Shown: positions 1 to 64,000 of the stretch, piece after piece | How the letters are laid out: each line of letters starts with the position of its first letter | How positions within the stretch are numbered: position 1 is the stretch's first letter | Origin: a bacterium | Lineage (GTDB): Bacteria; CAYTYR01; UBA6262 | Assembly (NCBI GenBank): GCA_028712365.1 | Contig: JAQTQE010000004.1 | Coordinates: 13,806 to 77,805 of the forward strand | Length of the DNA: 64,000 nucleotides | Direction: 5' to 3' | Notes under the pieces: model-generated | The model's input: the letters and a program-made list of their open reading frames with translations, nothing else | What the model was told of the DNA's origin: nothing | Databases searched by the model: none | Translations under genes and position numbers: made by a program

Positions 1-3
1 TAA

Positions 4-948
4 ATGTACCACCAGCCAGTTATGCCGCAGGAAGCTATTACGCTGCTGGATATCAAAAAAGGTGGCGTTTATGTAGACGCTACTATTGGAGGTGGAGGTC
101 ATGCCCAGAAAGTGTTGGAAAAAGTCGGTAGCAATGGCTTGCTTATCGGATTGGATCAAGACCAGTCCGCAATTGAGCATTGCCAAGAACTTTTCCAGGG
201 AAAAAGGAACCTCATCCTGGAACAGGCTAACTTTAGAGACCTTTCCAGAATCCTTGATCAAAGAAAGGTCAAAGAAATAGATGGGATTCTATTTGACTTG
301 GGAGTTTCCAGCCGGCAGTTAGATGAGCCTGAAAGAGGCTTCAGTTTCAAGCAGGATGGCCCGTTAGATATGAGAATGGACCGCAGCCATGGAGTGACTG
401 CCGCTGACCTGGTGAACTCAATGGACCTCAAGGACTTGGAACAGATCATTGAAGATTATGGCGAGGAACGGTGGGCGAGAAAGATCGCCGGGAATATTGG
501 CGAAGCTCGCGATCTCGGGCGCATAGAGTCCACAGCCAGTTTAGCCAGGATCGTAGCTGGCAGCATTCCCCGCAGTAAGTGGCCGGAAAACATTCACCCG
601 GCGACCAGGACGTTCCAAGCGTTGCGGATTACCGTTAATAATGAACTTTCTATAATAAAACCAGCTTTATCCACAGCTATACGATATTTAAAGATAAGGG
701 GCAGGATAGTGGTGATCTCCTTTCATTCTTTAGAAGACCGGATCGTCAAGAATACCCTGATTGAGTTTAGCAAGGGCTGTATATGTCCGCCAAAATTGCC
801 TGTTTGCGTCTGCGGGCATGCCGCGGAGATCAGTATCCTGACCAAAAAGCCGTTATTGGCACAAGATGAAGAAGTAGCGCAAAATCCCCGGTCGCGCAGC
901 GCGAAAATGAGGGCCGCGGAGAGGATAGCCAATGGCGCAAAGAATTAA
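4..948 (+). CDS. rsmH: 16S rRNA (cytosine1402-N4)-methyltransferase RsmH/MraW
   Basis: 314 aa. Glycine-rich SAM-binding loop DATIGGGGHA. Sits at the head of the dcw cluster and is preceded by a TAA stop. Confidence 0.9.
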   Translation: MYHQPVMPQEAITLLDIKKGGVYVDATIGGGGHAQKVLEKVGSNGLLIGLDQDQSAIEHCQELFQGKRNLILEQANFRDLSRILDQRKVKEIDGILFDLGVSSRQLDEPERGFSFKQDGPLDMRMDRSHGVTAADLVNSMDLKDLEQIIEDYGEERWARKIAGNIGEARDLGRIESTASLARIVAGSIPRSKWPENIHPATRTFQALRITVNNELSIIKPALSTAIRYLKIRGRIVVISFHSLEDRIVKNTLIEFSKGCICPPKLPVCVCGHAAEISILTKKPLLAQDEEVAQNPRSRSAKMRAAERIANGAKN

Positions 949-1213
949 TCGCGGCACCTTGCACCGTTTTTTGTTCCTGGTATTACTGTTTTGTACCGCG
1001 TTGATATATGTCTGGCAGCAAATACAGGTAGTAAAATTCGGCTATGGCATTAGCCAGTTAAAATTGCAAATCGAAGAACGTGAGAATGATAACCGGTCCT
1101 TACGCATGAAATTAAATAATCTTGGTTCTCTGGAACGGGTTGAAAAGATAGCCAAAGAACGGTTAAAAATGGTCAACCCGCCGCCAGAAAACATCATCTA
1201 TCTGGAGAAATGA
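932..1213 (+). CDS. ftsL: cell division protein FtsL-like (small bitopic membrane protein with coiled coil)
   Basis: 93 aa. One N-terminal transmembrane segment followed by a coiled-coil region. Lies between rsmH and ftsI and overlaps the rsmH stop. Confidence 0.7.
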   Translation: MAQRINRGTLHRFLFLVLLFCTALIYVWQQIQVVKFGYGISQLKLQIEERENDNRSLRMKLNNLGSLERVEKIAKERLKMVNPPPENIIYLEK

Positions 1214-1216
1214 GCA

Positions 1217-2917
1217 ATGTCCCGTAAACGAGCAGGTTTAGTCGCTTTTTGCGTTTTACTGCTGTTCTTTGGCGTAGTAGGCCGTCTCTATTTCGTGCAA
1301 GTGTTGCAGTACCGTAAATTTACCGGCCTGAAAGAAAAGCAGTATATCCAGACGGTGGAAATTAAGCCGAAGCGGGGTACTATTTTCGATTGCCAGGGCC
1401 GGGAGTTGGCCTTAAGCATTGATGTCGATTCAGTCTGCGCTTTTCCGCGGCAAATTGAAAACATACCGGAAACAGCGGCTAAGCTGGCCAGGGTTCTTGA
1501 CCTGGACCAGGAAGTGGTTAAAGAAAAACTGAAGTCTGAAAAGTATTTTGTCTGGATCGCCCGCAAAATAGAAACAGAGCAAGCCAGGGCGATCAAATCT
1601 TATAATTTAAAGGGAGTGGATTTTGTCAAAGAAAGCAAACGATGCTATCCTGATGAACATTTGGCCAACCAATTACTCGGATTTGTTGGTATTGATAATG
1701 ATGGCTTGACTGGCATAGAAAAGTTTTATGATGGGTACATTAAAGGAGAATCGAGCTTTATTATCCAAGGCAAAGATGCCAAAGGCCGCAGTGTGCTGAA
1801 TGATACGGAAACATGTTATACCAGCAATAATTCCAATGATCTTATCCTGACCATTGATAAAACTATCCAGTATATCGCTGAGCGTGAATTGGATGCTGCC
1901 TGGGCCCAATATAGCGGGCGGAATGCCATTATTATTGTGGAGAAAACAAAGACCGGGGAGATCCTGGCCCTGGCCGGGCGGCCTACCTTTTCCTATCAAA
2001 AGGTGAAGGAAAGCAGTATCGATGAAATGCGTCTCCGGGCCATTACTGATTTCTATGAACCAGGCTCTACTTTTAAAATAGTGACAGCCGCGGCTGCCTT
2101 GGAAGAGAGGGTGACTAAGCCGGAAGACCGCTATTTCTGTGAAAATGGCTCCTACAAAGTAGGGCCGACCTTTATCAGGGACCATGAAAAAGAGGGCTGG
2201 TTAACCTTCGCCCAGGTTATAGAGAGGTCCTCAAATATCGGTACAGCCAAGGTAGCTGACAAGATCGGCCGGGAAAAACTTTACTATTATTCCAAGATGT
2301 TCGGTTTCGGCAGTATGACCGGCATTGGTTTACCGGGAGAAACACAAGGTTTATTGCGTAAGCCGAAAGACTGGTCCAGTATTTCACTGGGCCGTATTTC
2401 CTTCGGACAGGAGATAGGTGTTACTCCACTCCAGATACTGAACGCGGTCAATGCCGTGGCTAATGGCGGGGTATTGATGCAGCCGATGATAGTCAAGGCT
2501 ATTCGTAATAAAAATGGCGCCATTATCAAGGAATATAACCCGCAAATAGTAAGGAAGGTTATTTCTCCGGAAACAGCGAAAACCTTGACCGAGATACTGA
2601 AGGGGGTCGTGGATCGCGGTACCGGATCAATGGCGCAGGTAAAAGGCTATGATATCGCGGGTAAGACAGGAACCGCGCAAAAGATCGATCCCAGTATCAG
2701 GAAATATTCCAGTTCGAAATATGTGGCCAGTTTTGTCGGTTATCTGCCGGCTGATGACCCGGAAGTGACGATCCTGGTGATAATTGATGAACCAAAAGAA
2801 ATATATTGGGGTGGCAGCGTCTGTGCGCCGGTTTTTGCCAATGTGGCCAGGGATATTATGCGTTACCTGAATATACCGGCCAAAGCACCTTTATTAGCCA
2901 GTACCAAAAAAATATAG
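1217..2917 (+). CDS. ftsI: peptidoglycan D,D-transpeptidase FtsI (class B PBP)
   Basis: 566 aa. N-terminal membrane anchor. Transpeptidase motifs STFK (GSTFKIV), SSN and KTGT. Confidence 0.9.
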   Translation: MSRKRAGLVAFCVLLLFFGVVGRLYFVQVLQYRKFTGLKEKQYIQTVEIKPKRGTIFDCQGRELALSIDVDSVCAFPRQIENIPETAAKLARVLDLDQEVVKEKLKSEKYFVWIARKIETEQARAIKSYNLKGVDFVKESKRCYPDEHLANQLLGFVGIDNDGLTGIEKFYDGYIKGESSFIIQGKDAKGRSVLNDTETCYTSNNSNDLILTIDKTIQYIAERELDAAWAQYSGRNAIIIVEKTKTGEILALAGRPTFSYQKVKESSIDEMRLRAITDFYEPGSTFKIVTAAAALEERVTKPEDRYFCENGSYKVGPTFIRDHEKEGWLTFAQVIERSSNIGTAKVADKIGREKLYYYSKMFGFGSMTGIGLPGETQGLLRKPKDWSSISLGRISFGQEIGVTPLQILNAVNAVANGGVLMQPMIVKAIRNKNGAIIKEYNPQIVRKVISPETAKTLTEILKGVVDRGTGSMAQVKGYDIAGKTGTAQKIDPSIRKYSSSKYVASFVGYLPADDPEVTILVIIDEPKEIYWGGSVCAPVFANVARDIMRYLNIPAKAPLLASTKKI

Positions 2918-2934
2918 AATATGGAGCGTTTTGC

Positions 2935-4431
2935 ATGTTACTCAGAGAAGTATTAGCGACAATTGATGTACAGGAAATATTTGGTACGGTTAATGGTATA
3001 GAAGTGAATGGGGTAACGTATGATTCACGTAAGGTTCAAAATAAGCATAATCGCTATATATTTGTCTGTATAGAGGGTTTCAAGGAAAGCGGGACTAAGT
3101 ATATAGCGCAAGCCCTGGAAAAGGGAGCTGTGGCGATTGTTAGCCAGGAAAAACCAGCCATGGAATTAAAAGTGCCTTTTATCCAGGTGGATAATACCAG
3201 AAGCGCGTTAGCTAAAATAGCGGCTAAGATCTATAATTATCCATCTGATAGGTTGAAAGTGATCGGTATTACCGGGACTAACGGTAAAACCACTATCACC
3301 TATATGCTGGAGGCCATATTACAGGAACATGGACAGCATACCGGTGTCTTAGGGACTATAGAATACCGTCTAGGCCAGAAAGTCCTGCCAGCGCCGACCA
3401 CCACCCCCCAGGCTAGCGATTTGCAGGAATTTCTGGCTGAGATGGTCAAACAGAAGTTTGACTATGTAGTGATGGAAGTGTCTTCCCATGCCCTGGAATT
3501 GAACCGGACAGAGGGATGTGAATATGATGTGGCTGTTTTTACCAATTTAACCAGGGACCATCTGGACTTTCATAAGGATTTTGAGCATTATTTAGCCGCC
3601 AAAGCCAGGCTCTTTACCGGATTGGCTAAAAACCAGCGTAAAAAAGGAAAGACCAGCGCGGTCATAAATATCGATGATCCCGCTGGCCCGAAACTGCTGG
3701 AGCTTATACCGGCGGGAGTTGAGGTCCTTACTTATGGGATCAATGAAAAGAACGCTTTTTTAAGAGCGGAAGAAGTAAAACTGGCCCCGGGCATAACTAC
3801 CTTCTTATGCCTGATCAACCAGAAAAAGTATCCAGTCAAGTTATACCTGACTGGCAAACATAATGTTTATAATGCCCTGGCCGCGATAGGGGCGGCGATC
3901 AGCCAGGGGATACCGCCGGAAACTATTATCAAGGGACTAGCCAGCGTTAAGATCGTGCCAGGCAGATTTGAGCTGGTGGCATGTGGACAAAAATTCACTG
4001 TTGTGGTAGACTATGCCCATACGGATGATGCTTTATTCAACGTCCTGACCGCGGCCCGTGAATTACATCCTAAAAGATTGATCACCGTGTTTGGCGCCGG
4101 TGGTGACCGGGATCGCACCAAGCGTCCTTTGATGGGACAGGTAGCTTCCACCTTGAGCGATTATTGTATTGTTACCAGTGATAATCCCCGGGGCGAAGAT
4201 CCGGAAAAGATCGCCCTGGATATAGAGATCGGGATCAAGAAAGCGGGTAAAACTAATTATGCCATTATTCTTGACCGGCACGAAGCTTTGCTAAAAGCGC
4301 TGGAAATGGCCCAACCTGATGACCTGGTGATGATTGCCGGGAAAGGCCATGAAAATTACCAGATATTTAAAGATAAAGTGGTCCATTTTGATGACCGGGA
4401 AACAGCCAGGCAAATCTTAAAAAAGCGTTGA
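2935..4431 (+). CDS. murE: UDP-N-acetylmuramoyl-L-alanyl-D-glutamate--2,6-diaminopimelate ligase MurE
   Basis: Mur ligase P-loop GITGTNGKTT and the DNPR motif typical of meso-DAP-adding MurE. I moved the start to the ATG at 2935, just after the ftsI stop; the track ORF at 2806 overlaps ftsI. Confidence 0.9.
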   Translation: MLLREVLATIDVQEIFGTVNGIEVNGVTYDSRKVQNKHNRYIFVCIEGFKESGTKYIAQALEKGAVAIVSQEKPAMELKVPFIQVDNTRSALAKIAAKIYNYPSDRLKVIGITGTNGKTTITYMLEAILQEHGQHTGVLGTIEYRLGQKVLPAPTTTPQASDLQEFLAEMVKQKFDYVVMEVSSHALELNRTEGCEYDVAVFTNLTRDHLDFHKDFEHYLAAKARLFTGLAKNQRKKGKTSAVINIDDPAGPKLLELIPAGVEVLTYGINEKNAFLRAEEVKLAPGITTFLCLINQKKYPVKLYLTGKHNVYNALAAIGAAISQGIPPETIIKGLASVKIVPGRFELVACGQKFTVVVDYAHTDDALFNVLTAARELHPKRLITVFGAGGDRDRTKRPLMGQVASTLSDYCIVTSDNPRGEDPEKIALDIEIGIKKAGKTNYAIILDRHEALLKALEMAQPDDLVMIAGKGHENYQIFKDKVVHFDDRETARQILKKR

Positions 4432-4441
4432 GAGAATATAC

Positions 4442-5836
4442 ATGGAAAAAATATCCCTACAGGAGATCACAAGAGCGACTGGCGGCACTTTGTTAAAAGG
4501 AAGTGCCGCTCTTTATTTGCCTGATCTTTGCACTGACACCAGGCAATTAAAAAAAGGCAATACTTTCCTGGCGCTCAAAGGGCCTCATTTTGACGCTAAT
4601 GAATTTTTAGGAGCGGCAGTGCAAAAGGGGGCGTCTGGCCTAATTTGTGAAAAGCAGCCTGCCCCGGTTCTCATGCGTAAATTGGTATTTGTGATAATTG
4701 TTAAAAATAGTTTGTTGGCCTTACAGCAGATCGCCGCGGCGTATCGCCAAAAATTTGATATACCGGTAGTAGCTATCACCGGTTCCAATGGTAAGACTAC
4801 GACCAAGGAAATGATCGGCCAAATCGTATCACGCCGTTATCGCGTCCTGGTCACTCCCGGGAATCTCAATAACCAGATCGGCTTGCCCCTGACTATATTG
4901 CAGCTGCGCAAAAAGCACCAGGTTGCCATCTTGGAGCTGGGAACTTCAGCTTTGGGTGAAATAGACACGTTGTCCAGGATAGCCAGGCCGACTATCGGTG
5001 TGATCACGTGCATCGGGCATTCCCACCTGCAAGAGCTTAAGAACTTGCCGACGGTTTTACGCGCGAAAATGGAGTTGATCTGGAATATTAGCCCGGCTGG
5101 TATCGCTGTCTTGAACAGTGATGATCCCTGGCTGAAAAAAAAGATAAAAATCATCTCCAGGCAAGTAATAACTTTCGGGGTGATCCATAAAGCTAAAGTA
5201 ATGGCCTCTAAAATAACCAGCCAGCCTGATAAAAATAAAATACTTTTTATTATATCCAATGGCTCCCAAAAACGGAAAATAATCCTCAACACCCTGGGCC
5301 AACATAATGTCTATAATGCCCTGGCCGCGGCCAGTACGGGTTTGGCCTTAGGGATACCGCTGGCTGATATAGTGCAAGGATTGTCTGCTTTCCACGCTGT
5401 AATTGGACGGATGAGAATGGTTAAGAAAAAGGGCCTGACTATCCTGGATGACAGCTATAATGCCAACCCTGATTCCATGAAAGCGGCTTTGCATACCCTG
5501 GAAAGTTTTTCCTGCGACAGGAGAAAGATCGCTGTTTTAGGCGATATGCTGGAGCTGGGTCAGGAAAGCGGCAAAAAGCACGCGGCAATAGGGGAAATTA
5601 TTGGACAATTGGGCCTCGATATGCTATATACAATAGGGCCACAAAGCCAGCTTCTGGCCCAGGCGGCTCTGCAAGCTGGTCTTCCCCTGGAAAAAATAAA
5701 TCGTTTTAACACAGGCGAGGAGCAATTGCTTTTAAATTCACTGAAAGCGAATATGCGCCGCGGGGATGTGATATTGTTTAAAGCCTCCCATGGCCTGCAC
5801 CTGGAAAAGATAGTAGCTGGTATTCTGCATAAATAG
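4442..5836 (+). CDS. murF: UDP-N-acetylmuramoyl-tripeptide--D-alanyl-D-alanine ligase MurF
   Basis: 464 aa. Mur ligase motif [12 protein letters not shown]. Position in the dcw cluster. Confidence 0.9.
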
Positions 5837-5844
5837 AGGATGGC

Positions 5845-6924
5845 ATGTTTTATCATCTGCTGTATCCATTACATAACCTTTTTAGCGTGTTTAATGTTTT
5901 TCAGTATATTACGTTCCGTTCAGTCGGGGCAGCTTTAACCGCTTTGATCGTCAGCTTATTAATAACTCCCGGTATTATCCGCAAGTTAAGGAACTTCCAT
6001 ATCGGCCAGCACATCCGCACAGACGGGCCGCAAACGCATTTAAAAAAAGAAGGAACCCCGACTATGGGCGGGGTCATTATCCTGGTTTCCATGGTTTTCA
6101 GCACCCTGCTTTGGGCTCGCGTCAATAATCGCTTTATTATAATCGGCCTTTTTGCCGCTCTCTGGCTGGGGTTACTCGGTTTCTATGATGATTACCTTAA
6201 ACTGGTCAAGAAAAACCCCCGCGGGCTTTCAGCTAATTATAAACTGCTGGGACAGATCGTCCTGGCCCTGATCGTAGCCTGCTATTTATACATGTTCCCG
6301 GTGAACTCGAACTATACTACTAAAGTGAATGTGCCTCTGATCAAGATGCTTGACCTAGGGTACTTTTATATACCTTTTGTCGTCCTGATGATCGTCGGCG
6401 CCTCCAACGCGGTTAACCTGACTGATGGTCTGGACGGGTTGGCTATCGGCAATATTATCTTTGCCGCTTTGACCTATGCCGCTTTGACCTATGTCGCCGG
6501 TAACTTCAAATTTGCCTCATACTTGAGAATCATCTACGCTCCCGGTACTGGCGAGCTCGCTGTTTTCCTGGCCGCCATGATCGGCGCCGGATTGGGCTTC
6601 CTCTGGTACAACGCGTATCCCGCGGAGATCTTTATGGGGGATACCGGCTCGCTCTTCCTGGGAGGGACCTTGGGTATTATCGCGGTGTGTATCAAACATG
6701 AAGTGCTGTTGGCCCTGGTCGGCGGTATTTTCGTGCTGGAAGCGATGTCGGTTATTTTGCAGGTCGGTTCGTTCCGGCTACGGGGCAAACGTATCTTTAA
6801 AATGGCCCCGATCCATCATCATTTTGAATTAAAAGGATGGTCTGAACCGAAAGTAGTGGTCCGGTTCTGGATCGTGGGCATTATCCTGGCCTTCCTGGCC
6901 TTTGCCACTTTAAAGCTAAGATAA
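5845..6924 (+). CDS. mraY: phospho-N-acetylmuramoyl-pentapeptide-transferase MraY
   Basis: 359 aa polytopic membrane protein. MraY motifs ([20 protein letters not shown]). Confidence 0.92.
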
Positions 6925-6937
6925 GGATAGAAATATA

Positions 6938-8287
6938 GTGTTCGCATTCAGCGGCCAAAGAGTTTTAATATTAGGAGCTGCCCGCAGCGGCATAGCATGC
7001 GCCGTTTTATTGCTGAAAAAAGGCGCTCGCATCACTATCAGCGATAATGGCGCCAAGCCATTGCCGGTTAAAGAGCTGGCTCCTTTGCGGCGCAAAGGGG
7101 TCATTGTTAAGACCGGCGGACATCCGGTTGCCCTGCTGACTGGCACTGATTATATCGTTATTTCTCCCGGGATCCGTTCAGACCTGCCCATACTGCAAAA
7201 AGCCCGTCAACGTAATATTCCTGTCCTCAGTGAAATAGAAATAGCCTATACCTATTTAGCCGGCCAGGTCATAGCGATTACCGGCACCAATGGTAAGACT
7301 ACGACTACCAGCCTGGTCGGGAAAATGTTCCGCCAGGCCGGCAATAAAACGCTGGTTTGCGGTAACATCGGCCGTCCAATTTCCGCGATCGCCGACCAGA
7401 GCAGCCTGCGCTCAGTCGTAGTAGCGGAGATCAGCAGTTTCCAACTGGAGAACATAGTTAATTTCCGGCCGCATATTTCCGTAATGTTGAACATTACTCC
7501 TGATCATCTGGACCGGTATCCTGGTTTTGCCGCTTACGCGCGGGCGAAGAAGCAGATTTACGTCAATCAGGAGAAAGATAATTACGCGGTAATTAATTAT
7601 GATGACCCGGTCAGCCGGAAAAGCGCCGGCAGGATCAAGGCGAAAGTGGTGTTTTTCTCCCGTAAGAAAATATTGCTAAGAGGAGTGTTTGTCAAGAATG
7701 GTAGTATTGTTGCGAGACTGGAAGGACGGGCGCAGAATATAATTAAAACAACAGAATTAGGTATCCCTGGTCCGCATAATTTGGAAAATGCCCTGGCCGC
7801 TATTGCCTGCGGGATACTGGGAAAAGTACCGCTGTCCAGTATGAGGAAAACGCTGAGAACTTTCCGCGGCGTAGAACATCGGCTGGAATTGGTCAAGACA
7901 GTCAGGGGAGTAAAATATGTCAATGATTCAAAGGGCACCAATGTTGATTCCACAGTGAAAGCCCTGGAGAGTTTTCCCGGGAATATAATATTGATCGCCG
8001 GTGGCAGGGATAAAGGAAGCCCCTATCGGCCGCTGGCCAAGCTGGTCCATAGCAAAGTAAAAGCGCTCATTGTTCTAGGTGAAGCGAAGAATAAGATCAA
8101 GAAAGAATTAGGGCCATTGACCAGTACTTATGATGTCAGCAGCTTGGCTGAAGCGGTAAAACTGGGGCACAAACTATCTTGTCCCGGAGATACTGTCTTG
8201 CTGTCTCCGGCTTGTGCCAGTTTTGATATGTTCAAGAATTATGAACAGCGCGGCCGGATTTTCAAAGAAGAAGTGAAAAAACTTTAA
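6938..8287 (+). CDS. murD: UDP-N-acetylmuramoylalanine--D-glutamate ligase MurD
   Basis: 449 aa. GTG start. N-terminal Rossmann motif GAARSG and Mur ligase motif ITGTNGKTTTT. Confidence 0.9.
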   Translation: MFAFSGQRVLILGAARSGIACAVLLLKKGARITISDNGAKPLPVKELAPLRRKGVIVKTGGHPVALLTGTDYIVISPGIRSDLPILQKARQRNIPVLSEIEIAYTYLAGQVIAITGTNGKTTTTSLVGKMFRQAGNKTLVCGNIGRPISAIADQSSLRSVVVAEISSFQLENIVNFRPHISVMLNITPDHLDRYPGFAAYARAKKQIYVNQEKDNYAVINYDDPVSRKSAGRIKAKVVFFSRKKILLRGVFVKNGSIVARLEGRAQNIIKTTELGIPGPHNLENALAAIACGILGKVPLSSMRKTLRTFRGVEHRLELVKTVRGVKYVNDSKGTNVDSTVKALESFPGNIILIAGGRDKGSPYRPLAKLVHSKVKALIVLGEAKNKIKKELGPLTSTYDVSSLAEAVKLGHKLSCPGDTVLLSPACASFDMFKNYEQRGRIFKEEVKKL

Positions 8288-8296
8288 AGGCCTTAT

Positions 8297-9403
8297 ATGA
8301 AGCAACTTCACCAGTTCCATCATCCTGATCTGCATATGTTCGTGGTTACTGTAGCGTTGGTCATTTTAGGTTTGGTAATGATCTATTCTTCAAGCGCTAT
8401 TTTCGCCACGCAGCAATATAATAACAGTTGGTATTTTTTCCAGAAGCAGATGTTGTGGGCATTGGTTGGCTTCGTTGTTTTTTTTATGCTCATAAAAACC
8501 GATTACCATGTATTACAGCGCTATTCCAGGGTCCTGATCATAACCTCTGTTATCCTGCTGGTATTGGTCCTGACCGGTATATTCGGCCGGGAAATAGGCG
8601 GGGCCAAGCGCTGGATCAGCCTGGGTCCGCTCAGATTCCAGCCGTCAGAACTGGCCAAGATCAGCCTGCTCATCTATATCGCCGATTATCTGGACCGCAA
8701 GCAGAGTAAAATGTCTAAAATGATAAAAGGCGTGGCTCCGATCTTAATGGTGATAGGACTCATTTGCGGCTTGATCCTGATCGAGCCTGACATGGGTACC
8801 AGCGTCAGTCTGGGCGTAGTTTGCCTGGGCATGCTTTTTGTGGGCGGGTTAAGTACCTGGTACCTGGTCAGTCTGATCGCCATGGTTATCCCGGTATTTG
8901 GTTATCTGGTTGTCAGTAAACCGTATCGTATGCGCCGTCTTATGGCTTTTTTTGATCCGTGGGCGGATCCGCAAAATGTAGGATACCAGATCATACAGTC
9001 ATTGATCGCTCTTGGTTCCGGCGGGTTTTTAGGCATGGGCCTGGGTAATAGCAAGCAAAAATTGCTTTATTTGCCGGCCGCCCATACAGATTTTATATTT
9101 CCCATCATTGGCGAGGAACTGGGATTTATCGGAGCTTTAAGCGTGGTTGTGCTGTTCTTCATCTTTGCCTGGCGCGGGATGAAGATATCTTTTCACGCGC
9201 CTGACTTGTTTGGCAGTATGCTGGCGGGAGGGATCACTTTAATGATTGTCTTGCAGGCAATCATTAATATTGGGGTATCTTGCGCTTTGTTCCCGACCAA
9301 AGGATTACCCTTGCCCCTGGTCAGTTATGGCGGTTCCAACCTGGCTTTTACCCTGGCCAGTATCGGGATCTTGTTGAATATATCACGACAAACCGTAAAA
9401 TAA
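8297..9403 (+). CDS. ftsW: SEDS-family peptidoglycan glycosyltransferase / cell division protein FtsW
   Basis: 368 aa with about 10 transmembrane segments. SEDS family. Between murD and murG. Confidence 0.88.
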   Translation: MKQLHQFHHPDLHMFVVTVALVILGLVMIYSSSAIFATQQYNNSWYFFQKQMLWALVGFVVFFMLIKTDYHVLQRYSRVLIITSVILLVLVLTGIFGREIGGAKRWISLGPLRFQPSELAKISLLIYIADYLDRKQSKMSKMIKGVAPILMVIGLICGLILIEPDMGTSVSLGVVCLGMLFVGGLSTWYLVSLIAMVIPVFGYLVVSKPYRMRRLMAFFDPWADPQNVGYQIIQSLIALGSGGFLGMGLGNSKQKLLYLPAAHTDFIFPIIGEELGFIGALSVVVLFFIFAWRGMKISFHAPDLFGSMLAGGITLMIVLQAIINIGVSCALFPTKGLPLPLVSYGGSNLAFTLASIGILLNISRQTVK

Positions 9404-9554
9404 AGAACAAATTCTAAACAAATTCTCTGTTTTAAACATTTTAATTTTGAAATTTGGATTTGTTTACCTGTCCCCGCGTCTTTGATCCCGATAAATCTGG
9501 ATCAGCAGGGGGGAATTTAGAAATTAGATATTAGTATTTAAATTGTGAGGTTTT
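9404..9554. repeat. AT-rich intergenic element with terminal inverted repeats (aaattctaaac ... atttagaaattagatattag), ftsW|murG spacer
   Basis: Shares left and right arm motifs with 10641-10801 and 14961-15082. Confidence 0.5.
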
Positions 9555-10640
9555 ATGCGGGTTCTGATCGTAGCTGGCGGCACTGGCGGGCACTTGTACC
9601 CGGGTATTAGCGTGGCCAATAAATTAAGGGAACAGGGCCAGCAGGTATTAATAGTGATCCGGGATAAGGATCTGGAAAAAGAAATTGTTTCCAGATATCA
9701 ATTGGCCTTTGCCACTATCGCCGGCGTCGGATTAAAAAAGAGTATCAGTGGCCTGATAAAATTCAGTATCAATTTTATAAAAGGATTGGGACAAGCCAGG
9801 AATATTCTGGCCAGTTTCAGGCCGGATGTCATCCTGGCCATGGGGAATTATCTTTCTTTGCCTGTCGCCCTGGCTGGCCGGCAGAATAATATCCCGGTAG
9901 TGTTGCATGAACAGAATTGCCTGCCTGGGAAAGCTACCAGGTTCCTGGCTAAGAAGGCAGTGAAAATTTGCCTCAGTTTCAAAGAGTCGATCGCTTATCT
10001 GGCAAAGTTCAAGTCAAAAGCAATTGTCACCGGGAATCCTCTGCGGCCGGAGATGATCGCCGCGCGCGTGTCCGCGGAAAACAAACCGTTAAAAAATATT
10101 TTAATATTCGGCGGCAGCCAGGGAGCGCACAGTATTAATATGGCTATGATCAATGCCTTGGACCGGCTGGCAGCAGTGCGGTCGCATATAAGTATTACTC
10201 ATTTAACCGGGACCAAAGACCTGTCCCTGGTGGAAGATAGCTACCGGGAACGTAATTTCGACGTCCTGCTTTCCTCTTACCTGCATGATATGCAGGAAGC
10301 ATATGCTAAAGCCAGCCTGGTTATAGCCAGGGCCGGGGCGGCCACCTTGTCTGAGTTGGCTTTTTTGGGTTTACCGTCGATATTGATACCATATCCCTTT
10401 GCCGCGGAAGATCATCAGCGGATCAATGCTGAAGTGCTGGTAAGAGCGGGCGCCGCCAGAATGATCCTGGATCAGGATTTGAATGGCGCTATCCTGGCTA
10501 ATAATATCATAGAAATAATACAGAACGAGACAGTCATGGAGCACATGTCTGCCGCGGCCAGGAAACTAGCCCAGCCGCAAGCAGCGGAGAATATCGTAAA
10601 GGTAATTTCTGAAATACAAGCTCTAAATCCTATGACTTAA
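9555..10640 (+). CDS. murG: undecaprenyldiphospho-muramoylpentapeptide beta-N-acetylglucosaminyltransferase MurG
   Basis: 361 aa. GT28 family. N-terminal GGTGGHLYPG. Confidence 0.9.
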   Translation: MRVLIVAGGTGGHLYPGISVANKLREQGQQVLIVIRDKDLEKEIVSRYQLAFATIAGVGLKKSISGLIKFSINFIKGLGQARNILASFRPDVILAMGNYLSLPVALAGRQNNIPVVLHEQNCLPGKATRFLAKKAVKICLSFKESIAYLAKFKSKAIVTGNPLRPEMIAARVSAENKPLKNILIFGGSQGAHSINMAMINALDRLAAVRSHISITHLTGTKDLSLVEDSYRERNFDVLLSSYLHDMQEAYAKASLVIARAGAATLSELAFLGLPSILIPYPFAAEDHQRINAEVLVRAGAARMILDQDLNGAILANNIIEIIQNETVMEHMSAAARKLAQPQAAENIVKVISEIQALNPMT

Positions 10641-10801
10641 TAAATTCGAAGCACTAATATAGAAATCCTAAACAAATACGAAATTCAAAGCTCTAAATTC
10701 TAAACGAATGCTATCTTTAAGACATCCTAATTTTGATTTTTTAATTTATTTAGTATTTAGAGCTTCGATATTAGAATTTGTATTTAAGAATTGGGGTAGT
10801 T
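10641..10801. repeat. AT-rich intergenic element of the same family, murG|murC spacer
   Basis: Left arm aaatcctaaacaaata / ctctaaattctaaacg. Right arm tttagtatttagagcttcgatattagaatttg. Confidence 0.5.
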
Positions 10802-12208
10802 ATGTTTAAAAAGTTCCAGCATATTCATTTTGTCGGTATTGGCGGCTCAGGGATGAGCGGCATAGCGGAGGTATTACTCAACCTGGGGTACAAGGTTTCC
10901 GGATCTGACTTGAAAGAAACTGAAACTATCAACCGGCTCAAGTCATTAGGCGGGGAAATTTTCATCGGTCATCGGGAATCAAATACTAAAAATGCCGATG
11001 TTGTAGTGGTTTCTACAGCGATCGATGTCAGCAATGTAGAGGTAACCGCGGCTATTCGTGATAAAGTTCCGGTTATCCCGAGGATAGAAATGCTGGCTGA
11101 GCTCATGCGGCTTAAATATGGCGTGGCCATAGCCGGCACGCACGGGAAGACCACGACGACTTCACTGGTGGCTCTGGTACTGGCCAAGGGCGGCCTGGAT
11201 CCGACTGCTATTATTGGCGGCAAACTGAATAATATCGGCAGTCATGCCAAGCTGGGACAGGGAGAATACCTGGTGGCGGAAGCAGACGAAAGCGACGGAT
11301 CTTTTCTGAAGCTGACCCCGACCATTGGCGTGATAACCAATATTGATAATGACCATCTTGATTACTGGAAATCGATCGAAAAATTACACCAGGGTTTTAT
11401 TGATTTTGCCAATAAAGTGCCATTTTATGGCAGTACCATAGTATGCGGAGATGATCCAGGCGTTCGCCAGATCATACCCCAGATCAAACGCCGGTATATC
11501 ACCTATGGTTTGGCAGTGAACCACATAAGTAATCACGACTTGATCGCTCAAAACATTGAGTTTTCCGGTTTTGGCACCCAGTTTGAAGTGGTTTATAATG
11601 AAAATACCCTGGGGCAAATTAAAATGCAGGTGCCGGGATTGCATAATGTGTATAATGCCCTGGCCGCTATTGGCGTCGGATTGGAGTTGGGCGTGCCTTT
11701 TGAAGTAATTAAAGAAGGATTGAGCGAATTCAGGGGCGTGGTCCGGCGGTTACAGTTAAAAGGAGAGATCAATAAGATCGTGGTTATGGATGATTATGGG
11801 CACCATCCGACCGAGATCAGGGCTACCCTGGATGCGATCAAGCGGTATTGGAAAGGGCGTCTGGTGGTCGTGTTCCAACCGCATCGTTTTTCCAGGACCA
11901 GACTGCTGATCGAGGAGTTTGGCAAAGTTTTTGGCCAGGCTGACGAACTTTTCGTCCTGGATATTTATTCTGCCGGGGAAAAATTCATTCCCGGTGTTGA
12001 TGCCCAGTTGCTGATCGATACTATAAAAAAGAACGGTTATAATAAAGTCCGGCATTTGCCCGGACGCAAGGAAGCAGTAGATTTCCTGGCCACTTACGTA
12101 AAGTCTGGCGACCTGGTCCTGACCCTGGGAGCCGGGGATGTCTGGAAGACCGGGGAAGAGTTATTAGAGCAGTTAGCCAGTGCTTCAAGAAATAGTACTA
12201 AGGTGTAA
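10802..12208 (+). CDS. murC: UDP-N-acetylmuramate--L-alanine ligase MurC
   Basis: N-terminal HFVGIGGSGMSGIAE and Mur ligase motif GTHGKTTTTS. I moved the start to the ATG at 10802, which follows a GGGG RBS. Confidence 0.9.
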   Translation: MFKKFQHIHFVGIGGSGMSGIAEVLLNLGYKVSGSDLKETETINRLKSLGGEIFIGHRESNTKNADVVVVSTAIDVSNVEVTAAIRDKVPVIPRIEMLAELMRLKYGVAIAGTHGKTTTTSLVALVLAKGGLDPTAIIGGKLNNIGSHAKLGQGEYLVAEADESDGSFLKLTPTIGVITNIDNDHLDYWKSIEKLHQGFIDFANKVPFYGSTIVCGDDPGVRQIIPQIKRRYITYGLAVNHISNHDLIAQNIEFSGFGTQFEVVYNENTLGQIKMQVPGLHNVYNALAAIGVGLELGVPFEVIKEGLSEFRGVVRRLQLKGEINKIVVMDDYGHHPTEIRATLDAIKRYWKGRLVVVFQPHRFSRTRLLIEEFGKVFGQADELFVLDIYSAGEKFIPGVDAQLLIDTIKKNGYNKVRHLPGRKEAVDFLATYVKSGDLVLTLGAGDVWKTGEELLEQLASASRNSTKV

Positions 12209-12211
12209 GTT

Positions 12212-12312
12212 TTAGAGGTAGGTTTGGTCTAAGGTCTGTTGGTGCTAGTCTCTAAACCACAAACTTTAGACATACTTCCATACCTACCTCTACAACCTTT
12301 ACCTATAACCAT
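12212..12312 (-). repeat. about 100-bp intergenic repeat element, copy A (inverted relative to copy B)
   Basis: The reverse complement of 12212-12312 aligns with 37646-37748 (shared ggtRaaggttgtagaRgtaggtatggaagta...ctaaagtttgtggttta...gaccaaacYtacYtcYaaaactta). Internal inverted symmetry. Confidence 0.7.
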
Positions 12313-12330
12313 CTTTTTTAAGGATAACTT

Positions 12331-13176
12331 ATGGAGTTGAAGAACCTAACTACGTTCCATATCGGGGGAAGAGCTCAGCATTTTTATATTGTTAATTCGA
12401 TCGTTGAACTGCAAGAGCGGCTGGAATACATCCGTGCGAAAAAAATGAAATATTATGTTCTTGGCAGTGGTTCCAATATCCTGGTACACGACCAGACACT
12501 GAAGGGTGTCGTTATCAAGCTTGGTCCCGGGTTCGCCAAAATACAAAAGAAGGGCAATTCTTTATTCGTTGGCGGAGCGGTGACGATACCAAAGTTGTTG
12601 TCATATTGCCGCGCCAATAACCTGGCCGGGGCTGAGTTTCTCTGGGGGATACCCGGGACAATGGGTGGAGCGGTAAAAGGTAATGCCGGGACTAAGGATA
12701 AAAGTATTTCCCGTATTATTAAGAGTTTAACCGGGATCTCCGGCTTGGGTAAAATTGAGCGTTTCCCGGTTGAAAAGATACTCTTCACTTACCGGGGGTC
12801 TAATATCGGCGACATTTTTATTATCACCGAAGTGGAATTGGCTTTACATAAAAGTTCTAAACGTGTTATAAGTACTAATACAAATAAATACCGACAGCTG
12901 CGCGACCAGCAGCCTAAAGGTTATTCTGCCGGCTGTATTTTTAAAAATCCTTCCGGCCAAAGTGCCGGAGCGCTCATCGAATTTGCCGGTTTAAAAGGAA
13001 GAATTAGTGGCGGTGCGGTGGTTTCCCCAAAGCACGCCAATTTTATAATTAACCGGAATGGACGGGCTAAAGCGAAAGATGTCTGGGAACTGATCAATTT
13101 GATCCGGCGAACAGTTGAGCAGACCAGCGATATAAAGCTGGAATTGGAAATAAAAACGTGGGGCGAGTTTAAATAA
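12331..13176 (+). CDS. murB: UDP-N-acetylenolpyruvoylglucosamine reductase MurB
   Basis: 281 aa. FAD-binding PCMH-type fold (GSGSNIL). dcw position. Confidence 0.85.
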   Translation: MELKNLTTFHIGGRAQHFYIVNSIVELQERLEYIRAKKMKYYVLGSGSNILVHDQTLKGVVIKLGPGFAKIQKKGNSLFVGGAVTIPKLLSYCRANNLAGAEFLWGIPGTMGGAVKGNAGTKDKSISRIIKSLTGISGLGKIERFPVEKILFTYRGSNIGDIFIITEVELALHKSSKRVISTNTNKYRQLRDQQPKGYSAGCIFKNPSGQSAGALIEFAGLKGRISGGAVVSPKHANFIINRNGRAKAKDVWELINLIRRTVEQTSDIKLELEIKTWGEFK

Positions 13177-13231
13177 ATACAGTTGATAGTTGATAGAAAA
13201 GACAATGGTAAAGTAGCGGAGGTTGGAAACA

Positions 13232-14146
13232 GTGAAATTAGGGACATTGAAAAATAAAACAATTGGCGTGCTGATGGGCGGTACCTCCAGTGAACGGGAA
13301 ATTTCGTTAAAGACTGGCCGATCCATTTACCAGGCGTTACGGGAAATGGGATATGAAGCTGTAGCGGTTGATGTCGGGAAAAATATTATTGCTGATCTGA
13401 AAAAGCATAAGGTCAACGTGGCTTTTGTTGCTTTGCACGGGCCGCTGGGAGAAGACGGCAGTATCCAGGGATTACTGGAAGTATTAGGTATCCCTTATAC
13501 GAGCAGCGGGGTTTTGGCCAGTGCCCTGGCTATGGATAAAGCTAAAACCAAAGAAATTTTCCAGTCTTATAAGATCCCTACTCCGGCCTGGCAAGTGATA
13601 AAAAAAGGTCACAAAGCTAAAATTCATAAATTCCCGGTCGTAGTGAAGCCTGTACGGCAAGGTTCAGCTGTCGGCGTGAGCATTATCGATAAGCCGGCGC
13701 AGTTGTCGCTGGCTTTGCGAAAAAGTTTTCGCTACGATGAGCAGGCCATGGTCGAACAATATGTCCAGGGCATTGAATTGACCGTCGGTATATTGAATGA
13801 TAAACCATTACCGGTGATCAGGATCATTCCGCAAAACAAATTTTATGATTTTGAATCTAAATATGCTCCCGGCGGCAGCCAGCATCTTATTCCCGCGGGC
13901 ATTTCTGCCGCGGCAGAGAAAAAAGCCAGGCTTCTGGGACTGGCGGCACATCAAGCCCTAGGTTGCCGCGGCGCTACCAGGGTAGATATGATCCTGGACA
14001 AAAAGGGCAGGTTATTTGTTTTAGAGGTGAATACTATTCCTGGAATGACAGAAACAAGTTTATTGCCTGATGCCGCCAGAGCAGCCGGATATAGCTTCAA
14101 TACTTTAGTCCTGGCTATTTTACGGGATGCCGGGTTAGGCAAATGA
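13232..14146 (+). CDS. ddl: D-alanine--D-alanine ligase Ddl
   Basis: ATP-grasp fold. N-terminal GVLMGGTSSEREISL. A GTG start at 13232 with GGAGG 8 nt upstream is preferred. A TTG at 13223 is the alternative. Confidence 0.88.
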   Translation: MKLGTLKNKTIGVLMGGTSSEREISLKTGRSIYQALREMGYEAVAVDVGKNIIADLKKHKVNVAFVALHGPLGEDGSIQGLLEVLGIPYTSSGVLASALAMDKAKTKEIFQSYKIPTPAWQVIKKGHKAKIHKFPVVVKPVRQGSAVGVSIIDKPAQLSLALRKSFRYDEQAMVEQYVQGIELTVGILNDKPLPVIRIIPQNKFYDFESKYAPGGSQHLIPAGISAAAEKKARLLGLAAHQALGCRGATRVDMILDKKGRLFVLEVNTIPGMTETSLLPDAARAAGYSFNTLVLAILRDAGLGK

Positions 14147-14162
14147 CCAAGAGGCAGGATGC

Positions 14163-14960
14163 ATGCCTGTAAAAAGGATAAATAAAAAAAGAAAATGGAA
14201 CTCCCGTATAAAAAAGCGCCGGAAACAGACTTTATATTTTAACGCCCGGGTAAAGAAAAGCGCTTTAGGTATAGGGATCCTGGCGGTTCTATTGGCCGCC
14301 GGGTGGTTTGGTTATCAGAAAATAATGGCCACTCTGGTCAACAGCCAGCGGTGCCTGCTGACTGAAGTTGAAATTAAAAATCTTAAATATTTGCCACAGC
14401 ACGAAATATTGCGTCTGGCCAATATTCCCAGTGGAGTGAATATTTTTGCTTTGCCGCTCAAGGAGATAGAAACACGGATCGAAACTAACCCCCTGGTCAA
14501 AAAAGCCCAGATCGACCGCAAATGGCCGAGTGCCCTGATCATCAATATCCAGGAACGCGAACCATTGGCTAAGATCATAGACCAGGAACAGGAATACCTG
14601 CTTGATAATGAAATAAAAGCGATCAAGAATCCTTTATCCTATTCCATCCCTTTACCTGTCTTATCTGGTTTGTCATTGCAGGATGCCCGCTTACCAGGTT
14701 TGATGAAGTTTTTGTTTGTCTTGCGCAAACAGGGGCTAGGTATTTTTCAGCAGACAGTCAGTTTTACGATGGACACAGCCAAAGGATTGATCATGCAATT
14801 GAGCAGCGGCCTGACCTTATATTGGGGAGACCCGGACACCGGTAAAGTTATGGAAAATATGCGCCGGTTGAAACTGGTGCAGGATGACCTGGATAGCAAA
14901 GGAATATCTCTGCAATATATTGACTTGCGTTTCAAAAATGTGGTAGTAAAACCATTATAG
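14163..14960 (+). CDS. ftsQ: cell division protein FtsQ (POTRA domain)
   Basis: 265 aa. Basic N-terminus plus one transmembrane segment, then a POTRA-like region. Located between ddl and ftsA. Confidence 0.8.
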   Translation: MPVKRINKKRKWNSRIKKRRKQTLYFNARVKKSALGIGILAVLLAAGWFGYQKIMATLVNSQRCLLTEVEIKNLKYLPQHEILRLANIPSGVNIFALPLKEIETRIETNPLVKKAQIDRKWPSALIINIQEREPLAKIIDQEQEYLLDNEIKAIKNPLSYSIPLPVLSGLSLQDARLPGLMKFLFVLRKQGLGIFQQTVSFTMDTAKGLIMQLSSGLTLYWGDPDTGKVMENMRRLKLVQDDLDSKGISLQYIDLRFKNVVVKPL

Positions 14961-15082
14961 GAGATACAAACCCGAAATCCTAATATCGAAATACTAAACT
15001 CTTTTGTTTTGAAATTTGAATTTTGAGATTATTTCGGATTTAGAAATTAGAATTTAGAATTTGACTGTAATGGAGGAATGAA
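14961..15082. repeat. AT-rich intergenic element of the same family, ftsQ|ftsA spacer
   Basis: Left arm ccgaaatcctaatatcgaaatactaaac. Right arm atttcggatttagaaattagaatttagaatttg. Confidence 0.5.
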
Positions 15083-16318
15083 TTGGGCAAGAATAATTTT
15101 GTAGTCGGTTTGGATGTGGGTACAAGTAAAGTTTCAGCCTGCATCGGGCAATTGAATGACAATGATCAGATCCAGATAATCGGGATCGGGCAGGCCGTCA
15201 GTGAAGGAGTGAAGCAGGGCATGATCACTGACCTGGAAAGAGCGACTAAAGCGGTCAGCAAAGCTATCGAAGAAGCTGAAAAGATCTCCGGGGTGGATAT
15301 CAGTGAAGTATCCCTGGGGGTTGGCGGGAGCCATATCAAAAGCCAGCATAGCCGCGGAGTGATCGCTATCTCGCGCACTGATAAGGAAATCACGCCTAAA
15401 GATGTTGAAAGGGTGATTGACCAGGCGCGCGCTATTCCCGTACCGCTGGAACAGGAAGTGATCGATGTCTTACCCCAGCGTTATATTATCGATGACCAGG
15501 ATGGGATCGTTGATCCTATAGGTATGTCCGGTATCCGGCTGGAAACAGAAGTGCTGATCATTTCCGGCGGTGTAGCCGCGATCCAGAATATGGTCAAAGT
15601 GGTTAATAAGGCCGGTCTGAGAATAAAGGACCTGGTCGTGGGCAGCCTGGCAGTAAGCTCTAGTGTGCTGCTGAAAGACGAGAAGGAACTCGGCGTGGCC
15701 CTGGTCGATATCGGCGGCGGTAAAACCGATATCGCCGTTTTTATTGAAGGCAATATCCGCTACCTGGGCAGCTTGCCGGTAGGCGGAGAGCTTATTTCCA
15801 AAGATATCGCTTTCGGTTTACGCACTTCATTTAAAGAAGCGGAAGAAATAAAGAAAGAATATGGCTGGGCCAAGAGGGATCTGATCACCAATGCCGGGGA
15901 AATATCCGTCACCGGGATCGGCCGGAGAGAAGCCCGTAAAGTACCGGTTGAAGCTCTGGTGGAAATAATTGAACCAAGAATGGAAGAAATATTAAATATC
16001 ATCAATAAAGAGATCCAGAAGAGCAATTTAGCTGAACTTATTCCCAGCGGCCTGATCCTGACCGGCGGGGCTTCCCAATTACGGGGACTGGAACAATATG
16101 CTGAACAGGTATTTGGCATGCCTACCAGGATCGGGGCGCCTCAGGAAATGCTCGGCATGTCATCCCAGTCGCAGAATTCCGGAGCGGCTTTGAGCATGGG
16201 ACTGGTCCAGCTTTCTTTGCAGGAAGCCATGGAAAGCGGACATTACTACAAAAAAGGAAAAACCAAGCTGTTCGAGCCTATCGAGCGCTGGAAACATTGG
16301 CTGGAAGACATATTTTAA
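15083..16318 (+). CDS. ftsA: cell division protein FtsA (actin-like ATPase)
   Basis: 411 aa. GLDVGTSKV phosphate-1 motif. TTG start with GGAGG RBS. Confidence 0.9.
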   Translation: MGKNNFVVGLDVGTSKVSACIGQLNDNDQIQIIGIGQAVSEGVKQGMITDLERATKAVSKAIEEAEKISGVDISEVSLGVGGSHIKSQHSRGVIAISRTDKEITPKDVERVIDQARAIPVPLEQEVIDVLPQRYIIDDQDGIVDPIGMSGIRLETEVLIISGGVAAIQNMVKVVNKAGLRIKDLVVGSLAVSSSVLLKDEKELGVALVDIGGGKTDIAVFIEGNIRYLGSLPVGGELISKDIAFGLRTSFKEAEEIKKEYGWAKRDLITNAGEISVTGIGRREARKVPVEALVEIIEPRMEEILNIINKEIQKSNLAELIPSGLILTGGASQLRGLEQYAEQVFGMPTRIGAPQEMLGMSSQSQNSGAALSMGLVQLSLQEAMESGHYYKKGKTKLFEPIERWKHWLEDIF

Positions 16319-16320
16319 AG

Positions 16321-16430
16321 CCGAATAAAAAGCGCGAATTTCTCGAATAAGTCCATAACCATTTAGTTTTTATTCGCGTAATTAGCTGTCCTGTCTATCG
16401 GTAGGCGGGCATTCGTGTAATTCGCATAAA
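16321..16430 (+). repeat. intergenic repeat family (CGAATAAAAG...TAATTAGCTRTCCTGYCTA..TAGGCRGGCATTCGYGTWATTCG), copy upstream of ftsZ
   Basis: Shares about 70% identity with 29409-29486, including a central palindrome (CCTGCCTAGGCAGG in the gmk copy) flanked by ATTCG-containing direct repeats. Confidence 0.65.
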
Positions 16431-16443
16431 AAGGAGTATCTTA

Positions 16444-17604
16444 GTGTCTTCATTGAAGTTTCGGGAAACATTTGCTCAATCTGCTAATATTAAGGTTATT
16501 GGTGTCGGCGGCGGCGGCGGGAACGCGGTCAACCGTATGGTCATGGCCAATATCAAAGGCGTTGATTTTATCGCTGCCAATACCGATGCGCAAGCTTTAA
16601 AATATTCACTGGCGCCGCAACGGCTGCAGCTGGGAGAAAGAGCCACCCGGGGATTGGGAGTGGGCGGTGACCCGAGTATCGGCAAGAAAGCGGCTGAAGA
16701 ATCCAAAGCCTTGATCAAAGAAACTTTACGCGGGGCGGATATGGTATTTGTAACTGCCGGTTTTGGCGGCGGGACAGGTACCGGCGGGGCGCCGGTGGTG
16801 GCGGATATAGCCAAAAGTATTGGCGCCTTAACCGTTGGGGTGGTCACTAAACCATTTATGTTCGAAGGCAAGGTCAGGGCCAAACAGGCGGAAGAAGGGC
16901 TTAACGAACTCAGGAGCAAAGTTGATACCTTGCTGGTGATCCCAAACCAGAAATTATTTTCTGTCATTGATAAAAACACATCCTTGCTGGATACATTTAA
17001 AAAAGTTGATGAAGTATTACAGCGCGCGGTACAGAGTATCAGCGATATTATCACGCAGCACGGGGTAGTAAATGTGGATTTTGCCGATGTTCGTACCATT
17101 ATGCAGAGTTCAGGCAACGCCCTGATGGGCGCCGGTATGGCCAACGGGCAGAACCGGGCCCGTATCGCCGCGGAAAAGGCAGTCACCTCACCGCTACTGG
17201 AAGATGTCAGTATTAACGGCGCCAATAAAGTATTGGTTAATATTACCGGCGGGTTGAACCTGACCATGTACGAAACTGAACAGATCATGACGGTAATGCA
17301 TAATTATATTTCTTCTGACGCCAATGTGATCTTCGGCGCCGTGTTTGATGATAAATTGCAGGAAGAGTTGAAAGTCACGGTTATTGCTACCGGATTTTCG
17401 CCGCATAAAGAATCCGCCCGTCACCATTATACGCAAGGATTTAGTCAGGAAAAGCAGCGGCCTTTACCTTTGCCATTAGAAGAAGAGGAGGACCTTTCAG
17501 TGCCAGATCCCCGGGATAAAGGATTTAACAAGGGAGATATCAATGTCCCTGCTTTCATACGTAAACAAAAGGGCCTAAGGGAGGAATCTGAAAGTGAAGC
17601 TTGA
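16444..17604 (+). CDS. ftsZ: cell division GTPase FtsZ
   Basis: 386 aa. Tubulin signature GGGTGTG. GTG start with AAGGAG RBS. Confidence 0.95.
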   Translation: MSSLKFRETFAQSANIKVIGVGGGGGNAVNRMVMANIKGVDFIAANTDAQALKYSLAPQRLQLGERATRGLGVGGDPSIGKKAAEESKALIKETLRGADMVFVTAGFGGGTGTGGAPVVADIAKSIGALTVGVVTKPFMFEGKVRAKQAEEGLNELRSKVDTLLVIPNQKLFSVIDKNTSLLDTFKKVDEVLQRAVQSISDIITQHGVVNVDFADVRTIMQSSGNALMGAGMANGQNRARIAAEKAVTSPLLEDVSINGANKVLVNITGGLNLTMYETEQIMTVMHNYISSDANVIFGAVFDDKLQEELKVTVIATGFSPHKESARHHYTQGFSQEKQRPLPLPLEEEEDLSVPDPRDKGFNKGDINVPAFIRKQKGLREESESEA

Positions 17605-18697
17605 TAATCTAGATGACCTGCTCAGACATATGGTGGAGCGCAAAGCCAGTGACCTGCATTTGCGGGTAGGCTTGCATCCAATTTTGCGGATCAACGAAGA
17701 ATTAGTGCACACTGAATATGATCCGATGAGTAAAGAGGATATTGAAAGATTGGCCTTGGGGATCATGAATGAAGAACAAAAGCAAATGTTCAAGCATGAT
17801 CATGAACTGGATATGGCCTATAGCGTCAGCGGCTTGGCCAGGTTCAGGCTCAATGTGTTTTTTCAACGCGGTACGGTCAGCATGGCGCTCAGAATGGTAC
17901 CGATCCAGATCCTCGGTTATGAGGAATTGAATTTGCCTCCTATTATCGCCACTCTCTCAGAAAAACCGAGAGGTTTAGTGCTGGTCACAGGCACTACCGG
18001 CAGCGGTAAATCAACTACCCTGGCGGCGATGGTGGACCATATCAATACCACCCGGAAAGCGCATATCATTACGATCGAAGATCCGATCGAGTTCCTGCAT
18101 AAGGATAAATTAAGTATCTTGAGCCAAAGGGAAGTGGGACTTGATACTCGTAATTTTGTCACGGCTTTACGTCATGTAATGAGACAGGATCCAAATGTGG
18201 TCTTGATCGGTGAAATGCGTGATCTGGAAACTATGTCTTCCGCCTTAACCGCGGCCCAGCTTGGTCATTTGGTCCTGAGCACTTTGCACACTATTGACGC
18301 GGTACAAACTATTTCACGTATCATTGACCTCTTCCCGCCTTACCAACAAACCCAGGTCCGTTTGCAGATGGCCAATACTTTACAGGGAGTTATCTCCCAG
18401 CGCTTATTGCCCAGGATCGACCAGCCTGGCCTGGTACCGGCAGTGGAAATATTGATCGCCACTCCTTATGTTAAGAAATTAATAGAGGAAAACAATCTCG
18501 GTGATTTGCGCAAAGCTATCCAGGAAGGCGGGTACTACGGTATGCAGTCGTTTAACCAGGCCTTGGTAGCCTTGTATAAAGGAGGCAAAGTATCTCTGGA
18601 AGAAGCCTTATCCAGTGCTTCCAATCCTGAAGAGCTGATGCTGAACATCAGAGGTATATATTCTGGCAGCGATATGAGCCTGGGCAAGGAAAAATGA
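17594..18697 (+). CDS. pilT: type IV pilus retraction ATPase PilT-family (twitching motility protein)
   Basis: 367 aa. Walker A GTTGSGKSTT. PilT/PilU-type hexameric secretion ATPase core. GTG start overlapping the ftsZ stop by 11 nt. Confidence 0.85.
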   Translation: MKLDNLDDLLRHMVERKASDLHLRVGLHPILRINEELVHTEYDPMSKEDIERLALGIMNEEQKQMFKHDHELDMAYSVSGLARFRLNVFFQRGTVSMALRMVPIQILGYEELNLPPIIATLSEKPRGLVLVTGTTGSGKSTTLAAMVDHINTTRKAHIITIEDPIEFLHKDKLSILSQREVGLDTRNFVTALRHVMRQDPNVVLIGEMRDLETMSSALTAAQLGHLVLSTLHTIDAVQTISRIIDLFPPYQQTQVRLQMANTLQGVISQRLLPRIDQPGLVPAVEILIATPYVKKLIEENNLGDLRKAIQEGGYYGMQSFNQALVALYKGGKVSLEEALSSASNPEELMLNIRGIYSGSDMSLGKEK

Positions 18698-19407
18698 CGC
18701 GAGCGCCATTTGTTTTGCCTCGGTTTTTCAAGGATAAGACTATCCTCCAGGGAACTACTACGGTTTCCCTGGGGGATTTTAATTTTTTCCACGGCGGCAG
18801 CAAGAGGCAGGTTCGCGAGGATATAAATAACCTGAAAAAATTACTGGGCTGTAATACCGCTCCGCTAGTGTTGGTGCAACAGGTCCATGGCTGCCGGATA
18901 AAAGCCGTCCGGACGAAACCAAAAACAGGATTATCATATTTCCCAGGTTATGACGCTTTAATAACCGAAAAACGAGGTTTGATGCTTGGTATTCTCACCG
19001 CTGATTGCCTGCCGGTATTTTTGTACGACCAGCGCCGGAAAGTCATTGGCTTGGCGCATGCTGGCTGGCGTGGCATAGCCAAAGATATAGTGCCGGCTAC
19101 TATCAAGCAGATGAATAAGTTGTATCACACCAGACCAGCGGATATAATTGCCGGCATTGGCCCGCATATTTCAGCAAGGCATTATGAAATAGACGCCGCT
19201 ACAGCCAAAAAGCTGGGTTTACAGGCCAAAGGCGGGATCCAGGCTGACTTGGCTGGTTTAGTAGAAGAGCAATTGGCGCGGTCTGGTATCCCAAAGCGTT
19301 CCATTGAAACTTCCTTGATCTGCACCTATTCTTCCAAGCACTGCTACTCTTATCGCCGCCAAGGGAAAAAAGCTGGCCGGCTGTTATCTTTTCTATTGCT
19401 AAAATAG
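18694..19407 (+). CDS. pgeF: peptidoglycan editing factor PgeF / YfiH (LACC1/DUF152 family)
   Basis: 237 aa. Conserved H..C..H residues (QVHGC, TADCLPV, HAGWRG). ylmD-like position downstream of ftsZ. Confidence 0.8.
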   Translation: MTRAPFVLPRFFKDKTILQGTTTVSLGDFNFFHGGSKRQVREDINNLKKLLGCNTAPLVLVQQVHGCRIKAVRTKPKTGLSYFPGYDALITEKRGLMLGILTADCLPVFLYDQRRKVIGLAHAGWRGIAKDIVPATIKQMNKLYHTRPADIIAGIGPHISARHYEIDAATAKKLGLQAKGGIQADLAGLVEEQLARSGIPKRSIETSLICTYSSKHCYSYRRQGKKAGRLLSFLLLK

Positions 19408-19435
19408 CTGATTCTTGCTATAATCAAACTTTAAT

Positions 19436-20122
19436 ATGAATACTATTTATGAGAACGTAAATAATATACGGTCGATAATTTCCAGGCAGGCTGCTCTTGC
19501 AGGGCGGAATGCCGCGGAAATTACTTTGGTCGCTGTAACTAAGACTGTAGCCCCGGAACTGATCCAGGATGCTTTATCTGCCGGGGTGACTGATATAGGT
19601 GAGAATAAGGTACAAGAAGCGCTCACTAAAAATACCCGGTTGGGTACCGCGGCGCATTGGCACTTGATCGGTCATCTGCAATCCAACAAAGCTAAAGCCG
19701 CCGTACAACTGTTTGAATTGATCCATTCGGTAGACTCCCTGAAACTGGCCGAGGCTATTGATAAGGAAGCTGGCAAGATAGGGAAAAAACAGCGTATCCT
19801 GATCGAGGTTAATGTTTCAGGAGAGGAAAGTAAATTCGGTTGTTCTCCTGAGGCGGTGATCGAACTGGTAAGGTCTGCCAGCCGCGGAAATAATTTGCAG
19901 ATCGAAGGACTGATGACCATGGCTCCGTTCACTGCCGATAAGGACCGGATCCATTCCGTATTCAGGGGACTAAGGGAATTGAAAGAAAGAATAAACAGCG
20001 AGCAAATACCAAATGTGGTCATGAAACATCTTTCCATGGGCATGTCCCAGGATTTTGAGATCGCTATTGCTGAAGGAGCCACTTTAGTACGGGTAGGGAC
20101 AGCGATCTTCGGAGGCAGATAG
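19436..20122 (+). CDS. yggS: PLP homeostasis protein YggS/YlmE (alanine-racemase N-domain fold)
   Basis: 228 aa. TIM-barrel PLP-binding family, AVTK PLP-lysine context. ylmE position. Confidence 0.85.
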   Translation: MNTIYENVNNIRSIISRQAALAGRNAAEITLVAVTKTVAPELIQDALSAGVTDIGENKVQEALTKNTRLGTAAHWHLIGHLQSNKAKAAVQLFELIHSVDSLKLAEAIDKEAGKIGKKQRILIEVNVSGEESKFGCSPEAVIELVRSASRGNNLQIEGLMTMAPFTADKDRIHSVFRGLRELKERINSEQIPNVVMKHLSMGMSQDFEIAIAEGATLVRVGTAIFGGR

Positions 20123-20210
20123 ATATAGTTGATAGAACGCTGCGCTGGTAGTTGATAGTTGATCGAAAGAGCGGAAAAAAAACAGTCACTTAAAAAGATA
20201 AAACAGCTTT

Positions 20211-20245
20211 AATCCGCGTAATCATGTTCTATAATTCGCGTAATC
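20211..20245 (+). promoter_or_regulatory. tandem AATYCGCGTAATC motif pair (22-bp phasing) upstream of proC
   Basis: aatccgcgtaatc at 20211-20223 and aattcgcgtaatc at 20233-20245. Confidence 0.45.
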
Positions 20246-20303
20246 TATGTACTGATAATAGAAAATAGTTGTAACTACTTAGACTGTAGATAAGAGGTAA
20301 ACA

Positions 20304-21110
20304 ATGATTAATAAGAAAATAGGGATAATCGGCTGCGGTAATATGGGCGGTACTATTGCCCAGGGATTGATCAAGAACAATTTATTTAAAAAACAAAATG
20401 TTTTTATTTGTGATAAAGATAAAAAGAAAATAGCTCACTTAAAGAAAGAAATAAAAGTAAAAAGTATCTGCCCCAGCGTTGAATTGGTTAAAAAAGCGGA
20501 TATTATTATCTTAGCCATAAAGCCAAAGGATTTTGACCAGATCTTACAGAAGATCAGCAAGGCTGTGGGCACAAAAAAACTGGTGATCTCAGTGGCCGCG
20601 GGCATTTCTACCGGCCATATTGAATATTTCCTGGGACCGGTGCCGGTGGTCCGGGTGATGCCTAATTTGGCAGTGGTAGTGGCGACCGGCATGTCTGCCG
20701 TCTGTAAAGGCAAGTTTGCCAGGGGACAGCATCTCTTACTGACTGAAAAAATATTCCGGAGTATCGGTAAGACTGTCGTAGTGCCTGAACCTTTGATGAA
20801 CGCGGTAACAGCGGTTTCCGGCAGCGGGCCAGCGTATATTTTTGAGGTCATGGAAGACATGATCCAGGCGGCGATGAAAGCGGGTTTATCCAAAGATGTG
20901 AGCGAAGAACTGGTCAAGCAAACTGTGTTCGGTTCGGCAAAAATGGTCATAGAAGGGAAAGACGCGCCGGCAGTATTACGGGATCGGGTTACCTCCCCGG
21001 GTGGCACGACCGAAGCGGCGCTGAAACATATGAAACAACACCATTTTGCTGCGGTACTTATAGAAGCGATCCAGCAGGCAAAACGCCGGGCCAAAGAATT
21101 AGGCAGGTAG
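20304..21110 (+). CDS. proC: pyrroline-5-carboxylate reductase ProC
   Basis: 268 aa. N-terminal Rossmann motif IGIIGCGNMGG. Confidence 0.88.
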   Translation: MINKKIGIIGCGNMGGTIAQGLIKNNLFKKQNVFICDKDKKKIAHLKKEIKVKSICPSVELVKKADIIILAIKPKDFDQILQKISKAVGTKKLVISVAAGISTGHIEYFLGPVPVVRVMPNLAVVVATGMSAVCKGKFARGQHLLLTEKIFRSIGKTVVVPEPLMNAVTAVSGSGPAYIFEVMEDMIQAAMKAGLSKDVSEELVKQTVFGSAKMVIEGKDAPAVLRDRVTSPGGTTEAALKHMKQHHFAAVLIEAIQQAKRRAKELGR

Positions 21111-21111
21111 A

Positions 21112-22086
21112 ATGAAAAAAATAATCAGGATATCAGCTTTATTGATCTGCGCATTGTTTTTATTGATGCCTGGCATATGCCGGACAGAGGAATTAAATAG
21201 TGATTGGCAAAGCCAGTCAATGCCTCTGTATACTACCAGGATCTTATCTTTACATTCCGGGTTTTTACAAGGATATACCAAATATCGTATTAATTTTAGC
21301 GGTGGAGCCAGTGAACTGGAATTCCCTCTGGATGTGCCGGTTTGGGGAGTTAAAGGTATATTGGGCTATAAAAACGTGTCCAGTGACCTGAATGAGACTG
21401 CCAGGCTGGTTTTTACTTATCTTACCAACACCAGTCAGGCTGCAGGAAAAATGAAGGATTCAGACTGGATCGATAGTGATGGCCATGATGGGGTGGATAT
21501 TTATTCGGAATCTGATACTGAATTGAAGGCCGAGATCCTGGCTTTTGATTATCTCTATAACCTATATCCGAACCAGCTGGTCAGTTTTGGCCCGCTGGCC
21601 GGTTATCAATTATATAAATTCAAATATCGCGTTTATAATACGGTGCAAGTTGGTTATGGCCCGTATAGCTCTTCTGCCAGCGCTTCTGTCAGCACTAAAA
21701 CCCTGGACTATTACGTCAGATATGAGGCTATTTACCTGGGTGTGGGCTTGATCAGCGGGAATATCCAGGATCTTACTTTCAATGCCGGATTCGGTTATTC
21801 CCCCTGGGCTAAAGCCAGCGACCGGGATGACCATATCCAGAGAAAAAAGCTGAGCGAAGGGGATGCCCATGGTTCTGCCTATATCTTTAAGGGTGACGCG
21901 GAATGGCGTTTTGCCGGACAATGGTCTTTGCAATTCGCCAGCCAGTATCAAAAGTTCAATACAGATGGTACGCAGCACCAGTCTTTTTATGATGATCCGG
22001 CTCTGGCCAGCGTCGTCTTTGATGTTGACGACAAAATATCTGCGGAGAATTATTTTATAACTGCCGGGATAGCTTATTATTTTTAA
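21112..22086 (+). CDS. putative outer-membrane beta-barrel protein (signal peptide, C-terminal Phe)
   Basis: 324 aa. N-terminal signal peptide. Alternating amphipathic strands. C-terminal ...GIAYYF aromatic terminus typical of OMPs. Confidence 0.55.
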   Translation: MKKIIRISALLICALFLLMPGICRTEELNSDWQSQSMPLYTTRILSLHSGFLQGYTKYRINFSGGASELEFPLDVPVWGVKGILGYKNVSSDLNETARLVFTYLTNTSQAAGKMKDSDWIDSDGHDGVDIYSESDTELKAEILAFDYLYNLYPNQLVSFGPLAGYQLYKFKYRVYNTVQVGYGPYSSSASASVSTKTLDYYVRYEAIYLGVGLISGNIQDLTFNAGFGYSPWAKASDRDDHIQRKKLSEGDAHGSAYIFKGDAEWRFAGQWSLQFASQYQKFNTDGTQHQSFYDDPALASVVFDVDDKISAENYFITAGIAYYF

Positions 22087-22107
22087 ACATCCTAAAAAGG
22101 ATGTTTT
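22085..22107 (+). terminator. intrinsic terminator-like hairpin after the OMP gene
   Basis: AAACATCCT-AAAA-AGGATGTTT perfect 9-bp stem followed by Ts. Confidence 0.5.
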
Positions 22108-22142
22108 GATTACGCGGATTTCAGAAGAAGATTACGCGGATT
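22108..22142 (-). promoter_or_regulatory. tandem GATTACGCGGATT pair (reverse complement of the same motif, 22-bp phasing) upstream of mtnA
   Basis: gattacgcggatt at 22108-22120 and 22130-22142. Confidence 0.45.
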
Positions 22143-22161
22143 TAAATCGGAGAGAATATTA

Positions 22162-23205
22162 ATGCGGGTACAAACGCTGTATTATAAGAATCATGTTTTA
22201 TATGTGCTGGACCAGTTACAATTGCCGCGCTATAAAAAATATATTGTATGTCGCGATTGGCGGCAGGTGGCCCAGGTAATTAAGAAAATGAATATCCGCG
22301 GCGCGCCGGCGATCGGAGTGGCGGCAGCTTTTGGGATCGCTCTGGCGGCCCGGGAACAAAATACCAGTGACAGACAGCGTTTCCTGGATCAGATTTACAT
22401 AGCGTCAAAAGCATTGGTCTCCACCAGGCCTACGGCGGTGAACCTGGCTTGGGCTATAAAACGAATGCTTGATTATCTGGAAACGATCAAATCCCGGGAT
22501 ATTAAAGGTATTAAAACATTCTTGGAGAAAAAAGCGCAGCAGGTCCTGGCTGAAGATGTGCTCATTAATAAGAAAATGGCGGTTCAAGGGGAGAAACTTA
22601 TCCCCGGAAATGCCCGGGTGCTCACTCATTGCAATGCCGGAGCCCTGGCCACTGCGGGTTATGGCACTGCGCTGGGAGTTATCCGGGAAGCGCATAAACG
22701 CGGTAAAAAAATAACCGTATGGGTTGATGAGACCAGGCCTTATCTGCAAGGCGCGCGCCTTACTGCCTGGGAATTGAAAGAAGAGAAAATACCTTTTTAC
22801 CTGATCAGCGATAATATGGCGGGACATTTTATTTCGCGCGGAGAAGTGGATTGCATTATTACCGGCGCTGACCGGGTAGCCGCTAATGGCGATACAGCCA
22901 ATAAGATCGGCACTTATTCCCTGGCCGTATTAGCCAAAGAAAACTGCATCCCTTTTTATATTGCCGCGCCATGTTCTACGATTGACCTGCATATTAAGAG
23001 CGGGTCAGAAATCCCTATTGAGGAACGTTCAGCTGAAGAGGTTACCTGTATTGCCGGTAAAAGGATAGCACCGCCGGGAATCAAGGTGAAAAATCCAGCT
23101 TTTGACGTGACGCCACATAAATATATTACGGCGATCATCACTGAAAAGGGGATAGTAAAAAAACCGTATTTAAAGAACTTGAAAAAATTAAAAAAATCTT
23201 TGTAG
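22162..23205 (+). CDS. mtnA: S-methyl-5-thioribose-1-phosphate isomerase MtnA (eIF-2B alpha/beta/delta family)
   Basis: 347 aa. IRGAPAIGVAAAFG motif characteristic of the MtnA/eIF2B family. Confidence 0.85.
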   Translation: MRVQTLYYKNHVLYVLDQLQLPRYKKYIVCRDWRQVAQVIKKMNIRGAPAIGVAAAFGIALAAREQNTSDRQRFLDQIYIASKALVSTRPTAVNLAWAIKRMLDYLETIKSRDIKGIKTFLEKKAQQVLAEDVLINKKMAVQGEKLIPGNARVLTHCNAGALATAGYGTALGVIREAHKRGKKITVWVDETRPYLQGARLTAWELKEEKIPFYLISDNMAGHFISRGEVDCIITGADRVAANGDTANKIGTYSLAVLAKENCIPFYIAAPCSTIDLHIKSGSEIPIEERSAEEVTCIAGKRIAPPGIKVKNPAFDVTPHKYITAIITEKGIVKKPYLKNLKKLKKSL

Positions 23206-23257
23206 AAATCAGAACCTTGTTTATAGATTAAGACATAATTTGTACTGGGAGGAATAG

Positions 23258-26047
23258 GTGGACTATAGCAAGACCGTAAATTTGCCAAATACTGATTTTC
23301 CCATGAAAGCGGATTTGCCCAGACGCGAGCCGGAAATGCTGAAGACCTGGGAAGAAGCGAAGCTCTACCAGCAAGTCCGCCAACAGGCCGAGGGCAAACC
23401 AAAATTCATTTTGCATGATGGTCCGCCTTATGCTAACGGCCATATCCACCTGGGACATGCCTTAAATAAAATACTCAAAGATATAGTGGTTAAATATAAG
23501 ATCTTGCAGGGATTTGACGTGCCCTTTAATCCCGGCTGGGATTGTCACGGCTTGCCGGTCGAACACCAGTTATTCAAAGAACTGAAGATCACCAAGCATG
23601 AAATAGACCAGGTGACTTTCCGGCAAAAAGCTCGTGTTTACGCGCAGAAGTTCATTGACATTCAGCGGGAAGAATTTAAGCGGCTGGGATTACTGGCAGA
23701 TTGGGATAATCCCTATATCACCATGACCAATGAGTATGAAGCGGCTATCATCGGTGTGTTCAAAGAATTGGTAAGAAAAGATTATATTTATAAAGGTTTG
23801 AAGCCGGTGCATTGGTGCGCGACCTGCGAGACGGCCTTGGCCGAGGCGGAAGTGGAATACGCGGACCATACTTCACCGTCGGTTTATGTCAAATTTCCGG
23901 TAAAAAATGAAAAAGACACTTATGTTCTCATCTGGACTACTACTCCCTGGACCTTGCCAGCCAATGTGGCGGTCGCTTTCCACCCGGAAAGCGAGTACGC
24001 TTATATTAAAACCGGTAATGAGACCTGGATTCTGGCTGAACAGCTGGCAGAGCGGGTGATGTCCAAAGCGAAACTCACCGGCTATGCCGTACTGAAAAAA
24101 GTATCAGGCAAAACCTTGGAGGGTTTAAAATTACAGCATCCTTTTATTGATAGGGAAGTTGTTGGTATACTGGGAGATTTTGTCACTATGGAAGATGGTA
24201 CCGGGGTGGTGCATATTGCTCCCGGCCATGGTGAAGAAGACTACCTGGCGGGTAAAAAATATAACCTGCCGATCATTGCCCCGGTCAATGACCAGGGTAA
24301 ATTCACCGCTGACGTCAAAGACTTTGCCGGGCAGTTCGTTTTTAAGGCGAACGAGCCGATCAAGAGTTTATTATCGAGTAAGAACCTGCTGGTCCATACT
24401 GAAGAGATTACCCATTCTTATCCCCATTGCTGGCGCTGTAAGAAACCAGTGATCTTCCGCGCTACCGAGCAATGGTTTCTGGGCGTAGACCGGCATGGCT
24501 TGCGCCAGGAGTTGCTGGCTAACATCAAGAAAGTGACTTGGGTGCCGGCTATCGGACAGAACCGTATTGCCAGTATGGTCGAACAGCGGCCTGATTGGTG
24601 CCTTTCACGGCAGCGCTATTGGGGTATGCCAATACCGATCTTTTATTGCAAGGAATGTAATACCGACCTGATGGATGTCGCAGCGATAGAGGCAGTGGAA
24701 AATATGGTGCGCCGCGAAGGCAGTGATAGCTGGTACATAAAAACACCGTCGGAGATCTTGCCGGAAAATATAAAATGCTCCAAGTGCGGTAGCCGTAATT
24801 TCCGCAAGGAAACCGATATTCTCGATGTCTGGTTTGATTCAGGGGTAAGCCATACAGCGGTACTAAAGCATCCGGAAATATTTCCCGGGGTTACTTGGCC
24901 CAGCGATATGTACCTTGAAGGTAGTGACCAGCATAGGGGCTGGTTCCAGACTTCCTTGATCACCTCTGTGGCTGCTACCGGGCAAGCGCCGTACAAAACT
25001 GTTTTGACGCATGGTTTCACTGTCGATGGTGAAGGCAAGAAAATGAGCAAATCACTGGGTAATGTCATTAGCCCGCAGAATATCTATTCACAACAGGGCG
25101 CGGATATTATCCGCCTTTGGGTGTCCAGTGAAGATTATACGGAAGACGCGCGCCTGTCACCGGATATTATCAAGCGTTTGACGGAAGCCTATCGTAAGAT
25201 CAGGAATACGGTCAGGTATTTCCTGGCCAATACCTATGACTTTGACGCGGCTAAGGACTCAGTCCCTTATGCCCGGATGACGGATATAGATAAATGGGCC
25301 TTGCACAAGTTGCAGGAGCTGGTAGCAGAGGTTACCAGTGCCTATGATTCCTACCAGTTTCACCAAGTATATTCGAAAACTTATAATTTCTGTGTCGTAG
25401 CCATGAGTTCGTTTTACTTGGACGTGCTTAAAGACCGGCTCTATACCTTTAAAAGCGACGGTTTAGCCAGGCGCTCGGCCCAGACCGTTCTCTATGAAAT
25501 ATTGGGGACTCTGGCCAGGCTATTGGCTCCGATCATGTCTTTCACCGCCGAAGAGATTTGGCGCTATATTCCCGGAAAGAACAAGCAAAAGAGTGTTTTT
25601 CTGGCATCTTTCCCGATAGTGAAGAAAGAATACCTGAATAATGACTTGATCGCGGAGTGGGATAGAGTATTACTCTTACGAGGCGAGGTTTCTAAAGCCC
25701 TGGAAATTGCCAGGCGGGATAAGATCATCAATAGTTCCTTGGAAGCGAAAGTCCTGGTTTATTTGCCTGTTAACCATGAACTAACTGGTGTGCTCAGGAA
25801 ATTTGACCATTCCTGGCCTTCTATCCTCATCGTGTCACAAGCTGAGCTGCCTGCCGAGCCGCTAACAGGTGATAAAGTATTCTCTTCCCCGGAAATAACA
25901 GGATTACAGATAATGGTGACCAAGGCCGAAGGAACAAAGTGCAGCCGCTGCTGGAATTATAGCAAAGCCGTTGGGCAGGATAAAGACCATCCTGAGATCT
26001 GCGAACGTTGCTTGCCGGTAGTGATGGGAAAGGACCAGCGCGCATGA
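23258..26047 (+). CDS. ileS: isoleucine--tRNA ligase IleS
   Basis: 929 aa. HIGH (HLGHAL) and KMSKS motifs. C-terminal Zn finger CxxC..CxxC. The N-terminus resembles E. coli IleS. GTG start. Confidence 0.95.
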   Translation: MDYSKTVNLPNTDFPMKADLPRREPEMLKTWEEAKLYQQVRQQAEGKPKFILHDGPPYANGHIHLGHALNKILKDIVVKYKILQGFDVPFNPGWDCHGLPVEHQLFKELKITKHEIDQVTFRQKARVYAQKFIDIQREEFKRLGLLADWDNPYITMTNEYEAAIIGVFKELVRKDYIYKGLKPVHWCATCETALAEAEVEYADHTSPSVYVKFPVKNEKDTYVLIWTTTPWTLPANVAVAFHPESEYAYIKTGNETWILAEQLAERVMSKAKLTGYAVLKKVSGKTLEGLKLQHPFIDREVVGILGDFVTMEDGTGVVHIAPGHGEEDYLAGKKYNLPIIAPVNDQGKFTADVKDFAGQFVFKANEPIKSLLSSKNLLVHTEEITHSYPHCWRCKKPVIFRATEQWFLGVDRHGLRQELLANIKKVTWVPAIGQNRIASMVEQRPDWCLSRQRYWGMPIPIFYCKECNTDLMDVAAIEAVENMVRREGSDSWYIKTPSEILPENIKCSKCGSRNFRKETDILDVWFDSGVSHTAVLKHPEIFPGVTWPSDMYLEGSDQHRGWFQTSLITSVAATGQAPYKTVLTHGFTVDGEGKKMSKSLGNVISPQNIYSQQGADIIRLWVSSEDYTEDARLSPDIIKRLTEAYRKIRNTVRYFLANTYDFDAAKDSVPYARMTDIDKWALHKLQELVAEVTSAYDSYQFHQVYSKTYNFCVVAMSSFYLDVLKDRLYTFKSDGLARRSAQTVLYEILGTLARLLAPIMSFTAEEIWRYIPGKNKQKSVFLASFPIVKKEYLNNDLIAEWDRVLLLRGEVSKALEIARRDKIINSSLEAKVLVYLPVNHELTGVLRKFDHSWPSILIVSQAELPAEPLTGDKVFSSPEITGLQIMVTKAEGTKCSRCWNYSKAVGQDKDHPEICERCLPVVMGKDQRA

Positions 26048-26481
26048 TCTTATTGATCATTTTTTTGTTAGTCTTATTGGCTGACCAATATACTAAATTA
26101 ATCGTTCAGCAAGATATGATCGTTGGCCAGACGATACCGGTTATCCATAAGATCTTTCATTTTACTTATGTGCAAAATAGCGGCGGGGCTTTTGGCATCC
26201 TGCGCGGCAAGACCAATCTTTTTATCATTATTTCCATTATTGTTATCTTGTTCATTATTTATTTTATGTTCAAAGAAGAGAAGAAAGACTATTTTGTAAA
26301 AACAGTGTTCTCCTTCATCCTGGGAGGAGCGATCAGTAATCTTATCGATCGCATGAGATTAGGATATGTAGTGGATTTCATAGATTTTCAGGTCTGGCCG
26401 GTATTTAATATAGCTGATTCAGCCATTAGTATCGGGATGGTGTTACTGTTCATTCGTTTATTTTTTAAAAAGGAGAGATAA
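26044..26481 (+). CDS. lspA: lipoprotein signal peptidase II LspA
   Basis: 4-transmembrane membrane protein. Classic ileS-lspA pairing. The ATG overlaps the ileS TGA (ATGA). Confidence 0.85.
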   Translation: MILLIIFLLVLLADQYTKLIVQQDMIVGQTIPVIHKIFHFTYVQNSGGAFGILRGKTNLFIIISIIVILFIIYFMFKEEKKDYFVKTVFSFILGGAISNLIDRMRLGYVVDFIDFQVWPVFNIADSAISIGMVLLFIRLFFKKER

Positions 26482-27243
26482 GTGTATCCTATTTTCCTGC
26501 AATTAGGCTCCCTGGTCATTCATACCTATGGAGTACTGGTAGCTCTGGGATTTTTAGCGGCGATAATCCTGTCCAGTACCAGGGCGCAAGAATACGGCAT
26601 GGACCGTGACTTTATTTTTGACCTGAGCTTTTGGATCTTGGTCAGCGCGCTGATCGGGGCCAGGGTTTTGGAAGTACTGGCTAATTTCCCTTATTATCGG
26701 CTGGATCCCATAAGGATAGTGAAGATATGGGAAGGCGGGCTTAGTTTTTTTGGTGGCTTGACCGGCGGTGTCCTGGGCGGAATTTGGTACGTAAAACGGA
26801 AAAAATTGTCAGTCTGGAATTGCGGTGACCTTCTGGTCCCGTATTTAGCCTTGGGACAGGCGATCGGCCGGATCGGTTGTTTTTCTGCCGGCTGTTGTTA
26901 TGGCAAAGTATGCAGCGCGTCCTGGGCAGTGCATTTTAGTCATCCCCAGTCATTAGCTCCCACAGGTATTCCTTTGCATCCCACCCAGATATATGAATCA
27001 CTGGCTGACTTCATAATTTTTCTTATTTTGCTTAACGTCGGTAAGAAACGGGAATTTAACGGGCAGGTTTTCCTGCTATATTTTATATTGTATGGCGCGG
27101 TCAGGTTTATCATCGAATTTTATCGTGGTGATAATCCAACGATCTGGTATAGCCTGACTTTATATCAGATGTTCAGCGTAGCGATACTGGTTACCGCAGG
27201 GATAATATATACCATAAAATGGAAAAAACAAAAGAACAAATAA
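26482..27243 (+). CDS. lgt: prolipoprotein diacylglyceryl transferase Lgt
   Basis: 253 aa. Lgt signature EGGLSFFGGLTGG. GTG start. Confidence 0.88.
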   Translation: MYPIFLQLGSLVIHTYGVLVALGFLAAIILSSTRAQEYGMDRDFIFDLSFWILVSALIGARVLEVLANFPYYRLDPIRIVKIWEGGLSFFGGLTGGVLGGIWYVKRKKLSVWNCGDLLVPYLALGQAIGRIGCFSAGCCYGKVCSASWAVHFSHPQSLAPTGIPLHPTQIYESLADFIIFLILLNVGKKREFNGQVFLLYFILYGAVRFIIEFYRGDNPTIWYSLTLYQMFSVAILVTAGIIYTIKWKKQKNK

Positions 27244-28184
27244 TAGAATTTACCGCTAGCCAGGATGGCCGCCTGGATATTCTGCTGGCGGAGAAGCTTT
27301 CCCGTTCCCGGGCGATGGCGCAAAAGATCATCCGGGAGCAGGGGATTTGCCGGATAGCGCCCAGCCGGAAAATGATCAGGAAGACCGGCTATAAAACTAC
27401 TGCCGGGGAAATCTTCCAGGTCTCTATCCCGGGACTTAAAGAATTACCCCTGGCTGCTGAGAATATTTTTTTGCCGGTATTATATGAAGATCAGTACTTG
27501 ATAGTTATTAATAAACCAGCCGGAATGATGGTCCATCCCGTAGGCAAAATAAAAACCGGTACATTGGTTAACGCTCTTTTAAAGCGCTGCATGGACCTCT
27601 CGCAGATCGGTGGTTGTGTCCGTCCGGGTATTGTGCACCGGCTGGACAAGGACACCAGCGGAGTGATGGTAGTAGCCAAGAATGATGCTACCCATCAACA
27701 TCTTTGCGGACAGTTTGCCCGCAGTCAGGTAAAGAAAACCTATCTGGCCCTGGTTCATGGCCGGATGTCCAGTCGCAAAGGGTTGATCAATGCCAGGATC
27801 AGCCGCGGCCGGACTGACCGGACGAAAATGAAAGTATCAGGCGCTGAGGGACGTGCGGCAGTGACTGAATATGAAGTCGTGAAACAGTACCCGCAAATAG
27901 CTTTGCTCAGGCTGTTTCCTAAGACCGGCCGCACGCATCAAATACGCGTGCATTTGGCCTTTATCGGACATCCGATCGTTGGTGACTGGAAATACGGCCG
28001 GGAAAAAGACGGCAGTAAGGCCGGGCGGCAGTTGTTACACGCTGAAACCATAAGTTTTATCCACCCGGGGACAAAAGAGCATCTCCGGTTTCAAGCTGAG
28101 TTACCAGCTGATTTTAGAGACGCCCTGACAAGTCAGGACGTCTTGATTACACGGAAAGTTTCCGAAGGACAACTTATTACATGA
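27219..28184 (+). CDS. rluD: 23S rRNA pseudouridine synthase RluD-family (S4 domain + RluA catalytic domain)
   Basis: 321 aa. Catalytic motif HRLDKDTSGVMVVAKN. Confidence 0.88.
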   Translation: MEKTKEQIIEFTASQDGRLDILLAEKLSRSRAMAQKIIREQGICRIAPSRKMIRKTGYKTTAGEIFQVSIPGLKELPLAAENIFLPVLYEDQYLIVINKPAGMMVHPVGKIKTGTLVNALLKRCMDLSQIGGCVRPGIVHRLDKDTSGVMVVAKNDATHQHLCGQFARSQVKKTYLALVHGRMSSRKGLINARISRGRTDRTKMKVSGAEGRAAVTEYEVVKQYPQIALLRLFPKTGRTHQIRVHLAFIGHPIVGDWKYGREKDGSKAGRQLLHAETISFIHPGTKEHLRFQAELPADFRDALTSQDVLITRKVSEGQLIT

Positions 28185-28567
28185 AATGGCTTAAGAAGAT
28201 ATTCAACCAGGAACCAAAACAAGTGACGGTCAGCGGTTTTATCAGCGACATTGAAACCAAGCTGGAAAAGTTCAGGTTGAATGATAAAACCGTGAATAAA
28301 ATGGCTGACCGGGTCAAGGAACTAGATACTGATATCAAATCTTTTAAAGAGAAGATAGATGAGTTTTCCAGGGAGAACGAGCGGATGGATGACCTGGCCC
28401 AGAAGATCATTGAAGTGGTATCGCACATCTATAGCATGGATACTCGCCTGGCACAACTGGAAAAGAAGATCGAACAAATAAAAAAGGAAGTTGGCTTGGA
28501 AGAGCACGGGCCGGAAGGTGAATTGAAAAAGAGACCTTCTGAAAAACAATCTACCTTCGAGTTGTAA
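28181..28567 (+). CDS. hypothetical coiled-coil protein
   Basis: 128 aa. Charged, heptad-rich. No recognisable catalytic motif. Confidence 0.4.
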   Translation: MKWLKKIFNQEPKQVTVSGFISDIETKLEKFRLNDKTVNKMADRVKELDTDIKSFKEKIDEFSRENERMDDLAQKIIEVVSHIYSMDTRLAQLEKKIEQIKKEVGLEEHGPEGELKKRPSEKQSTFEL

Positions 28568-28645
28568 AATCCGCGTAATCCCGTCAGCGGCAGCAATGAT
28601 CACTGATAAGTTTATATTTACAAAAGCAATAATTAATTCAGTGTA

Positions 28646-29389
28646 ATGGATATTAATGTGTATCAAAAACGTTTTTATCGTGACCAGTTCAAAAAGAAAG
28701 AACTGGAATATTTTGAATTGGTGATCAAGGAAAGCGATCTTTTTATCGGTGTAAGTAAAGCCACGGTTGAAATAAGGGAATTAGCCAGGGAGAGATTATT
28801 CCGGTTAAGGCAAGAATTGGAAGACTATATCGCTGAAAATCCAGTATTTGAAATTACCTTTAAACCGATCGAAATAAGAACGGGTGCTCCGGAAGTGGTG
28901 CGGCGAATGGCCCAGGCCGCCCGGCAAGCCGAAGTGGGACCGATGGCCAGTGTTGCCGGATGCCTGGCGGAAATGGTGGGAGAATCGTTGCGCCGGTTAT
29001 CAACTGAAGTGATCATTGAGAATGGGGGAGATCTTTACCTCGCTTCGACCAAACCCAGGATCATCGGTGTATTTGCCGGCGCCTCCAAATTCAGCGGAAG
29101 ATTATCAATGGAGATCACGCCGGAAGAAATGCCGGCAGGTATTTGTACTTCCAGCGGCACTATCGGCCATTCTGTGAGCTTAGGAAAGGCTGATACCTGT
29201 CTGGTCAAAAGCCGGTCCGCGGCCCTGGCCGATGCCTATGCTTCCACTATTGGGAATATGATCAAGGCCAAAGCTGACCTTCCGGCTGCTTTGGAGAGGG
29301 CAAAATCCTTGCCCGGCCTTGAAGGGCTGCTGATCATTATTGAAAATGAAATGGGACTATGGGGTAATATTAAGCTGGTAAGAACCTAA
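28646..29389 (+). CDS. conserved hypothetical protein (possibly UPF0280/ApbE-like fold)
   Basis: 247 aa. GPMASVAG and ENGGDLY segments reminiscent of ApbE/UPF0280. Assignment is tentative. Confidence 0.45.
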   Translation: MDINVYQKRFYRDQFKKKELEYFELVIKESDLFIGVSKATVEIRELARERLFRLRQELEDYIAENPVFEITFKPIEIRTGAPEVVRRMAQAARQAEVGPMASVAGCLAEMVGESLRRLSTEVIIENGGDLYLASTKPRIIGVFAGASKFSGRLSMEITPEEMPAGICTSSGTIGHSVSLGKADTCLVKSRSAALADAYASTIGNMIKAKADLPAALERAKSLPGLEGLLIIIENEMGLWGNIKLVRT

Positions 29390-29408
29390 TAAAAACGAAT
29401 GAAAGGAT

Positions 29409-29486
29409 ACGAATAAAAGCCGAATAGTATTATTAGCCTAATTAGCTATCCTGCCTAGGCAGGCATTCGCGTTATTCGTGAATTTT
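29409..29486 (+). repeat. same repeat family, copy upstream of gmk
   Basis: See 16321-16430. Contains the perfect 14-bp palindrome CCTGCCTAGGCAGG. Confidence 0.65.
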
Positions 29487-30053
29487 ATGAAAAAAGGGAA
29501 ACTCATTGTTTTATCTGGCCCGTCAGGGACCGGTAAAACAACATTATGCCGTGAATTGGTAAAACGTGTTCCTGGCCTGGTATTTTCTATTTCTGCTACT
29601 ACCCGGGATATCAGACCTGGTGAAATAAATGGCCGTGATTACTATTTCCTGGCAGCAGCGGAATTCAAAAAGAAAATAAAAGACCGGGAATTCCTGGAGT
29701 GGGCTAAAGTGTACGATCAGTTCTACGGAACGCTAAAAAAGCCGATCACTGCTAACCTGGCCAAAGGAATAAGCGTCCTGCTGGATATTGATATGCAGGG
29801 CGCATTACAGGTCAAAGCTAAATTCCCCCAGGCGATACTGATATTTATACTGCCGCCCAGCTTGGAAGAATTGCGCCGGCGTTTGATCCAGCGCAAAAGA
29901 GATTCACTGGCCGCCATTGCCAGGCGGATGAAACAAATAGAGGAGGAGATGAAATATATACCGCGCTATGACCAGGTGATCATTAATAAGGACCTGGTGA
30001 AGACAGTTAAATATTTACAGGCCATAGTGAAAAGCCGAATAAATGCCGAATGA
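29487..30053 (+). CDS. gmk: guanylate kinase Gmk
   Basis: P-loop GPSGTGKTT, SATTR and GRDYYF motifs. I moved the start to the ATG at 29487. The track start at 29478 is a GTG. Confidence 0.9.
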   Translation: MKKGKLIVLSGPSGTGKTTLCRELVKRVPGLVFSISATTRDIRPGEINGRDYYFLAAAEFKKKIKDREFLEWAKVYDQFYGTLKKPITANLAKGISVLLDIDMQGALQVKAKFPQAILIFILPPSLEELRRRLIQRKRDSLAAIARRMKQIEEEMKYIPRYDQVIINKDLVKTVKYLQAIVKSRINAE

Positions 30054-30098
30054 AAATCATTCGCTTAATTCGTAATTATAAAAAAGGAGTGTGAAAAC

Positions 30099-30338
30099 GT
30101 GACTGAACAGAAGCATAGCGAAGTTGCAGAACTGACGATGCAGAATGTAGTGGGTAATAAATATAAAGTAGTGTTGGCCTCAGCAGTGGAAGCTAAAAAA
30201 ATGAAAGAACTGGATAAGGATAATAGCGCCAGCCTGGGTAAAATATCCATCGAAGCCATGAATAAAGTATTGATTAAAGCCAACAAGAAAAAAGATAAAG
30301 AAGATGCGGAAGAATTAGCGGAAGAGTTAGAAAAATGA
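30099..30338 (+). CDS. rpoZ: DNA-directed RNA polymerase subunit omega-like (RpoZ)
   Basis: 79 aa. NKYKVVLASAVEAKKM resembles the RpoZ core NRFxLVxxAARRARQ. Lies in the conserved gmk-rpoZ-coaBC order. Confidence 0.6.
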   Translation: MTEQKHSEVAELTMQNVVGNKYKVVLASAVEAKKMKELDKDNSASLGKISIEAMNKVLIKANKKKDKEDAEELAEELEK

Positions 30339-30417
30339 TGTCGATGATAAAGCCCATCACTGGAATCATTGGCAGTTAATCACTGTAATCAGTTCCAAGC
30401 AAAGCGAGGACTAATCT

Positions 30418-31596
30418 ATGCTTAAGGGCAAGGAAATAGTCGTCGGGATCACCGGCGGCATTGCCGCGTATAAAGCTGCTTATATTGTCAGCCGGTTAAA
30501 AAAAGAACAAGCCCGGGTCACTGTCGTTATGACCAAAATGGCCCAGGAGTTTGTCACTCCGCTGACTTTCCAGTCTTTAACTGCCAATCAGGTTATAACT
30601 GAACTGGTCATGACCCCAAAGCAATGGGAGATCGAACATATCGCGCTGGCTAAAAAAGCCGACTTGGTGCTCATAGCTCCGGCCACTGCTAATTTTATTG
30701 ATAAATGCGCCGCTGGTATTGCCGATGATTTCTTGAGCACGTTGGTGTTAGCGACTAAAGCGCCGATCATGATCTGCCCGGCGATGAACAAAAACATGTA
30801 TGAAAACCAGTTGGTACAGGAAAATATCCGGAAACTGGCAAAAAGAAAAATGATCATTATTGATCCGGAGACCGGCCGTTTAGCCTGCGGAGACGAAGGA
30901 GCCGGGCGATTAGCCGGTGAAGAGAAGATCTTAGCCGCTATTCGTTCTATTCTTATTCCTCATGCGGATTTCCAGGATAAAACAGTACTGATCACTGCCG
31001 GACCTACGCAAGAGCCACTGGACGCCATCCGTTTCATTTCCAACCGGTCTAGCGGCAAAATGGGCTATGCCTTGGCCCGTGAAGCCGCTATTCGCGGGGC
31101 TGACGTGATCCTGGTCACCGGGCCGACCAGCCTGATACCTCCCAAAGAAGCTACCGTCATCCATGTCCGGACAGCCTTGGAAATGTATGAAAAGGTATTG
31201 TCCCATTATCCGGCCGCGGATATAGTCATTGCCGCCAGCGCGGTAGGGGATTTCCGGCCGCGTAATTTAGTGCCGGGAAAAATGAAGAAAAAAAGCAGAT
31301 TAAACCTGGCATTGATCGGTAACCCTGATATCCTGCAAGAACTGGGAAAACGTAAGAAGAAACAATTATTGGTCGGATTTGCCGCGGAAAGCAGTCAGCT
31401 CCTGGCTAATGCCAGGAAAAAAATGCGTGCCAAGAACCTGGACTTGATCATTGCCAATAAAATCGAGGATGGTTTCAACAAAGATACTAATAAAGTTCTT
31501 TTACTCTGGGGCCAAAAAGGCCGGAAAGCCCTGCCGGTATTACCGAAAGAAAAAGTAGCAAAAGAAATTCTTGACAAGATAAGAACCTTGTGTTAA
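30418..31596 (+). CDS. coaBC: bifunctional phosphopantothenoylcysteine decarboxylase/phosphopantothenate--cysteine ligase CoaBC
   Basis: 392 aa. N-terminal flavoprotein motif GITGGIAAYKA and a C-terminal CoaB domain. Confidence 0.9.
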   Translation: MLKGKEIVVGITGGIAAYKAAYIVSRLKKEQARVTVVMTKMAQEFVTPLTFQSLTANQVITELVMTPKQWEIEHIALAKKADLVLIAPATANFIDKCAAGIADDFLSTLVLATKAPIMICPAMNKNMYENQLVQENIRKLAKRKMIIIDPETGRLACGDEGAGRLAGEEKILAAIRSILIPHADFQDKTVLITAGPTQEPLDAIRFISNRSSGKMGYALAREAAIRGADVILVTGPTSLIPPKEATVIHVRTALEMYEKVLSHYPAADIVIAASAVGDFRPRNLVPGKMKKKSRLNLALIGNPDILQELGKRKKKQLLVGFAAESSQLLANARKKMRAKNLDLIIANKIEDGFNKDTNKVLLLWGQKGRKALPVLPKEKVAKEILDKIRTLC

Positions 31597-31637
31597 AAAA
31601 AGGAAACACAATTTCTCTTCATCCGGAGAATTAATTA

Positions 31638-33815
31638 ATGAATAAGCTAAAATTTATAATACTTACTCTGGTAACAGCGGTAAGTATTTTATTTTTAGTA
31701 TCCCCGGCAGCCGCCGCCCCGAACGCTCCTACCGGATTTACCGCGGTTAATTTTGGCGGGCCGATCAGGCTGGCTTGGACTGCTAGTACCGGAGGGGTAG
31801 GAACAGTCACCTACACTGTTTACCGCGTTGAAGCCGATTCTACTACCATTCCCACAAATCCTCCTACAGGCGCTGGTACTTACGGCGCCTACGCCCAAAC
31901 CGTTACTTTCGGGATCACCAGTACCAGCTATGTCGATACATCAGTGAGTGACGGTACTACTTATTATTACTTTGTCACTGGAAATGACGGTACCGGGGAA
32001 AGCAGTCCCGCTACTACGGTCAGTTCCGCCACTAGTGATTATCCCGATGCTGATGCTGGCTACTATCTGACTCTTTCCGCGACAGAAACAACGATAGACT
32101 ATGAGACCAGTACCTTAGCCAACCCTTCCACCGGGACAATTATTACCTACAATATTAGTGATACAGACCAGGCTGGACACAGGTTTGTCGCGGCTAAGAT
32201 CAATTATGACATAATAGATAATTTTACCGATACTACCATCTATAAAGAAATTCAGGAAATATCCGGAGGTAGCACCGGCATTAATACCGGCCAGATCACC
32301 TGGGATGGCCGCTGGTTCAACACTACCCAGTATACCAAGCATAATGGCTCTTACACTGTTCAAGTTTGGGCTACTGATTTTGCCGGTACCGATCATCCAA
32401 AAGTGACGCTTACTATTACGGTGCACGCGGTGCATGTTAATGATGTGATCCAAACCTTTACCGATTTCGGTACTACTACTATCGCGCATAGCCTGCCGAT
32501 GCATTTTTCCTACCAATTGACCCAGGATGCCTGGACTACCATCACTATATATAATACGAATGGGACCGTGACCACCTCTGATGATACTCTGGTTAAGCGG
32601 TTTACTTATTCCGCGCCGCGCAATAGTGAAGGGCAGGATCGTAATTTCCGTGAATACCAGACCTGGGATGGTACTGATGAAAACATTAAATTAGTGCCAA
32701 CCGGGATTTATCGGTTCGCTATTGATGCTTATTTTGATCATACCGGCGCTGCCGACCGGGACACTGCTGAGGGCCGGGGCTGGACTTTTGCCCTGGATAA
32801 AAGGATCGTGGATATCACCACCACTGGTATTAGTGCCAGCAATGCGCTGGCCAGCATTAAATATACCTTGAGCGAAACTGCCAATGTCAAGATCAAGATC
32901 TGCAAATCCAGCACGACCTTTTCGACTGATAGTACTACCGGTGAAGCGATTCCCAGCCCAGCGGCCAATTTAGTAAAAACTTTTACCTTTTACCAACAAA
33001 GTTCTGGAGAACAGGAAATTACCTGGGACGGCAATGATGAAGGCGGCGTGGCCATGGGAAAAGGCGTATATTTTGTGGTTATAACTGCTACCGACGCGGA
33101 AGGTAATAGGTTCTTTAATACTTCTGGCACTGATAACCTTTTCCGCACCTCTGTTTCCATTGATAAAACCGCTATCCAGATAGCTACTGATTCTACGGCG
33201 CCGACAGTGTCTTCGGTTACCCCGGCTAATGGCGCCATCCTGACCAGTTCATTCACGGAAGTAAGCGCTGTACTGGCGGATAATACCGGAGGATCTGGCG
33301 TGGACCTGGCCAACTCTACTATCACCATGACTGATCCTGGCGGGAGCATTGTTACCGGCACCCAATCCAATAATGGCAGCGATACCATTACGCTGACCGT
33401 TGCCGCGCAAACCATAAACGGTACTTACACTTTACGGATCACACCCAGGGACTTGGTCGGTAATGTAGCGTCGCAAGCAACCTATACTTTCAGTTTGAAT
33501 ACCAGTGGCGAAGAAGGAGATTTTAAGGAATCTGTGTTCATCTATCCGAATCCTGTTAAAGGAAGAAGTGCCACTTTTGCATATTCCCTGGCTGGCGCGG
33601 CTACCGTGACTATTGATGTGTATACTATATTGGGTGAAAAGATCTGGTCAAAAGTGATTTATGATAACAGCTCAGGTGATAAAAGGGTGAGTTGGAGAAT
33701 CATTAATAACGATGGCGAAGTCCTGGCCGATGACTTATACCTGTATAAGATCACAGCTGAATATTCGAACGGCAATACCAGGACTGCCACCAAGAAACTG
33801 ATAATTTCAAAATAG
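31638..33815 (+). CDS. secreted multi-Ig-like-domain protein with FlgD-Ig-like repeats and a T9SS-type C-terminal sorting domain
   Basis: 725 aa. Signal peptide. At least three WDG(R/T/N)D motifs of FlgD-Ig-like domains. C-terminal about 80 aa begins IYPNPVKG and ends KKLIISK, like Por_Secre_tail. Confidence 0.6.
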   Translation: MNKLKFIILTLVTAVSILFLVSPAAAAPNAPTGFTAVNFGGPIRLAWTASTGGVGTVTYTVYRVEADSTTIPTNPPTGAGTYGAYAQTVTFGITSTSYVDTSVSDGTTYYYFVTGNDGTGESSPATTVSSATSDYPDADAGYYLTLSATETTIDYETSTLANPSTGTIITYNISDTDQAGHRFVAAKINYDIIDNFTDTTIYKEIQEISGGSTGINTGQITWDGRWFNTTQYTKHNGSYTVQVWATDFAGTDHPKVTLTITVHAVHVNDVIQTFTDFGTTTIAHSLPMHFSYQLTQDAWTTITIYNTNGTVTTSDDTLVKRFTYSAPRNSEGQDRNFREYQTWDGTDENIKLVPTGIYRFAIDAYFDHTGAADRDTAEGRGWTFALDKRIVDITTTGISASNALASIKYTLSETANVKIKICKSSTTFSTDSTTGEAIPSPAANLVKTFTFYQQSSGEQEITWDGNDEGGVAMGKGVYFVVITATDAEGNRFFNTSGTDNLFRTSVSIDKTAIQIATDSTAPTVSSVTPANGAILTSSFTEVSAVLADNTGGSGVDLANSTITMTDPGGSIVTGTQSNNGSDTITLTVAAQTINGTYTLRITPRDLVGNVASQATYTFSLNTSGEEGDFKESVFIYPNPVKGRSATFAYSLAGAATVTIDVYTILGEKIWSKVIYDNSSGDKRVSWRIINNDGEVLADDLYLYKITAEYSNGNTRTATKKLIISK

Positions 33816-33819
33816 AGGT

Positions 33820-34767
33820 ATGAATTTGAGCAAGAAAGAAAAATTACTGCTTTTTATACTGCTATCTGCTATCTGCCATCTGCCATCTGTTTTGACAGCT
33901 GCTACCAGCCAGACCGGTACTACTACAGCCTCGTTCCTGAAAATAGAGACTGGGGCCAGGCCGGTGGGCATGGGCGGGGCATACGTCGCGGTTGTTGATG
34001 ATATCAATGCTGTTTATTGGAATCCAGCCGGATTAGTGCAGTTGCAATCCAGGGAATTTAGTTTTATTCATACTGCCTGGCTGGAAAAAATACATCATGA
34101 GACTGTATCCTTTGCGGCACCGGGGAACCAGAGATTCGCTTATGGTTTGAGCGTGGTTTTTTTCGGCACTACGGATATAGACCGGCGCACTGCCGCTGGC
34201 ATAAATGATGGCAAAGCCAAAGTAGCAGATTATTATGAAAGTGTTTCACTGGCCTGGAAACTGATGGATAACACCAGCATCGGCGCGACCCTGAAGAGCA
34301 TCCAGATGACCCTGGACAATGATAAAGGATCAGGCTATGCCCTGGACCTGGGAGCGCTGCAAAAATTACCGTTGAATATGAGTGTGGGCATTATGGTGCA
34401 GAATCTGGGGCCAAAAATGAAAGCAGTGGATACCAGTGAAAAATTGCCCACCAATGTCAAGACCGGATTGGCCTGGAGAGCCTTGGATAATAAACTTGTA
34501 TTAGCCGGGGATATTGACCTGCCCAATGACCGGGAAATGAAATTCCATGCCGGCGCTGAATACCAATTCAACAGGCTATTCGCTTTGCGCGCCGGATATG
34601 AAGATGTAGGTTCTCTGGGCAATTCCAGCGGAATGACTGCCGGTATCAGTATTAATGAAGATATGCTGGATGAGATATTGAACGTAAATATGCAGTTTGA
34701 CTATTCCTGGTTGTATTTTGGTGAACTTGGTTCAACGCATAGGATAGGGATCAGTGTAAAGTTTTAA
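33820..34767 (+). CDS. putative outer-membrane beta-barrel, PorV/FadL-like
   Basis: 315 aa. Signal peptide. N-terminal GARPVGMGGAY...NPAGL motif as in FadL/PorV-family barrels. C-terminal aromatic residue (VKF). Confidence 0.5.
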   Translation: MNLSKKEKLLLFILLSAICHLPSVLTAATSQTGTTTASFLKIETGARPVGMGGAYVAVVDDINAVYWNPAGLVQLQSREFSFIHTAWLEKIHHETVSFAAPGNQRFAYGLSVVFFGTTDIDRRTAAGINDGKAKVADYYESVSLAWKLMDNTSIGATLKSIQMTLDNDKGSGYALDLGALQKLPLNMSVGIMVQNLGPKMKAVDTSEKLPTNVKTGLAWRALDNKLVLAGDIDLPNDREMKFHAGAEYQFNRLFALRAGYEDVGSLGNSSGMTAGISINEDMLDEILNVNMQFDYSWLYFGELGSTHRIGISVKF

Positions 34768-34836
34768 CCGTAAATTTAGCGAAGAAAAGAAGCGAAAAAC
34801 ACAAATAGATAAGAAGGTGAAGATATACGATTACAG

Positions 34837-34866
34837 AAGCAGGGTATTATGACCTGCTTTTTTTTA
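34837..34866 (+). terminator. intrinsic terminator after the PorV-like gene
   Basis: AAGCAGG/CCTGCTT stem followed by T8. Confidence 0.65.
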
Positions 34867-34895
34867 ATATTCGAGAAATTCGCTAAGGACAAACT

Positions 34896-35660
34896 ATGTC
34901 AAACAATGATCTACAGCAGGTGATCAGGGATTTTAAGGCTTATTTGGAACAGGAGCAAAGAAAAGGGTTGAAAGCTGTTCCTAGAACGGTCAACCGGCCT
35001 AAAATAATAGCTAAATTTAAAGCTAAAGCTGCTACCGTTGGTCTTGGCAAAAGCGCGGCTCTTGACCAACTCCATCAGGAATACGCCGGTTGCCAGAATT
35101 GCCCTTTGGGACGGACCAGGAATAAATTTGTCTTTGGCGAGGGCAGTGCAGATGCCCGCTTAATGTTTATTGGCGAAGGACCTGGTTTTGATGAAGACCA
35201 GACTGGCCGGCCTTTTATCGGCAAGGCCGGGCAATTGCTGACTAAGGCGATAGAAACAACAATAGATCTCCAACGGGAAGAGGTCTACATAGGAAATATT
35301 GTAAAATGCCATCCTATGAAAAACCCGGATCAGCCAACGCTGCGCGGCAATGACCGGCCGCCGGCAGCTGAGGAAATGAATGCCTGTTTACCGATAATTA
35401 CCCGGCAAATAGAGATAATTAAACCGGAGATAATTTGTTTATTAGGCCGGACAGCGGCCCAGGCGATTCTCAGGTCAAATGCCGGGATACACGAATTGCG
35501 CGATAAATTCCATATTTTAAACTTTAGCGGGCATGAGGTTAAATGTATTGCCACGGTCCATCCTGCCAGCTGCCTGTATGATCCCGCCAATAAGAAGTAT
35601 GTCTGGGAAGACTTCAAGAAGATCAGAGCTCTCCTGAAAAAGACATCTACACAGATTTAA
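34896..35660 (+). CDS. udg: uracil-DNA glycosylase family 4 (Fe-S cluster UDG) with N-terminal extension
   Basis: Motifs GEGPG, CxxC and GRPFIGKAG of family-4 UDG. About 60 aa of N-terminal extension. Confidence 0.8.
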   Translation: MSNNDLQQVIRDFKAYLEQEQRKGLKAVPRTVNRPKIIAKFKAKAATVGLGKSAALDQLHQEYAGCQNCPLGRTRNKFVFGEGSADARLMFIGEGPGFDEDQTGRPFIGKAGQLLTKAIETTIDLQREEVYIGNIVKCHPMKNPDQPTLRGNDRPPAAEEMNACLPIITRQIEIIKPEIICLLGRTAAQAILRSNAGIHELRDKFHILNFSGHEVKCIATVHPASCLYDPANKKYVWEDFKKIRALLKKTSTQI

Positions 35661-35677
35661 AAAGAGATTTCACAGCT

Positions 35678-37630
35678 ATGAAAGGTACTATGAATAATTT
35701 TGCTAAAGTCATTATCCCCGGAATCGCCCTTGACCGGTTATTTGACTATGCCATTCCCCCGGGATTAAAAGAAGACATCCGGGTCGGACATTTGGTTAAT
35801 GTCAATTTTGGCCACCAGGATATCCAAGCGATAGTGTCTGAACTATTGCCAAAAAGCAAAATCCCCAAAGCCAAGGATATTATCAGTATCGTTTCACCGC
35901 AGCCATTTTTAAGTGAGACTATGCTGGAACTGACTCACTGGATCGCTGATCATTATTTTTGTTCATGGGGCGAGGCGATCGAAGCGTGCTTAATAAAACC
36001 GGTCAAACGACCGGTTAAGGTTGAGAAAATAAAAGAGCAAAAAAATCTCGATTTGCCGGGTTTATTGACGGGTGAACAAAACAGGATACTGGAACAGTTG
36101 AGAACTTTTCAGCAGGATCTAAACAATAAACCGGTCCTGCTCTGGGGCGGGCTGACGAGCGAAAGGATCACTATCTACCTGGAACTGGTAGATCCCTTAA
36201 TTAAAAGCCAGCGCCAGGTCCTGATCATAGTTCCACAGATAGGGATGATAGACCTATTACAGCATCATTTTTCCGCGCGCTATCCCGGGAAAGTAATTTC
36301 TTTGCATAGCGGTCTTTCCACCGGTGAAAAGCACAAGGCCTGGGAAGAAATAAGGACCGGCAAAGTCTCAATAATCCTGGGGACCAGGATGGCGGTATTC
36401 TATAGTTTTCAAAAATTGGGACTCATGATCATGGAGGATGAGCAGGACACAGCCTATAAGTCAGACCAAAAACCAATGTATCATACCCGAGATGTAGTCG
36501 CGAAAAAAGCTGAACTGGAGAGGATTCCCCTGATTTTTGCGACTGCCGCTCCCTCTGCCGAAAGCTATTACAAAGCCATCAAGGATGATTATAAATTACT
36601 AAAATTTGGCAATCTTTTTGACCAGGAAATCGTAAAAATACAGGTACAGGAATTGCCTAAGCGCATCCAAAAAGACACGCTGGTTTATTTCAGCCAATCC
36701 TTTATTCAGGCAATTGAATCGCGGCTGCAAAAGCAGGAGCGTGCCGCTTTTTTTGTCAATATGCGCGGCTATTCCACGTATGTCTATTGCCGGATGTGCA
36801 AGTTTGTAATGAAATGTCCTGATTGTGATGTGGCTTTAACCGTGAGTGCCGAGAAGAATACACTGTATTGCCGTTATTGCCAATATACCCAGAAACAGAC
36901 CACTGAATGCCCATCCTGCCATACTCAGCACTTGAGACCGATAGGGATCGGCATGGAGACAGTGACCGCTGCGCTGCAGGATATTTTCCCGCAGGCCAAG
37001 ATCAAGCGCATTGACGCGCAAACCTATGAACAAAGCAATAATCTAAGAGATATTGATATCATCATAGGAACACAAGTCTTAAATAAATATGATTATTTAC
37101 CTAATACGACTTTATTAGGAGTATTGTTAATAGACCTTTTATTGAACCTGCCGGATTTCCGGGCTGCTGAACATACTTTCCAAACCTTGATCGGATTGAT
37201 CCAGCGTTTGGATACTGCCAAAGGAAATACAGAAGTGATCATCCAGGCTGAGAATGTGGATCATTATTTGCTGGCATCAATAAAGAACCAGGATTGGGCT
37301 AGTTTTTACCGCCTGGAGCTGGAATTCCGTAAACAGTTGAAATATCCGCCGTTCGGGAGCCTGGCGCAAGTAGAGGTCCGGGGAGCGGATAAGGATAAAG
37401 TAGAAAAAGCGGCGCTGGCTCTGGCCGGGGAATTCAAGAAATCAACGATAAAAGTGTATGGCCCGGCGCCGTCATTCAGGGCTAAATTGCGGGGGCAGTA
37501 CCGACAGCATATTATGCTGAAATCGTCCAGCCATAACGCCTTGATCAAAGTGCTGCAGAAAGTGAAGCCAAACAAGCGCACCACTGCTATCACCATTAGC
37601 ACTGACGTCGATCCAGTTGAAGTGCTTTAA
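35678..37630 (+). CDS. priA: primosomal protein N' (PriA) homolog with degenerate helicase motifs I/II
   Basis: 650 aa. N-terminal 3' DNA-binding region (RLFDYAIP). Zn-binding CxxC-CxxC block. Walker A reads GGLTSERI and the DEEH box reads EDEQ. Confidence 0.8.
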   Translation: MKGTMNNFAKVIIPGIALDRLFDYAIPPGLKEDIRVGHLVNVNFGHQDIQAIVSELLPKSKIPKAKDIISIVSPQPFLSETMLELTHWIADHYFCSWGEAIEACLIKPVKRPVKVEKIKEQKNLDLPGLLTGEQNRILEQLRTFQQDLNNKPVLLWGGLTSERITIYLELVDPLIKSQRQVLIIVPQIGMIDLLQHHFSARYPGKVISLHSGLSTGEKHKAWEEIRTGKVSIILGTRMAVFYSFQKLGLMIMEDEQDTAYKSDQKPMYHTRDVVAKKAELERIPLIFATAAPSAESYYKAIKDDYKLLKFGNLFDQEIVKIQVQELPKRIQKDTLVYFSQSFIQAIESRLQKQERAAFFVNMRGYSTYVYCRMCKFVMKCPDCDVALTVSAEKNTLYCRYCQYTQKQTTECPSCHTQHLRPIGIGMETVTAALQDIFPQAKIKRIDAQTYEQSNNLRDIDIIIGTQVLNKYDYLPNTTLLGVLLIDLLLNLPDFRAAEHTFQTLIGLIQRLDTAKGNTEVIIQAENVDHYLLASIKNQDWASFYRLELEFRKQLKYPPFGSLAQVEVRGADKDKVEKAALALAGEFKKSTIKVYGPAPSFRAKLRGQYRQHIMLKSSSHNALIKVLQKVKPNKRTTAITISTDVDPVEVL

Positions 37631-37645
37631 GAGCAGTAGAAGTAA

Positions 37646-37748
37646 GGTGAAGGTTGTAGAAGTAGGTATGGAAGTAGGGCTAAAGTTTGTGGTTTAAGCC
37701 TAACACCCATTGACTTCAGACCAAACTTACTTCCAAAACTTACACCTA
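37646..37748 (+). repeat. about 100-bp intergenic repeat element, copy B
   Basis: See copy A. Lies between priA and a small ORF. Confidence 0.7.
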
Positions 37749-37792
37749 TTAACTGTTCCTCGTATTGACTGTACTTAAAAAAGGGAGCGGGT

Positions 37793-38080
37793 ATGAACAA
37801 ATATCTTACTGTATTAAAAGTGGCGGCGCGGACATTTTTAATTATCTTCCTGCTAAGCTGTATCGGCCAGCTTATGGTCGACCGTACTTACGGGAAGGGG
37901 GCTCCGGTAGAATATGCCAATAAGTTCTATTTCTTTAACCGGGCTAAGTCATTAATGCCCATTTCGCCGGATCTATACGCCAAAGCTAAAATTATTGAGG
38001 AATTATTCTCATTTTCACTGCTCTTGGCTCTTATCCTGAATGTGCTATATCAATACGAAAAAAGGAAATTACGGTTATAA
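37793..38080 (+). CDS. small hypothetical membrane protein
   Basis: 95 aa. Two hydrophobic segments. No homolog I can recognise. Confidence 0.35.
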   Translation: MNKYLTVLKVAARTFLIIFLLSCIGQLMVDRTYGKGAPVEYANKFYFFNRAKSLMPISPDLYAKAKIIEELFSFSLLLALILNVLYQYEKRKLRL

Positions 38081-38102
38081 ACGGTTAAGCCGCAGGAAGG
38101 CC

Positions 38103-38137
38103 TTGACAAAAACAGGATTTTCTGCTAATTATATATT
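38103..38137 (+). promoter_or_regulatory. sigma70-like promoter (TTGACA-17-TAATTA)
   Basis: Consensus -35 TTGACA at 38103-38108 with an AT-rich -10 region. Confidence 0.45.
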
Positions 38138-38243
38138 AGTCATATGAAAGACGTACAGTCACGGAGAATGCCACGGCGTCAAAGATATGACTAAACTTGG
38201 GATGGAAACAAAGTGATTTTCTCAGGTTTTTTAGCCAGGGAAC

Positions 38244-38270
38244 CGGGTCTACTTTAACTAAGTAGACCCG
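38244..38270 (+). terminator. perfect 11-bp hairpin (possible end of a short transcript from the 38103 promoter)
   Basis: CGGGTCTACTT-taact-AAGTAGACCCG. The downstream T-tract is weak. Confidence 0.35.
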
Positions 38271-38355
38271 ATTCATTTATAAAGGCCGAATTACGCGAAC
38301 AAAAGCAGCGAATAAGGGCCAAATTAAATTATTAGCAACATTAGCTATTTTATCG

Positions 38356-38384
38356 TTGACATTAGCGCCAAAATAGTATATATT
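38356..38384 (+). promoter_or_regulatory. near-consensus sigma70 promoter TTGACA-17-TATATT upstream of def
   Basis: -35 at 38356-38361, 17-nt spacer, -10 at 38379-38384. Confidence 0.55.
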
Positions 38385-38388
38385 TAAC

Positions 38389-38435
38389 AAGGCAATCTTC
38401 TATGACAATAGAGGATTGCCTTAAATTATTATTTT
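38389..38435 (+). promoter_or_regulatory. leader hairpin plus U-tract (attenuator/terminator-like) between promoter and def start
   Basis: AAGGCAATCTTCT / AGAGGATTGCCTT 13-bp stem with one mismatch, followed by aaattattatttt. Confidence 0.5.
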
Positions 38436-38458
38436 AAGGATTTAGTCTAAGGTGTTTT

Positions 38459-38956
38459 ATGAGTATAATGGACATAAAAACCTACGGGGATCCATGTCTT
38501 CGTAAGAAAAATGAAGATATCAAGGAAGTCACACCGGAAGTACTTAAACTGGTGAATGATATGCTGGAAACCATGTATGCCAATAAAGGGGTTGGTTTGG
38601 CCGCGCCCCAGGTAGGCATAAATAAAAACCTATTGGTGGTTGATGTCGGGGATGTGTCAGGCAAGCATGAATTGGTCGTGCTGATCAATCCTGAGATCCT
38701 TTCTAAGGAAGGATCAGATGTAATGGAAGAGGCCTGCTTATCCTGTCCCAGGGCTAGCGTAAAGATAACACGGGCAAATAAAACTGTAGTTCAGGCTATC
38801 AACCAAAAGGGTGAAAAGGTCATCCGTGAAGATAGCGGTTTTTTATCCCGGGCGATACAGCATGAAATGGATCATCTAAAGGGTAAATTGATCATTGATT
38901 TTGCTGGTTTCTTCGAAAAGATAAAACTTAAAGGCAAGATGAAGAAGCGGAGCTAA
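38459..38956 (+). CDS. def: peptide deformylase Def
   Basis: 165 aa. Motifs GVGLAAPQ, EACLS and QHEMDHL. Confidence 0.92.
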   Translation: MSIMDIKTYGDPCLRKKNEDIKEVTPEVLKLVNDMLETMYANKGVGLAAPQVGINKNLLVVDVGDVSGKHELVVLINPEILSKEGSDVMEEACLSCPRASVKITRANKTVVQAINQKGEKVIREDSGFLSRAIQHEMDHLKGKLIIDFAGFFEKIKLKGKMKKRS

Positions 38957-38957
38957 A

Positions 38958-39914
38958 ATGCGTGTTATTTTCATGGGCACACCCGAATACGCGGTGCCTT
39001 TCCTGCAATCGCTCATAGGTCTGGGAGAAGAAGTAGTCGGCGTGGTAACTATGCCGGATAAGCCGGTAGGCAGGAAGCAGGAAATACAAGAACCGCCGGT
39101 AAAAGTATTAGCTAAAAAAAAGAATATCCCGGTATTCCAACCGGCAAAGATAAATGAAACCAGCTCTTTGGAAGCATTGAAAAATCTAGATCCTGACCTG
39201 GCAATAGTAGTTGGTTTTGGGCAGATACTGAGCCAAAAACTACTGGACTTGCCTAAATTAGGAACGATCAATGTGCATTTTTCATTATTGCCTAAATACC
39301 GGGGAGCCAGTCCGATCCAGGCCGCGATCATCAATGGCGAAGAAAAGACCGGCATTTCCACCATGTTCCTGGTTAAAAAACTGGACAGTGGCCCGGTGCT
39401 TTTGCAACAAGAGATCCCTATCGATAAAAAGGATACGGCTGTCACCCTGACTGCAAAACTGACCAAAGTTGGCGTGGAAGTATTAAAAGAAACCGTCTTA
39501 CTGATCAGAGAGGGTAAAGTCGCAGCAAAACCTCAGGATGAAGCGCTTTCTTCTTATGCTCCCCTGTTAGTTAAGGAAAGCGGCTTAATAGACTGGAAAA
39601 AGAGTTCAAAAGAATTATATGATTTTATCCGCGGGATGTATCCCTGGCCTGGCGCATTCACGTTTTATGAACACGGCGGCAGGAAACATATGCTGAAGAT
39701 CTGGGAAGCGGAGGAAATACCCAGGATAGAATTGGATCACAAAGCCGCGGCTAACGGAACGATCCTGGATGTGCTGAAAAATCATGGTTTTGCGGTAAAG
39801 TGCGGACAAGGTGGATTGCTTTTGACCAGGGTGCAATCTGAAGGCGGGAAAGTAATGCCAGCTTATAACTTTGTCATTGGTCATCATCTCAAGAAGGGTG
39901 ACAGGTTAGGATGA
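38958..39914 (+). CDS. fmt: methionyl-tRNA formyltransferase Fmt
   Basis: 318 aa. Formyltransferase N-domain (HFSLLPKYRGASPIQ). Confidence 0.92.
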   Translation: MRVIFMGTPEYAVPFLQSLIGLGEEVVGVVTMPDKPVGRKQEIQEPPVKVLAKKKNIPVFQPAKINETSSLEALKNLDPDLAIVVGFGQILSQKLLDLPKLGTINVHFSLLPKYRGASPIQAAIINGEEKTGISTMFLVKKLDSGPVLLQQEIPIDKKDTAVTLTAKLTKVGVEVLKETVLLIREGKVAAKPQDEALSSYAPLLVKESGLIDWKKSSKELYDFIRGMYPWPGAFTFYEHGGRKHMLKIWEAEEIPRIELDHKAAANGTILDVLKNHGFAVKCGQGGLLLTRVQSEGGKVMPAYNFVIGHHLKKGDRLG

Positions 39915-40420
39915 TAATGTGGCTTGTCTATAATATTTATTTTCCCTTAGTCCTGTTTACGGGGAAAATATTACGGCTCGCGCCTGATGAGACAGAACTT
40001 CACCTGGTTAAACTGAATAATCACTTGCGCGGTCAGGGAAAAGGAAAAGCAGAAAAGATTCTGATCCTGACTCCCAGTTGCCTGCAAAATAAAGACTGTA
40101 AGAATAATATAGTTGAGGATGCTAAAAACTGCCTGAAATGCGGTAAATGCAAAGTCAAAGATCTTTTAGCTCTAAGTGAAAAATACAAGATCAAACTGGT
40201 AGTAGCTACCGGAGGAAGATTAGCCCGGCAAGTTCTGTCCGAGACCAAGGCGGATACAGTGATCGCGGTGGCTTGTGAAAAGGAACTGGCCAGCGGTATT
40301 ATCGATACGTATCCGGTAGTAGTGCACGCAGTGGTCAATCAAAGACCTTTTGGCCCGTGCGTAAATACGGATGTGAACATACAAGAAGTTGAAAATATCA
40401 TTCAACGTATTTTAAAGTAA
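39911..40420 (+). CDS. Cys-rich hypothetical protein, DUF116-like
   Basis: 169 aa. N-terminal hydrophobic segment. CxxCxxC cluster (CLKCGKC). Family assignment is tentative. Confidence 0.45.
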   Translation: MIMWLVYNIYFPLVLFTGKILRLAPDETELHLVKLNNHLRGQGKGKAEKILILTPSCLQNKDCKNNIVEDAKNCLKCGKCKVKDLLALSEKYKIKLVVATGGRLARQVLSETKADTVIAVACEKELASGIIDTYPVVVHAVVNQRPFGPCVNTDVNIQEVENIIQRILK

Positions 40421-40450
40421 GAGGCAGGTCCAACGGTTAAAGGATGAACT

Positions 40451-40550
40451 CCGTTAGACCTCTAAAATAGGACAGCGGACCAAGTTAATCAGCCTATCTA
40501 TATTGCAATAGTTAATTATAATTTATTAATGATCCCAGGAGGTCTAACGG
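40451..40550 (+). promoter_or_regulatory. htpX 5' leader with 12-nt perfect anti-SD/SD long-range pairing (candidate RNA thermometer)
   Basis: CCGTTAGACCTC at 40451-40462 is the exact reverse complement of GAGGTCTAACGG at 40539-40550, which covers the GGAGG SD 2 nt before the ATG. A competing GGTCCAACGG lies at 40427-40436. Confidence 0.5.
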
Positions 40551-40551
40551 G

Positions 40552-41433
40552 ATGAATTCAATTAAAACTTTTGGTTTGATGTTTATATTAATTTTGCTAT
40601 TTACCTGGGCTGGCCGGGCGATCGGCGGCCAGCAAGGCATGGTGATGGCTTTTATCTTCGCTGTAGCGACAAATTTTTTCATGTACTGGTTCAGTGATTC
40701 CATAGTCCTGATGATGTACAAAGCTAAAATGGTCAAAGAAGAGGATGAAGCAGATCTTTATAAAGTGATCAGGAACCTAACGCTGAAAGCGAATCTGCCG
40801 ATGCCCAAAGTGTATATCATTGAAAATCCGACACCTAATGCTTTTGCCACTGGCCGGGATCCGCAACACGCGGCGGTGGCTGTCACCAGGGGTATCTTGG
40901 ATGTTTTAAACCAATCAGAACTGGAAGGCGTTATTGCCCATGAGCTGAGCCACGTGAAGCACCGGGACATTCTGGTGGCCACTATTGCCGCGACTTTTGC
41001 CGGGGCTATCACGATGCTGGCTAGGCTAGGACAGTTTGCCATGATGTTCGGCGGTATGGGCCGGGACAGGGATAATGATAGCGGCGGGGGATTGGGAGCG
41101 TTACTCATGATCATACTGGCTCCCCTGGCGGCGATCTTGATCCAGATGTCCATCTCCCGTTCGCGGGAATACCTGGCTGATGAAGGCGGAGCCAGGATTA
41201 CCGGACATCCTTTAGCCCTGGCCAATGCTTTAAAGAAACTGGCTGCTGCCGGCAAGCAGATTCCTATGGCGGCTAATCCCAGCACCGCGCATATGTTTAT
41301 CGTGAATCCTTTAAATGGTGAAGGCTTAGTCGGTCTCTTCAGTACGCATCCGCCGATGGCCAAACGCATCGAATTGCTGGAAAAAATGGAACAAGATCTG
41401 AAGATGTCAGGAATGCCGAAAATAATCACATGA
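40552..41433 (+). CDS. htpX: zinc metalloprotease HtpX (M48 family)
   Basis: 293 aa. [10 protein letters not shown] zinc motif. Transmembrane segments. Confidence 0.9.
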
Positions 41434-42374
41434 AAAAAATTACCCGCGTCAGCATATTCATAATTATTATCCTGGCCGCGTTATATTTCCTGGTTAATCT
41501 GGTAATGCTGCTTTTGATCAGGAACGACGCAGACCTGGAAGTGCCGGACCTGACTGGTATTACCGTATCTGAAGGATACGATAAATTGACCGCTCTCCAT
41601 TTGTTCCTGGTAAAGGATGGCGAACAATATAATGCCAGTATCCCAACCGGGGCGATAGTATCCCAAGTGCCATTGCCTGGCAGTAAAGTAAAAGCCGGCC
41701 GGAAAATAAAAGTCATCATCAGCCGTGGCTCGGAAAAGGTCAATACTCCGAATGTGACTGGCAAATTATGGAGAGACGCGGAGATAGTCTTGCGCCAGGC
41801 TGGTTTGATCATAGGGGAAACATTACGCGTTTACTCTAGCCAGGACCAGGATACAGTAGTGATTCAGGACCCGGTGGTGGGGACTTCCGTAGAAAAAGGC
41901 AGCAGCATTGGTCTTATTGTCAGTGCCGGGCCGATCGGGGAAGGGGCAGTAATGCCTAACCTGTTAAGCCGTCCTTATGAGCAAGTAGACCGCATCATTA
42001 AGATCATGGGCCTAAAAGTAGAGAAAGTAATGACAGAGGTCAATGATAATATTAATTCCGGCACAGTGGTTAACCAGTTGCCTGAAGCTAATTTACCATT
42101 GACTAAAGACACTGTAGTCTCACTGGTGATCAGCGTGAAATCAGGAGAAGAACTGGCCTCACCGTCCGTGAAAATAATCCATTATGAAGTCGCGCAGGGA
42201 TTATTGGAAAAAAGGGTGCGCATTACCGTCATTGATGAGCAGGGCGAAAGAGAAGTTTTTAATAAAGCGCAGGCTCCGGGCACAAAGCTGAATGTAGCGG
42301 CCAGCGTTAAAGGCAAGGCCAAAGCAAAAATATATGTCAATGAAGTTTTAGCCGAAGAAAGGCAGCTGCAATGA
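41430..42374 (+). CDS. membrane-anchored PASTA-repeat protein (no kinase or PBP domain)
   Basis: 314 aa. One N-terminal transmembrane segment followed by about four PASTA-like repeats. Located immediately upstream of rpe, as PrkC is in Firmicutes. Confidence 0.6.
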
Positions 42375-43039
42375 TCAGGATCGCGCCATCGGTTTTAAAT
42401 TGTGATCTTAGCTGCCTGGCCGCGGAAGTGAAGCTGCTGGAAGACGGTGGCGCGGATTGGTTGCATTTGGATGTGATGGATGGCGTATTCGTTCCTAATT
42501 TGACTTTTGGTCCGCCGGTGATCAAATCACTGCGTCAGAAAACGAAATTGCCTTTTGACGCGCACTTAATGATAGCTGACCCGGAACGGTATATCCAGGA
42601 CTATGTTGCCGCCGGTTGTGATATGATCACGGTCCATGCAGAAGCAGTGAAGAATATGGGCCGGACTATTGAGAAAATAAAAAAAGCGGGTTTAAAAGCC
42701 GGCATTTCCATAAAACCAAAGACCGCGCCGGAAGTGATCGGGCCTTGGTTGAAAAAGATTGACCTGGTGCTGGTGATGACGGTGGAACCTGGATTTGGCG
42801 GACAGGAATTCATGGCAGCCATGTTGCCAAAGATCAAGACCTTACGGCAGATGATCGGACAACAAAAGAGAAAAATTGAATTAGCTGTGGATGGCGGTAT
42901 CAGCGATAAAAATATAGCCCAGGTAGTTTCTGCCGGAGCTGATTTTGTCGTGGCTGGTAGTTTTGTGTTTAAAAGCCATAATGTAAAGAAAGCGATCCAG
43001 GTATTGAGAAGTAAGGCAGAAATAGGAATGGAAACATAA
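42371..43039 (+). CDS. rpe: ribulose-phosphate 3-epimerase Rpe
   Basis: 222 aa. [12 protein letters not shown]...HLDVMDG TIM-barrel motifs. Confidence 0.9.
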   Translation: MIRIAPSVLNCDLSCLAAEVKLLEDGGADWLHLDVMDGVFVPNLTFGPPVIKSLRQKTKLPFDAHLMIADPERYIQDYVAAGCDMITVHAEAVKNMGRTIEKIKKAGLKAGISIKPKTAPEVIGPWLKKIDLVLVMTVEPGFGGQEFMAAMLPKIKTLRQMIGQQKRKIELAVDGGISDKNIAQVVSAGADFVVAGSFVFKSHNVKKAIQVLRSKAEIGMET

Positions 43040-43066
43040 AATCAAATAGAAAACGAGGTGTTGACA

Positions 43067-43312
43067 GTGGCATTGAAACTGAAATTGCAGCGCAAAGGAG
43101 CTCCACACAGAGCTTTCTACAGATTGGTAGCTCAGGATGAATCAAGGGCCAGCAGCGGCAAGGTAGTGGCAATATTGGGACAGTATAGCCAATTTACCAA
43201 ACCCCAATTGACTGGATTGAAACAAGAAGAGATCATGTCGTGGTATAAAAAAGGGGCAAAACCAACTAATACCGTAAAGAAAATATTGCTCCAGGCAGGC
43301 ATTAAACTATAA
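43067..43312 (+). CDS. rpsP: 30S ribosomal protein S16
   Basis: KLKLQRKGAPHRAFYRLVA matches bS16. A GTG at 43067 with GAGG RBS is preferred over the GTG at 43058. Confidence 0.85.
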   Translation: MALKLKLQRKGAPHRAFYRLVAQDESRASSGKVVAILGQYSQFTKPQLTGLKQEEIMSWYKKGAKPTNTVKKILLQAGIKL

Positions 43313-43410
43313 AGCGCATATAGCTTATAGCTAATGGCTTATGGCTTTTTGCTATAGGTCATCTGCTATCTGCGCTCTTGCCTTTAGCGTACTATCTTGA
43401 GGGGGTTTTG

Positions 43411-43653
43411 ATGCTGAGCAACTTAAAAGATCTGGTAGAATATATTGTTAAAGCCTTAGTGGATGAACCTGATAAGGTGAGTGTTAACGAAGTATTAGGA
43501 GAGCAAGCCGTAGTATTGGAATTGCGGGTATCCCAGCCGGATATCGGTAAAGTGATCGGTAAACAAGGCCGGATAGTGAAAGCCATCCGGTTATTATTGG
43601 GAGCCGCGGGATCAAAAGCTAAGAAACGTATTGTCTTGGAGATCATTGAGTGA
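43411..43653 (+). CDS. KH-domain RNA-binding protein (YlqC/UPF0109 family)
   Basis: KH motif [13 protein letters not shown]. Conserved rpsP-KH-trmD order. I moved the start to the ATG at 43411. Confidence 0.75.
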
Positions 43654-44414
43654 AGATTGATGTGATCACTCTTTTCCCGGGTATCTTTAATGGATTCCTG
43701 GAAGAGTCGATAATCAAAAAAGCGCAAAAAAGGAAAGTGGTCGGCATCAGCTTGGTAGATTTGCGCCAGTTCGGAGAAGGTCGGCACTTGACCTGCGATG
43801 ATTCTCCTTACGGCGGCGGTGCCGGTATGGTTATGAAATGCGCGCCGCTGTTTAAGGCGGTCCAGGAAGTATCCCGGAAAAACAGTCATGTAATACTGAT
43901 GTCTCCTCAGGGTAAGATCCTTAACCAGGCCATGGCCAACAAGCTGGCGAAAAAGAAACAACTGACTATAATTTGCGGCCGGTATGAAGGCATTGATGAA
44001 CGAGTCCGGGCCAGGCTGGTTGATGAAGAGATATCCATCGGTGATTTTGTAGTCAGCGGCGGCGAGATACCGGCCATGGTTTTAGTAGAAGCGGTCGTAA
44101 GATTATTACCGGGCGCTATCAGCAAACAAGAATCTTATGAAAAAGATTCTTTTTATAATGGATTACTGGATTGGCCTCATTATACCCGGCCAGCTATTTA
44201 TAATAAAATGAAGGTCCCGGCTGTGCTGTTGAGCGGTAACCATATGGCTATCGAGAAGTGGCGGCGGGAACAAGCGGAAAAAGCAACTAAAATAAACAGG
44301 CCTGAGCTATGGGCCAGTTATTTGCGATCAACAAAGGCAATAAGAACGAGGAACAGTAAGAGAGAAATACATTTGCCAGTAAGAGCGAGGAGCAGTAAGA
44401 GCGAGAAGCAGTAA
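43650..44414 (+). CDS. trmD: tRNA (guanine37-N1)-methyltransferase TrmD
   Basis: 254 aa. SPOUT fold, N-terminal [10 protein letters not shown]. The C-terminal 25 aa are encoded by short tandem DNA repeats. Confidence 0.9.
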
Positions 44415-44477
44415 GAACTGTTTCTCGTATTGACCGGCAACTCGAGCGCTGGCGCACTTAAAAAAAGGAGTAGAACA

Positions 44478-44852
44478 ATGGATTTGATGAAAGTAGTACA
44501 TGACAAGCAGTTGAAGAAGGACATACCTTCCTTTAAACCGGGAGACCTGGTCCGGGTACATACGAAAGTAGTCGAAGGTGATAATGAACGGGTACAGGTG
44601 TTTGAAGGTACCGTCATTGCCCGTAAAAGCGGTGGATTGAACGAAAGCCTGACCGTCAGGAAAATATCATTTGGCGTAGGAGTAGAACGGACATTTCCTA
44701 TTAATTCGCCGCGGATCATCAAATTGGAGCGGATCAAAGAAGGCAGAGTCCGCCGGGCAAAATTGTACTATATCAGGGATAAAGAGGGTAAGGAAGCTAA
44801 AATTAAGGAAAAAATAAGCAACCAGGTCATTCCTACCGATGCCAAAGGATGA
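44478..44852 (+). CDS. rplS: 50S ribosomal protein L19
   Basis: [18 protein letters not shown]...FEGTVIARK matches bL19. Start is the ATG at 44478, after an AGGAG RBS. Confidence 0.9.
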
Positions 44853-45483
44853 AGATAGGGAAAAAGAAAGAGTCCGCGAGCTTTATGCTCATGAAGGGCA
44901 ATGTTACGTCACTGGGATAAAACTGGTGGCCGGAGTTGATGAGGCTGGCCGCGGTCCTTTGGCCGGGCCGGTAGTGGCCGGAGCAGTAATATTGCCGCCA
45001 TATGTTTTTTTGCCGAAATTGAATGATTCTAAACTGGTATCTGAAAAGGATAGGGATTTGTTGTACCAGAAAATAAATAGCGTAGCGGTAGCGGTAGGTA
45101 TAGGGGAAGTCAGTGTTGAGTTAATTGACCGGCATAATATTTTGGAAGCCACAAAAATAGCCATGAAACAAGCGATAGAGAATCTGGGGGTAACTCCAGA
45201 TTTTTTATTAACTGATGCTGTTCATTTACCGGATTCACTAGCGCCGCAGAAGAATATTATCAAAGGGGACCGCGTAAGCGCGTCGATAGCTGCGGCTAGC
45301 ATTATCGCCAAGGTCTATCGGGATAAAATAATGCTGGAACTGCATAGAAAATATCCTCTTTATGGTTTTGACCGTCATAAGGGGTATGGCACACAGGAAC
45401 ATCTGGCGGCCTTGGCCAAATACGGTCCATGCCCGCACCACCGGAAAAGTTTTGCCCCCGTTAAAGAGGCTTGGCATGTCTAG
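44839..45483 (+). CDS. rnhB: ribonuclease HII
   Basis: [17 protein letters not shown] active-site motif. The exact start is uncertain; an internal start is possible. Confidence 0.88.
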
Positions 45484-45847
45484 AGTTGATAATCGCCGCA
45501 AAGGATTTGCCGGCGAGGAAAGAGCCGCTGATTATTTGCGCGGTCTGGGATATACGATACTGGAACAAAATTGGTGCAGCCGGCTGGGAGAGCTGGACAT
45601 CATTGCCTTGGACCGGGAAGCACTGGTATTCGTAGAAGTTAAATCGCGTTTGGATAGCGTTTATGGCCTGCCGCAACAAGCCGTGAACGGTTATAAACAA
45701 AGGCAGATAATAAAAGCTGCCCTGGGATATATTAAAAGCAAGGGGATCATGGATAAGGATATAAGGTTTGACGTAGTAAGTATCAATGGCGAAGATATTG
45801 AACTGATCGAGAATGCTTTTCAATCCGATGGCAGATACCGGTATTAA
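45476..45847 (+). CDS. yraN: YraN/UPF0102 family putative endonuclease
   Basis: GEERAADYL...[20 protein letters not shown] restriction-endonuclease-like fold. Start at the ATG at 45476. Confidence 0.8.
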
Positions 45848-45853
45848 GAGCAG

Positions 45854-46741
45854 GTGTATAGGTTTAGAGGTGTAGCGTTGGGTAAGTACTTAATTATATT
45901 TATATTAATTTTTCTTGCGGTACAGAGTAGGGCAGAGGGAATACGCGATGAGATATTTTATCTTAATCGGGAAAACAAACTGTCCATTAATGAAGAAAAT
46001 CTGAATAAACTGAAGCAGGAAGACTCTACCGCGTTGATAGAAATATTAGCTGAAAGCAAAGAAGACCACCCGATCAAGACCATTATGGGTGAATTGCAAG
46101 TATCTACTGCGGCCAAAAATGAGATCATCTTGAAACTGGCTGAATTCGCTGATCAGAGAGCCAGGGATATCATCGAATGGTATATGCTGAACAGCCCGGA
46201 CAGGTTCAATCGGCATATCGCGGCTGTTGCGCTGGGATCAGTTGGCGATAAAACCTCTATTGAAAAGTTAAAAACAGTGATCAAAGAACTTGATCCCGCC
46301 CTGCAGTTATACGCTGCCAGGGCCTTGGGGGAGTTAGGCGATGTTTCCGGTTATGACCTGGCGATTCAGTATTTAAATAGCGCAGACCTGACGTTGAAAA
46401 CCCAGGCCATGTATGCCCTGGCTATGATCGGTCTGCCGGCAGCAATCCCCTTGCTAGAGCGGGAACTGTCTGATAAAAATACCCGGGAAGTTGCCCGGCT
46501 GGCCATTAATAAGATAAAGTATGATAATTTACCGGCAAAAAAGAAACCCGCTTACCTCAGGAAATTATTACAGCGCGAATCTGGTGAAACAGTATACTGG
46601 GCAGCTACGGAATTCATGACTTTGGGCGAAGAATATGTGCGAGAATTGAAAAAGATCGCGCAACGTAAAAAATATCCAGGCGTAGAATTGATCAAGGCGG
46701 CTCTAGCGGCAAAAGAAATCCAAGGCGATATGATAAAGTAA
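45854..46741 (+). CDS. secreted HEAT/PBS-lyase-repeat protein
   Basis: 295 aa. Signal peptide. Repeated AAxALGxxGD units. Confidence 0.6.
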   Translation: MYRFRGVALGKYLIIFILIFLAVQSRAEGIRDEIFYLNRENKLSINEENLNKLKQEDSTALIEILAESKEDHPIKTIMGELQVSTAAKNEIILKLAEFADQRARDIIEWYMLNSPDRFNRHIAAVALGSVGDKTSIEKLKTVIKELDPALQLYAARALGELGDVSGYDLAIQYLNSADLTLKTQAMYALAMIGLPAAIPLLERELSDKNTREVARLAINKIKYDNLPAKKKPAYLRKLLQRESGETVYWAATEFMTLGEEYVRELKKIAQRKKYPGVELIKAALAAKEIQGDMIK

Positions 46742-46753
46742 AGGGACACCTTA

Positions 46754-47734
46754 ATGCGTAAATACTTCATTTTAATTTGTTCGATCCTGGTCGTGAGTTT
46801 GTTTGTCTGGTATAATCCTGGCAAAATAGCTAGAATAGTTTTATTCAAAGAACTAAAAGGACATACAAAAGGCATACTCTCCGTAGCTTTTTCTCCTGAT
46901 GGAAGCTACTTAGCTTCAGGCAGTACGGATAAAACAGTCAAAATATGGTCTTTAGGGTCAAATAGTCCCATTATGACATTTAAAGGTCATACCAATACGG
47001 TTATGTCCGTAGCCTTTTCCCGCAGTGGAAAATATGTAGCGTCAGCCAGTCTGGATGGCACAATTAAACTATGGTCTATTAATGACGGTACCTGTACTCG
47101 TACCTTTAGGGGGCATACCCTGGGGGTTCGGACAGTAGCTTTTTCTCCAGACAGCAAATATCTGGCTTCAGCCAGCGCTGACCGTACCTTAAAGATATGG
47201 AACCTAGAGTCTGGAAAATGTGAAAGGACCATTAAAGTGATAATGCCAACAAAGCGCCAGCATACACCACGGTGGATCACGTTTTCACCATTGGGTCGAT
47301 ATTTGATCTCCGGAGGTACAGACAACAATGCAAGGTTATGGTCTGTTAAGACTGGTAAAAGGTTAAAAACATATAAAGGACATAAGTCATGGGTGAATAC
47401 CGTAGCTTGCGCGAAAAATAAAAATTTATTTGTTTCCGGCAGTGATGATTTTACTGCCAAGCTTTGGAGCATCAAAGGCGGCAGGTGCCGCAAGACATTC
47501 ACTGGCCATACTAATACTGTGGAAAGCGTCGCCATCTCCCCATCTTGCCGGTTCGTGGCTTCGGGTAGCTACGATGGTACAGCGAGGTTATGGTCTGTCG
47601 ACACCGGGAAATGCCTGGAAGTGTATGATTGCCAGAATGAATATGTGACTTCGGTAGCTTTTTCGCCGGATGAAAAATTGTTAGCTAGCGCCGGTGACCA
47701 TGGAAAGATCAAGATCTGGATCTTGCCCCAATAA
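46754..47734 (+). CDS. WD40-repeat protein (7-bladed beta-propeller) with N-terminal membrane anchor
   Basis: 326 aa. Seven canonical GH...WD/WS repeats (KGHTxxVxSVAFSPDG...SGSxDxTxKxW). Confidence 0.85.
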   Translation: MRKYFILICSILVVSLFVWYNPGKIARIVLFKELKGHTKGILSVAFSPDGSYLASGSTDKTVKIWSLGSNSPIMTFKGHTNTVMSVAFSRSGKYVASASLDGTIKLWSINDGTCTRTFRGHTLGVRTVAFSPDSKYLASASADRTLKIWNLESGKCERTIKVIMPTKRQHTPRWITFSPLGRYLISGGTDNNARLWSVKTGKRLKTYKGHKSWVNTVACAKNKNLFVSGSDDFTAKLWSIKGGRCRKTFTGHTNTVESVAISPSCRFVASGSYDGTARLWSVDTGKCLEVYDCQNEYVTSVAFSPDEKLLASAGDHGKIKIWILPQ

Positions 47735-47753
47735 ATCAGGAATAGGAGTAACT

Positions 47754-48182
47754 ATGCAGGAATCTTTTAAAGAAATGATCAAGGAACTAAAAACTTTTTT
47801 CGCGCCGGAAAACATGTATTTCAACCAGGATCTGCAGTTTGTTAAGACCAGGATGGTAGTAACGGAAGAAAAACTGGCGCCGTTATTGGCAATATTGGAT
47901 AAATTTTATAAGGGTCCTTTTAAGCCGGCCGGAGAAAAGCCAGCCAGGGAAATGGGTGACCTGGAAGTGATCCAGGCTTTGAATGGTATCAGGAAAGAAC
48001 AAACCTTGTATCTAAATACCAATGATGCTGAATATGTTTATTTCGCGGCGATCTGGCCCTGGCAGAGCGATCCGTCACAAGCCAGTCTTTTTCTTGGTTT
48101 GCATTTTGGAGGTCTTTTGACTCCCGCCCGAAAAGTATTAATGGAAAACACGAAAAAGGAACTGGAAGCCGTTGTCCAATAA
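47754..48182 (+). CDS. hypothetical protein
   Basis: 142 aa starting at the ATG with AGGAG RBS. No recognisable motif. Confidence 0.4.
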   Translation: MQESFKEMIKELKTFFAPENMYFNQDLQFVKTRMVVTEEKLAPLLAILDKFYKGPFKPAGEKPAREMGDLEVIQALNGIRKEQTLYLNTNDAEYVYFAAIWPWQSDPSQASLFLGLHFGGLLTPARKVLMENTKKELEAVVQ

Positions 48183-49299
48183 CCTGCCCCTGGAAAAAAT
48201 AGTAATTCTTTATGCTCCTTGCGGGGCTGGCCATAAAAAGGCCGCTGAAGCCCTGGCCGGGTATTTTGGCCAACAGGCTGGCCTGGCCGTGGAAATTAAA
48301 GACATACTGGATTTTGCTCCTGCCTGGTACCGTTTCATTTATCGTGATGGATACTATTTATTGGTCAAGAAATTTCCTAGACTATGGTCCTTGCTTTATC
48401 AGGGGACGGAGCTTGGGTATAAAGAACATATCCTGGTCAGGTTCGCCCGTTGGATCGAAGATAGTTTATTTGATCCTTTTTACCGCTACCTGAAACTGGC
48501 CAAGCCGACAGTGCTGATCACTACTCATTTTTTGCCAATTTCCCTGTTAAAGGATATAAAAAGGGATTTCAAGTTTGGCGCCGTGATCACTGATTATTAT
48601 CCGCATAGCCTGTGGGTCAGCAGCCAGGTGGATAAATATTTTGTTGCTTCTGACTATGTAAAACAGGTCTTGCGGCAAAAAGGGGTCCGGGAAGACAGTA
48701 TTGATATAACCGGCATCCCTATCCAGCCGATCGCGGTGACTGGATCTGATCATAAAAAGAATCTATTTACCGTGCTGATTTTAAGCGGAGCCGGGGGGGT
48801 CGGTGACCTCTCTTCGATCATTAAGGGATTAGAGGTATTTACCGGGAAAATGCAGGTGATCGTGAGTACAGGCTTGAACCGGAAACTGCAAGCTAAACTG
48901 GTTCAAGAAGCAAAGGTCAGTACTTTAGACGTTCAGGTGATCGGTTTTACTGATAAGATATATGAATATTACGCCAGCAGTGATATAGTGATCACTAAGC
49001 CGGGCGGTTTAACGGTCACCGAATGCCTGACTTTTGGATTGCCGCTGATCATGATCAATGCCATTCCGGGGCAGGAAGAGGAAAATGCCAAATTTGTGGC
49101 TGAACATCAAGCCGGGATCCTGGTCAAGGATATTAAGCAAATACCGGGAATAATTGATGGCTGGCTGAGTAACCCGTCACAACTTGCCGCTATGAAAGCG
49201 CGAGCTTTAATAACCGCGCCACATGACAGCAATGAAAGGATTTTTAATAAATTGGTACGCAATAAAAATTGTTGCAATAATAATCGGGATAGTGTATAA
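48172..49299 (+). CDS. MGDG-synthase-like / UgtP-type diacylglycerol glycosyltransferase (GT28)
   Basis: 375 aa. N-terminal ILYAPCGAGHKKAAEAL, typical of the MGDG_synth domain. C-terminal GT28 domain. TTG start. Confidence 0.7.
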   Translation: MSNNLPLEKIVILYAPCGAGHKKAAEALAGYFGQQAGLAVEIKDILDFAPAWYRFIYRDGYYLLVKKFPRLWSLLYQGTELGYKEHILVRFARWIEDSLFDPFYRYLKLAKPTVLITTHFLPISLLKDIKRDFKFGAVITDYYPHSLWVSSQVDKYFVASDYVKQVLRQKGVREDSIDITGIPIQPIAVTGSDHKKNLFTVLILSGAGGVGDLSSIIKGLEVFTGKMQVIVSTGLNRKLQAKLVQEAKVSTLDVQVIGFTDKIYEYYASSDIVITKPGGLTVTECLTFGLPLIMINAIPGQEEENAKFVAEHQAGILVKDIKQIPGIIDGWLSNPSQLAAMKARALITAPHDSNERIFNKLVRNKNCCNNNRDSV

Positions 49300-49312
49300 G
49301 ATTTGTAAATTT

Positions 49313-50002
49313 ATGAAAAGGCGAACCATGTTTAGTAAAAAACTATTTTCCATACTGGCCATAACTCTGGCTGTATCCTGGCTGCTGCCGCGCTTTCTTA
49401 TGGCGGAAGAAGAAGCTTTGATCAGGGAAGAATTGAATGAGCGGGGTAAATCCGGGGCCAAACGGCACATGCTCATTTTCAGCGGCGGAGGATATTTGGG
49501 GCGGAACAAACTTTTAGCTGGATATGAAGATTACACTGATAACTATTCCGGCCATTTGGAAGTGCGCATGGGCTTGGCCGCGGTTAAGGAGCGGCCGGAT
49601 ATTGTCATTAGCCTTAATTATGATTTTATGCCGCTGATCTTGCCTGATGGTATATATGGTATGAGTGAAAATATTATTTCCATTAACCTGAATGCCTATT
49701 ATGTTTTTTACGCCCAGCGAAAACTTAATTTCTTTGCCGGCCCTGGTATCGGTTACTATTTTGATACGCTCACTATGGATACGCCGGCCAGTGGCAAATT
49801 AGAGCATCAATACCGGTTTGTCGGATATAATTTAGGTGTCGGCGCTCAGTATTACTTGGATAAATTCATTACCCTGATACCCTTGTTGAAATACCATCAG
49901 ATCAATGAGCCTGGTTCTTTTAAGGCGAAACATTTGGTCTTTCAAGTCGGTTTTAACTACAATTTCGCAGGAACGGATTGGAATAAATGGAAAAAAGACT
50001 AA
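49313..50002 (+). CDS. small outer-membrane beta-barrel protein
   Basis: 229 aa. Signal peptide. Aromatic-rich alternating strands (GYNLGVGAQYY, FQVGFNYNF). Confidence 0.5.
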   Translation: MKRRTMFSKKLFSILAITLAVSWLLPRFLMAEEEALIREELNERGKSGAKRHMLIFSGGGYLGRNKLLAGYEDYTDNYSGHLEVRMGLAAVKERPDIVISLNYDFMPLILPDGIYGMSENIISINLNAYYVFYAQRKLNFFAGPGIGYYFDTLTMDTPASGKLEHQYRFVGYNLGVGAQYYLDKFITLIPLLKYHQINEPGSFKAKHLVFQVGFNYNFAGTDWNKWKKD

Positions 50003-50928
50003 TAACCATTACAACTATGATCCTGGTTGCTCTTACCGGTTGTGATAAGAAAACCACGCCGGTATTGAATGAGCCATCCAGTTCGATCTATGCCATCAGC
50101 GGAGTTTGTACGCAGGTCGAGACCAAGGATTTTCCCAACGCGCGGGCGTTCTGTTCTATTACTGACCAGAATAATTCTCCTTTATTTGATTTTGCCAAGG
50201 GCAATTTCAGCATCGCTGAAGAAGGTAAGCCGGTGGTAGTGGAAGAAGTCAAGAAAGTGGACAATAATGAAGACCCGCTGTCCGTGGTACTGGTACTTGA
50301 CCGTAGTGGCAGTATGAGTGGTACGGCAACCTCTAACCTGGATATCGCGGCTACTAACTTCATCAACAAGCTAGGGGTGAAAGATGAATGTGAAATAGTG
50401 AATTTTGATGATTCGGTAAAAGTGAGCCAGGTTTTTACCAGCAATCATCAATTGCTGGAAAAGGGTATCTCTGATTACGCTGATCTGGGAGGAGCCACGG
50501 CGTTCTTTGATGCTGTAGGACAGGCAGCCACTGATCTCAGTTCCCGTAATGGGCGGAAATTCATTCTGGCCATGACTGATGGATATGAGAATTCCAGCGT
50601 AAACTATCCATATGCTGATCCACTTCATCCTGATCCGACAGCGATCAAAGCTTACGTTAACAGCAAAGGATTATCGGTTTTTATAGTTGGCCTGGGTTAT
50701 GAAATTGATAAGGATATGCTGCGGGAACTGGCAACTGACACGGGAGCGCGTTATTTTGAAGCGACATCTTCCTTTGAACTGGACAACTTGTACCAGCAAG
50801 CTTTAACTCAGTTTAACAATGAAATAGTCATCAAGTTTCGTAGTTTAAGCAATGGCGCGCGCAATTTACGGGTTTATATGAATTACGGTAGTTTTACCCA
50901 ATCCTTTGAAAAGAAATATTCTAATTAG
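49987..50928 (+). CDS. von Willebrand factor A domain lipoprotein
   Basis: 313 aa. Lipobox LTGC. MIDAS motif LVLDRSGSMSG. Confidence 0.75.
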   Translation: MEKRLITITTMILVALTGCDKKTTPVLNEPSSSIYAISGVCTQVETKDFPNARAFCSITDQNNSPLFDFAKGNFSIAEEGKPVVVEEVKKVDNNEDPLSVVLVLDRSGSMSGTATSNLDIAATNFINKLGVKDECEIVNFDDSVKVSQVFTSNHQLLEKGISDYADLGGATAFFDAVGQAATDLSSRNGRKFILAMTDGYENSSVNYPYADPLHPDPTAIKAYVNSKGLSVFIVGLGYEIDKDMLRELATDTGARYFEATSSFELDNLYQQALTQFNNEIVIKFRSLSNGARNLRVYMNYGSFTQSFEKKYSN

Positions 50929-51011
50929 ATGATCCAACTAATTTCATAGATATTTAATAAATCGTACTACTCAGTGTGGAATGGTAATATGGATTTCATT
51001 GTTTCTATTTA

Positions 51012-51046
51012 AAGGCAATTCTCTAATTAAGGGAGTTGCCTTTTTG
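51012..51046 (+). terminator. terminator-like hairpin after the vWA gene
   Basis: AAGGCAA...TTGCCTT stem followed by TTTTGTATTT. Sequence-related to the def leader hairpin. Confidence 0.45.
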
Positions 51047-51062
51047 TATTTAAGGAGGATGT

Positions 51063-51737
51063 ATGAAAAAACTATTCTTTATGACCTTATTGCTTTTAAT
51101 AGGTGTTTTAGCCTATATGAATAACCCTGGCTATGCTTTTACTTTTCTAGATGAACGCACTAAAAGCGTGGGCAAAGACACAGTTGAATATACAATGGAG
51201 ATGGCTAATCCCGTAGTAAATGGTAATTTGAAATATGAAAATGATAAGTTTAAAATTCATTTTGCTATTCGCTTTCATGGTATTGATATGATTATATACA
51301 ATAAGACTGGCAATGCTATAAAACTTGACTATGGTTTATGGGCCTTTAATTATACTAATAATAAGTCTTATAAAGTATACAATTATGTTGGGACTGACGC
51401 AGGTAATAAAAATGCCCCGCCTTTTACTATTGTTGCGCCGGGATCTACCTATAAAGGAGGAGTAACCACAGAGATCAATAAATTTAATATAAGAAAACCG
51501 CAAAACCTTTATAATACATTGATCTTTCCTACAACTGAATATGTGGCCAATGTTGAGAATCCCGAGCCACCTCTTTCATACAAAGGAAAGTCATTCTCTC
51601 TCTCCATGCCTTTGACTATCAATGGAGTTAAAGAAGATTATACCTTCACCTTTAAGATAACGGATGTTAAGATAATAAAGTATGAAAAACAGTGGAAAAA
51701 GGAAGGCGGTTGGTCTAAATCGAAAAAAGCGAAATAA
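51063..51737 (+). CDS. secreted hypothetical protein (low GC)
   Basis: 224 aa. Signal peptide. Lys-rich C-terminus. GC about 30%. Confidence 0.45.
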   Translation: MKKLFFMTLLLLIGVLAYMNNPGYAFTFLDERTKSVGKDTVEYTMEMANPVVNGNLKYENDKFKIHFAIRFHGIDMIIYNKTGNAIKLDYGLWAFNYTNNKSYKVYNYVGTDAGNKNAPPFTIVAPGSTYKGGVTTEINKFNIRKPQNLYNTLIFPTTEYVANVENPEPPLSYKGKSFSLSMPLTINGVKEDYTFTFKITDVKIIKYEKQWKKEGGWSKSKKAK

Positions 51738-51816
51738 CGTGTTTAACGAATATTTTAAAAGAATAATAGATGTTTTAGTCATAGTTGGTTATTAAATGGA
51801 AAGAAGGAAAATTCTT

Positions 51817-52389
51817 ATGAAAAAGGTCCTAGGTTCTTTTTTCCTATTAATTAGTTTGTGTTCTTCTTTATACGGATTTGAGCGGGATACAAACTATGAC
51901 ATTGCTGTTAGTAGCTTCAGCCGTGCAGATATTATACGAGTTTTTAAATACGCTGTTCATTTTAATGAAGTATTTAAAATCAGTACATATGGTGATGAGA
52001 ATTACACAAAGATTAGAAAATTACTTGAACTTTATGATGAAATGATTCTTGCTCCATACTATCGAGGAAGTGTTGAAATTCTATCAAAAAGTAATGATCA
52101 AGAATTAACGCTCGAAATGCTTAAACTATTAATTTCCTATGAGAATTCAGCGGATGAAGAATTATCCTATGGATTAGCTGAGGTGTATGCAAAGAACCCT
52201 AATCTAATTGAAACAACAGTAAAGGAATTTAATATCGAAATACAGAAAGGATTAACTAAAAGACTAGAGGAGTCCTTAAGGCTATTAATAGAAAATAAGG
52301 AAAGGCCAAACATAGAATTACTTCGAAAACGACTTAGGGCTTTTATTGAAACTATTGCTGGGTCAGAAGGCAACGGGGTAAGCCCTTGA
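51817..52389 (+). CDS. secreted hypothetical protein (low GC)
   Basis: Signal peptide MKKVLGSFFLLISLCSS. No motif. Confidence 0.4.
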   Translation: MKKVLGSFFLLISLCSSLYGFERDTNYDIAVSSFSRADIIRVFKYAVHFNEVFKISTYGDENYTKIRKLLELYDEMILAPYYRGSVEILSKSNDQELTLEMLKLLISYENSADEELSYGLAEVYAKNPNLIETTVKEFNIEIQKGLTKRLEESLRLLIENKERPNIELLRKRLRAFIETIAGSEGNGVSP

Positions 52390-52528
52390 AATATGAAGCA
52401 GCTAAGAATTAGAGAAGCTAACATCTTAAGTTTTTGTTGACAAATATATGCTTATAAGATATAAAGATACCCTTTAACCCGGAATTTGCAATAGGATTTG
52501 GAATTCGTCGAAAAATCGCTTTGTCTTT

Positions 52529-52585
52529 TCGTCTAAAAAATCGCGAACATACCGCTGCGAGTATGCTCGCACTTTTTTGAGACGA
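52529..52585 (+). terminator. long imperfect hairpin plus T-tract upstream of comM
   Basis: Inner stem GCGAACATAC/GTATGCTCGC followed by TTTTTT. Outer stem TCGTCTAAAAAA/TTTTTTGAGACGA. Confidence 0.5.
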
Positions 52586-52682
52586 AAATACTGCGCGCTT
52601 TCCCGTCTCGGTTCGTCAAACCTATTGTAAAATCCGGGTTTAGTCAAAAGGGTATTTTTCTTTTATCCACTAAGGAGTCTTC

Positions 52683-54215
52683 ATGTTAGCCAAGGTATTA
52701 ACCAGCGCGGTATTGGGCATAGATGCTTATATTATTAAGGTGGAAGTGGATATCAGCAAAGGCCTGCCGGCTTTCAATATAGTCGGCTTGCCGGATACCA
52801 GCGTACGGGAGAGCCGAGACCGGGTAATGTCTGCGATCAAAAACAGCGAATTGGAATTCCCAACTAAACGTATGACCGTAAATATGGCTCCGGCTGATAT
52901 CAAAAAAGAAGGAGCCAGTTTTGACCTGGCAATAGCTATCGGTATCCTGGCGGCTCACGGCCAGGTACGGACGGATAAATTAAAAGATTATGTTTTTCTG
53001 GGTGAACTGGCTCTGGATGGTTCGATCAGGCAGGTACGTGGCGTCTTGTCTATCGCCTTAGCCCTGCGCCAGGAAAAGGTCAAGGGCATTATTGTTCCGG
53101 AGCATAATAAAACTGAGGCCGGAGTGATAGAAAGCCTGGCTGTATATCCGGTAACCCATTTACGGCAGGTAGTTGATTTCTTGAACAACGAAAGCAAACT
53201 GCCCAAGTTTAAATTTAACCTGCAGGAAGCATTTGAGCGCAATTGCCGGTATGAAGTAGATTTTAGCGATGTGAAAGGACAGATGTTCGCTAAACGGGCT
53301 TTAGAAGTGGCTGCGGCTGGCGGCCATAACATTCTGCTTATCGGCAGCCCCGGGTCAGGGAAGACCATGCTGGCGAAAAGACTGCCGACCATTTTACCGG
53401 ATATGTCGTTAGAAGAAAGCATTGAAACTACTAAAATACACAGTGTTTCGGGTAATTTGGATGGGCTGTCATTAGTAGCGACCAGGCCATTTCGTTCGCC
53501 GCATCATACGATCAGTGATGTCGCCCTGATCGGCGGGGGGACGTATCCCAAACCAGGGGAAGTAAGCTTGTCGCATAATGGCGTGCTTTTCCTGGATGAA
53601 TTACCTGAATTCCACCGCAATGTCCTGGAAGTGCTCAGGCAACCCTTGGAAGACGGGGTAGTGACCATCTCCAGGGCAGTGACTAGTTTAACCTATCCAG
53701 CTAAATTCATGATGGTGGCGGCGATGAATCCGTGCCCCTGCGGATATCATGGGGACAGTAAGCAGGAATGCCTTTGCTCTGTTTTCAAGGTCCAGAAATA
53801 CCTTTCCCGGGTTTCCGGACCTTTGCTGGACCGGATAGATATCCACGTGGAAGTGCCGCGGCTCAAATTCACGGAAATGAACAATGAAACGCCTGCTGAA
53901 AGCAGCGCCGCGGTCAAGGAAAGGGTGAACCAGGCCAGGGCTATCCAGCAACAACGTTTCCAGAAAGAAAAAAATATATATTGTAACGCCCATATGCAGC
54001 CAAAACACTTGAGAAAATACTGCCAGCTCACTGTTGAAAGCCAGGAATTGCTCAAAAATGCCATTAACAAGCTGAATCTTAGCGCCCGTGCTTATGACCG
54101 CATTTTAAAGGTGGCCAGGACCATAAGCGACTTGGAAAACCAGCCCCAGATCCAATCCAATCATATTGCCGAAGCCCTGCAATACCGCAGCCTGGATAAG
54201 AATTTGTTTGCCTGA
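52683..54215 (+). CDS. comM: Mg-chelatase-like AAA+ ATPase ComM/YifB
   Basis: 510 aa. N-terminal Lon-SSD-like region, MCM-type AAA+ (Walker A GSPGSGKT) and C-terminal ChlI region. Confidence 0.9.
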   Translation: MLAKVLTSAVLGIDAYIIKVEVDISKGLPAFNIVGLPDTSVRESRDRVMSAIKNSELEFPTKRMTVNMAPADIKKEGASFDLAIAIGILAAHGQVRTDKLKDYVFLGELALDGSIRQVRGVLSIALALRQEKVKGIIVPEHNKTEAGVIESLAVYPVTHLRQVVDFLNNESKLPKFKFNLQEAFERNCRYEVDFSDVKGQMFAKRALEVAAAGGHNILLIGSPGSGKTMLAKRLPTILPDMSLEESIETTKIHSVSGNLDGLSLVATRPFRSPHHTISDVALIGGGTYPKPGEVSLSHNGVLFLDELPEFHRNVLEVLRQPLEDGVVTISRAVTSLTYPAKFMMVAAMNPCPCGYHGDSKQECLCSVFKVQKYLSRVSGPLLDRIDIHVEVPRLKFTEMNNETPAESSAAVKERVNQARAIQQQRFQKEKNIYCNAHMQPKHLRKYCQLTVESQELLKNAINKLNLSARAYDRILKVARTISDLENQPQIQSNHIAEALQYRSLDKNLFA

Positions 54216-54518
54216 TATTTATATGATTGAATAAATCGCTTGACCATTTTGATTTATTATTTGTGAAGGAGTTTGTTTTAATTTATAAATTAAATCTAAT
54301 AGAAATAGGACTACCATAATAATTATTGAATAGCGAAATCAATTAGGATTTCTTAGCCTTGTATCCATTACATAATTTTATGAACAGCTTGACTAATTGC
54401 CTTTTTTGTGGTAATAATTTATTAGTAGCTTAATGAGTTTATAAAAAGGGTTCAAATATTTATGCGGGAGGAAAGAATTCTTTTTATGTACTCATTTAAT
54501 ACTAAAAATTGTTTATAT

Positions 54519-54559
54519 TAACCAACTACATAGTAAAATGTGGTTGGTTATATTTTTAG
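54519..54559 (+). terminator. terminator-like hairpin in the AT-rich comM-downstream spacer
   Basis: TAACCAACTACAT/ATGTGGTTGGTTA 13-bp stem with one mismatch, followed by TATTTTTAG. Confidence 0.45.
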
Positions 54560-54589
54560 TATCGATATTTTAAAACAAGGGGAGGAATT

Positions 54590-55168
54590 GTGAAGAAGGT
54601 ATTGTTTTTTGCATTGTTAATGCTCATGGCAAGTGTTCTGTGGGCTGAAGAGTCAACAGCCCAAGGCACAAAAAAGATTGGTATAGGATATTTTGACAAT
54701 GGCTTGGATCTTGTTTACTGGAAAAACGAGCATAAAGGGATTCAGGCTAATGTCAAGCTATCTGCAAGCAGATTGGGCGACGTATATGATTACGGTAATA
54801 CACAGAACAGTTGGGATTATCGCATCAGATTTGCATTTTTAAGAAAAGTAAAGGAATACGATTTTCTTAAGATTTCGATAGCTTATGGCATAAGCTGGAG
54901 TGATGTAAAAAGCGTACAGAATGCAGATTATTCAATGTACACAAGAACGGCAGTATTACAAGTCGGGCCTATATTTGAAATATTCATGCCTTTTTGTAAA
55001 AACTTATGTTTAGCCAGTGACTTGAAGCTTAATCTTGGCATTACCGTTAGAACTCACGACATACCTGCGAACATGACAACGACTCCAAGAAGGTCCAATA
55101 CCGAAAGTATATATTTTAGCGGCACAGGATTTACCTTGGATACGGTTTCAATAAGGTATTATTTCTGA
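54590..55168 (+). CDS. small outer-membrane beta-barrel protein
   Basis: 192 aa. GTG start. Signal peptide. Ends ...IRYYF. Confidence 0.5.
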   Translation: MKKVLFFALLMLMASVLWAEESTAQGTKKIGIGYFDNGLDLVYWKNEHKGIQANVKLSASRLGDVYDYGNTQNSWDYRIRFAFLRKVKEYDFLKISIAYGISWSDVKSVQNADYSMYTRTAVLQVGPIFEIFMPFCKNLCLASDLKLNLGITVRTHDIPANMTTTPRRSNTESIYFSGTGFTLDTVSIRYYF

Positions 55169-55181
55169 GAAAGAGGATAAG

Positions 55182-56090
55182 ATGATAAAGTTTAAACGAA
55201 ACAAATTTGTATTTATGTTTTTGCTTACGGCCTCGATTCTGCTTGCTTATAATGTTTACGCCGAAAATAACAATCCTGACTATTCCACCAAAGAATCGAA
55301 ATACAAGAAGCATAAGCACGTTAAGAAAAGAGTGAAAGAAATAGAGCGATCGGGAGAGAATTCTGTTCCGAGCCTCATAAGATTATTAAATGATGATGAC
55401 CCAGATACTAGAATATCTGCCATGTCAAGTCTGGGGCGGATAGGAAGTAAGAAAGCAATAGCTCCAATTATAAAATTAATGGAAAATGATAAGGATGATA
55501 ATATAAGAATAAGCGCCGCAACTGTCTTGGGTTATTTAAGTGGAACAGAAGCAATTCCAGCTCTCAAGAAAGCCTTATCAGATAGTAATAAAATGATCCA
55601 AATAAGAGCAGCCGGCTCTCTTGGTATGCTTAACGACGGCTCTGGTTACGCAATTATATTTGGTTATAGCGAGGATGCGGATATCAATGTAAAAGCCAAT
55701 GCTTTGCAGGCTTTTGGCCTTATTGCGGATGAGCGAGCTATTTCTATACTGGGAAAGTACAAGGATGATAATAATTATCGTCTTAGGAAAGCCGCATTAA
55801 TATCTATCAGGCAAATTGGGATTGCCAGAGAGTACAGGATTGCCTTACAGAAAAATGGTAAAAAGGTGGCAGATTATAAGAAGCTTTCCTTGCTTGAATA
55901 TTCTTTATCCGATACCAATCCCATTATAAGAAAGTGGGCGTTGAGAACTCTGATTTTGAGAATAGATGAAAAGGAAGTGGTGGAACTACTTGTAAAAATT
56001 GCCAATAATGACAAGAATCCTTCCCAAGACAACGTTATGGAGGTTCTCAAGAATTATAACATTGCCTTTGATAAGAGAAAGAAGAAATGA
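55182..56090 (+). CDS. secreted HEAT/PBS-lyase-repeat protein (paralog-like of 45854..46741)
   Basis: 302 aa. Signal peptide. Repeated DxxxRxxAxxxLGxxG units. Confidence 0.55.
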   Translation: MIKFKRNKFVFMFLLTASILLAYNVYAENNNPDYSTKESKYKKHKHVKKRVKEIERSGENSVPSLIRLLNDDDPDTRISAMSSLGRIGSKKAIAPIIKLMENDKDDNIRISAATVLGYLSGTEAIPALKKALSDSNKMIQIRAAGSLGMLNDGSGYAIIFGYSEDADINVKANALQAFGLIADERAISILGKYKDDNNYRLRKAALISIRQIGIAREYRIALQKNGKKVADYKKLSLLEYSLSDTNPIIRKWALRTLILRIDEKEVVELLVKIANNDKNPSQDNVMEVLKNYNIAFDKRKKK

Positions 56091-56518
56091 GGAAGAATAA
56101 TTTCCTTTACCGTGTTTTGTTTTTCTTATTAATGTTCTTAGATAGTAATTGCATCGCTGGGGAGAGTCAAATGCAGGTTAGATTGTGGAAAGAATTATCA
56201 ACAGTGAATTTATCTGAATTAAATAGTTATATTAATAGTTTGTCCCTGCTTGCAGATGGGGCGACAGTTCCTTCCATTGATACAATAAAAACTGGAGAGG
56301 CCTCAGGTTGTAGATATGCCCGGATTTCTAAAATGAAACAAAAAGAGAACAATGATACGGCTTTAGTAACAATAACAAACGGCGACCTATTAAGAGATTT
56401 GCTTGGAAACGATATTGTATGTGATTATAGCGGGATAACAATATCCATTTCAGCTAATTTGAGTTTTGAAAGGCAGGAAGATGAAAAAGGCATTGCTTGT
56501 TACATTCTTAATATTTAA
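56087..56518 (+). CDS. secreted hypothetical protein
   Basis: 143 aa. Signal peptide. No motif. Confidence 0.35.
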   Translation: MRKNNFLYRVLFFLLMFLDSNCIAGESQMQVRLWKELSTVNLSELNSYINSLSLLADGATVPSIDTIKTGEASGCRYARISKMKQKENNDTALVTITNGDLLRDLLGNDIVCDYSGITISISANLSFERQEDEKGIACYILNI

Positions 56519-57170
56519 TTTAATAACAATAGCTAAAGTAGGCTCTTGCGAATATACATGGCACCTATTCACAAGTACGCCACCTATTAAGGGAAAAGTT
56601 ATTGATTCGGTTACTGGGGAACCAATCAAAGACGCTATATTGGTGGTGAGATGGTTTAAAGCTAAACCTGCTATTGTGGATACTGCAGACAGCGTTATTC
56701 TTGAAAAAGGCTTTATAACCGATAGTAAGGGAGAATTTACCATCCCTAATAAAATTAATATGCATTTTACTTCCTGGTTTGCCGGGATGGGGATAGGAGT
56801 CATGCATCCTTCATACAGTATTCTGGTTACCGGCCTATCAGACGAGCGAAACAGCCTTTTTTATGCGGATTCAGAATTTAAGAAAGGGATTATCATTGCT
56901 ACTCTCAAGCTGACAAAATTAACTGACAAATATATAAAGCCAGAAGATAATATTAATTTACTTGAAGAGTTCAGCGAAATATTTCCTAAATGCTATTCTT
57001 TGTATTTCAAATGGGCCAAGAAACTGAAGGTTAATACTAATAAAGAAGCTGTATTTAGAAACTGGGATCAAATAATTAACAGATTCCCGGGTGCCCCTAA
57101 ACATCTTGACTTAACTATTGATATAGAAAACGAAAAATCCTTAATTAATAATATAGGGAATGGAGAGTAA
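56481..57170 (+). CDS. secreted hypothetical protein with carboxypeptidase-regulatory-like N-domain
   Basis: GKVIDSVTGEPIKDAILVV resembles the CarboxypepD_reg fold. Start taken at MKKALLV. Confidence 0.4.
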   Translation: MKKALLVTFLIFNLITIAKVGSCEYTWHLFTSTPPIKGKVIDSVTGEPIKDAILVVRWFKAKPAIVDTADSVILEKGFITDSKGEFTIPNKINMHFTSWFAGMGIGVMHPSYSILVTGLSDERNSLFYADSEFKKGIIIATLKLTKLTDKYIKPEDNINLLEEFSEIFPKCYSLYFKWAKKLKVNTNKEAVFRNWDQIINRFPGAPKHLDLTIDIENEKSLINNIGNGE

Positions 57171-57172
57171 TA

Positions 57173-60100
57173 ATGAGGAAAATCATTTTATTTTTAACTT
57201 TATTTATGATTTTGAATTTGTTCTCATTAACTAATCTTTGGTCACATAGTGCAACTGTCGTTCATCCCAAATTATCTGATAAAGCCGTCAGTAATTTAGA
57301 TGCCTTCTTTAATGAGGTTAAGACATATAAAAATCAGATTAAACAAGGGAGCATTGATGAAGATACTCCTATTTGGCAGGTGCTAAATCATTTTTATAAT
57401 CCTATAAATGGTGCCGGTTTTCCAGGAGGAATGCCTACAAACCAGTATGTAAAAGATATATGGGATGCATCAATTTACGAATATTCACAAGGGAATAAAA
57501 CGGAAGCCTATTACCTGTTAGGAAAAGTTGCTCATTTGGTTCAAGATATGTCTGTCCCGGCACATGTTCATATAGACTCGCATTTATTTGGAGATGATTA
57601 TGAAATTTGGTGCAAGGGGCCTGGTGAAACTGGTAGTAATATAATCGGATGTGTTAATACAGCAGAAGGCTATATTACTGTATCTGGCTATGAGGATGCA
57701 ATTGAGCAAATGGCAAGGCTGGGTTATGATTCTTCGAGATTTGAGGCGACATTATATGCTGATTCCAGATCAGTTGATGAAAATTGTGAATTGGCAAAAA
57801 TGTTCCCGGGCTCTATCAGATACATAGTTCCGCTTGACGCTAATACTTTAGATAATGGATTCTGGGAAATTGATAACATTGGGAATTATGATGGAGTGGA
57901 AACCGATAATGGCAGCAATGACTGGTGGGAGATAGATGAATATATTGGCTGGTTCTATATAGAGAATATTGGAGGGGATAGTTATCCAGTAGCTCCCGAA
58001 CAAATAAGAAGTGATATCACCAACCCAAGTACAAATTCGTCAATGGTAAGCAATACCAAATCATTGTACCAACTTTTTGCGGAACAATTAATCCCTTTAC
58101 CCATAAAATATTCCACAGGCTTACTGAAATATTTCTACGATAATCGTCCGCAAATCGTTTATCCTTCAAAGGTAACTAATTTAACGGCAACATCTACTGT
58201 TGATAGCGTTTCTCTTATTTGGGAAGCAGCAACAGAAGGAGCTGCGGTTAAAAACTATGCAATTTATAGAGATAACAGTTATGTAGGTCAAACAAATTCA
58301 ACCACACTGACATTTACTGATATGGGCAGGAGTGCAAACACCATATATGAGTACGAAGTTAGTGCTATTGCGGAAAACGGATTAGAAGGTGAAAAGACAG
58401 GTATAATGGTTGTTACTCAATCTCAGCCCGGCAGCAATGAACCAGTCCCAGTGATAATGAACCAAATTTCCAATATTACTGAGACTACAGCTGTTCTAAG
58501 CTGGTCACAAAGCAATGACGGTAATTTCAAAGAATACAGGATTTATCGTTCCCAGGGAAGTGGTGTTAGTGAAAATTCCACTCTAGTCACAACTATTACA
58601 TCAAGAGCCATTACAGCTTTTACTGACATTGGTTTATCAGAAGCAACAACATATTATTACCGTGTTTACGTATTCAACACTCAAGATTTATCTGCAAAGA
58701 GCAATGAGGTGTTTGCACGAAGTATCGGCAATACAATTCCTGATTTCGCAGTTTCTCCAGAAGACATAAGTATGCAATCAACAAATCCTAATCCTGGAGA
58801 TATTGTTACAATAAATGCTATAATCCACAATATTGGGCAAATACCTCCTGATGACGAAATTGTTGTAAGATTCTATGATGGAGACCCGGCAAATGGCGGA
58901 ATCCTAATTGGTGAAGATAAAAAAAGTTTCTGTTGGGTATTCGGGGGAGATGCCTCTGACACCTATGGAGTTGATTGCGGAATCATAGTTGATGATAATT
59001 TAGAAAAAAGATTATATTTAAGTGATACAAGTTTCCAATTATTCGGCCCAAATAACATTGACCTTGAAGGCAGTAATAGTGCAGGAGGCAAATATTACAC
59101 AGATAATTGTTTAACTGTTGATTTTAATAACGGGGCATGGCAAAATGTTAACATAACTCCTACCCCTCACATAGTCAAGGCATATGATAGTGGATTCATT
59201 CATGTAAGAGTATCCGTTTCGGGTGACTTTGATAGTGGTGGTCACTTTAAGGCTAATTTCCATATACGAGGTCGCAAGGCTAGAGATAATAATCAACCAA
59301 TAGAAGCCTCAGTTAACTGGAATACAAGTAACAGAACCGGTTCCCATGACATCTATGTAGTAGTGGATCCTGATAATATAATAACATCAGAAGTTAACAA
59401 GGGCAATAATATAAGCCATAAGCGTATAAACATTGGTCCCGATAAGCCTGATTTGAACATTACATCAAATGATATAAGCTTCACCAGGGAAACCCTGGAT
59501 GTTACAATTAAGGCAAAAATATCCAACACGAATAATATCGAAGCTAATAATGTGAAGGTGAATTTCTATGACGGGTTGCCTTCTAATAATATTCTTATAG
59601 GAAGCACGACTATACCTAAAATACCCATTCCTCTTCTATCAGGTTCAAAGTCAGGGGATGACTGGGCAACCATGGAAACCGGCATCTTCCAATTGGTAAT
59701 CACTTCAAGCACTGTAGATAATGGAGGCCTGGCACCTGGGACTTATACGGCGCTTAAAAAGAACTGGATATATTCTAATATTTCTTACGGAGATAATTTG
59801 CCTATAAATGTTAATCCGGAAGTGACTGCTAGCCATCACAACAATACTCTGGAAATTTATGAAAAAACTGCCACGGGTTTCAAGACACGAATCTGGACAT
59901 ACGCCGATATATATCAGCCCGGGGTGGCTTTCTCTTATAGGCCGTGGCTATATACCAAAGACCAAATTACTTTCGACTGGTCATTGCCAGAGTATAATAG
60001 TGTGGCGCAGGTTAGTTGGAATATTAACGGATTGTCAGGTAGCCACGACGTTTACGTGGTAGTGGATCCTGATGATAGCATTTCAGAAGTTCAAGAAGAT

Positions 60101-62056
60101 AATAATACTGCCTCAAAATCGATTACTTTTGAAAATCAACCTCCTAATATTCCAGTTGCTCCTTCAGGGCCGATTTCAGGCTATACTACTGAAATTTATA
60201 GCTTTAGCACCTATTCTTCTGATATAAATGGAGATAAGATTAAGTTTGTATTTGATTGGGGAGATGGGACAACCACCGAGACTGATTATGGCGATTATGA
60301 TTACACCGGTAAAGTGATCATGAGTGCCTCGCACACCTGGAGTAGTGAAGGAATATACGATGTAAAAGTCCAGGCAATTGACACTTCTAATTCTTCCACT
60401 GATTTTAGTGAGCCCCTTAAAGCTACCTTGATTCAAAAGTCAGGTTGGGGCTCGGATAATCCAATTACTCCTGGCACAAGAATTGACCGGTTCCCTGAAG
60501 TTGATTCCGATAACTCTGGAAATGTACATATTGCTTGGTTCGGCAAAGGAAGTACGGGAAACATTTATTATCGAAGGCTGATAAATAACGGAAACACATG
60601 GAATGACGAGAGCGACTTTGGCACGGTAACATTAAATGACACTCATTTGCCTATTATAAGAAGCGATAAAACAAGCTCTTTGCAATTGTTATGGGACGAT
60701 TATAGAGCGACCGGGAATTTTGAAATATACAGGAAAACAAGTTCAGATCAAGGATTCTCCTGGACATATCCAGACGAGAATTTCAGTTATACCACAGCTA
60801 ATTCAAGGTTTCCAAGTATTGCAATCAACGGCCAAACCATTCACGCCGTTTGGGCCGAGGGAAATAAAATTCATTATAAGAAAAGCTCAAACGGAGGAAC
60901 AACCTGGTCAAATCCTAGTACCATAATTACAACACCGTTTTTTAATGTTAATAGTAGACTTAATCTTGTTTGCGATTCAACAAGTAATGTGTTTTTAGTC
61001 TGGGCAGGTCAAATGCCGAACGTTGCCTGGGCGATTAAGAATGCGTATTTTTCTTATAGCAAAGATAATGGCAATACATGGCAATCTACCCAAACAATAT
61101 ATTCTGATACTAGTTTTGCAGGTTTTGAACTTAATCCTGATATTACTGTAGATTCATCAAGTAATATTTATATTGTCTATGACACGAAGAGTAATCAAAT
61201 ATTTTATAGAACAGGTGCATGGTCAGGCGGGAATATGGTATTATCCAGTCCAGCGGTGTTAGTATCTGATATCCATAATTCGCAGTATCCGAATATAAGG
61301 GCAGATAGGTCAAACAATTTATATCTGTTCTGGCAAAATGCAAGGGATGGCAACTACGAAATCTATAATAAGTTCAGAAAGGCAGGTGAAACTACTTGGG
61401 GAGCCGATACAAGATTGACTCAGGCAGCGGGAGATTCTTTATATCCCAAGGCAAGTATTACCGGGGGTTATTTGCATTTGGTCTGGCAGGATAATCGTAA
61501 TGGTAATTATCAGATTTATTACAATAGAATGCGTTTACGTCGTGCGCCTTGGGTGATAGATTTTTCTGCGCCTCATTTTGATGTTCCACCATATGATGAA
61601 AGTGTTCCGCCTTATGAAAACAATGATCCTAACCAAACAGCAATATCATTTAAAGTGCAAGATGATACTTATAATAAGCATACAGTGTCAGTATGGGTAT
61701 ATAATGTTAATGGTACCAGTGTGATAAAAAAGCTCATTACTGATCAAATAATCAATTTAGATTCTAATTCTGATCTTAACTGGCCATATATGAAAACTTT
61801 CACTGATTTCGTTATTTGGGATGGGAGAGATGAAAACGGTAATTTTGTGTCAGAATCAACTTCATATAAAGTAAAAATTAGTGTCAGAGCAGTTGATGAT
61901 CCGACAATAGAACCGATTGATGGATTGCCTGGCTTAATTGGCACAAATTGGACAAACATCGATACCACTGATCAAGAATATATTTTTACTGATCCGACCT
62001 TTGTACAGCCTAATCGCAAAAACATCAAAGCTTGGCACGAGTTTATACGGCAATAA
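57173..62056 (+). CDS. giant secreted multidomain protein: Zn-dependent phospholipase C/P1-nuclease-like domain, FN3 x2, CARDB-like, PKD, BNR/sialidase-like propeller, FlgD-Ig-like C-terminus
   Basis: 1627 aa, GC about 33%. The mature N-terminus begins WSH, as in PLC where W1 ligands Zn. AHLVQDMSVPAH gives H, D at +4 and H at +10 with the same spacing as the clostridial alpha-toxin Zn site. FN3 (TYEYEVSA). PKD (FDWGDGT...HTW). Four SxDxGxTW BNR motifs. C-terminal WDGRDENGNFV of FlgD-Ig-like domains. Confidence 0.65.
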   Translation: MRKIILFLTLFMILNLFSLTNLWSHSATVVHPKLSDKAVSNLDAFFNEVKTYKNQIKQGSIDEDTPIWQVLNHFYNPINGAGFPGGMPTNQYVKDIWDASIYEYSQGNKTEAYYLLGKVAHLVQDMSVPAHVHIDSHLFGDDYEIWCKGPGETGSNIIGCVNTAEGYITVSGYEDAIEQMARLGYDSSRFEATLYADSRSVDENCELAKMFPGSIRYIVPLDANTLDNGFWEIDNIGNYDGVETDNGSNDWWEIDEYIGWFYIENIGGDSYPVAPEQIRSDITNPSTNSSMVSNTKSLYQLFAEQLIPLPIKYSTGLLKYFYDNRPQIVYPSKVTNLTATSTVDSVSLIWEAATEGAAVKNYAIYRDNSYVGQTNSTTLTFTDMGRSANTIYEYEVSAIAENGLEGEKTGIMVVTQSQPGSNEPVPVIMNQISNITETTAVLSWSQSNDGNFKEYRIYRSQGSGVSENSTLVTTITSRAITAFTDIGLSEATTYYYRVYVFNTQDLSAKSNEVFARSIGNTIPDFAVSPEDISMQSTNPNPGDIVTINAIIHNIGQIPPDDEIVVRFYDGDPANGGILIGEDKKSFCWVFGGDASDTYGVDCGIIVDDNLEKRLYLSDTSFQLFGPNNIDLEGSNSAGGKYYTDNCLTVDFNNGAWQNVNITPTPHIVKAYDSGFIHVRVSVSGDFDSGGHFKANFHIRGRKARDNNQPIEASVNWNTSNRTGSHDIYVVVDPDNIITSEVNKGNNISHKRINIGPDKPDLNITSNDISFTRETLDVTIKAKISNTNNIEANNVKVNFYDGLPSNNILIGSTTIPKIPIPLLSGSKSGDDWATMETGIFQLVITSSTVDNGGLAPGTYTALKKNWIYSNISYGDNLPINVNPEVTASHHNNTLEIYEKTATGFKTRIWTYADIYQPGVAFSYRPWLYTKDQITFDWSLPEYNSVAQVSWNINGLSGSHDVYVVVDPDDSISEVQEDNNTASKSITFENQPPNIPVAPSGPISGYTTEIYSFSTYSSDINGDKIKFVFDWGDGTTTETDYGDYDYTGKVIMSASHTWSSEGIYDVKVQAIDTSNSSTDFSEPLKATLIQKSGWGSDNPITPGTRIDRFPEVDSDNSGNVHIAWFGKGSTGNIYYRRLINNGNTWNDESDFGTVTLNDTHLPIIRSDKTSSLQLLWDDYRATGNFEIYRKTSSDQGFSWTYPDENFSYTTANSRFPSIAINGQTIHAVWAEGNKIHYKKSSNGGTTWSNPSTIITTPFFNVNSRLNLVCDSTSNVFLVWAGQMPNVAWAIKNAYFSYSKDNGNTWQSTQTIYSDTSFAGFELNPDITVDSSSNIYIVYDTKSNQIFYRTGAWSGGNMVLSSPAVLVSDIHNSQYPNIRADRSNNLYLFWQNARDGNYEIYNKFRKAGETTWGADTRLTQAAGDSLYPKASITGGYLHLVWQDNRNGNYQIYYNRMRLRRAPWVIDFSAPHFDVPPYDESVPPYENNDPNQTAISFKVQDDTYNKHTVSVWVYNVNGTSVIKKLITDQIINLDSNSDLNWPYMKTFTDFVIWDGRDENGNFVSESTSYKVKISVRAVDDPTIEPIDGLPGLIGTNWTNIDTTDQEYIFTDPTFVQPNRKNIKAWHEFIRQ

Positions 62057-62074
62057 AAATACTGGAGGGATAAA

Positions 62075-63376
62075 GTGATCTGGAGAATAAAACCAGTTCT
62101 ATTTGTGTTTATTTCAGCTCTTCTACTTGCTAAACTGTCATTTGCCGATGAGTTAATAGATAATGCCTGGAAGGCGATGCAAGAAGAAAAATATGAAAAC
62201 GCGAACAAAATAGCGCAAGATTGCTTGACCAAATTCATGAATAAGGCCAAAGAACAACAGGGAACATATAGGCAAAAAGCCTTGAAAAAGCAGCAAAGAA
62301 AACAAACCAACGCCAGGATAGCTTTGCTAGGAGATCAGCAAAACGTTTTAACTGAAGAAGATATGCCGAAGAATTTGATTGAAGATCAAGTGGTTTCACT
62401 TGGCTCAGACGAGCTTAATTCAGCCGGTACCGCTTGTTTTATTCAAGGTGAAGTATTAAAAAAAGCTGGGAAAAAGGATGAAGCTAGGAAGAAATATAAA
62501 GAGATAGTTGATAATTATAAAGATGCGTATTGTTACGATCCGAGGGGATGGTACTGGAAGGTGTCAGACGTAGCCCAAGACCGGATAGATGTAATGGATA
62601 CCAAGTATGACTATTCTGATTACACTAGCGAGACTTTAACCGGAAAAGGGTGGAAGTCTTTGAAAGACAAAGACTTCAAGGGCGTAGAACTATATGCCAA
62701 GAAATGCATTTATCTTTATGAGCAAAAAGCAGATGAAATGCAGACAAACACAAAAGGGTTTGTCAAAGACAAAAAAGACGCTCCATATAAATGGGCCTTA
62801 AACGACGTAGCTACCTGTTATTTTATTATGGGAGAGAAATATCTGCTTGAAGGCAAGGATGATCTATCAAAACAGATGTACAAACGAGCTGCTGAACTTG
62901 GGTTCTCATTATGTTGGGACCCACAAGGGTGGTATTGGAAAGTGGGAGAAGTGGCTCAGGATAAGATAGATCTCTACGGCACCAAATATAGCTTTGGAGA
63001 TTATAAATCAGTTACTTTAACCAGTAATGCCTGGCAAGCATTGGCAGATAAAGATTATAAAGGTGTGGATCTGTACTGCAAGAAATGCATTTATCTTTAT
63101 GAAGACAAGGCAAAAGAAATGCAAGCTCAAATAACCGAGTTTCCTAAAGGTAGTTTTGTCCCTTATTACTGGGCTTTAAATGATGTCGCAACTTGCTATT
63201 TCATCATGGCCGAGTCTTATAAACAGCAAAACATGGTTTCCCAAGCTAAACAATATTTGATGACAATAAGCGATCAATTCTCTTTTGCTCAGTGTTGGGA
63301 TAAGCGCGGTTGGTATTGGCAGATAGCAAAAGCCAGCCAGAAATCGTTAGAAGAAATGCAAAAACAAAATCCGTGA
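62075..63376 (+). CDS. secreted protein with internal 125-aa tandem repeats
   Basis: 433 aa. GTG start with GGAGGG RBS. Signal peptide. 2.5 copies of a repeat C(Y/W)DPxGWYWKV..VAQDxID...CKKCIYLYE...WALNDVATCYFIM. Confidence 0.5.
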   Translation: MIWRIKPVLFVFISALLLAKLSFADELIDNAWKAMQEEKYENANKIAQDCLTKFMNKAKEQQGTYRQKALKKQQRKQTNARIALLGDQQNVLTEEDMPKNLIEDQVVSLGSDELNSAGTACFIQGEVLKKAGKKDEARKKYKEIVDNYKDAYCYDPRGWYWKVSDVAQDRIDVMDTKYDYSDYTSETLTGKGWKSLKDKDFKGVELYAKKCIYLYEQKADEMQTNTKGFVKDKKDAPYKWALNDVATCYFIMGEKYLLEGKDDLSKQMYKRAAELGFSLCWDPQGWYWKVGEVAQDKIDLYGTKYSFGDYKSVTLTSNAWQALADKDYKGVDLYCKKCIYLYEDKAKEMQAQITEFPKGSFVPYYWALNDVATCYFIMAESYKQQNMVSQAKQYLMTISDQFSFAQCWDKRGWYWQIAKASQKSLEEMQKQNP

Positions 63377-63479
63377 AATAGAAAGACCTTTAATTCTATC
63401 ATATTATCGTGCCAGGTCCTGACTTGTATTTATTCTAAAAAAACTCTCAGGACCTATTTATTTTTGGGAGAGCCTGGCA

Positions 63480-64000
63480 ATGAAAAAATGTTTGATCATC
63501 TGTTTTTTAATTGTTATTTCAATAAAAGCTTATGGACAGACAAAGCCATCTGAAAGCGATTTACACGCGAGAATCACAGTCCCATCTCCATATTCTCTGA
63601 TAAGAGGAGATGTGCCAATCTACGGAATCGCTGGCGGTAAAGACTTTAAGGAATACAAGTTGGAATATGGCTCAGGGGAGAATCCAAGCGTCTGGACAAC
63701 CATTTTGGTATCCAGTCAAGAGCAGGTTAAAGAAAGCAGTGTTCCTAAGATAGATTTCTCCCTGGATAAGACTATTCCCGGGAATTTGGGTATTTGGGAT
63801 ACCGGCTTGTCAGAATACCAATACGGGGAACATAAGGTTGATCTGCCCATAGGGATCTATACTCTTAAACTTACGGTTAAGGATAAATCAGGAAATATTG
63901 CCGAAGACCGGGTAATAATTGAAGTAGGCCGGGTAATAATTAACTCGGTTGCCGGCAAAGTGGAAAGTCCTGATGGACAGGCAATTCATGAGATACCTGA
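63480..64000 (+). CDS. secreted hypothetical protein (5' partial, runs off window end)
   Basis: ATG at 63480 with a signal peptide MKKCLIICFLIVISIKA. The open frame continues to the window end. Confidence 0.4.
   Translation, partial: MKKCLIICFLIVISIKAYGQTKPSESDLHARITVPSPYSLIRGDVPIYGIAGGKDFKEYKLEYGSGENPSVWTTILVSSQEQVKESSVPKIDFSLDKTIPGNLGIWDTGLSEYQYGEHKVDLPIGIYTLKLTVKDKSGNIAEDRVIIEVGRVIINSVAGKVESPDGQAIHEIP

Follow-up and report, generated by a model that had tools for sequence, protein, structure and literature searches.

What do two neighboring genes, one for an exported protein with a C-terminal sorting domain (CTD) and one for a predicted outer-membrane barrel, do between coaBC and priA, and how did they come to stand there? 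In the window, which is the whole 64-kb stretch of DNA that was analyzed, the local order is gmk, rpoZ, coaBC, the gene of the CTD protein (here called the cargo), the barrel gene, a family-4 uracil-DNA glycosylase (UDG), priA, a 95-aa ORF, def and fmt. The cargo gene (31638..33815, + strand, 725 aa), identified by its ORF call and by Pfam and NCBIfam matches, begins after a 41-nt gap from its 5′ neighbor coaBC (30418..31596, +; TIGR00521, 474 bits). Its stop codon is separated by 4 nt from the start of the barrel gene on the same strand (33820..34767, +, 315 aa), which is assigned from the ORF call, the NF033709 model, the AF2 model and Foldseek. The glycosylase that the initial annotation had placed after this two-gene module lies 128 nt past the barrel (34896..35660, +) and is recognized by TIGR00758 at 187 bits; priA (35678..37630, +; TIGR00595, 412 bits) forms the 3′ boundary of the conserved block. 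The GC content of the two genes is 0.46–0.50 against a window mean of 0.44, and their composition is unremarkable. The Rfam scan of the window returned zero matches, and the scan for promoters and terminators gave the same counts as shuffled sequence. The murE gene sits in the 2917-4442 stretch of the window.

The cargo starts with a predicted signal peptide (31638..31715, +; aa 1–26, MNKLKFIILTLVTAVSILFLVSPAAA, followed by AP after the inferred cleavage site), which is of the SPase I type, lacks a lipobox Cys and contains a predicted helix at aa 2–20 of an otherwise all-beta AF2 model. The N-terminal domain (31716..32021, +; aa 27–128) is fn3-like according to weak PDB sequence matches and a confident beta domain in the AF2 model, and it is variable, with 35–37% identity in the most distant orthologs. 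The second, Ig-like domain (32022..32432, +; aa 129–265; pLDDT mostly 80–93 in the AF2 model) has a weak match to InlK_D3 and another weak match, at aa 204–248, to the CTD/FlgD-Ig model. It is followed by a lineage-specific conserved core (32433..33197, +; aa 266–520) with FlgD-Ig-like domains at aa 289–364 and 404–487, in agreement with the FlgD-Ig repeats claimed at first: the Pfam FlgD_ig model reaches 53.2 bits over two stretches, and the CTD model also matches inside the core, at 30 and 44 bits. The core is the most constrained region of the cargo (73–83% identity in the most distant orthologs), and in a local HMM search the complete 255-aa segment was confined to 11 orthologs. A further, Big_13-like Ig domain (33198..33503, +; aa 521–622; pLDDT 81–92 in the AF2 model) scores 24.4 bits on Pfam Big_13, under the cutoff, and has PDB sequence matches to a biofilm-associated surface protein. 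The fold search with the whole cargo found generic Ig/fn3 strings plus the C-terminal region of PorU and nothing else, and an identical database protein (P0121) carries the annotation 'FlgD immunoglobulin-like domain containing protein [bacterium]'. As no recognizable catalytic domain was found in the cargo, it most likely has a structural or binding function on the surface of the cell. An identity as PorU or PorZ was rejected for the cargo and for the partners in related loci, of which the CTD regions alone match and no equivalog cutoff is reached.

The extreme C-terminus of this signal-peptide-bearing protein is occupied by a type A-like CTD (33534..33812, +; aa 633–725), running from IYPNP to KKLIISK and matched by TIGR04183, PF18962 and the CTD of PorU. 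The resemblance of the IYPNPVKG...KKLIISK end to Por_Secre_tail, noted at first by eye, is borne out by both curated models, namely TIGR04183 of NCBIfam (32.9 bits against a cutoff of 23, aa 635–723) and Por_Secre_tail PF18962 of Pfam (32.2 bits against 27, aa 635–707). Seven strands are predicted in the AF2 model between aa 634 and 723 with a pLDDT of 80–90, and the top PDB sequence match of the cargo is the CTD end of PorU, a CTD that PorU retains. For a type B assignment, CHU_C gave 26.0 bits, just under its cutoff of 27, and TIGR04131 gave no match on the cargo. Two lysines near the end, K719 and K720, are invariant in the 11 orthologs, and a lysine occurs in the last 10 residues of 50 of the 56 barrel-adjacent partners, mostly within G-K/R-[FL]-A-[VI]-[IV]-[KR], of which KKLIISK is the cargo version. 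In the solved complex, one conserved CTD lysine makes the conserved contact with PorV (PMC10994853). This lysine is K1110 in RemZ (PMC10994853), to which K719 or K720 may correspond.

The initial annotation regarded the second gene product as a PorV/FadL-like barrel, and the PorV side of this claim is the stronger one. NF033709 (PorV_fam) matches the full length of the protein, aa 34–315 on profile positions 1–326, at 181.2 bits, past the curated cutoff of 90, and the Pfam models PorV (33.5 bits, cutoff 27), UPF0164 (47.1 bits) and Toluene_X (38.1 bits) match as well, the best stretch of Toluene_X (cutoff 29.7) being aa 96–163 only. The equivalog models are not reached: PorV NF033710 gives 90.2 against 250 bits, PorQ NF033711 gives 100.3 against 220 bits and aligns with aa 19–218 only, FadL of NCBIfam gives 13.6 against 585 bits, and BamG NF053685 gives 15.4 against 250 bits. 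Because both the PorV and the PorQ cutoffs fail, the barrel is neither the characterized PorV nor the characterized PorQ. The PorP/SprF models had no match on it. The sole PDB sequence match is PorV (6h3i_F), and with the AF2 model (pLDDT 90.6) the top Foldseek match is PorV 8gl6_F of the substrate-bound translocon (E 1e-16, TM 0.74). FadL/TodX structures rank below it (E about 1e-11, TM about 0.62), and the BamG chains 9hiv_F, 9n2d_B and 9hjm_F also occur among the fold matches (TM 0.51–0.56).

The predicted signal peptide of the barrel (33820..33900, +; aa 1–27) contains a predicted helix at aa 5–25, is aligned with those of its homologs, probably ends with cleavage after L-T-A, and holds the only Cys, so that the mature barrel has none. 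The N-terminal hatch or plug (33913..34053, +; aa 32–78) comprises GTTTASFLK and NPAGL (aa 68–72, nt 34021-34035) and is the best-conserved part of the barrel family. The FadL/PorV-type NPAGL motif that had been pointed out is thus present. It aligns with 'WNPAK' of F. johnsoniae PorV, and its N68 and P69 do not vary in a set of 57 diverse homologs. The transmembrane beta-barrel itself (34054..34764, +; aa 79–315, from DSSP of the AF2 model) ends with VKF, of which the C-terminal Phe is presumably the beta-signal that OMPs usually carry. Between aa 106 and 147, a hairpin has residues (D119, I120, R123, G127, G131) invariant in the close subfamily and not in the wide family, a pattern that suggests a contribution of the hairpin to partner binding. 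The barrel is about 50–90 residues shorter than PorV (367 modeled residues in 8gl6_F, a 402-residue chain in 6h3i_F). This may mean shorter loops, and it is by loops that PorV binds the CTD.

The relation between the two proteins becomes apparent when homologous barrels are considered. Of 89 loci, chosen by similarity to the window barrel and spread over many phyla, 60 show a terminal-CTD gene directly upstream on the same strand, a count that takes no account of phylogeny, and a further 13 have a CTD gene within 1.6 kb downstream; the background is 122 of 928 genes. The N-terminal parts of the partners are unrelated, so the conserved element is the relation of CTD and barrel, and the partner CTDs score best on the PorZ and PorU C-terminal models. 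Related lineages carry several members of the barrel family per 20-kb locus, each by its own CTD gene (L008, L033, L053, L070). Loci not titled FCB hold 4 orphan against 42 barrel-paired CTD genes, and FCB loci hold 35 against 41, these counts being taken from 10 kb on either side of barrels, a sampling that biases the number of orphans. The window contains a single CTD protein, and the barrel family as a whole exceeds 50,000 sequence clusters. The upstream pairing in 60 of the 89 loci therefore suggests a dedicated carrier or anchor with its cognate partner, rather than a shuttle of general use that happens to stand beside one of its cargos. Of the cargo-plus-shuttle pair proposed earlier, the pair stands, and the word shuttle gives way to a dedicated one-partner carrier or anchor, given the varied partners and the failed PorV and PorQ equivalogs.

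The age of the module can be judged from its relatives. All ortholog contexts retrieved, which come from four relatives, show the order coaBC-cargo-barrel-UDG-priA, down to 56% cargo identity, and the degree of conservation of cargo and barrel is close to that of the housekeeping genes around them. A recent or horizontal insertion is ruled out by the ordinary composition, the fixed order and a divergence matching that of the housekeeping genes. The position of the module between coaBC and priA is hence as first described, and the description of it as inserted there, in the sense of a recent or mobile event, is not upheld: the break in gmk-rpoZ-coaBC-priA is ancient and lineage-fixed, neither recent nor mobile. 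Since curated-threshold scores are combined with conserved synteny, the matches are not due to chance. Identity to the most distant orthologs falls to 44–45% in the CTD and about 42% in the barrel, against 73–83% in the cargo core, and such divergence of CTD and barrel against a steady core fits a co-evolving interface.

Taken together, the two genes are probably a dedicated pair for surface display, of the type that T9SS carriers and cargos represent, which supports the first reading of the locus as a T9SS-style cargo paired with a PorV/FadL-like barrel. In such a pair, the Sec pathway would export the 725-aa cargo into the periplasm, as its signal peptide suggests, and HMM and predicted fold show the 315-aa protein to be a PorV/PorQ-family outer-membrane barrel with a FadL fold of the 14-strand type. 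As analogy and the statistics of gene pairs suggest, this cognate barrel would recognize the seven-strand beta-sandwich CTD of the cargo, and the CTD, left uncleaved, would keep the cargo non-covalently anchored at the cell surface, in the way that PorQ holds PorZ, PorV holds PorU and PorP/SprF-like carriers hold type B adhesins. The displayed protein would be a stalk of Ig-like domains, with the conserved central 255-aa FlgD-Ig double domain as its functional part. For the crossing of the outer membrane, a SprA-type translocon and motor, with genes in another part of the genome, are assumed by default. We infer the steps beyond the family assignment, that is, binding, localization and export, from these comparisons. 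It is established that CTDs dock in uncleaved form on PorV and PorQ, and 'cognate PorV-like barrels' have been proposed (PMC10947112; PMC10202324).

The assumed export route leads to the question of the secretion machinery. The first reading had noted that other T9SS parts were not evident in the window, and the profile scans agree, as none of the window ORFs scanned was a T9SS core gene; the orthologs of the ORFs outside the scan bear housekeeping Pfam labels. About 1,000 genes flanking homologous barrels were clustered and the recurrent clusters scanned, including about 55 non-FCB flanks. SprA, PorK/L/M/N and the PorU sortase were not among these recurrent genes, a weak negative, and neither the window nor the sampled flanks had a PorU-like C25 peptidase. 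The recurrent flank genes instead encode TonB-dependent receptors, more CTD proteins, ABC ATPases and histidine kinases. Published surveys found the T9SS only in Bacteroidetes/FCB (PMC4793230), and the literature search on T9SS in Elusimicrobia returned nothing relevant. Because core genes were not seen in the window and sampled flanks and the surveys limit the system to Bacteroidetes/FCB, the assumed T9SS export route may be absent in the source organism.

How the cargo leaves the cell and what holds it are also the points on which other explanations differ. If the pair belonged to a canonical T9SS, the barrel would be the general PorV shuttle and the cargo an ordinary substrate, its CTD cleaved by PorU after export through SprA. 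The CTD is type A-like, type A substrates of Bacteroidota use the general carrier PorV (PMC12635249), and PorV is the best PDB sequence and fold match of the barrel. This explanation is nevertheless improbable, given the PorV equivalog score of 90 bits where 250 are required, the several barrels that related lineages carry in a single 20-kb locus, each with a CTD gene of its own next to it, the nearly complete pairing of non-FCB CTD genes (4 orphan, 42 paired) compared with FCB (35/41), the one CTD protein in the 64-kb window, and PorU, SprA and PorKLMN not seen in the window or sampled flanks. The lack of core genes in the window and about 55 non-FCB flanks, the abundance of pairs in lineages without a described T9SS (PMC4793230), the almost constant pairing of CTD genes with barrels in non-FCB loci and the housekeeping-like conservation would all agree with an autonomous module, in which the barrel and BAM export and hold the partner via its CTD, two-partner-like and without SprA/PorKLMN. 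Against it, the negative result for core genes applies to the window and sampled flanks, and the orphan count is biased by sampling 10 kb on each side. Furthermore, a hatch-bearing FadL-type barrel of 14 strands is not known to be able to pass a folded Ig string of 700 aa, and in the solved system SprA supplies more than half of the CTD-binding surface and motor energy is needed for carrier extraction (PMC10994853). An autonomous module is therefore rather unlikely, if conceivable. The same low chance is given to its broadest form, in which pairs of CTD proteins and PorV/PorQ-family barrels would work without SprA/PorKLMN throughout Elusimicrobiota, Firestonebacteria and other non-FCB lineages, would be ancestral to the T9SS carriers of Bacteroidota, and in the window, where the pair is fixed within a housekeeping cluster and as conserved as an essential gene, would represent a core envelope component of the lineage.

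Two further explanations separate the barrel from type IX secretion. The FadL fold, the NPA hatch motif and the UPF0164 (47.1 bits) and Toluene_X (38.1 bits, cutoff 29.7) matches could indicate a FadL/TodX-type channel for hydrophobic compounds, with the secreted protein upstream unrelated and merely co-transcribed. However, the Toluene_X match is limited to aa 96–163, the FadL equivalog reaches 13.6 of 585 bits, PorV is clearly the better fold match, and the recurrent pairing with CTD genes would be left unexplained, which makes such a channel very improbable. A BamG-like role is suggested by the BamG chains among the fold matches and by the strong conservation of the pair and its place in a housekeeping cluster. 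Like BamG with BamH in Bacteroidota, the barrel would then be a BAM accessory that holds a surface protein over BamA, and the housekeeping-like conservation would be accounted for. BamG also uses its extracellular loops to bind a surface protein, and bamG2 and bamH2 form an operon (PMC12578637). This role is scarcely to be expected either, as the NCBIfam BamG model gives 15 against 250 bits and the TM scores are 0.51–0.56 against 0.74 for PorV, and BamH, unlike the cargo with its SPase I signal and its CTD, is a lipoprotein.

The dedicated surface-display pair, which is the preferred explanation, can be compared with several known systems. In the attachment complex of Porphyromonas gingivalis (PorQ-PorZ and PorV-PorU), a PorV/PorQ-family FadL-fold barrel holds a CTD protein by its uncleaved CTD, as would be the case here by analogy, and the PorU CTD region is the best PDB sequence match of the cargo. 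In contrast to that complex, the window barrel lies under both equivalog cutoffs, its partner is an Ig-like string with a lineage-specific core and has neither a C25 peptidase nor beta-propellers, the lineage is Elusimicrobia-like and outside the described Bacteroidota/FCB range, and the window and the sampled flanks yielded no further gene for an attachment complex or a translocon. The type B adhesins (SprB-SprF; PG1035-PorP) share the arrangement of one cargo with one dedicated barrel, encoded by the neighboring gene, as carrier and anchor (PMC9143113, PMC12635249), but the CTD of the window is type A-like and its barrel is of the PorV/PorQ family; the twin-cysteine tail of SprF is also absent, because the mature barrel has no Cys. 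Flavobacterium johnsoniae PorV (6h3i, 8gl6), a general type A carrier, resembles the barrel most in sequence and fold, in the WNPA hatch motif and in the CTD type served, and differs in its greater length, in the equivalog score and in the genomic pattern, which for the window barrel indicates a one-to-one partner. As for the cargo, aa 336–523 match the N-terminal part of a Leptospira Lsa66 model (E 4e-8), and among its distant homologs, P0134, P0135 and P0138 carry an OmpA domain next to FlgD_ig and Big_13 repeats, as in surface proteins of spirochaetes, and P0137, from Spirochaetaceae, consists of the repeats only. The OmpA domain, with its assumed peptidoglycan-binding role, would tether such proteins in place of a CTD and barrel, and it is the generic FlgD-Ig segment that is common to them, not the 255-aa core.

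The families of the cargo and the barrel are already known, and NCBI annotates close homologs; the pairing of a CTD protein with a barrel occurs here in a lineage without described type IX secretion. For the window itself, the practical value is the confident annotation of a conserved surface protein and a barrel that would, by analogy, be its anchor, rather than a mobile insertion. The literature regards the T9SS as a Bacteroidota/FCB system (PMC4793230), with PorV as the one general carrier of its type A cargos (PMC12635249). Here a type A-like CTD protein of an uncultured bacterium from an Elusimicrobia-like lineage has its own adjoining barrel of the PorV/PorQ family. If such pairs depend on a T9SS, the taxonomic range of the system and the 'dedicated carrier' logic would be broader than described. 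If they are independent of it, they would represent a simple, previously unrecognized route for placing proteins on the outer membrane.

The cargo gene (31638..33815, plus strand) encodes a protein of 725 aa and is followed, after 4 nt, by the gene of a 315-aa barrel protein (33820..34767, plus strand). The coaBC gene is located 41 nt 5′ of the cargo, and a family-4 uracil-DNA glycosylase (UDG) gene 128 nt 3′ of the barrel, followed by priA. All of the approximately 60 genes of the window lie on the plus strand, and its other content is of a housekeeping character, including the dcw cell-wall/division cluster, ftsA/ftsZ, ileS-lspA-lgt-rluD, gmk-rpoZ, def-fmt, trmD, and rplS. The Rfam scan of the 64 kb returned no RNA family at the gathering threshold.

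Several other genes of the window deserve mention. A PilT/T2SSE-type secretion ATPase is encoded immediately 3′ of ftsZ, and an omptin-family outer-membrane protein just 5′ of an IF-2B-family gene and ileS (17594..18697 and 21112..22086). The 247-aa protein encoded between a coiled-coil ORF and gmk (28646..29389) has no match in the Pfam scan; its ortholog in the related locus L084 bears PF27030 (AbpE_bact), and its gene is missing from the otherwise syntenic locus L001. A 1627-aa protein (57173..62056), preceded by small ORFs and a HEAT-repeat protein and followed by a TPR protein (54590..57170 and 62075..63376), combines an N-terminal Zn-dependent phospholipase C domain with fn3, CARDB, PKD, and BNR domains; it carries an FlgD-Ig-like segment (WDGRDENG...Y) close to the C-terminus and has no terminal sorting domain.

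[quoted passage not shown] This observation is confirmed for both proteins, since curated thresholds are passed and the assignment exceeds mere resemblance. The cargo starts with an SPase I-type signal peptide, matches FlgD_ig with 53 bits in two stretches, and ends in a CTD scoring 32.9 bits with TIGR04183 (cutoff 23) and 32.2 bits with PF18962 (cutoff 27). By sequence, it best matches PorU among the PDB entries, at the C-terminal end (6za2, aa 999-1153, E 1e-5), and a nearly identical cargo carries the NCBI label "FlgD immunoglobulin-like domain containing protein". The AlphaFold2 model, calculated from the alignment of 11 orthologs, is all-beta with a mean pLDDT of 71. The predicted chain consists of an fn3-like domain (aa 27-128), a second Ig-like domain (aa 129-265), a central region of two FlgD-Ig-like domains (aa 266-520), a Big_13-like domain (aa 521-622), and the seven-stranded CTD (aa 633-725). 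The fold search returned generic Ig/fn3 strings, with the PorU C-terminal region as the best bacterial match, and no catalytic domain was detectable in the cargo. The CTD profile iterated from the cargo scores 71 bits on the terminal domain and also recognises the two FlgD-Ig domains inside the chain, with 30 and 44 bits. The CTD and the "FlgD-Ig repeats" thus have folds related to each other, and a complete sorting domain is present only at the C-terminus.

The constraint on the cargo is centred on aa 266-520, where identity in the most distant orthologs reaches 73-83%, in comparison with 44-45% in the CTD and 35-37% in the fn3-like domain; the CTD diverges at about the rate of the barrel. 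The full 255-aa core occurs only in the 11 orthologs. Used alone as a homolog-search query, this region (32433..33197) gave no matches, although full-length orthologs of up to 100% identity are present in the same database, which identifies the result as an artefact of candidate retrieval. The conserved core most likely has a structural or binding function.

The barrel matches the NCBIfam model PorV_fam from end to end with 181 bits (cutoff 90), and its sole PDB sequence match is PorV of Flavobacterium johnsoniae. The AlphaFold2 model, built with 57 homologs, is confident (pLDDT 90.6, pTM 0.85), and its top Foldseek match is 8gl6_F, PorV within a substrate-bound T9SS translocon (E 1e-16, TM 0.74). 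The expected N-terminal NPAGL-type motif is found at aa 68-72, with N68 and P69 invariant in the family. A barrel of 84% identity is labelled "PorV/PorQ family protein" by NCBI. The family is large, with 51,465 clusters at 50% identity (E<=1e-3), or 11,006 at E<=1e-30. Many Elusimicrobia-type members are fused to OmpA, SH3, CsgG-like, or TPR domains (P0037, P0046, P0059, P0064, P0065, P0077, and P0116), and barrel ORFs of 500-690 aa occur in eight loci (L006, L008, L010, L012, L025, L047, L066, and L074). Such fusions would suit an anchoring role; the window barrel has no extra fused domain.

Beside P0121, which is identical to it, the cargo has ten orthologs with identity down to 56%; these proteins all come from MAGs labelled "bacterium" or "Elusimicrobia bacterium". 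The order coaBC-cargo-barrel-UDG-priA is present in every retrieved context, namely L001 (GCA_016218565.1), L082, L083 (GCA_043821115.1), and L084. Identity between the window and L001, L084, and L083 amounts to 73, 63, and 56% for the cargo and 75, 61, and 42% for the barrel, with 81, 74, and 49% for coaBC, 72, 64, and 49% for UDG, and 72, 55, and 32% for priA. The two genes are thus under constraint equal to that of the housekeeping genes around them, an uncommon situation for a surface protein. The proposed position within the coaBC-priA order is correct, but the pair has long been fixed there and should not be called an insertion: a recent arrival is contradicted by the gene order kept in all contexts, the housekeeping-like identity, and the unremarkable composition. 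In L083, the most distant relative, coaBC is called as two genes (Flavoprotein, 183 aa, and DFP, 194 aa; L083:8749-9941), in place of the one fused gene of the window, which could stem from a genuine gene split, a frameshift, or faulty assembly. UDG (34896..35660), which directly follows the barrel in each orthologous context, matches its family models from about residue 56-66 onward, leaving the N-terminal ~55-65 aa unmatched; UDG homologs also lie 3-9 kb from a barrel in L007 and L058.

The pairing of a CTD gene with a barrel extends far beyond this lineage. The scan of one genome per species covered 80 loci with barrels 28-38% identical to that of the window, derived from Elusimicrobiota, Endomicrobiales, Firestonebacteria, FCPU426, Sumerlaeota, Poribacteria, Rhodothermales, other Bacteroidota, Calditrichia, KSB1, Ignavibacteria, Zixibacteria, and WOR-3, and CTD genes were detected by the iterated CTD profile over all ORFs. 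A same-strand CTD-ending gene stands immediately upstream of 60 of the 89 barrel genes, and within 1.6 kb downstream of 13 more, against a background of 122 CTD genes among 928 (binomial p ~5e-32, uncorrected for phylogeny). Partner proteins measure between 82 and 3,332 aa, and their N-terminal regions, among them PQQ/BamB-like, NHL, and delta-60 propellers and OmpL47-type domains, are unrelated to one another. The partner CTDs match TIGR04183 and the C-terminal portions of the models for PorZ and PorU, and at the extreme C-terminus they have in common the motif G-K/R-[FL]-A-[VI]-[IV]-[KR], which the window sequence KKLIISK fits. In loci without an FCB lineage in the record title, 42 CTD genes are paired with a barrel and four are unpaired. 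All four come from loci titled only "bacterium", of which L027 has the Rhodothermales/Bacteroidetes gene block and L072 has three neighbour families in common with one Calditrichaceae and one Rhodothermales locus. The FCB loci contain 41 paired CTD genes and 35 orphans. Pairing holds as a general rule across this barrel family, and no description of its breadth was found in the literature consulted.

Three further arrangements recur among these loci. The Rhodothermales/Bacteroidetes block contains five genes, for a CTD protein (~628 aa), a TonB-dependent receptor (~935 aa), a CTD protein without a family match (~1139 aa), the barrel, and a CTD protein (~546 aa), and is found in up to 22 loci (L023, L024, L026, L027, L029, L034, L035, L054, L056, L071, and others). 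In Ignavibacteria/KSB1, the barrel gene precedes those of a ~361-aa NHL-repeat protein and, next in order, a ~783-aa CTD protein, which places the partner downstream and not upstream (L048, L055, L060, L062, L063, L069, and L077). Finally, a giant protein (>2100 aa, cut at the locus edge), whose sole match is a BamB-like propeller at the C-terminal end, is encoded directly 5′ of a PQQ-propeller CTD partner and barrel in Endomicrobiales, Elusimicrobiales, and one unclassified-bacterium locus (L006:1-6495, L010:1-6576, and L015:1-6687).

In the F. johnsoniae complex of known structure, the CTD binds extracellular loops of the carrier PorV within the SprA pore, the conserved contact is made by one conserved lysine of the CTD, and the carrier-substrate complex is extracted by motor energy (PMC10994853). 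The general carrier PorV serves type A substrates, while type B substrates have one dedicated carrier each and remain bound to it (PMC12635249), as for sprB, which adjoins its carrier gene sprF (PMC9143113). CTDs are kept by PorU, on PorV, and PorZ, on PorQ (PMC10947112), and a 2023 review proposed that "cognate PorV-like beta-barrels" shield such CTDs from cleavage (PMC10202324). The window barrel belongs to the PorV/PorQ family but is neither of the two, and the pair resembles PorQ-PorZ in its logic of a barrel with a cognate CTD protein. Given the family memberships, predicted folds, adjacency, conservation, and generality of pairing, the pair probably represents a dedicated carrier or anchor barrel with its cognate type A-like CTD protein. 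The CTD would bind the barrel and be retained on the cargo, which would be displayed on the cell surface. The suggested cargo-plus-shuttle pair is borne out as a pair, in which the barrel would serve as the anchor of this one partner rather than as a shuttle for many.

The closeness of the barrel to PorV would also agree with a general PorV and an ordinary cleaved cargo upstream; this is unlikely, as the score of 90 bits lies far below the PorV equivalog cutoff of 250. The scores with PorQ (100, cutoff 220) and PorV2 (74, cutoff 325) also stay well under their cutoffs. A FadL-type transporter beside a gene unrelated to it finds some structural likeness in FadL/TodX/TbuX (E ~1e-11, TM ~0.62), and a BamG-like accessory of the BAM complex in BamG (TM 0.51-0.56), both ranking behind PorV as fold matches; with scores of 14 bits (cutoff 585) and 15 bits (cutoff 250), both are highly improbable. 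A T9SS-independent, autonomous two-gene module is also unlikely; it would accord with the absence of SprA, PorK/L/M/N, and PorU genes from the window, where, as initially noted, the rest of a T9SS is not evident, and from the recurrent genes of the flanking regions sampled, which is weak negative evidence. That the T9SS carriers descend from autonomous CTD-barrel modules of this kind is a similarly speculative idea.

The T9SS is described as limited to Bacteroidota or the FCB group; in a TXSScan survey, 60 of 97 Bacteroidetes genomes were positive and other clades gave no detection (PMC4793230), and nothing was found in the literature on a T9SS in Elusimicrobia. Cargo and barrel both belong to known families, already labelled by NCBI. 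Less ordinary are the combination of a type A-like CTD with a dedicated adjacent barrel, the lineage beyond the described T9SS range, the housekeeping-level conservation of the pair, and the breadth of the pairing rule.

Follow-up and report, generated by a model that had tools for sequence, protein, structure and literature searches.

PriA restarts DNA replication at broken forks. A PriA without a working motor has been described from Deinococcus radiodurans, where the lysine of GKT is replaced by arginine and ATPase and helicase activities are absent; the protein still binds ssDNA, forks and DnaB (Lopper, Boone & Morrow 2015, PMC4504706) and is presumed to act as an ATP-independent helicase loader. 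[quoted passage not shown] A second nucleotide site, weaker and unmapped, has been suggested for E. coli PriA (PMC5778457). Here we describe a PriA encoded in a 64-kb stretch of DNA, called the window at its full length, which was originally predicted to resemble a motif-less Deinococcus protein, a precedent that is real (PMC4504706). Window PriA has degenerate Walker A and Walker B motifs in common with the Deinococcus-Thermus proteins, including Lys-to-Arg in GKT (R163 in 12/12 members of its clade), and with priA300 it shares the arginine at the Walker A lysine position. DNA binding is kept in D. radiodurans PriA and is predicted for the window protein, which comes from a different lineage, a clade of MAGs deposited mostly as Elusimicrobia. 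It scores far higher on the PRK05580/TIGR00595 than on the PRK14873 models. Moreover, its decay extends to motifs Ia, III, V and VI, whereas for Deinococcus-Thermus only motifs I and II have been described (PMC4504706), a comparison made by description. The E. coli mutant differs in that it carries a single engineered change in a canonical motor and works via PriB and DnaT; window PriA is natural and multiply degenerate.

The open reading frame, whose bounds in the ORF list are exactly those of Table 1, is a full-length PriA ortholog in the ancestral priA slot. Profile, structure and alignment matches all bear out the original view of a genuine PriA whose Walker A and Walker B motifs are degenerate. 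The protein reaches 412.4 bits on TIGR00595 (cutoff 230.35), and HMMER matches it to the solved structure of K. pneumoniae PriA, 4nl4 (E 5.7e-74). The PRK05580 equivalog models, all of which are narrower, score below their cutoffs (e.g., 516 vs. 813), and window PriA therefore falls outside every curated subfamily. Translation may start at 35690, since the orthologous proteins begin at M5 (MNNFAKV); AAAGG stands before this second ATG. The gene lies in the order coaBC-udg-priA-def-fmt, which is present in six related genomes, and canonical relatives have udg-priA-fmt or coaBC-priA-def-fmt. PriA evolves faster than its neighbours, with identities of 77–79% vs. 82–91% for coaBC, def, fmt and others. 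Scans of the 64-kb window for Rfam families and tRNAs returned no matches.

Table 1 Position, strand and supporting evidence of the features of window priA (coordinates count from the first letter of the window)
Feature	Position	Strand	Evidence or remark
priA ORF	35678..37630	+	650 aa; likely true start 35690 (M5)
3' DNA-binding domain (3'BD; residues 11-105)	35708..35992	+	PF17764 E 2.1e-22; conserved
Short linker (residues 106-131) replacing winged-helix domain	35993..36070	+	pLDDT 58-72
RecA-like lobe 1 (residues 132-300)	36071..36577	+	Fold retained in model, catalytic motifs gone; AF2 pLDDT >90; dN/dS 0.10-0.24
Motif I / Walker A GGLTSERI (canonical GxTxSGKT)	36146..36169	+	Degenerate; alignments, translation
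Motif Ia IVPQIGMIDL (canonical LVPEISLTPQ)	36227..36256	+	Degenerate; conservation columns, translation
Motif II / Walker B EDEQ (canonical DEEH)	36434..36445	+	Degenerate; alignments, translation
Aromatic-rich loop region YKSDQKPMYHTRD	36455..36493	+	K261, P266, Y268 conserved
Motif III ATAA (canonical GSAT)	36539..36550	+	Degenerate; alignment, translation
Cys-rich region (CRR), two zinc sites	36788..36919	+	PF18319 27 bits vs. cutoff 26
Motif V GTQVLNKYDYLP (canonical GTQMIAKGLDFP)	37067..37102	+	Altered; alignment, translation
Motif VI GLIQRLDT (canonical QVAGRAGR)	37193..37216	+	Degenerate; alignments, translation
PriA C-terminal domain (CTD; residues 558-646)	37349..37615	+	PF18074 E 5.2e-18

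Placement of GGLTSERI at Walker A and EDEQ at Walker B, which the original prediction had made by hand, is upheld by two independent alignments, HMMER against 4nl4 and MAFFT with 22, 100 and 266 PriAs. Both set G157 to I164 against G-x-T-x-S-G-K-T, with Gly replaced by Glu, Lys by Arg and Thr by Ile, and both set E253 to Q256 against D-E-E-H. A mis-positioned canonical motif, the outcome named in advance as refuting, is excluded: regular expressions for GxxxxGK[ST], DExH and GRxGR/GRAGR run over the whole protein found none of them, which rules out hidden motifs and hand-alignment error alike. The Walker A Gly, Lys and Thr are each 100% conserved in 202 canonical PriAs, whereas the clade has R163 in 12/12 members, I, V or L at 164 in 12/12 and E162 in nine of twelve. 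At Walker B, D253 has become Glu in all twelve, E254 has become Asp, Asn or Gln in 10/12 and H256 has become Gln in 10/12. The losses go beyond what had been predicted, as the decay also reaches motifs Ia, III, V and VI. Motif Ia carries E187 to Gln, L190 to Met and T191 to Ile, with P192 and Q193 also altered, and motif VI carries Q506 to Gly, G509 to Gln, G512 to Asp and R513 to Thr or Ser, with R510 kept. Window PriA thus combines the replaced Walker lysine with loss of Gly and Thr from the P-loop and of Asp from Walker B, and neither motif III nor the second arginine of motif VI survives.

The 202 canonical PriAs define 151 columns with conservation of 85% or more; the clade keeps 86 of these and differs at 65. 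The altered columns are concentrated in motifs I, Ia, II, III, V and VI; those kept include D23, K261, Y268, all eight zinc-site Cys and positions in the CTD. Generic helicase Pfam models likewise fall below their cutoffs in window PriA, in contrast to 51–68 bits in a canonical control, and the DEAD model gives 21.8 bits (cutoff 26) vs. 68 bits in the control P0015. Remnants of the nucleotide site persist as the positive charge of R163, E255, the first motif VI arginine R510 and, upstream, the LTxEQ glutamine Q134, so that the protein may still bind a nucleotide without hydrolysing it.

Outside the motor, the architecture of canonical PriA (E. coli and K. pneumoniae; 4nl4, 6dgd, 8fak) is retained in the 3'BD, two RecA-like lobes, two-zinc CRR and CTD, as is the gene neighbourhood, and the claim that the 3' DNA-binding N-terminus and zinc ribbon are intact holds. 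Within the 3'BD, D23 is the equivalent of E. coli D17, whose role has been described (PMC5175346), and F22-D23-Y24 is invariant across the clade. The aromatic-rich loop contains K-x-DQKPMY, invariant within the clade, in which, on alignment to K. pneumoniae PriA, K261 matches E. coli K328 and Y268 matches E. coli Y335 (PMC5175346). All eight zinc Cys (C371, 374, 380, 383, 398, 401, 411 and 414) of the CRR, which is inserted in lobe 2, are invariant in 100 PriAs; the other CRR positions G375, H390 and H399, conserved in canonical PriAs, are changed in the clade. The CTD is the most constrained region of the protein (dN/dS 0.04–0.10). An AF2 model (pLDDT 91.7, pTM 0.92) predicts that both RecA-like lobes keep the PriA fold, and its best Foldseek match is E. 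coli PriA 8fak_H (E 1.5e-54, TM 0.87). The second match is 6dcr, an E. coli PriA with the winged-helix domain deleted, which the model resembles. In contrast to canonical PriA, window PriA lacks functional motifs I, II, III and VI and also the winged-helix domain, which E. coli-type PriAs carry between 3'BD and lobe 1 but which is not universal; Firmicute PriAs have an insertion of at least 100 aa where it has a 26-residue linker. Absence of this domain is not diagnostic, as related canonical short PriAs (~665 aa) also do without it.

The original prediction proposed looking for the substitutions in sister genomes, and there they recur. The motif decay is common to ~13 orthologs (P0001-P0013), the window protein itself and others at 39–84% identity to it, and the GTDB loci L001-L006 carry the same decay. 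Predicted motor loss is thus old and shared by this clade of ~13 sequenced orthologs. The clade priA, including its degenerate lobes, is under purifying selection, with dN/dS of about 0.06–0.17 overall and 0.05–0.24 in the RecA-like lobes. Because the decay is clade-wide and dN/dS is low, the gene appears to be a pseudohelicase under selection, neither a pseudogene nor a product of misalignment. The clade is thereby confirmed at the sequence level as a new natural example of a putatively motor-less PriA, previously reported only from Deinococcus-Thermus in the literature that we found.

These observations suggest, with good likelihood, that this is the organism's own priA ortholog (primosomal protein N'), an SF2 motor turned pseudohelicase that would have kept its role in fork recognition. 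ATP hydrolysis and DNA unwinding have most likely both been lost, because the phosphate-binding loop is destroyed, together with the Mg2+-binding and catalytic acidic motif, motif III and the arginine finger of motif VI. The original prediction had left open an ATPase-dead or a mechanistically divergent factor; the former is much better supported by the sequences, since K230R alone abolishes the ATPase of E. coli PriA (PMC5778457) and further losses are added here. As the aromatic-rich loop, the two-zinc CRR and the CTD are strongly selected, the retained function is most likely to recognise stalled forks independently of ATP and to recruit the replicative helicase. Window PriA would bind the fork in a structure-specific manner without ATP and then recruit DnaB, directly or via SSB or a loader, in the manner of D. 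radiodurans PriA and the E. coli K230R protein. Any duplex remodelling that is required would fall to another helicase.

A very unlikely alternative is that window PriA is a working or nucleotide-gated motor with a non-canonical active site, in which Arg163 stands in for the Walker lysine or a second nucleotide site is used. The site remnants listed above are compatible with it, as are the purifying selection on the lobes, their high-confidence model and the second site proposed for E. coli PriA. However, it is the very Lys-to-Arg change that suffices to abolish ATPase activity in E. coli PriA and that is found in the inactive D. radiodurans PriA. Here it is joined by replacement of the P-loop Gly by Glu, of the Mg-ligand Thr by Ile and of the Walker B Asp by Glu, and both motif III and the second arginine of motif VI are gone. 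The substituting residues also drift within the clade (E/Q/T/I at 162 and D/N/E/Q at 254), which would not be expected of a new catalytic site. At the other extreme, the loss of catalytic motifs and somewhat faster evolution than in neighbouring genes could be read as a non-functional priA on its way to being lost. This is extremely improbable, and the selection data in effect refute it: every relative, across at least 13 lineages down to 39% identity, has an intact, full-length ORF, dN/dS is low, residues of the 3'BD, CTD and zinc sites are invariant, and the clade has new invariant motifs of its own such as K-x-DQKPMY. A pseudogene is ruled out on the same grounds.

It also appears quite improbable that window PriA is a specialised paralog, an accessory fork-binding factor, with the helicase-dependent work left to a canonical PriA at another locus of the genome. 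The sequence at hand is a 64-kb window of the genome, and the lower identity of PriA relative to its neighbours would fit such a paralog, but the gene lies in the ancestral slot beside def and fmt, as in canonical relatives, and priA is normally single-copy. Weakly in the same direction, the six clade assemblies contributed no PriA locus besides L001-L006 among the best 80 of 573 GTDB matches. Changes at CRR positions G375, H390 and H399, near-universal in canonical PriAs, could instead point to neofunctionalisation as a dead scaffold for fork protection or other DNA-structure binding; this too seems very unlikely, given that all fork-recognition determinants are kept, no domain has been gained, and Deinococcus PriA and priA300 have both been interpreted as retaining a restart or loading role.

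The nearest relatives of window PriA are canonical short PriAs labelled Omnitrophota, and P0014, a possible sister sequence, still has Lys163 and His256, which favours an origin independent of Deinococcus-Thermus. In neighbour-joining (NJ) bootstraps the focal clade is recovered at 98–100%, and P0014 as its sister at 80% on all columns vs. 8% on non-helicase columns. A second set of degenerate PriAs was found in Aerophobetes (GTDB loci L011-L013, L015, L017, L018, L024, L025, L031, L044, L048 and L066; 100% NJ bootstrap). Like window PriA, these proteins are ~630–700 aa long with intact 3'BD, CRR and CTD; they have no GK[ST], often with Arg at the Lys position, carry EEEEN for DEEHE and lack GRAGR. 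They differ in having only 30–33% identity to window PriA and another gene context, and on the non-helicase domains they stand apart from the focal clade (0/100 bootstraps for a grouping). The apparent motor loss in Aerophobetes was probably independent of that in the focal clade. A loose grouping of all degenerate PriAs on the full NJ alignment is unsupported and disappears with the non-helicase domains, and looks like long-branch or convergent-decay attraction.

Further degenerate PriAs of metagenomic origin (P0130, P0150, P0157, P0191, P0206, P0222, P0254 and P0255) have, like those of Aerophobetes and the focal clade, an intact 3'BD/CRR/CTD scaffold and apparently dead lobes. Literature searches on PriA with Aerophobetes and on its helicase motifs across other phyla turned up no precedent apart from Deinococcus. 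Whether loss of the PriA motor is a recurrent outcome, seen in at least two further deep lineages (the Elusimicrobia-labelled clade and Aerophobetes), or a Deinococcus-Thermus oddity is about evenly balanced on present sequences. If it is recurrent, the universally selected function of PriA would be ATP-independent fork recognition and helicase recruitment, and its helicase activity a discardable accessory. A second lineage, and probably a third, has long kept a PriA under purifying selection with all ATPase motifs destroyed. Such proteins are evidence from nature that the core function of PriA is to recognise forks and to recruit the helicase; they bear on whether its motor is needed at abandoned forks and raise the question of which other helicase, if any, compensates for the lost motor. 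The TIGR00595 name, "replication restart helicase PriA", would overstate the activity of the degenerate members. Graded natural variants are available for biochemistry. Partial states also occur: P0027 and P0121 keep GSGKT and have lost motif VI, and P0014 keeps both the Walker lysine and the motif II histidine. These partial states may record the order of decay.

In the PriA of the window, the protein that restarts broken replication forks, the helicase motifs fell at the same positions in a HMMER alignment to 4nl4 and in MAFFT alignments of 22, 100 and 266 PriAs. G157-GLTSERI-164 lies opposite GxTxSGKT of Walker A (Gly to Glu, Lys to Arg, Thr to Ile) and E253-DEQ-256 opposite DEEH of Walker B, the placement given in the original prediction. 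Mis-positioned canonical motifs are excluded, because the whole protein contains neither a canonical Walker A nor DExH nor GRAGR. Decay of the motor is wider than had been listed, as motifs Ia (IVPQIGMIDL), III (ATAA), V (GTQVLNKYDYLP) and VI (GLIQRLDT) are also off consensus in the alignment.

The protein is recognizable as PriA by three PriA-specific Pfam domains, including the 3' DNA-binding domain (3'BD) and zinc ribbon earlier described as intact, with generic DEAD and Helicase_C models below their cutoffs. Among NCBIfam models, TIGR00595 ('replication restart helicase PriA') scored 412 bits (cutoff 230); all narrower PRK05580 equivalog models remained under their cutoffs and PRK14873 models scored much lower. 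A phmmer search of PDB sequences matched K. pneumoniae and E. coli PriA (E ~1e-73). Orthologs begin at the fifth codon of the ORF (MNNFAKV) and AAAGG lies shortly before its ATG, so the true start is probably 35690. The AF2 model, built from an alignment of 100 sequences, is confident (pLDDT 91.7, pTM 0.92) also around the dead motifs, and weaker only at linker 106-131 and a few loops. Its best Foldseek matches were fork-bound E. coli PriA 8fak (top; E 1.5e-54, TM 0.87) and WH-deleted E. coli PriA 6dcr, with Mfd and RecQ far behind; the winged-helix domain is absent, as it is from related canonical short PriAs (~665 aa).

Features of the priA gene and its surroundings (nucleotide positions in the window; domains in residues of PriA)
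Feature	Position	Strand	Evidence or content
T9SS-type cargo protein (FlgD-Ig, Por_Secre_tail) and PorV/FadL-like outer-membrane protein	31638..34767	+	between coaBC and udg
priA ORF, 650 aa	35678..37630	+	ORF listing
3'BD	residues 11-105	+	Pfam E 2e-22
CRR (Cys-rich two-zinc region) zinc ribbon	residues 380-406	+	Pfam match
CTD (C-terminal domain)	residues 558-646	+	Pfam E 5e-18
Hydrophobic ORF, 95 aa	37793..38080	+	between priA and def; no Pfam match
Candidate small RNA gene	38101..38278	+	between priA and def
HEAT-repeat protein	45854..46741		adjoins WD40 protein gene
Bacterial WD40 beta-propeller protein	46754..47734	+	six repeats, PF00400 E 4e-85
Multidomain protein, 1627 aa	57173..62056		low-GC region; Zn-phospholipase C, fn3, CARDB, PKD, BNR matches

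The substitutions are common to orthologs in sister genomes. In a search of 5.8 billion proteins, the top 13 matches (39-100% identity) all had degenerate motifs and lacked precomputed DEAD, Helicase_C or ResIII matches, save one isolated match each in P0003, P0010 and P0013. The next homologue, P0014 (37% identity), has an intermediate state: Lys163 and His256 are kept, the P-loop Gly is Ala, the Thr is Ile, DEEH is EDEH, and motif VI is lost. From P0015 onward (<=35% identity, often with an Omnitrophota label) sequences have canonical motifs. When 1.84 billion cluster representatives were scanned exhaustively with HMMER, only four fell in the focal group, beyond which scores fall sharply from 819 to 630 bits; the clade is therefore narrow. 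Six GTDB species representatives carry the gene at 55-79% identity with identical motif decay (6/6): the MAGs Elusimicrobia bacterium UBA6262, NC_groundwater_1672 and fen_1175, 'bacterium STB_115' and two Clostridia-labelled bins. Their conserved order, coaBC-(optional cargo and PorV-like pair)-udg-priA-def-fmt-DUF116-M48-PASTA-rpe, matches that of canonical relatives (udg-priA-fmt or coaBC-priA-def-fmt), which identifies the ancestral priA locus and argues against a stray paralog. Pairwise Nei-Gojobori dN/dS values, approximate as dS is partly saturated, were 0.06-0.17 for the whole gene, and 0.05-0.24 for the RecA-like helicase lobes versus 0.04-0.10 for the CTD. PriA identity is 77-79%, compared with 82-91% for most flanking housekeeping genes, and this faster divergence is in keeping with partly relaxed selection rather than a lost function.

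Conservation across 202 canonical PriAs reaches 85% or more in 151 columns, of which the focal clade keeps 86 and has changed 65, the majority of the changes within or adjoining helicase motifs; three further changes lie in the CRR (G375, H390, H399). Among the kept positions are the eight zinc cysteines, the core of the 3'BD, the CTD, the NLPDFR-E segment and, in the aromatic-rich loop, K261, P266 and Y268, of which K261 and Y268 align with E. coli K328 and Y335 (PMC5175346). [quoted passage not shown] The window thus encodes a PriA fold with conserved fork-recognition elements and destroyed ATPase motifs, maintained by selection.

Overall, these data support the original interpretation and, of its two alternatives, an ATPase-dead or a mechanistically divergent restart factor, favour the first. 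By analogy with two published cases, it would neither hydrolyse ATP nor unwind DNA, and would serve in ATP-independent fork recognition and helicase recruitment. E. coli PriA K230R (priA300), which has none of the ATPase, helicase and translocase activities, is still active in restart assays and leaves cells much like wild type (PMC5778457). For D. radiodurans PriA, the precedent originally invoked, ATPase activity was not measurable and unwinding was negligible, yet affinity for ssDNA and forks was close to normal and DnaB was bound (PMC4504706). Both share the Lys-to-Arg change of the window PriA, and in the window PriA several further catalytic residues are missing. Since these residues are gone and their replacements drift within the focal clade, a re-invented active site is argued against; some residual nucleotide binding is nevertheless conceivable, because R163, E255, R510 and Q134 persist.

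Motor-less PriAs with intact 3'BD, CRR and CTD were also found at 12 GTDB loci outside the focal clade, many labelled Aerophobetes and others from related MAGs (L011, L012, L013, L015, L017, L018, L024, L025, L031, L044, L048, L066). They lack GK[ST] and GRAGR and have EEEEN for DEEHE; examples are FKTEDNEKRKSLYL (Walker A), IEEEEN (DExH) and LLTKIKRLM (motif VI). Neighbour-joining bootstraps supported the focal (98-100%) and Aerophobetes (100%) clades. On non-helicase domains only, the two grouped in 0/100 bootstraps, and the focal clade was as near Omnitrophota-labelled canonical PriAs as any other group, which favours, without proving, independent losses. Partial or complete decay also occurs in metagenomic representatives P0027, P0121, P0126, P0130, P0134, P0139, P0141, P0150, P0157, P0186, P0191, P0206, P0222, P0254 and P0255, with P0027 and P0121 keeping GSGKT and losing motif VI. 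The literature searched contained no report of PriA motif loss outside Deinococcus. Judged by its sequence, the window PriA is a further lineage of the known 'PriA pseudohelicase' type, and together with the Aerophobetes case it indicates that motor loss is not unique to Deinococcus-Thermus.

Downstream of priA, the 95-aa ORF probably encodes a genuine small membrane protein, because it is conserved (64-78% amino acid identity) in four focal-clade loci (L001, L002, L003, L005). The candidate small RNA has a TTGACA box, 17 nt and TATATT, followed by ~136 nt that hardly vary among six genomes; over 183 nt it is 81% identical to L006, where flanking proteins share only 55-75%. The region folds into three hairpins, the last of which resembles a terminator, with a GGGTCTACT/AGTAGACCC stem and then TTCATTT. 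The region has no Rfam family, tRNA or ORF >46 aa, and the sequences are too alike to show covariation. L004-L006 have the cargo and PorV-like pair, and L001-L003 lack it between coaBC and udg; it is therefore an insertion/deletion polymorphism within the clade. GC content falls from ~0.45 to 0.36-0.39 at ~50000..52000 and ~54000..64000, a region that encodes HEAT-repeat proteins and may be horizontally acquired. Every long plausible gene in 1..64000 is encoded by the + strand, with positive GC skew along the whole length, as would fit a region of one replichore with strong leading-strand bias.

Follow-up and report, generated by a model that had tools for sequence, protein, structure and literature searches.

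Gene organisation at the htpX start

The window (the whole 64-kb stretch of DNA that was analysed) carries the gene order def-fmt-DUF116-htpX-PASTA-rpe, a conserved housekeeping operon in this clade. The assignment of htpX is based on its M48 peptidase domain (Pfam PF01435, E = 1.9e-35), and the sources name the product HtpX. The DUF116 gene and htpX are separated by a spacer of 131 nt in which the following features were recognised:

39911-40420, + strand: DUF116 gene, the upstream cistron (from the ORF list; Pfam PF01976, E = 8.3e-44), with its stop codon TAA at 40418-40420
40425-40436, + strand: segment 1, a direct near-copy of the Shine-Dalgarno (SD) arm, CAGGTCCAACGG, which can pair with segment 2 and lies at the place of the putative ancestral SD
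40443-40450, + strand: left flanking direct repeat GATGAACT, resembling a target-site duplication; it adjoins the left arm and holds the putative relic htpX start
40444-40470, + strand: putative relic mini-ORF (MNSVRPLK*), the codons 3-7 of which form the anti-SD arm
40451-40462, + strand: segment 2, the left inverted-repeat arm or anti-SD, CCGTTAGACCTC, paired with 40539-40550 in the minimum-free-energy (MFE) and centroid structures
40463-40538, + strand: core or loop of 76 nt, AT-rich (30% GC), with an AT palindrome at 40506-40531 and TATAAT at 40517-40522
40539-40550, + strand: segment 3, the right inverted-repeat arm GAGGTCTAACGG, comprising the working htpX SD and the spacer up to -2
40551-40558, + strand: right flanking direct repeat GATGAATT, which adjoins the right arm and holds the functional htpX ATG (40552)
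40552-41433, + strand: htpX, encoding an M48 zinc metalloprotease of 293 aa with an intact HELSH motif that aligns over its full length with those of its relatives (69-92% identity)

The first-pass annotation had claimed a perfect 12-nt complement to the SD side of htpX, which was confirmed by direct reading and by a repeat search: 40451-40462 and 40539-40550 are exact reverse complements, 76 nt apart. The right arm covers the GGAGG SD at 40538-40542, and the G-U pairs 40450/40551 and 40463/40538 lengthen the predicted helix to 14 bp. The upstream near-copy of the SD side described there is also present, as GGTCCAACGG at 40427-40436 has one mismatch to GGTCTAACGG; over all 12 positions segment 1 differs from the SD arm at two.

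The match between anti-SD and SD is not a product of chance. When the SD region was kept fixed and the upstream 146 nt were shuffled, a complement of at least 12 nt arose in 2 of 20,000 shuffles, and among the 63 SD-preceded ORFs (>=100 aa) of the window the next-longest SD complement comprises 8 nt. Within a set of 141 htpX loci a 12-nt SD complement was detected only in four contigs of the same species, the next best one having 9 nt. Since the same spacer sequence is present in four independent assemblies, an assembly artefact is excluded.

Predicted folding of the htpX leader

All statements on structure are thermodynamic predictions, for which partition-function folds were run at 15-80 °C. 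Both the MFE and the centroid structure pair 40450-40463 with 40538-40551 and thereby bury the SD, as had been supposed in the first-pass annotation. The stability of the 140-nt stretch as a whole is unremarkable (MFE -30.8 kcal/mol, z = -1.18), so that the signal stems from the closing helix rather than from the region overall.

Temperature-dependent unmasking, which had also been proposed, is not apparent from the predictions. The mean pairing probability of the 12 arm pairs amounts to 0.999 at 25 °C, 0.996-0.997 at 37 °C and 0.993-0.995 at 45 °C, staying above 0.99 across 15-55 °C, and decreases to 0.98-0.99 at 60 °C and to 0.89-0.94 at 80 °C. The probability of the SD being unpaired merely rises from 0.009 at 25 °C via 0.015 at 37 °C to 0.022 at 45 °C. 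With a mean unpaired probability over positions -16 to +3 of 0.20, compared with 0.31-0.60 in 12 relatives, the RBS of htpX is predicted to be the least accessible one among 13 orthologous loci.

Segment 2 can pair either with segment 1 or with segment 3. According to the duplex energies the competing helix 1:2 (-15.4 kcal/mol) is about 10 kcal/mol weaker than the masking helix 2:3 (-25.1 kcal/mol). The suggestion that the upstream near-copy acts as an anti-anti-SD is borne out in silico for the nascent RNA, in which the 1:2 hairpin (-13.9 kcal/mol) is predicted to form first and to last until about position 40545 has been transcribed, but not for the equilibrium, where the probability of the 1:2 state is <=0.002 at 37-45 °C. 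Blocking the mini-ORF region in silico, as by a ribosome, raised the probability of an unpaired SD to 0.33-0.92.

Occurrence in related genomes

In 13 relatives (69-92% HtpX identity) the spacer between DUF116 and htpX comprises at most 22 nt or the genes overlap. The nine sequenced loci among them (79-92% HtpX identity) show the stop codon TAA, 0-22 nt containing GGAGG, and the ATG, and lack the hairpin. The gene table of P0015 indicates a gap of 9 nt, the sister lineage P0003/L162 has a spacer of 17 nt, and the deeper relatives (69-70% identity) have a gap of 4 nt or an overlap with unchanged gene order. The 131-nt spacer was found only in the four assemblies of the same species, which are 98.3-99.8% identical overall. 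Judged by this comparison, the long spacer is the derived, lineage-specific state.

Within the species the spacer varies at a single position (40514, A/G, in the loop), and htpX contains one SNP as well. The spacer diversity of 1 SNP in 131 nt is of about the same order as the 0.1-0.8% in most neighbouring genes, and these SNPs (one in the spacer, one in htpX) are too few to serve as a test for selection.

One other long spacer was detected, that of L003, which folds into an unrelated, very stable hairpin of 165 nt (z = -6) and whose RBS is not notably occluded (accessibility 0.59). It is of independent origin because the spacer of the sister L168 comprises 16 nt.

Transcription of the operon and expected effect on htpX

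A strong sigma-70-like site is located upstream of def (TTGACA-17-TATATT, 38356-38384), with 11 of the 12 positions agreeing with the consensus. The promoter scan did not reveal any promoter-like site in the DUF116-htpX spacer, and no intrinsic terminator was found after DUF116 or elsewhere in the spacer. We therefore infer that both arms are co-transcribed, and they should share the def-fmt-DUF116-htpX read-through mRNA.

On this mRNA the 14-bp helix of about -25 kcal/mol would bury the SD from -14 to -1. Thus, htpX would be uncoupled from DUF116 and its translation strongly throttled whatever the temperature, which would presumably lower the level of the HtpX protein. Residual expression may have two sources, namely the brief co-transcriptional period in which the anti-SD is held in the weaker 1:2 hairpin, and ribosomes that, having completed DUF116, initiate anew at the relic ATG and melt the anti-SD arm.

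If the prediction holds, a small insertion changed in a single step how a conserved operon gene is translated, breaking the coupling, donating a new SD and installing a strong anti-SD at once. The locus may hence be of use as a case study for the origin of cis-regulatory RNA structures; it does not represent a new regulator class.

Origin of the long spacer

The best reading of the locus, to which we assign a probability of about 0.55, is that of a young, species-specific, MITE-like insertion which masks the SD. Several traits of MITEs as defined in PMC3184786 were found. Terminal inverted repeats enclose a short non-coding core, the total of 12 + 76 + 12 = 100 bp lying under the limit of 200-400 bp. 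The arms are directly flanked by the direct repeats GATGAACT (40443-40450) and GATGAATT (40551-40558), a putative target-site duplication that matches at 7 of 8 positions (8-bp consensus GATGAAYT; p = 6e-4 for two random 8-mers matching at 7/8 or better). Empty sites are present in the related genomes, yet the predicted pre-insertion sequence differs from these in the old SD. Neither the 64-kb window (blastn-short) nor 169-172 fetched loci (~0.9 Mb) nor viral contigs yielded a second copy, so that the multicopy nature of MITEs is not apparent from this small amount of sequence.

Further searches of the window gave no other copy of the element for the arm pattern at up to two mismatches and no enrichment of GGTCTAA and TTAGACC (4 and 1 occurrences where 4.5 and 3.7 are expected), while the arm motif matched six times (2.7 expected), three of these matches being the present locus. 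Neither a transposase nor an IS end with such a terminus was evident in the window. The element is not similar to the window's intergenic repeat families (best local score 21, compared with 38-115 within the families), and its core resembles neither the 5' coding sequence of htpX nor any other part of the window or of the fetched loci.

The remains of the old gene start appear to lie upstream of the element. The relic ATG is located 23 nt after the DUF116 stop codon, similar to the true ATG in the relatives (16-22 nt after), and in a MAFFT alignment the true htpX starts of the relatives fall onto the relic start. Segment 1 aligns to the SD of the relatives (...GCAGGAGGA...), and a copy of its quality is expected in shuffled 30-nt stretches with p ~1e-3. 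The relic and the htpX start form a direct repeat, D1, of 20 nt at 75% identity. The relic peptide MNSVRPLK, which occurs in one species only, is homologous to the N-terminus of HtpX, MNSIKTF, consistent with a relic.

According to the insertion reading, about 100 bp (40451-40550) would have landed just after codon 2 of htpX, in an operon in which htpX is otherwise tightly coupled to DUF116. The duplicated target would have regenerated ATG-AAT-T in front of the remainder of htpX, and the old start would have been left as an 8-codon relic ORF. Since the right terminal repeat happens to supply GGAGG 9 nt upstream of the ATG, htpX stayed translatable. With the arms being terminal repeats, the complementarity between anti-SD and SD would be built in and not shaped as a sensor. 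We infer transposition as the origin. Against it, segment 1, a direct near-copy of the right arm outside the element, is not predicted by simple transposition, and 7 of the 12 positions of the left arm agree with htpX codons 3-7. Moreover, a strong GGAGG as in all relatives is missing from the predicted empty site (GAGGCAGGTCCAACGGTTAAAGG-ATG), so that a further change of the old RBS must be assumed.

The element shares several traits with the bacterial MITEs and hairpin repeats (Correia/CREE, ERIC, RUP, BOX, REPIN; PMC3184786): it comprises about 100 bp of non-coding DNA with terminal inverted repeats and a short direct repeat, lies between presumably co-transcribed genes, is predicted to form a stem-loop on the mRNA and is confined to one lineage with empty sites in relatives, and the window itself holds bona fide repeat families of such size. 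Many MITEs form a long hairpin (PMC3184786), whereas the stem here is limited to the termini of 12-14 bp, which enclose an unstructured core of 76 nt; further differences are the single copy seen, the extra direct copy of the right end outside the element and the right end doubling as SD. The Neisseria REP2 and Borrelia IR repeats likewise supply an RBS or start context to the downstream ORF (PMC3184786). However, REP2 lacks terminal inverted repeats, contains a promoter and its own ATG and is present in 14-26 copies (PMC3184786), whereas at the present locus a promoter is not apparent and the ATG would derive from the duplicated target.

A local rearrangement seems rather unlikely as the origin. 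It would require a template-switch (fold-back) replication error which produced a direct-inverted-direct triplication of the htpX RBS region plus filler, and would lead to the same SD-occluding helix on the mRNA. The arrangement of one 10-12-nt motif in three copies in just this order is in line with such an event, as is the fact that relic and real start directly resemble each other over about 26 nt, more than the 8-bp duplication accounts for (z = 3.3 for the part comprising SD and start). The sequence searched contained no other copy of the element, and the L003 junction independently gained a repeat-rich hairpin from start-like motifs. On the other hand, no source of the 76-nt core could be detected in the surrounding DNA, and perfect arms adjoining an 8-bp direct repeat represent a textbook signature of transposition. 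Furthermore, a 3-nt deletion, a 6-nt insertion and substitutions would have to be assumed for the left copy, with the inverted copy remaining perfect.

Possible function as a translational switch

It appears fairly improbable that the three segments constitute a working leader-ORF or kinetic translational switch, the perfect complementarity of which was shaped or kept by selection. In such a switch, pairing of segment 2 with segment 1 would leave the SD free and pairing with segment 3 would mask it. The masking helix would be opened by ribosomes that terminate at the end of DUF116 and start again on the 8-codon mini-ORF, and the synthesis of HtpX would be set by the upstream translation flux or by ribosome stalling.

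The mini-ORF (ATG AAC TCC GTT AGA CCT CTA AAA TAG) is located 108 nt upstream of htpX in the same frame and overlaps the SD-sequestering arm, as is expected of an attenuator. All pieces are in the right order, with 1:2 predicted to form first and 2:3 once the SD arm exists, and the predicted release of the SD upon occlusion of the mini-ORF region agrees with this function. Segment 1 is non-random (p ~1e-3) and is not explained by a plain insertion, the arms have 0 mismatches in 12 positions whereas the flanking repeat and segment 1 each diverged, and the element is fixed across four samples of this species. However, the leader ORF does not possess a functional RBS: AAAGG directly adjoins its ATG (spacing 0) and GAGG at 40421-40424 is 19 nt off. 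Further points against such a switch are the scarcity of the 1:2 state at equilibrium, the lack of conservation beyond one species, a within-species diversity too low to judge by, and the independent long spacer of L003 which leaves its own RBS unmasked.

In leader-ORF attenuation (cat-86, cmlA, ermC) and in the "Min Jou" pairing of the MS2 coat-replicase region, a downstream SD is paired to an upstream translated segment. Similarly, the partner of the htpX SD lies inside a short ORF, a ribosome there would expose the SD, and a third segment offers an alternative pairing. Unlike the leaders of cat-86, cmlA and ermC, the leader ORF in front of htpX has neither a functional RBS nor a recognisable stalling peptide and is not conserved, and the loop of 76 nt differs from the compact hairpins of those leaders and of MS2.

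Both readings might be combined, in that leftovers of the insertion were co-opted as a newborn three-segment riboregulator, which we regard as quite unlikely. The old RBS would then have been remodelled into an anti-SD decoy and the old start kept as the 8-codon leader ORF. If true, HtpX synthesis would report on ribosome flow or on stalling where the def-fmt-DUF116 message ends, and the locus would be a natural case of leader-ORF attenuation born de novo from mobile DNA. Being restricted to one uncultured Elusimicrobia-like species, the feature is of limited reach unless experiments bear out the switch reading.

Transcriptional readings

The element could alternatively act as an insulator with a promoter of its own, giving htpX independent transcriptional control: TATAAT in the core would drive a short htpX transcript without the anti-SD, while the read-through mRNA would be silenced. 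This hexamer (40517-40522) is a perfect -10 motif, located 30 nt upstream of the ATG in the core of 30% GC, and the sole SNP within the species lies just upstream of it. Repeats carrying promoters and RBSs are known, e.g. Neisseria REP2 and the Correia elements (PMC3184786). Nevertheless, no -35 motif matching at more than two of six positions was found at a spacing of 16-18 nt, and the scan, which detected the def site with its 11 of 12 consensus positions, reported no such site in the spacer. A promoter function is thus improbable.

It is very improbable that the repeats represent a DNA operator for a transcription factor, e.g. a heat-shock repressor, although three non-random copies of a 10-12-bp motif surround the htpX start and the half-sites resemble CIRCE by eye at 7 of 9 positions (TTAGACCTC compared with TTAGCACTC). 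The half-sites are spaced by 76 bp instead of the 9 bp in CIRCE, the motif is not above chance elsewhere in the window and it is absent in the relatives. A search of the window for the CIRCE/HrcA operator TTAGCACTC-N9-GAGTGCTAA gave no match at <=3 mismatches.

Temperature sensing

The least probable of all readings is the RNA thermometer put forward in the first-pass annotation, in which heat shock would melt the SD helix and so free htpX translation. htpX is heat-inducible in E. coli, and the SD and the region to -1 are sequestered by an intramolecular leader helix in front of the gene. However, known thermometers rely on weak, mismatched helices, and marginal melting across the physiological range is not predicted for the perfect 12 + 2 bp helix at this locus, which has -25.1 kcal/mol and keeps a pairing probability of at least 0.98 up to 60 °C. 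The ROSE, fourU and cyanobacterial hsp17 thermometers, which likewise occlude an SD in cis before a stress-associated gene, have short or mismatched helices that open at about 30-45 °C and are conserved among orthologues, whereas the present helix is predicted to survive above 60 °C and is restricted to one species.

No relevant Rfam family, including ROSE and fourU, was matched by the region at E values up to 10 or by the whole window at gathering score, and the helix is absent from the 13 relatives as well as from 137 further htpX loci. A literature search for htpX together with "RNA thermometer" gave no paper describing an htpX thermometer, its four hits naming the two terms without treating the topic, and since def-fmt-DUF116-htpX-PASTA-rpe is a housekeeping operon, nothing marks htpX as heat-regulated. 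The first-pass interpretation is thus partly supported: the feature is real, yet it is very probably not a heat-sensing thermometer and is not conserved. For genome scans this is a caution that SD complementarity beside a "stress" gene does not equal a thermometer.

Further observations

Several apparent similarities were rejected. A match to the arm with one mismatch at 55044 is located inside a coding region and has no partner arm, and an apparent match to the element at 49.6 kb (z = 4) represents coding sequence and an AT-rich coincidence. A tandem duplication of the htpX 5' end in units of 108 nt was discarded (filler against htpX coding sequence z = -1.3, unit against unit z = -0.03), the filler not being similar to htpX codons 7-30.

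The attC sites of integrons have the order R'' (RYYYAAC) ... L''/L' ... R' (GTTRRRY), comprise 55-140 nt and contain extrahelical bases. By eye, GTTAGAC and GTCTAAC can be read in the arms, yet within the 100-bp unit they follow the order R'...R'', and the correctly ordered pair of segments 1 and 2 spans 32 nt without L boxes. The heptamer match is of low information and is treated as a coincidence.

In line with the insertion reading, this genome accumulates hairpin elements about 100 nt long that lie between genes of like direction. One family is represented by two copies of ~88% identity at 12.2 kb and 37.7 kb, and further families exist.

Recurrent masking shared with L003 was rejected on account of the different hairpin, the open RBS and the independent origin. 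The hairpin at the L003 junction is rich in repeats with motifs resembling the start region of L003 itself, and GGAGGTCTAAC is shared between the present spacer and that of L003.

An inverted repeat covers the htpX Shine-Dalgarno sequence

The htpX gene follows a DUF116 gene within a co-directional gene cluster.

Features of the htpX locus
38459, forward strand: def
38958, forward strand: fmt
39911-40420, forward strand: DUF116 gene
131 nt: spacer between the DUF116 gene and htpX
40552-41433, forward strand: htpX (Pfam Peptidase_M48, E = 1.9e-35)
downstream of htpX, forward strand: PASTA-domain gene, then rpe

Read directly from the sequence, positions 40451-40462 of the spacer (CCGTTAGACCTC) are the exact reverse complement of positions 40539-40550 (GAGGTCTAACGG), and the htpX Shine-Dalgarno (SD) sequence is GGAGG at 40538-40542, followed by the ATG at 40552. 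Both the perfect 12-nt complement covering the SD and the near-copy of the SD side further upstream (GGTCCAACGG at 40427-40436), which had been noticed in the first-pass annotation, are present. With the SD region fixed and the upstream sequence permuted, a complement of at least 12 nt was obtained in 2 of 20,000 trials. The runner-up among the 63 SD-preceded ORFs of the window has a complement of 8 nt, and among htpX loci of other bacteria (n = 141) one of 12 nt occurs only in same-species contigs. The SD-masking helix is not due to chance.

Distribution among relatives

A scan of genome collections and protein searches placed the window among uncultured Elusimicrobia-like MAGs. In the relatives with readable junctions (L001, L002 and L161-L169; 79-92% HtpX identity) the TAA of the DUF116 gene is followed by 0-22 nt containing GGAGG and then by ATGAATTC, and the gene table of a further relative (P0015) gives a gap of 9 nt. 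Two deeper relatives (69-70% HtpX identity) retain the order def-fmt-DUF116-htpX-PASTA-rpe with a 4-nt gap or overlap at the junction, and the sister of the window on the HtpX tree (P0003/L162) has a spacer of 17 nt. The 131-nt spacer was found only in four same-species assemblies (three other samples; 98.3-99.8% identical overall), and the structure is therefore real and no assembly artefact. Since the long spacer is confined to one species and the relatives have short ones, the sequence comparison indicates that the insertion is recent and derived and that it separated two genes which were tightly coupled ancestrally. Within-species diversity is low.

The same-species spacers differ at a single loop position, 40514 (A in the window, G in the three other assemblies), which lies 3 nt upstream of a TATAAT in the AT-rich core; the exchange turns TTAATTATAAT into TTGATTATAAT. 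Furthermore, rpe (42371-43039) is 9.6% divergent between the window and the same-species contig L170, compared with 0.1-0.8% in the neighbouring genes, suggesting a recombination tract or an imported different allele at rpe.

Another Elusimicrobia lineage (L003) has its own long DUF116-htpX spacer of about 210 nt (JACRDM010000108.1, 2235-2400). It harbours a 165-nt hairpin, near-perfect and composed of GGCACAAAG / CTTTGTGCC repeats, which folds at -76.5 kcal/mol (z = -6) and holds a relic SD and ATG in its left arm. Since this hairpin is unrelated to the element in the window and was gained independently, and since it leaves the ribosome binding site (RBS) unmasked, nothing indicates that masking was selected for repeatedly. 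Both loci carry the 11-mer GGAGGTCTAAC immediately ahead of the start codon, though the insertions are phylogenetically independent.

Anatomy and proposed origin of the insertion

Directly outside, the two arms are flanked by GATGAACT (40443-40450) and GATGAATT (40551-40558); a match of 7/8 or better is expected by chance with p = 6e-4. The right flanking copy holds the working htpX ATG and the left one a relic ATG, located 23 nt past the DUF116 stop codon, which equals the distance of the real ATG in relatives, and in a MAFFT alignment the true htpX starts of the relatives fall on this relic ATG. It opens an 8-codon ORF (MNSVRPLK*, 40444-40470) that shares the htpX frame and lies 108 nt upstream of the gene; codons 3-7 of this ORF are the anti-SD arm. 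The 76-nt core between the arms (30% GC) shows no relation to the 5' coding sequence of htpX, thus a simple 108-nt tandem duplication was rejected; nothing similar to the core was detected in the window or among the fetched loci.

In having terminal inverted repeats around a short non-coding core, a direct repeat at its flanks and empty sites in related genomes, the element matches the definition of miniature inverted-repeat transposable elements (MITEs; PMC3184786). On a MITE origin the complementarity between anti-SD and SD would follow automatically from the terminal repeats. The insertion presumably occurred after htpX codon 2, and the gene would have survived because the duplication restored ATG-AAT-T and the right terminal repeat supplied a GGAGG at 9-nt spacing.

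Eight spacers of 122-151 nt separate co-directional genes in the window, and several carry hairpin-forming repeats that can be grouped in families.

Repeat families in the window
12203-12306 (12.2 kb), forward strand: hairpin element of about 105 nt, copy 1
about 37640-37750 (37.7 kb), reverse strand: the same element, copy 2 (the two about 88% identical)
9404-9554, 10641-10777, 14961-15082 (9.4, 10.6, 15.0 kb): second family, in three spacers (122-151 nt) that separate co-directional cell-wall genes
16319-16443, 29390-29477, 34768-34895 (16.3/29.4 kb): further family of intergenic repeats
20123-20303, 22087-22161, 28568-28645 (20.1/22.1/28.6 kb): further family of intergenic repeats

The element of about 105 nt, which is bounded by imperfect inverted repeats (about 25 nt; AGGTGTAAGTTTTAGAGGTAGG / CCTACCTCTACAACCTTTACCT) and folds at -47 kcal/mol (z = -3.7), is a bona fide MITE-like family of this genome; one copy occupies a spacer, likely that of the murC-murB junction, past the gene that ends at 12208. 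The second family shares AAATTCTAAAC / TTTAGAATTT units and long AT-rich hairpins (local alignment scores of 38-51 vs a background of about 17), and of the further families one carries the motif TAGCTRTCCTGYCTA..GGCAGGCATTCG and another ATCCGCGTAAT / ATTACGCGGAT units. These families show that elements of about 100 nt are readily accommodated between operon genes in this genome, in agreement with an insertion. In the other inspected spacers the hairpin does not include the downstream SD, htpX being the exception.

The htpX element is not a member of any of these families by sequence, and it is the single known copy in the window and the fetched loci. Moreover, segment 1 (40425-40436), which nearly repeats the right arm in direct orientation and does so more closely than expected at random (p ~1e-3), lies outside the element, 7/12 positions of the left arm agree with htpX codons 3-7, and the reconstructed empty site is devoid of the strong SD of the relatives. 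Since these features do not fit a simple insertion, a local direct-inverted-direct rearrangement via template switching stays a live alternative; possibly the old RBS was later remodelled so that it acts as an anti-SD decoy. Whichever origin holds, the RNA is affected in the same way.

Other identities were rejected. Integron core-site heptamers have the consensus GTTRRRY and RYYYAAC, and the arms contain GTTAGAC and GTCTAAC (40453-40459 and 40542-40548), with GTCCAAC in segment 1. The pair is in the wrong order for attC, the rightly ordered pair is too short and L boxes are missing, so the match is treated as presumably coincidental. The half-sites agree with CIRCE at 7/9 positions with a spacer of 76 nt vs 9 in CIRCE, and no CIRCE site was found within the window. 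A transcription-factor operator was dismissed as there are no further sites.

Predicted folding and response to temperature

Both the minimum-free-energy and the centroid structures join the two arms, two G-U pairs lengthening the helix to 14 bp. The stability of the whole 140-nt region is no better than that of shuffles (z = -1.18), thus the signal is the closing helix itself. Partition-function folds covered the range of 15-80 C in three contexts (155, 221 and 351 nt).

Pairing probability, averaged over the 12 arm pairs
25 C: 0.999
37 C: 0.996-0.997
45 C: 0.993-0.995
60 C: 0.98-0.99
80 C: 0.89-0.94

The unpaired probability of the SD rises from 0.009 at 25 C to no more than 0.022 at 45 C. 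The first-pass annotation had proposed a candidate RNA thermometer or riboregulator masking the SD: its observation is confirmed and the masking is supported in silico, the pairing of both segments having a probability of at least 0.993 at 25, 37 and 45 C, but the temperature response is not. As the predicted pairing is flat with temperature, the arm:arm duplex energy is -25.1 kcal/mol (vs -15.4 when segment 1 competes for the left arm) and no Rfam family matches the spacer region, the feature is not predicted to act as a thermometer; no description of an htpX thermometer turned up in the literature search.

The near-copy had been suggested to compete as an anti-anti-SD. In folds of the growing transcript its hairpin with the left arm (-13.9 kcal/mol) is indeed kept until about position 40545 is transcribed, when the masking helix takes over, but its equilibrium probability is at most 0.002 at 37-45 C. 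Among 13 orthologous loci, the htpX RBS of the window has the lowest predicted accessibility (0.20 vs 0.31-0.60, as the mean unpaired probability over -16..+3), and forbidding pairing over the mini-ORF footprint raised the unpaired probability of the SD to 0.33-0.92.

Proposed effect on htpX expression

A strong sigma-70-like site (TTGACA-17-TATATT, 38356-38384) was detected upstream of def. Since the scan that picks this site revealed no promoter-like site in the spacer, which also has no terminator, and since the TATAAT at 40517-40522 is not preceded by an acceptable -35 element, both arms should be located on a single operon mRNA.

The insertion probably broke the coupling between DUF116 and htpX and throttles htpX translation irrespective of temperature. 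Leakage may occur in the co-transcriptional window before the masking helix forms, or through ribosomes re-initiating at the relic ATG. The locus could also be a genuinely regulated leader-ORF or kinetic switch, which, if newly born, would be the more interesting case of regulatory innovation; however, the mini-ORF lacks a usable SD and the decoy hairpin is scarcely populated at equilibrium, making such a switch rather improbable. The locus is best filed as a single small inverted-repeat insertion creating a cis anti-SD helix, of a known kind.

A 15-bp hairpin (38389-38422) was furthermore found in the presumed def leader after the near-consensus sigma-70-like promoter (38356-38384).
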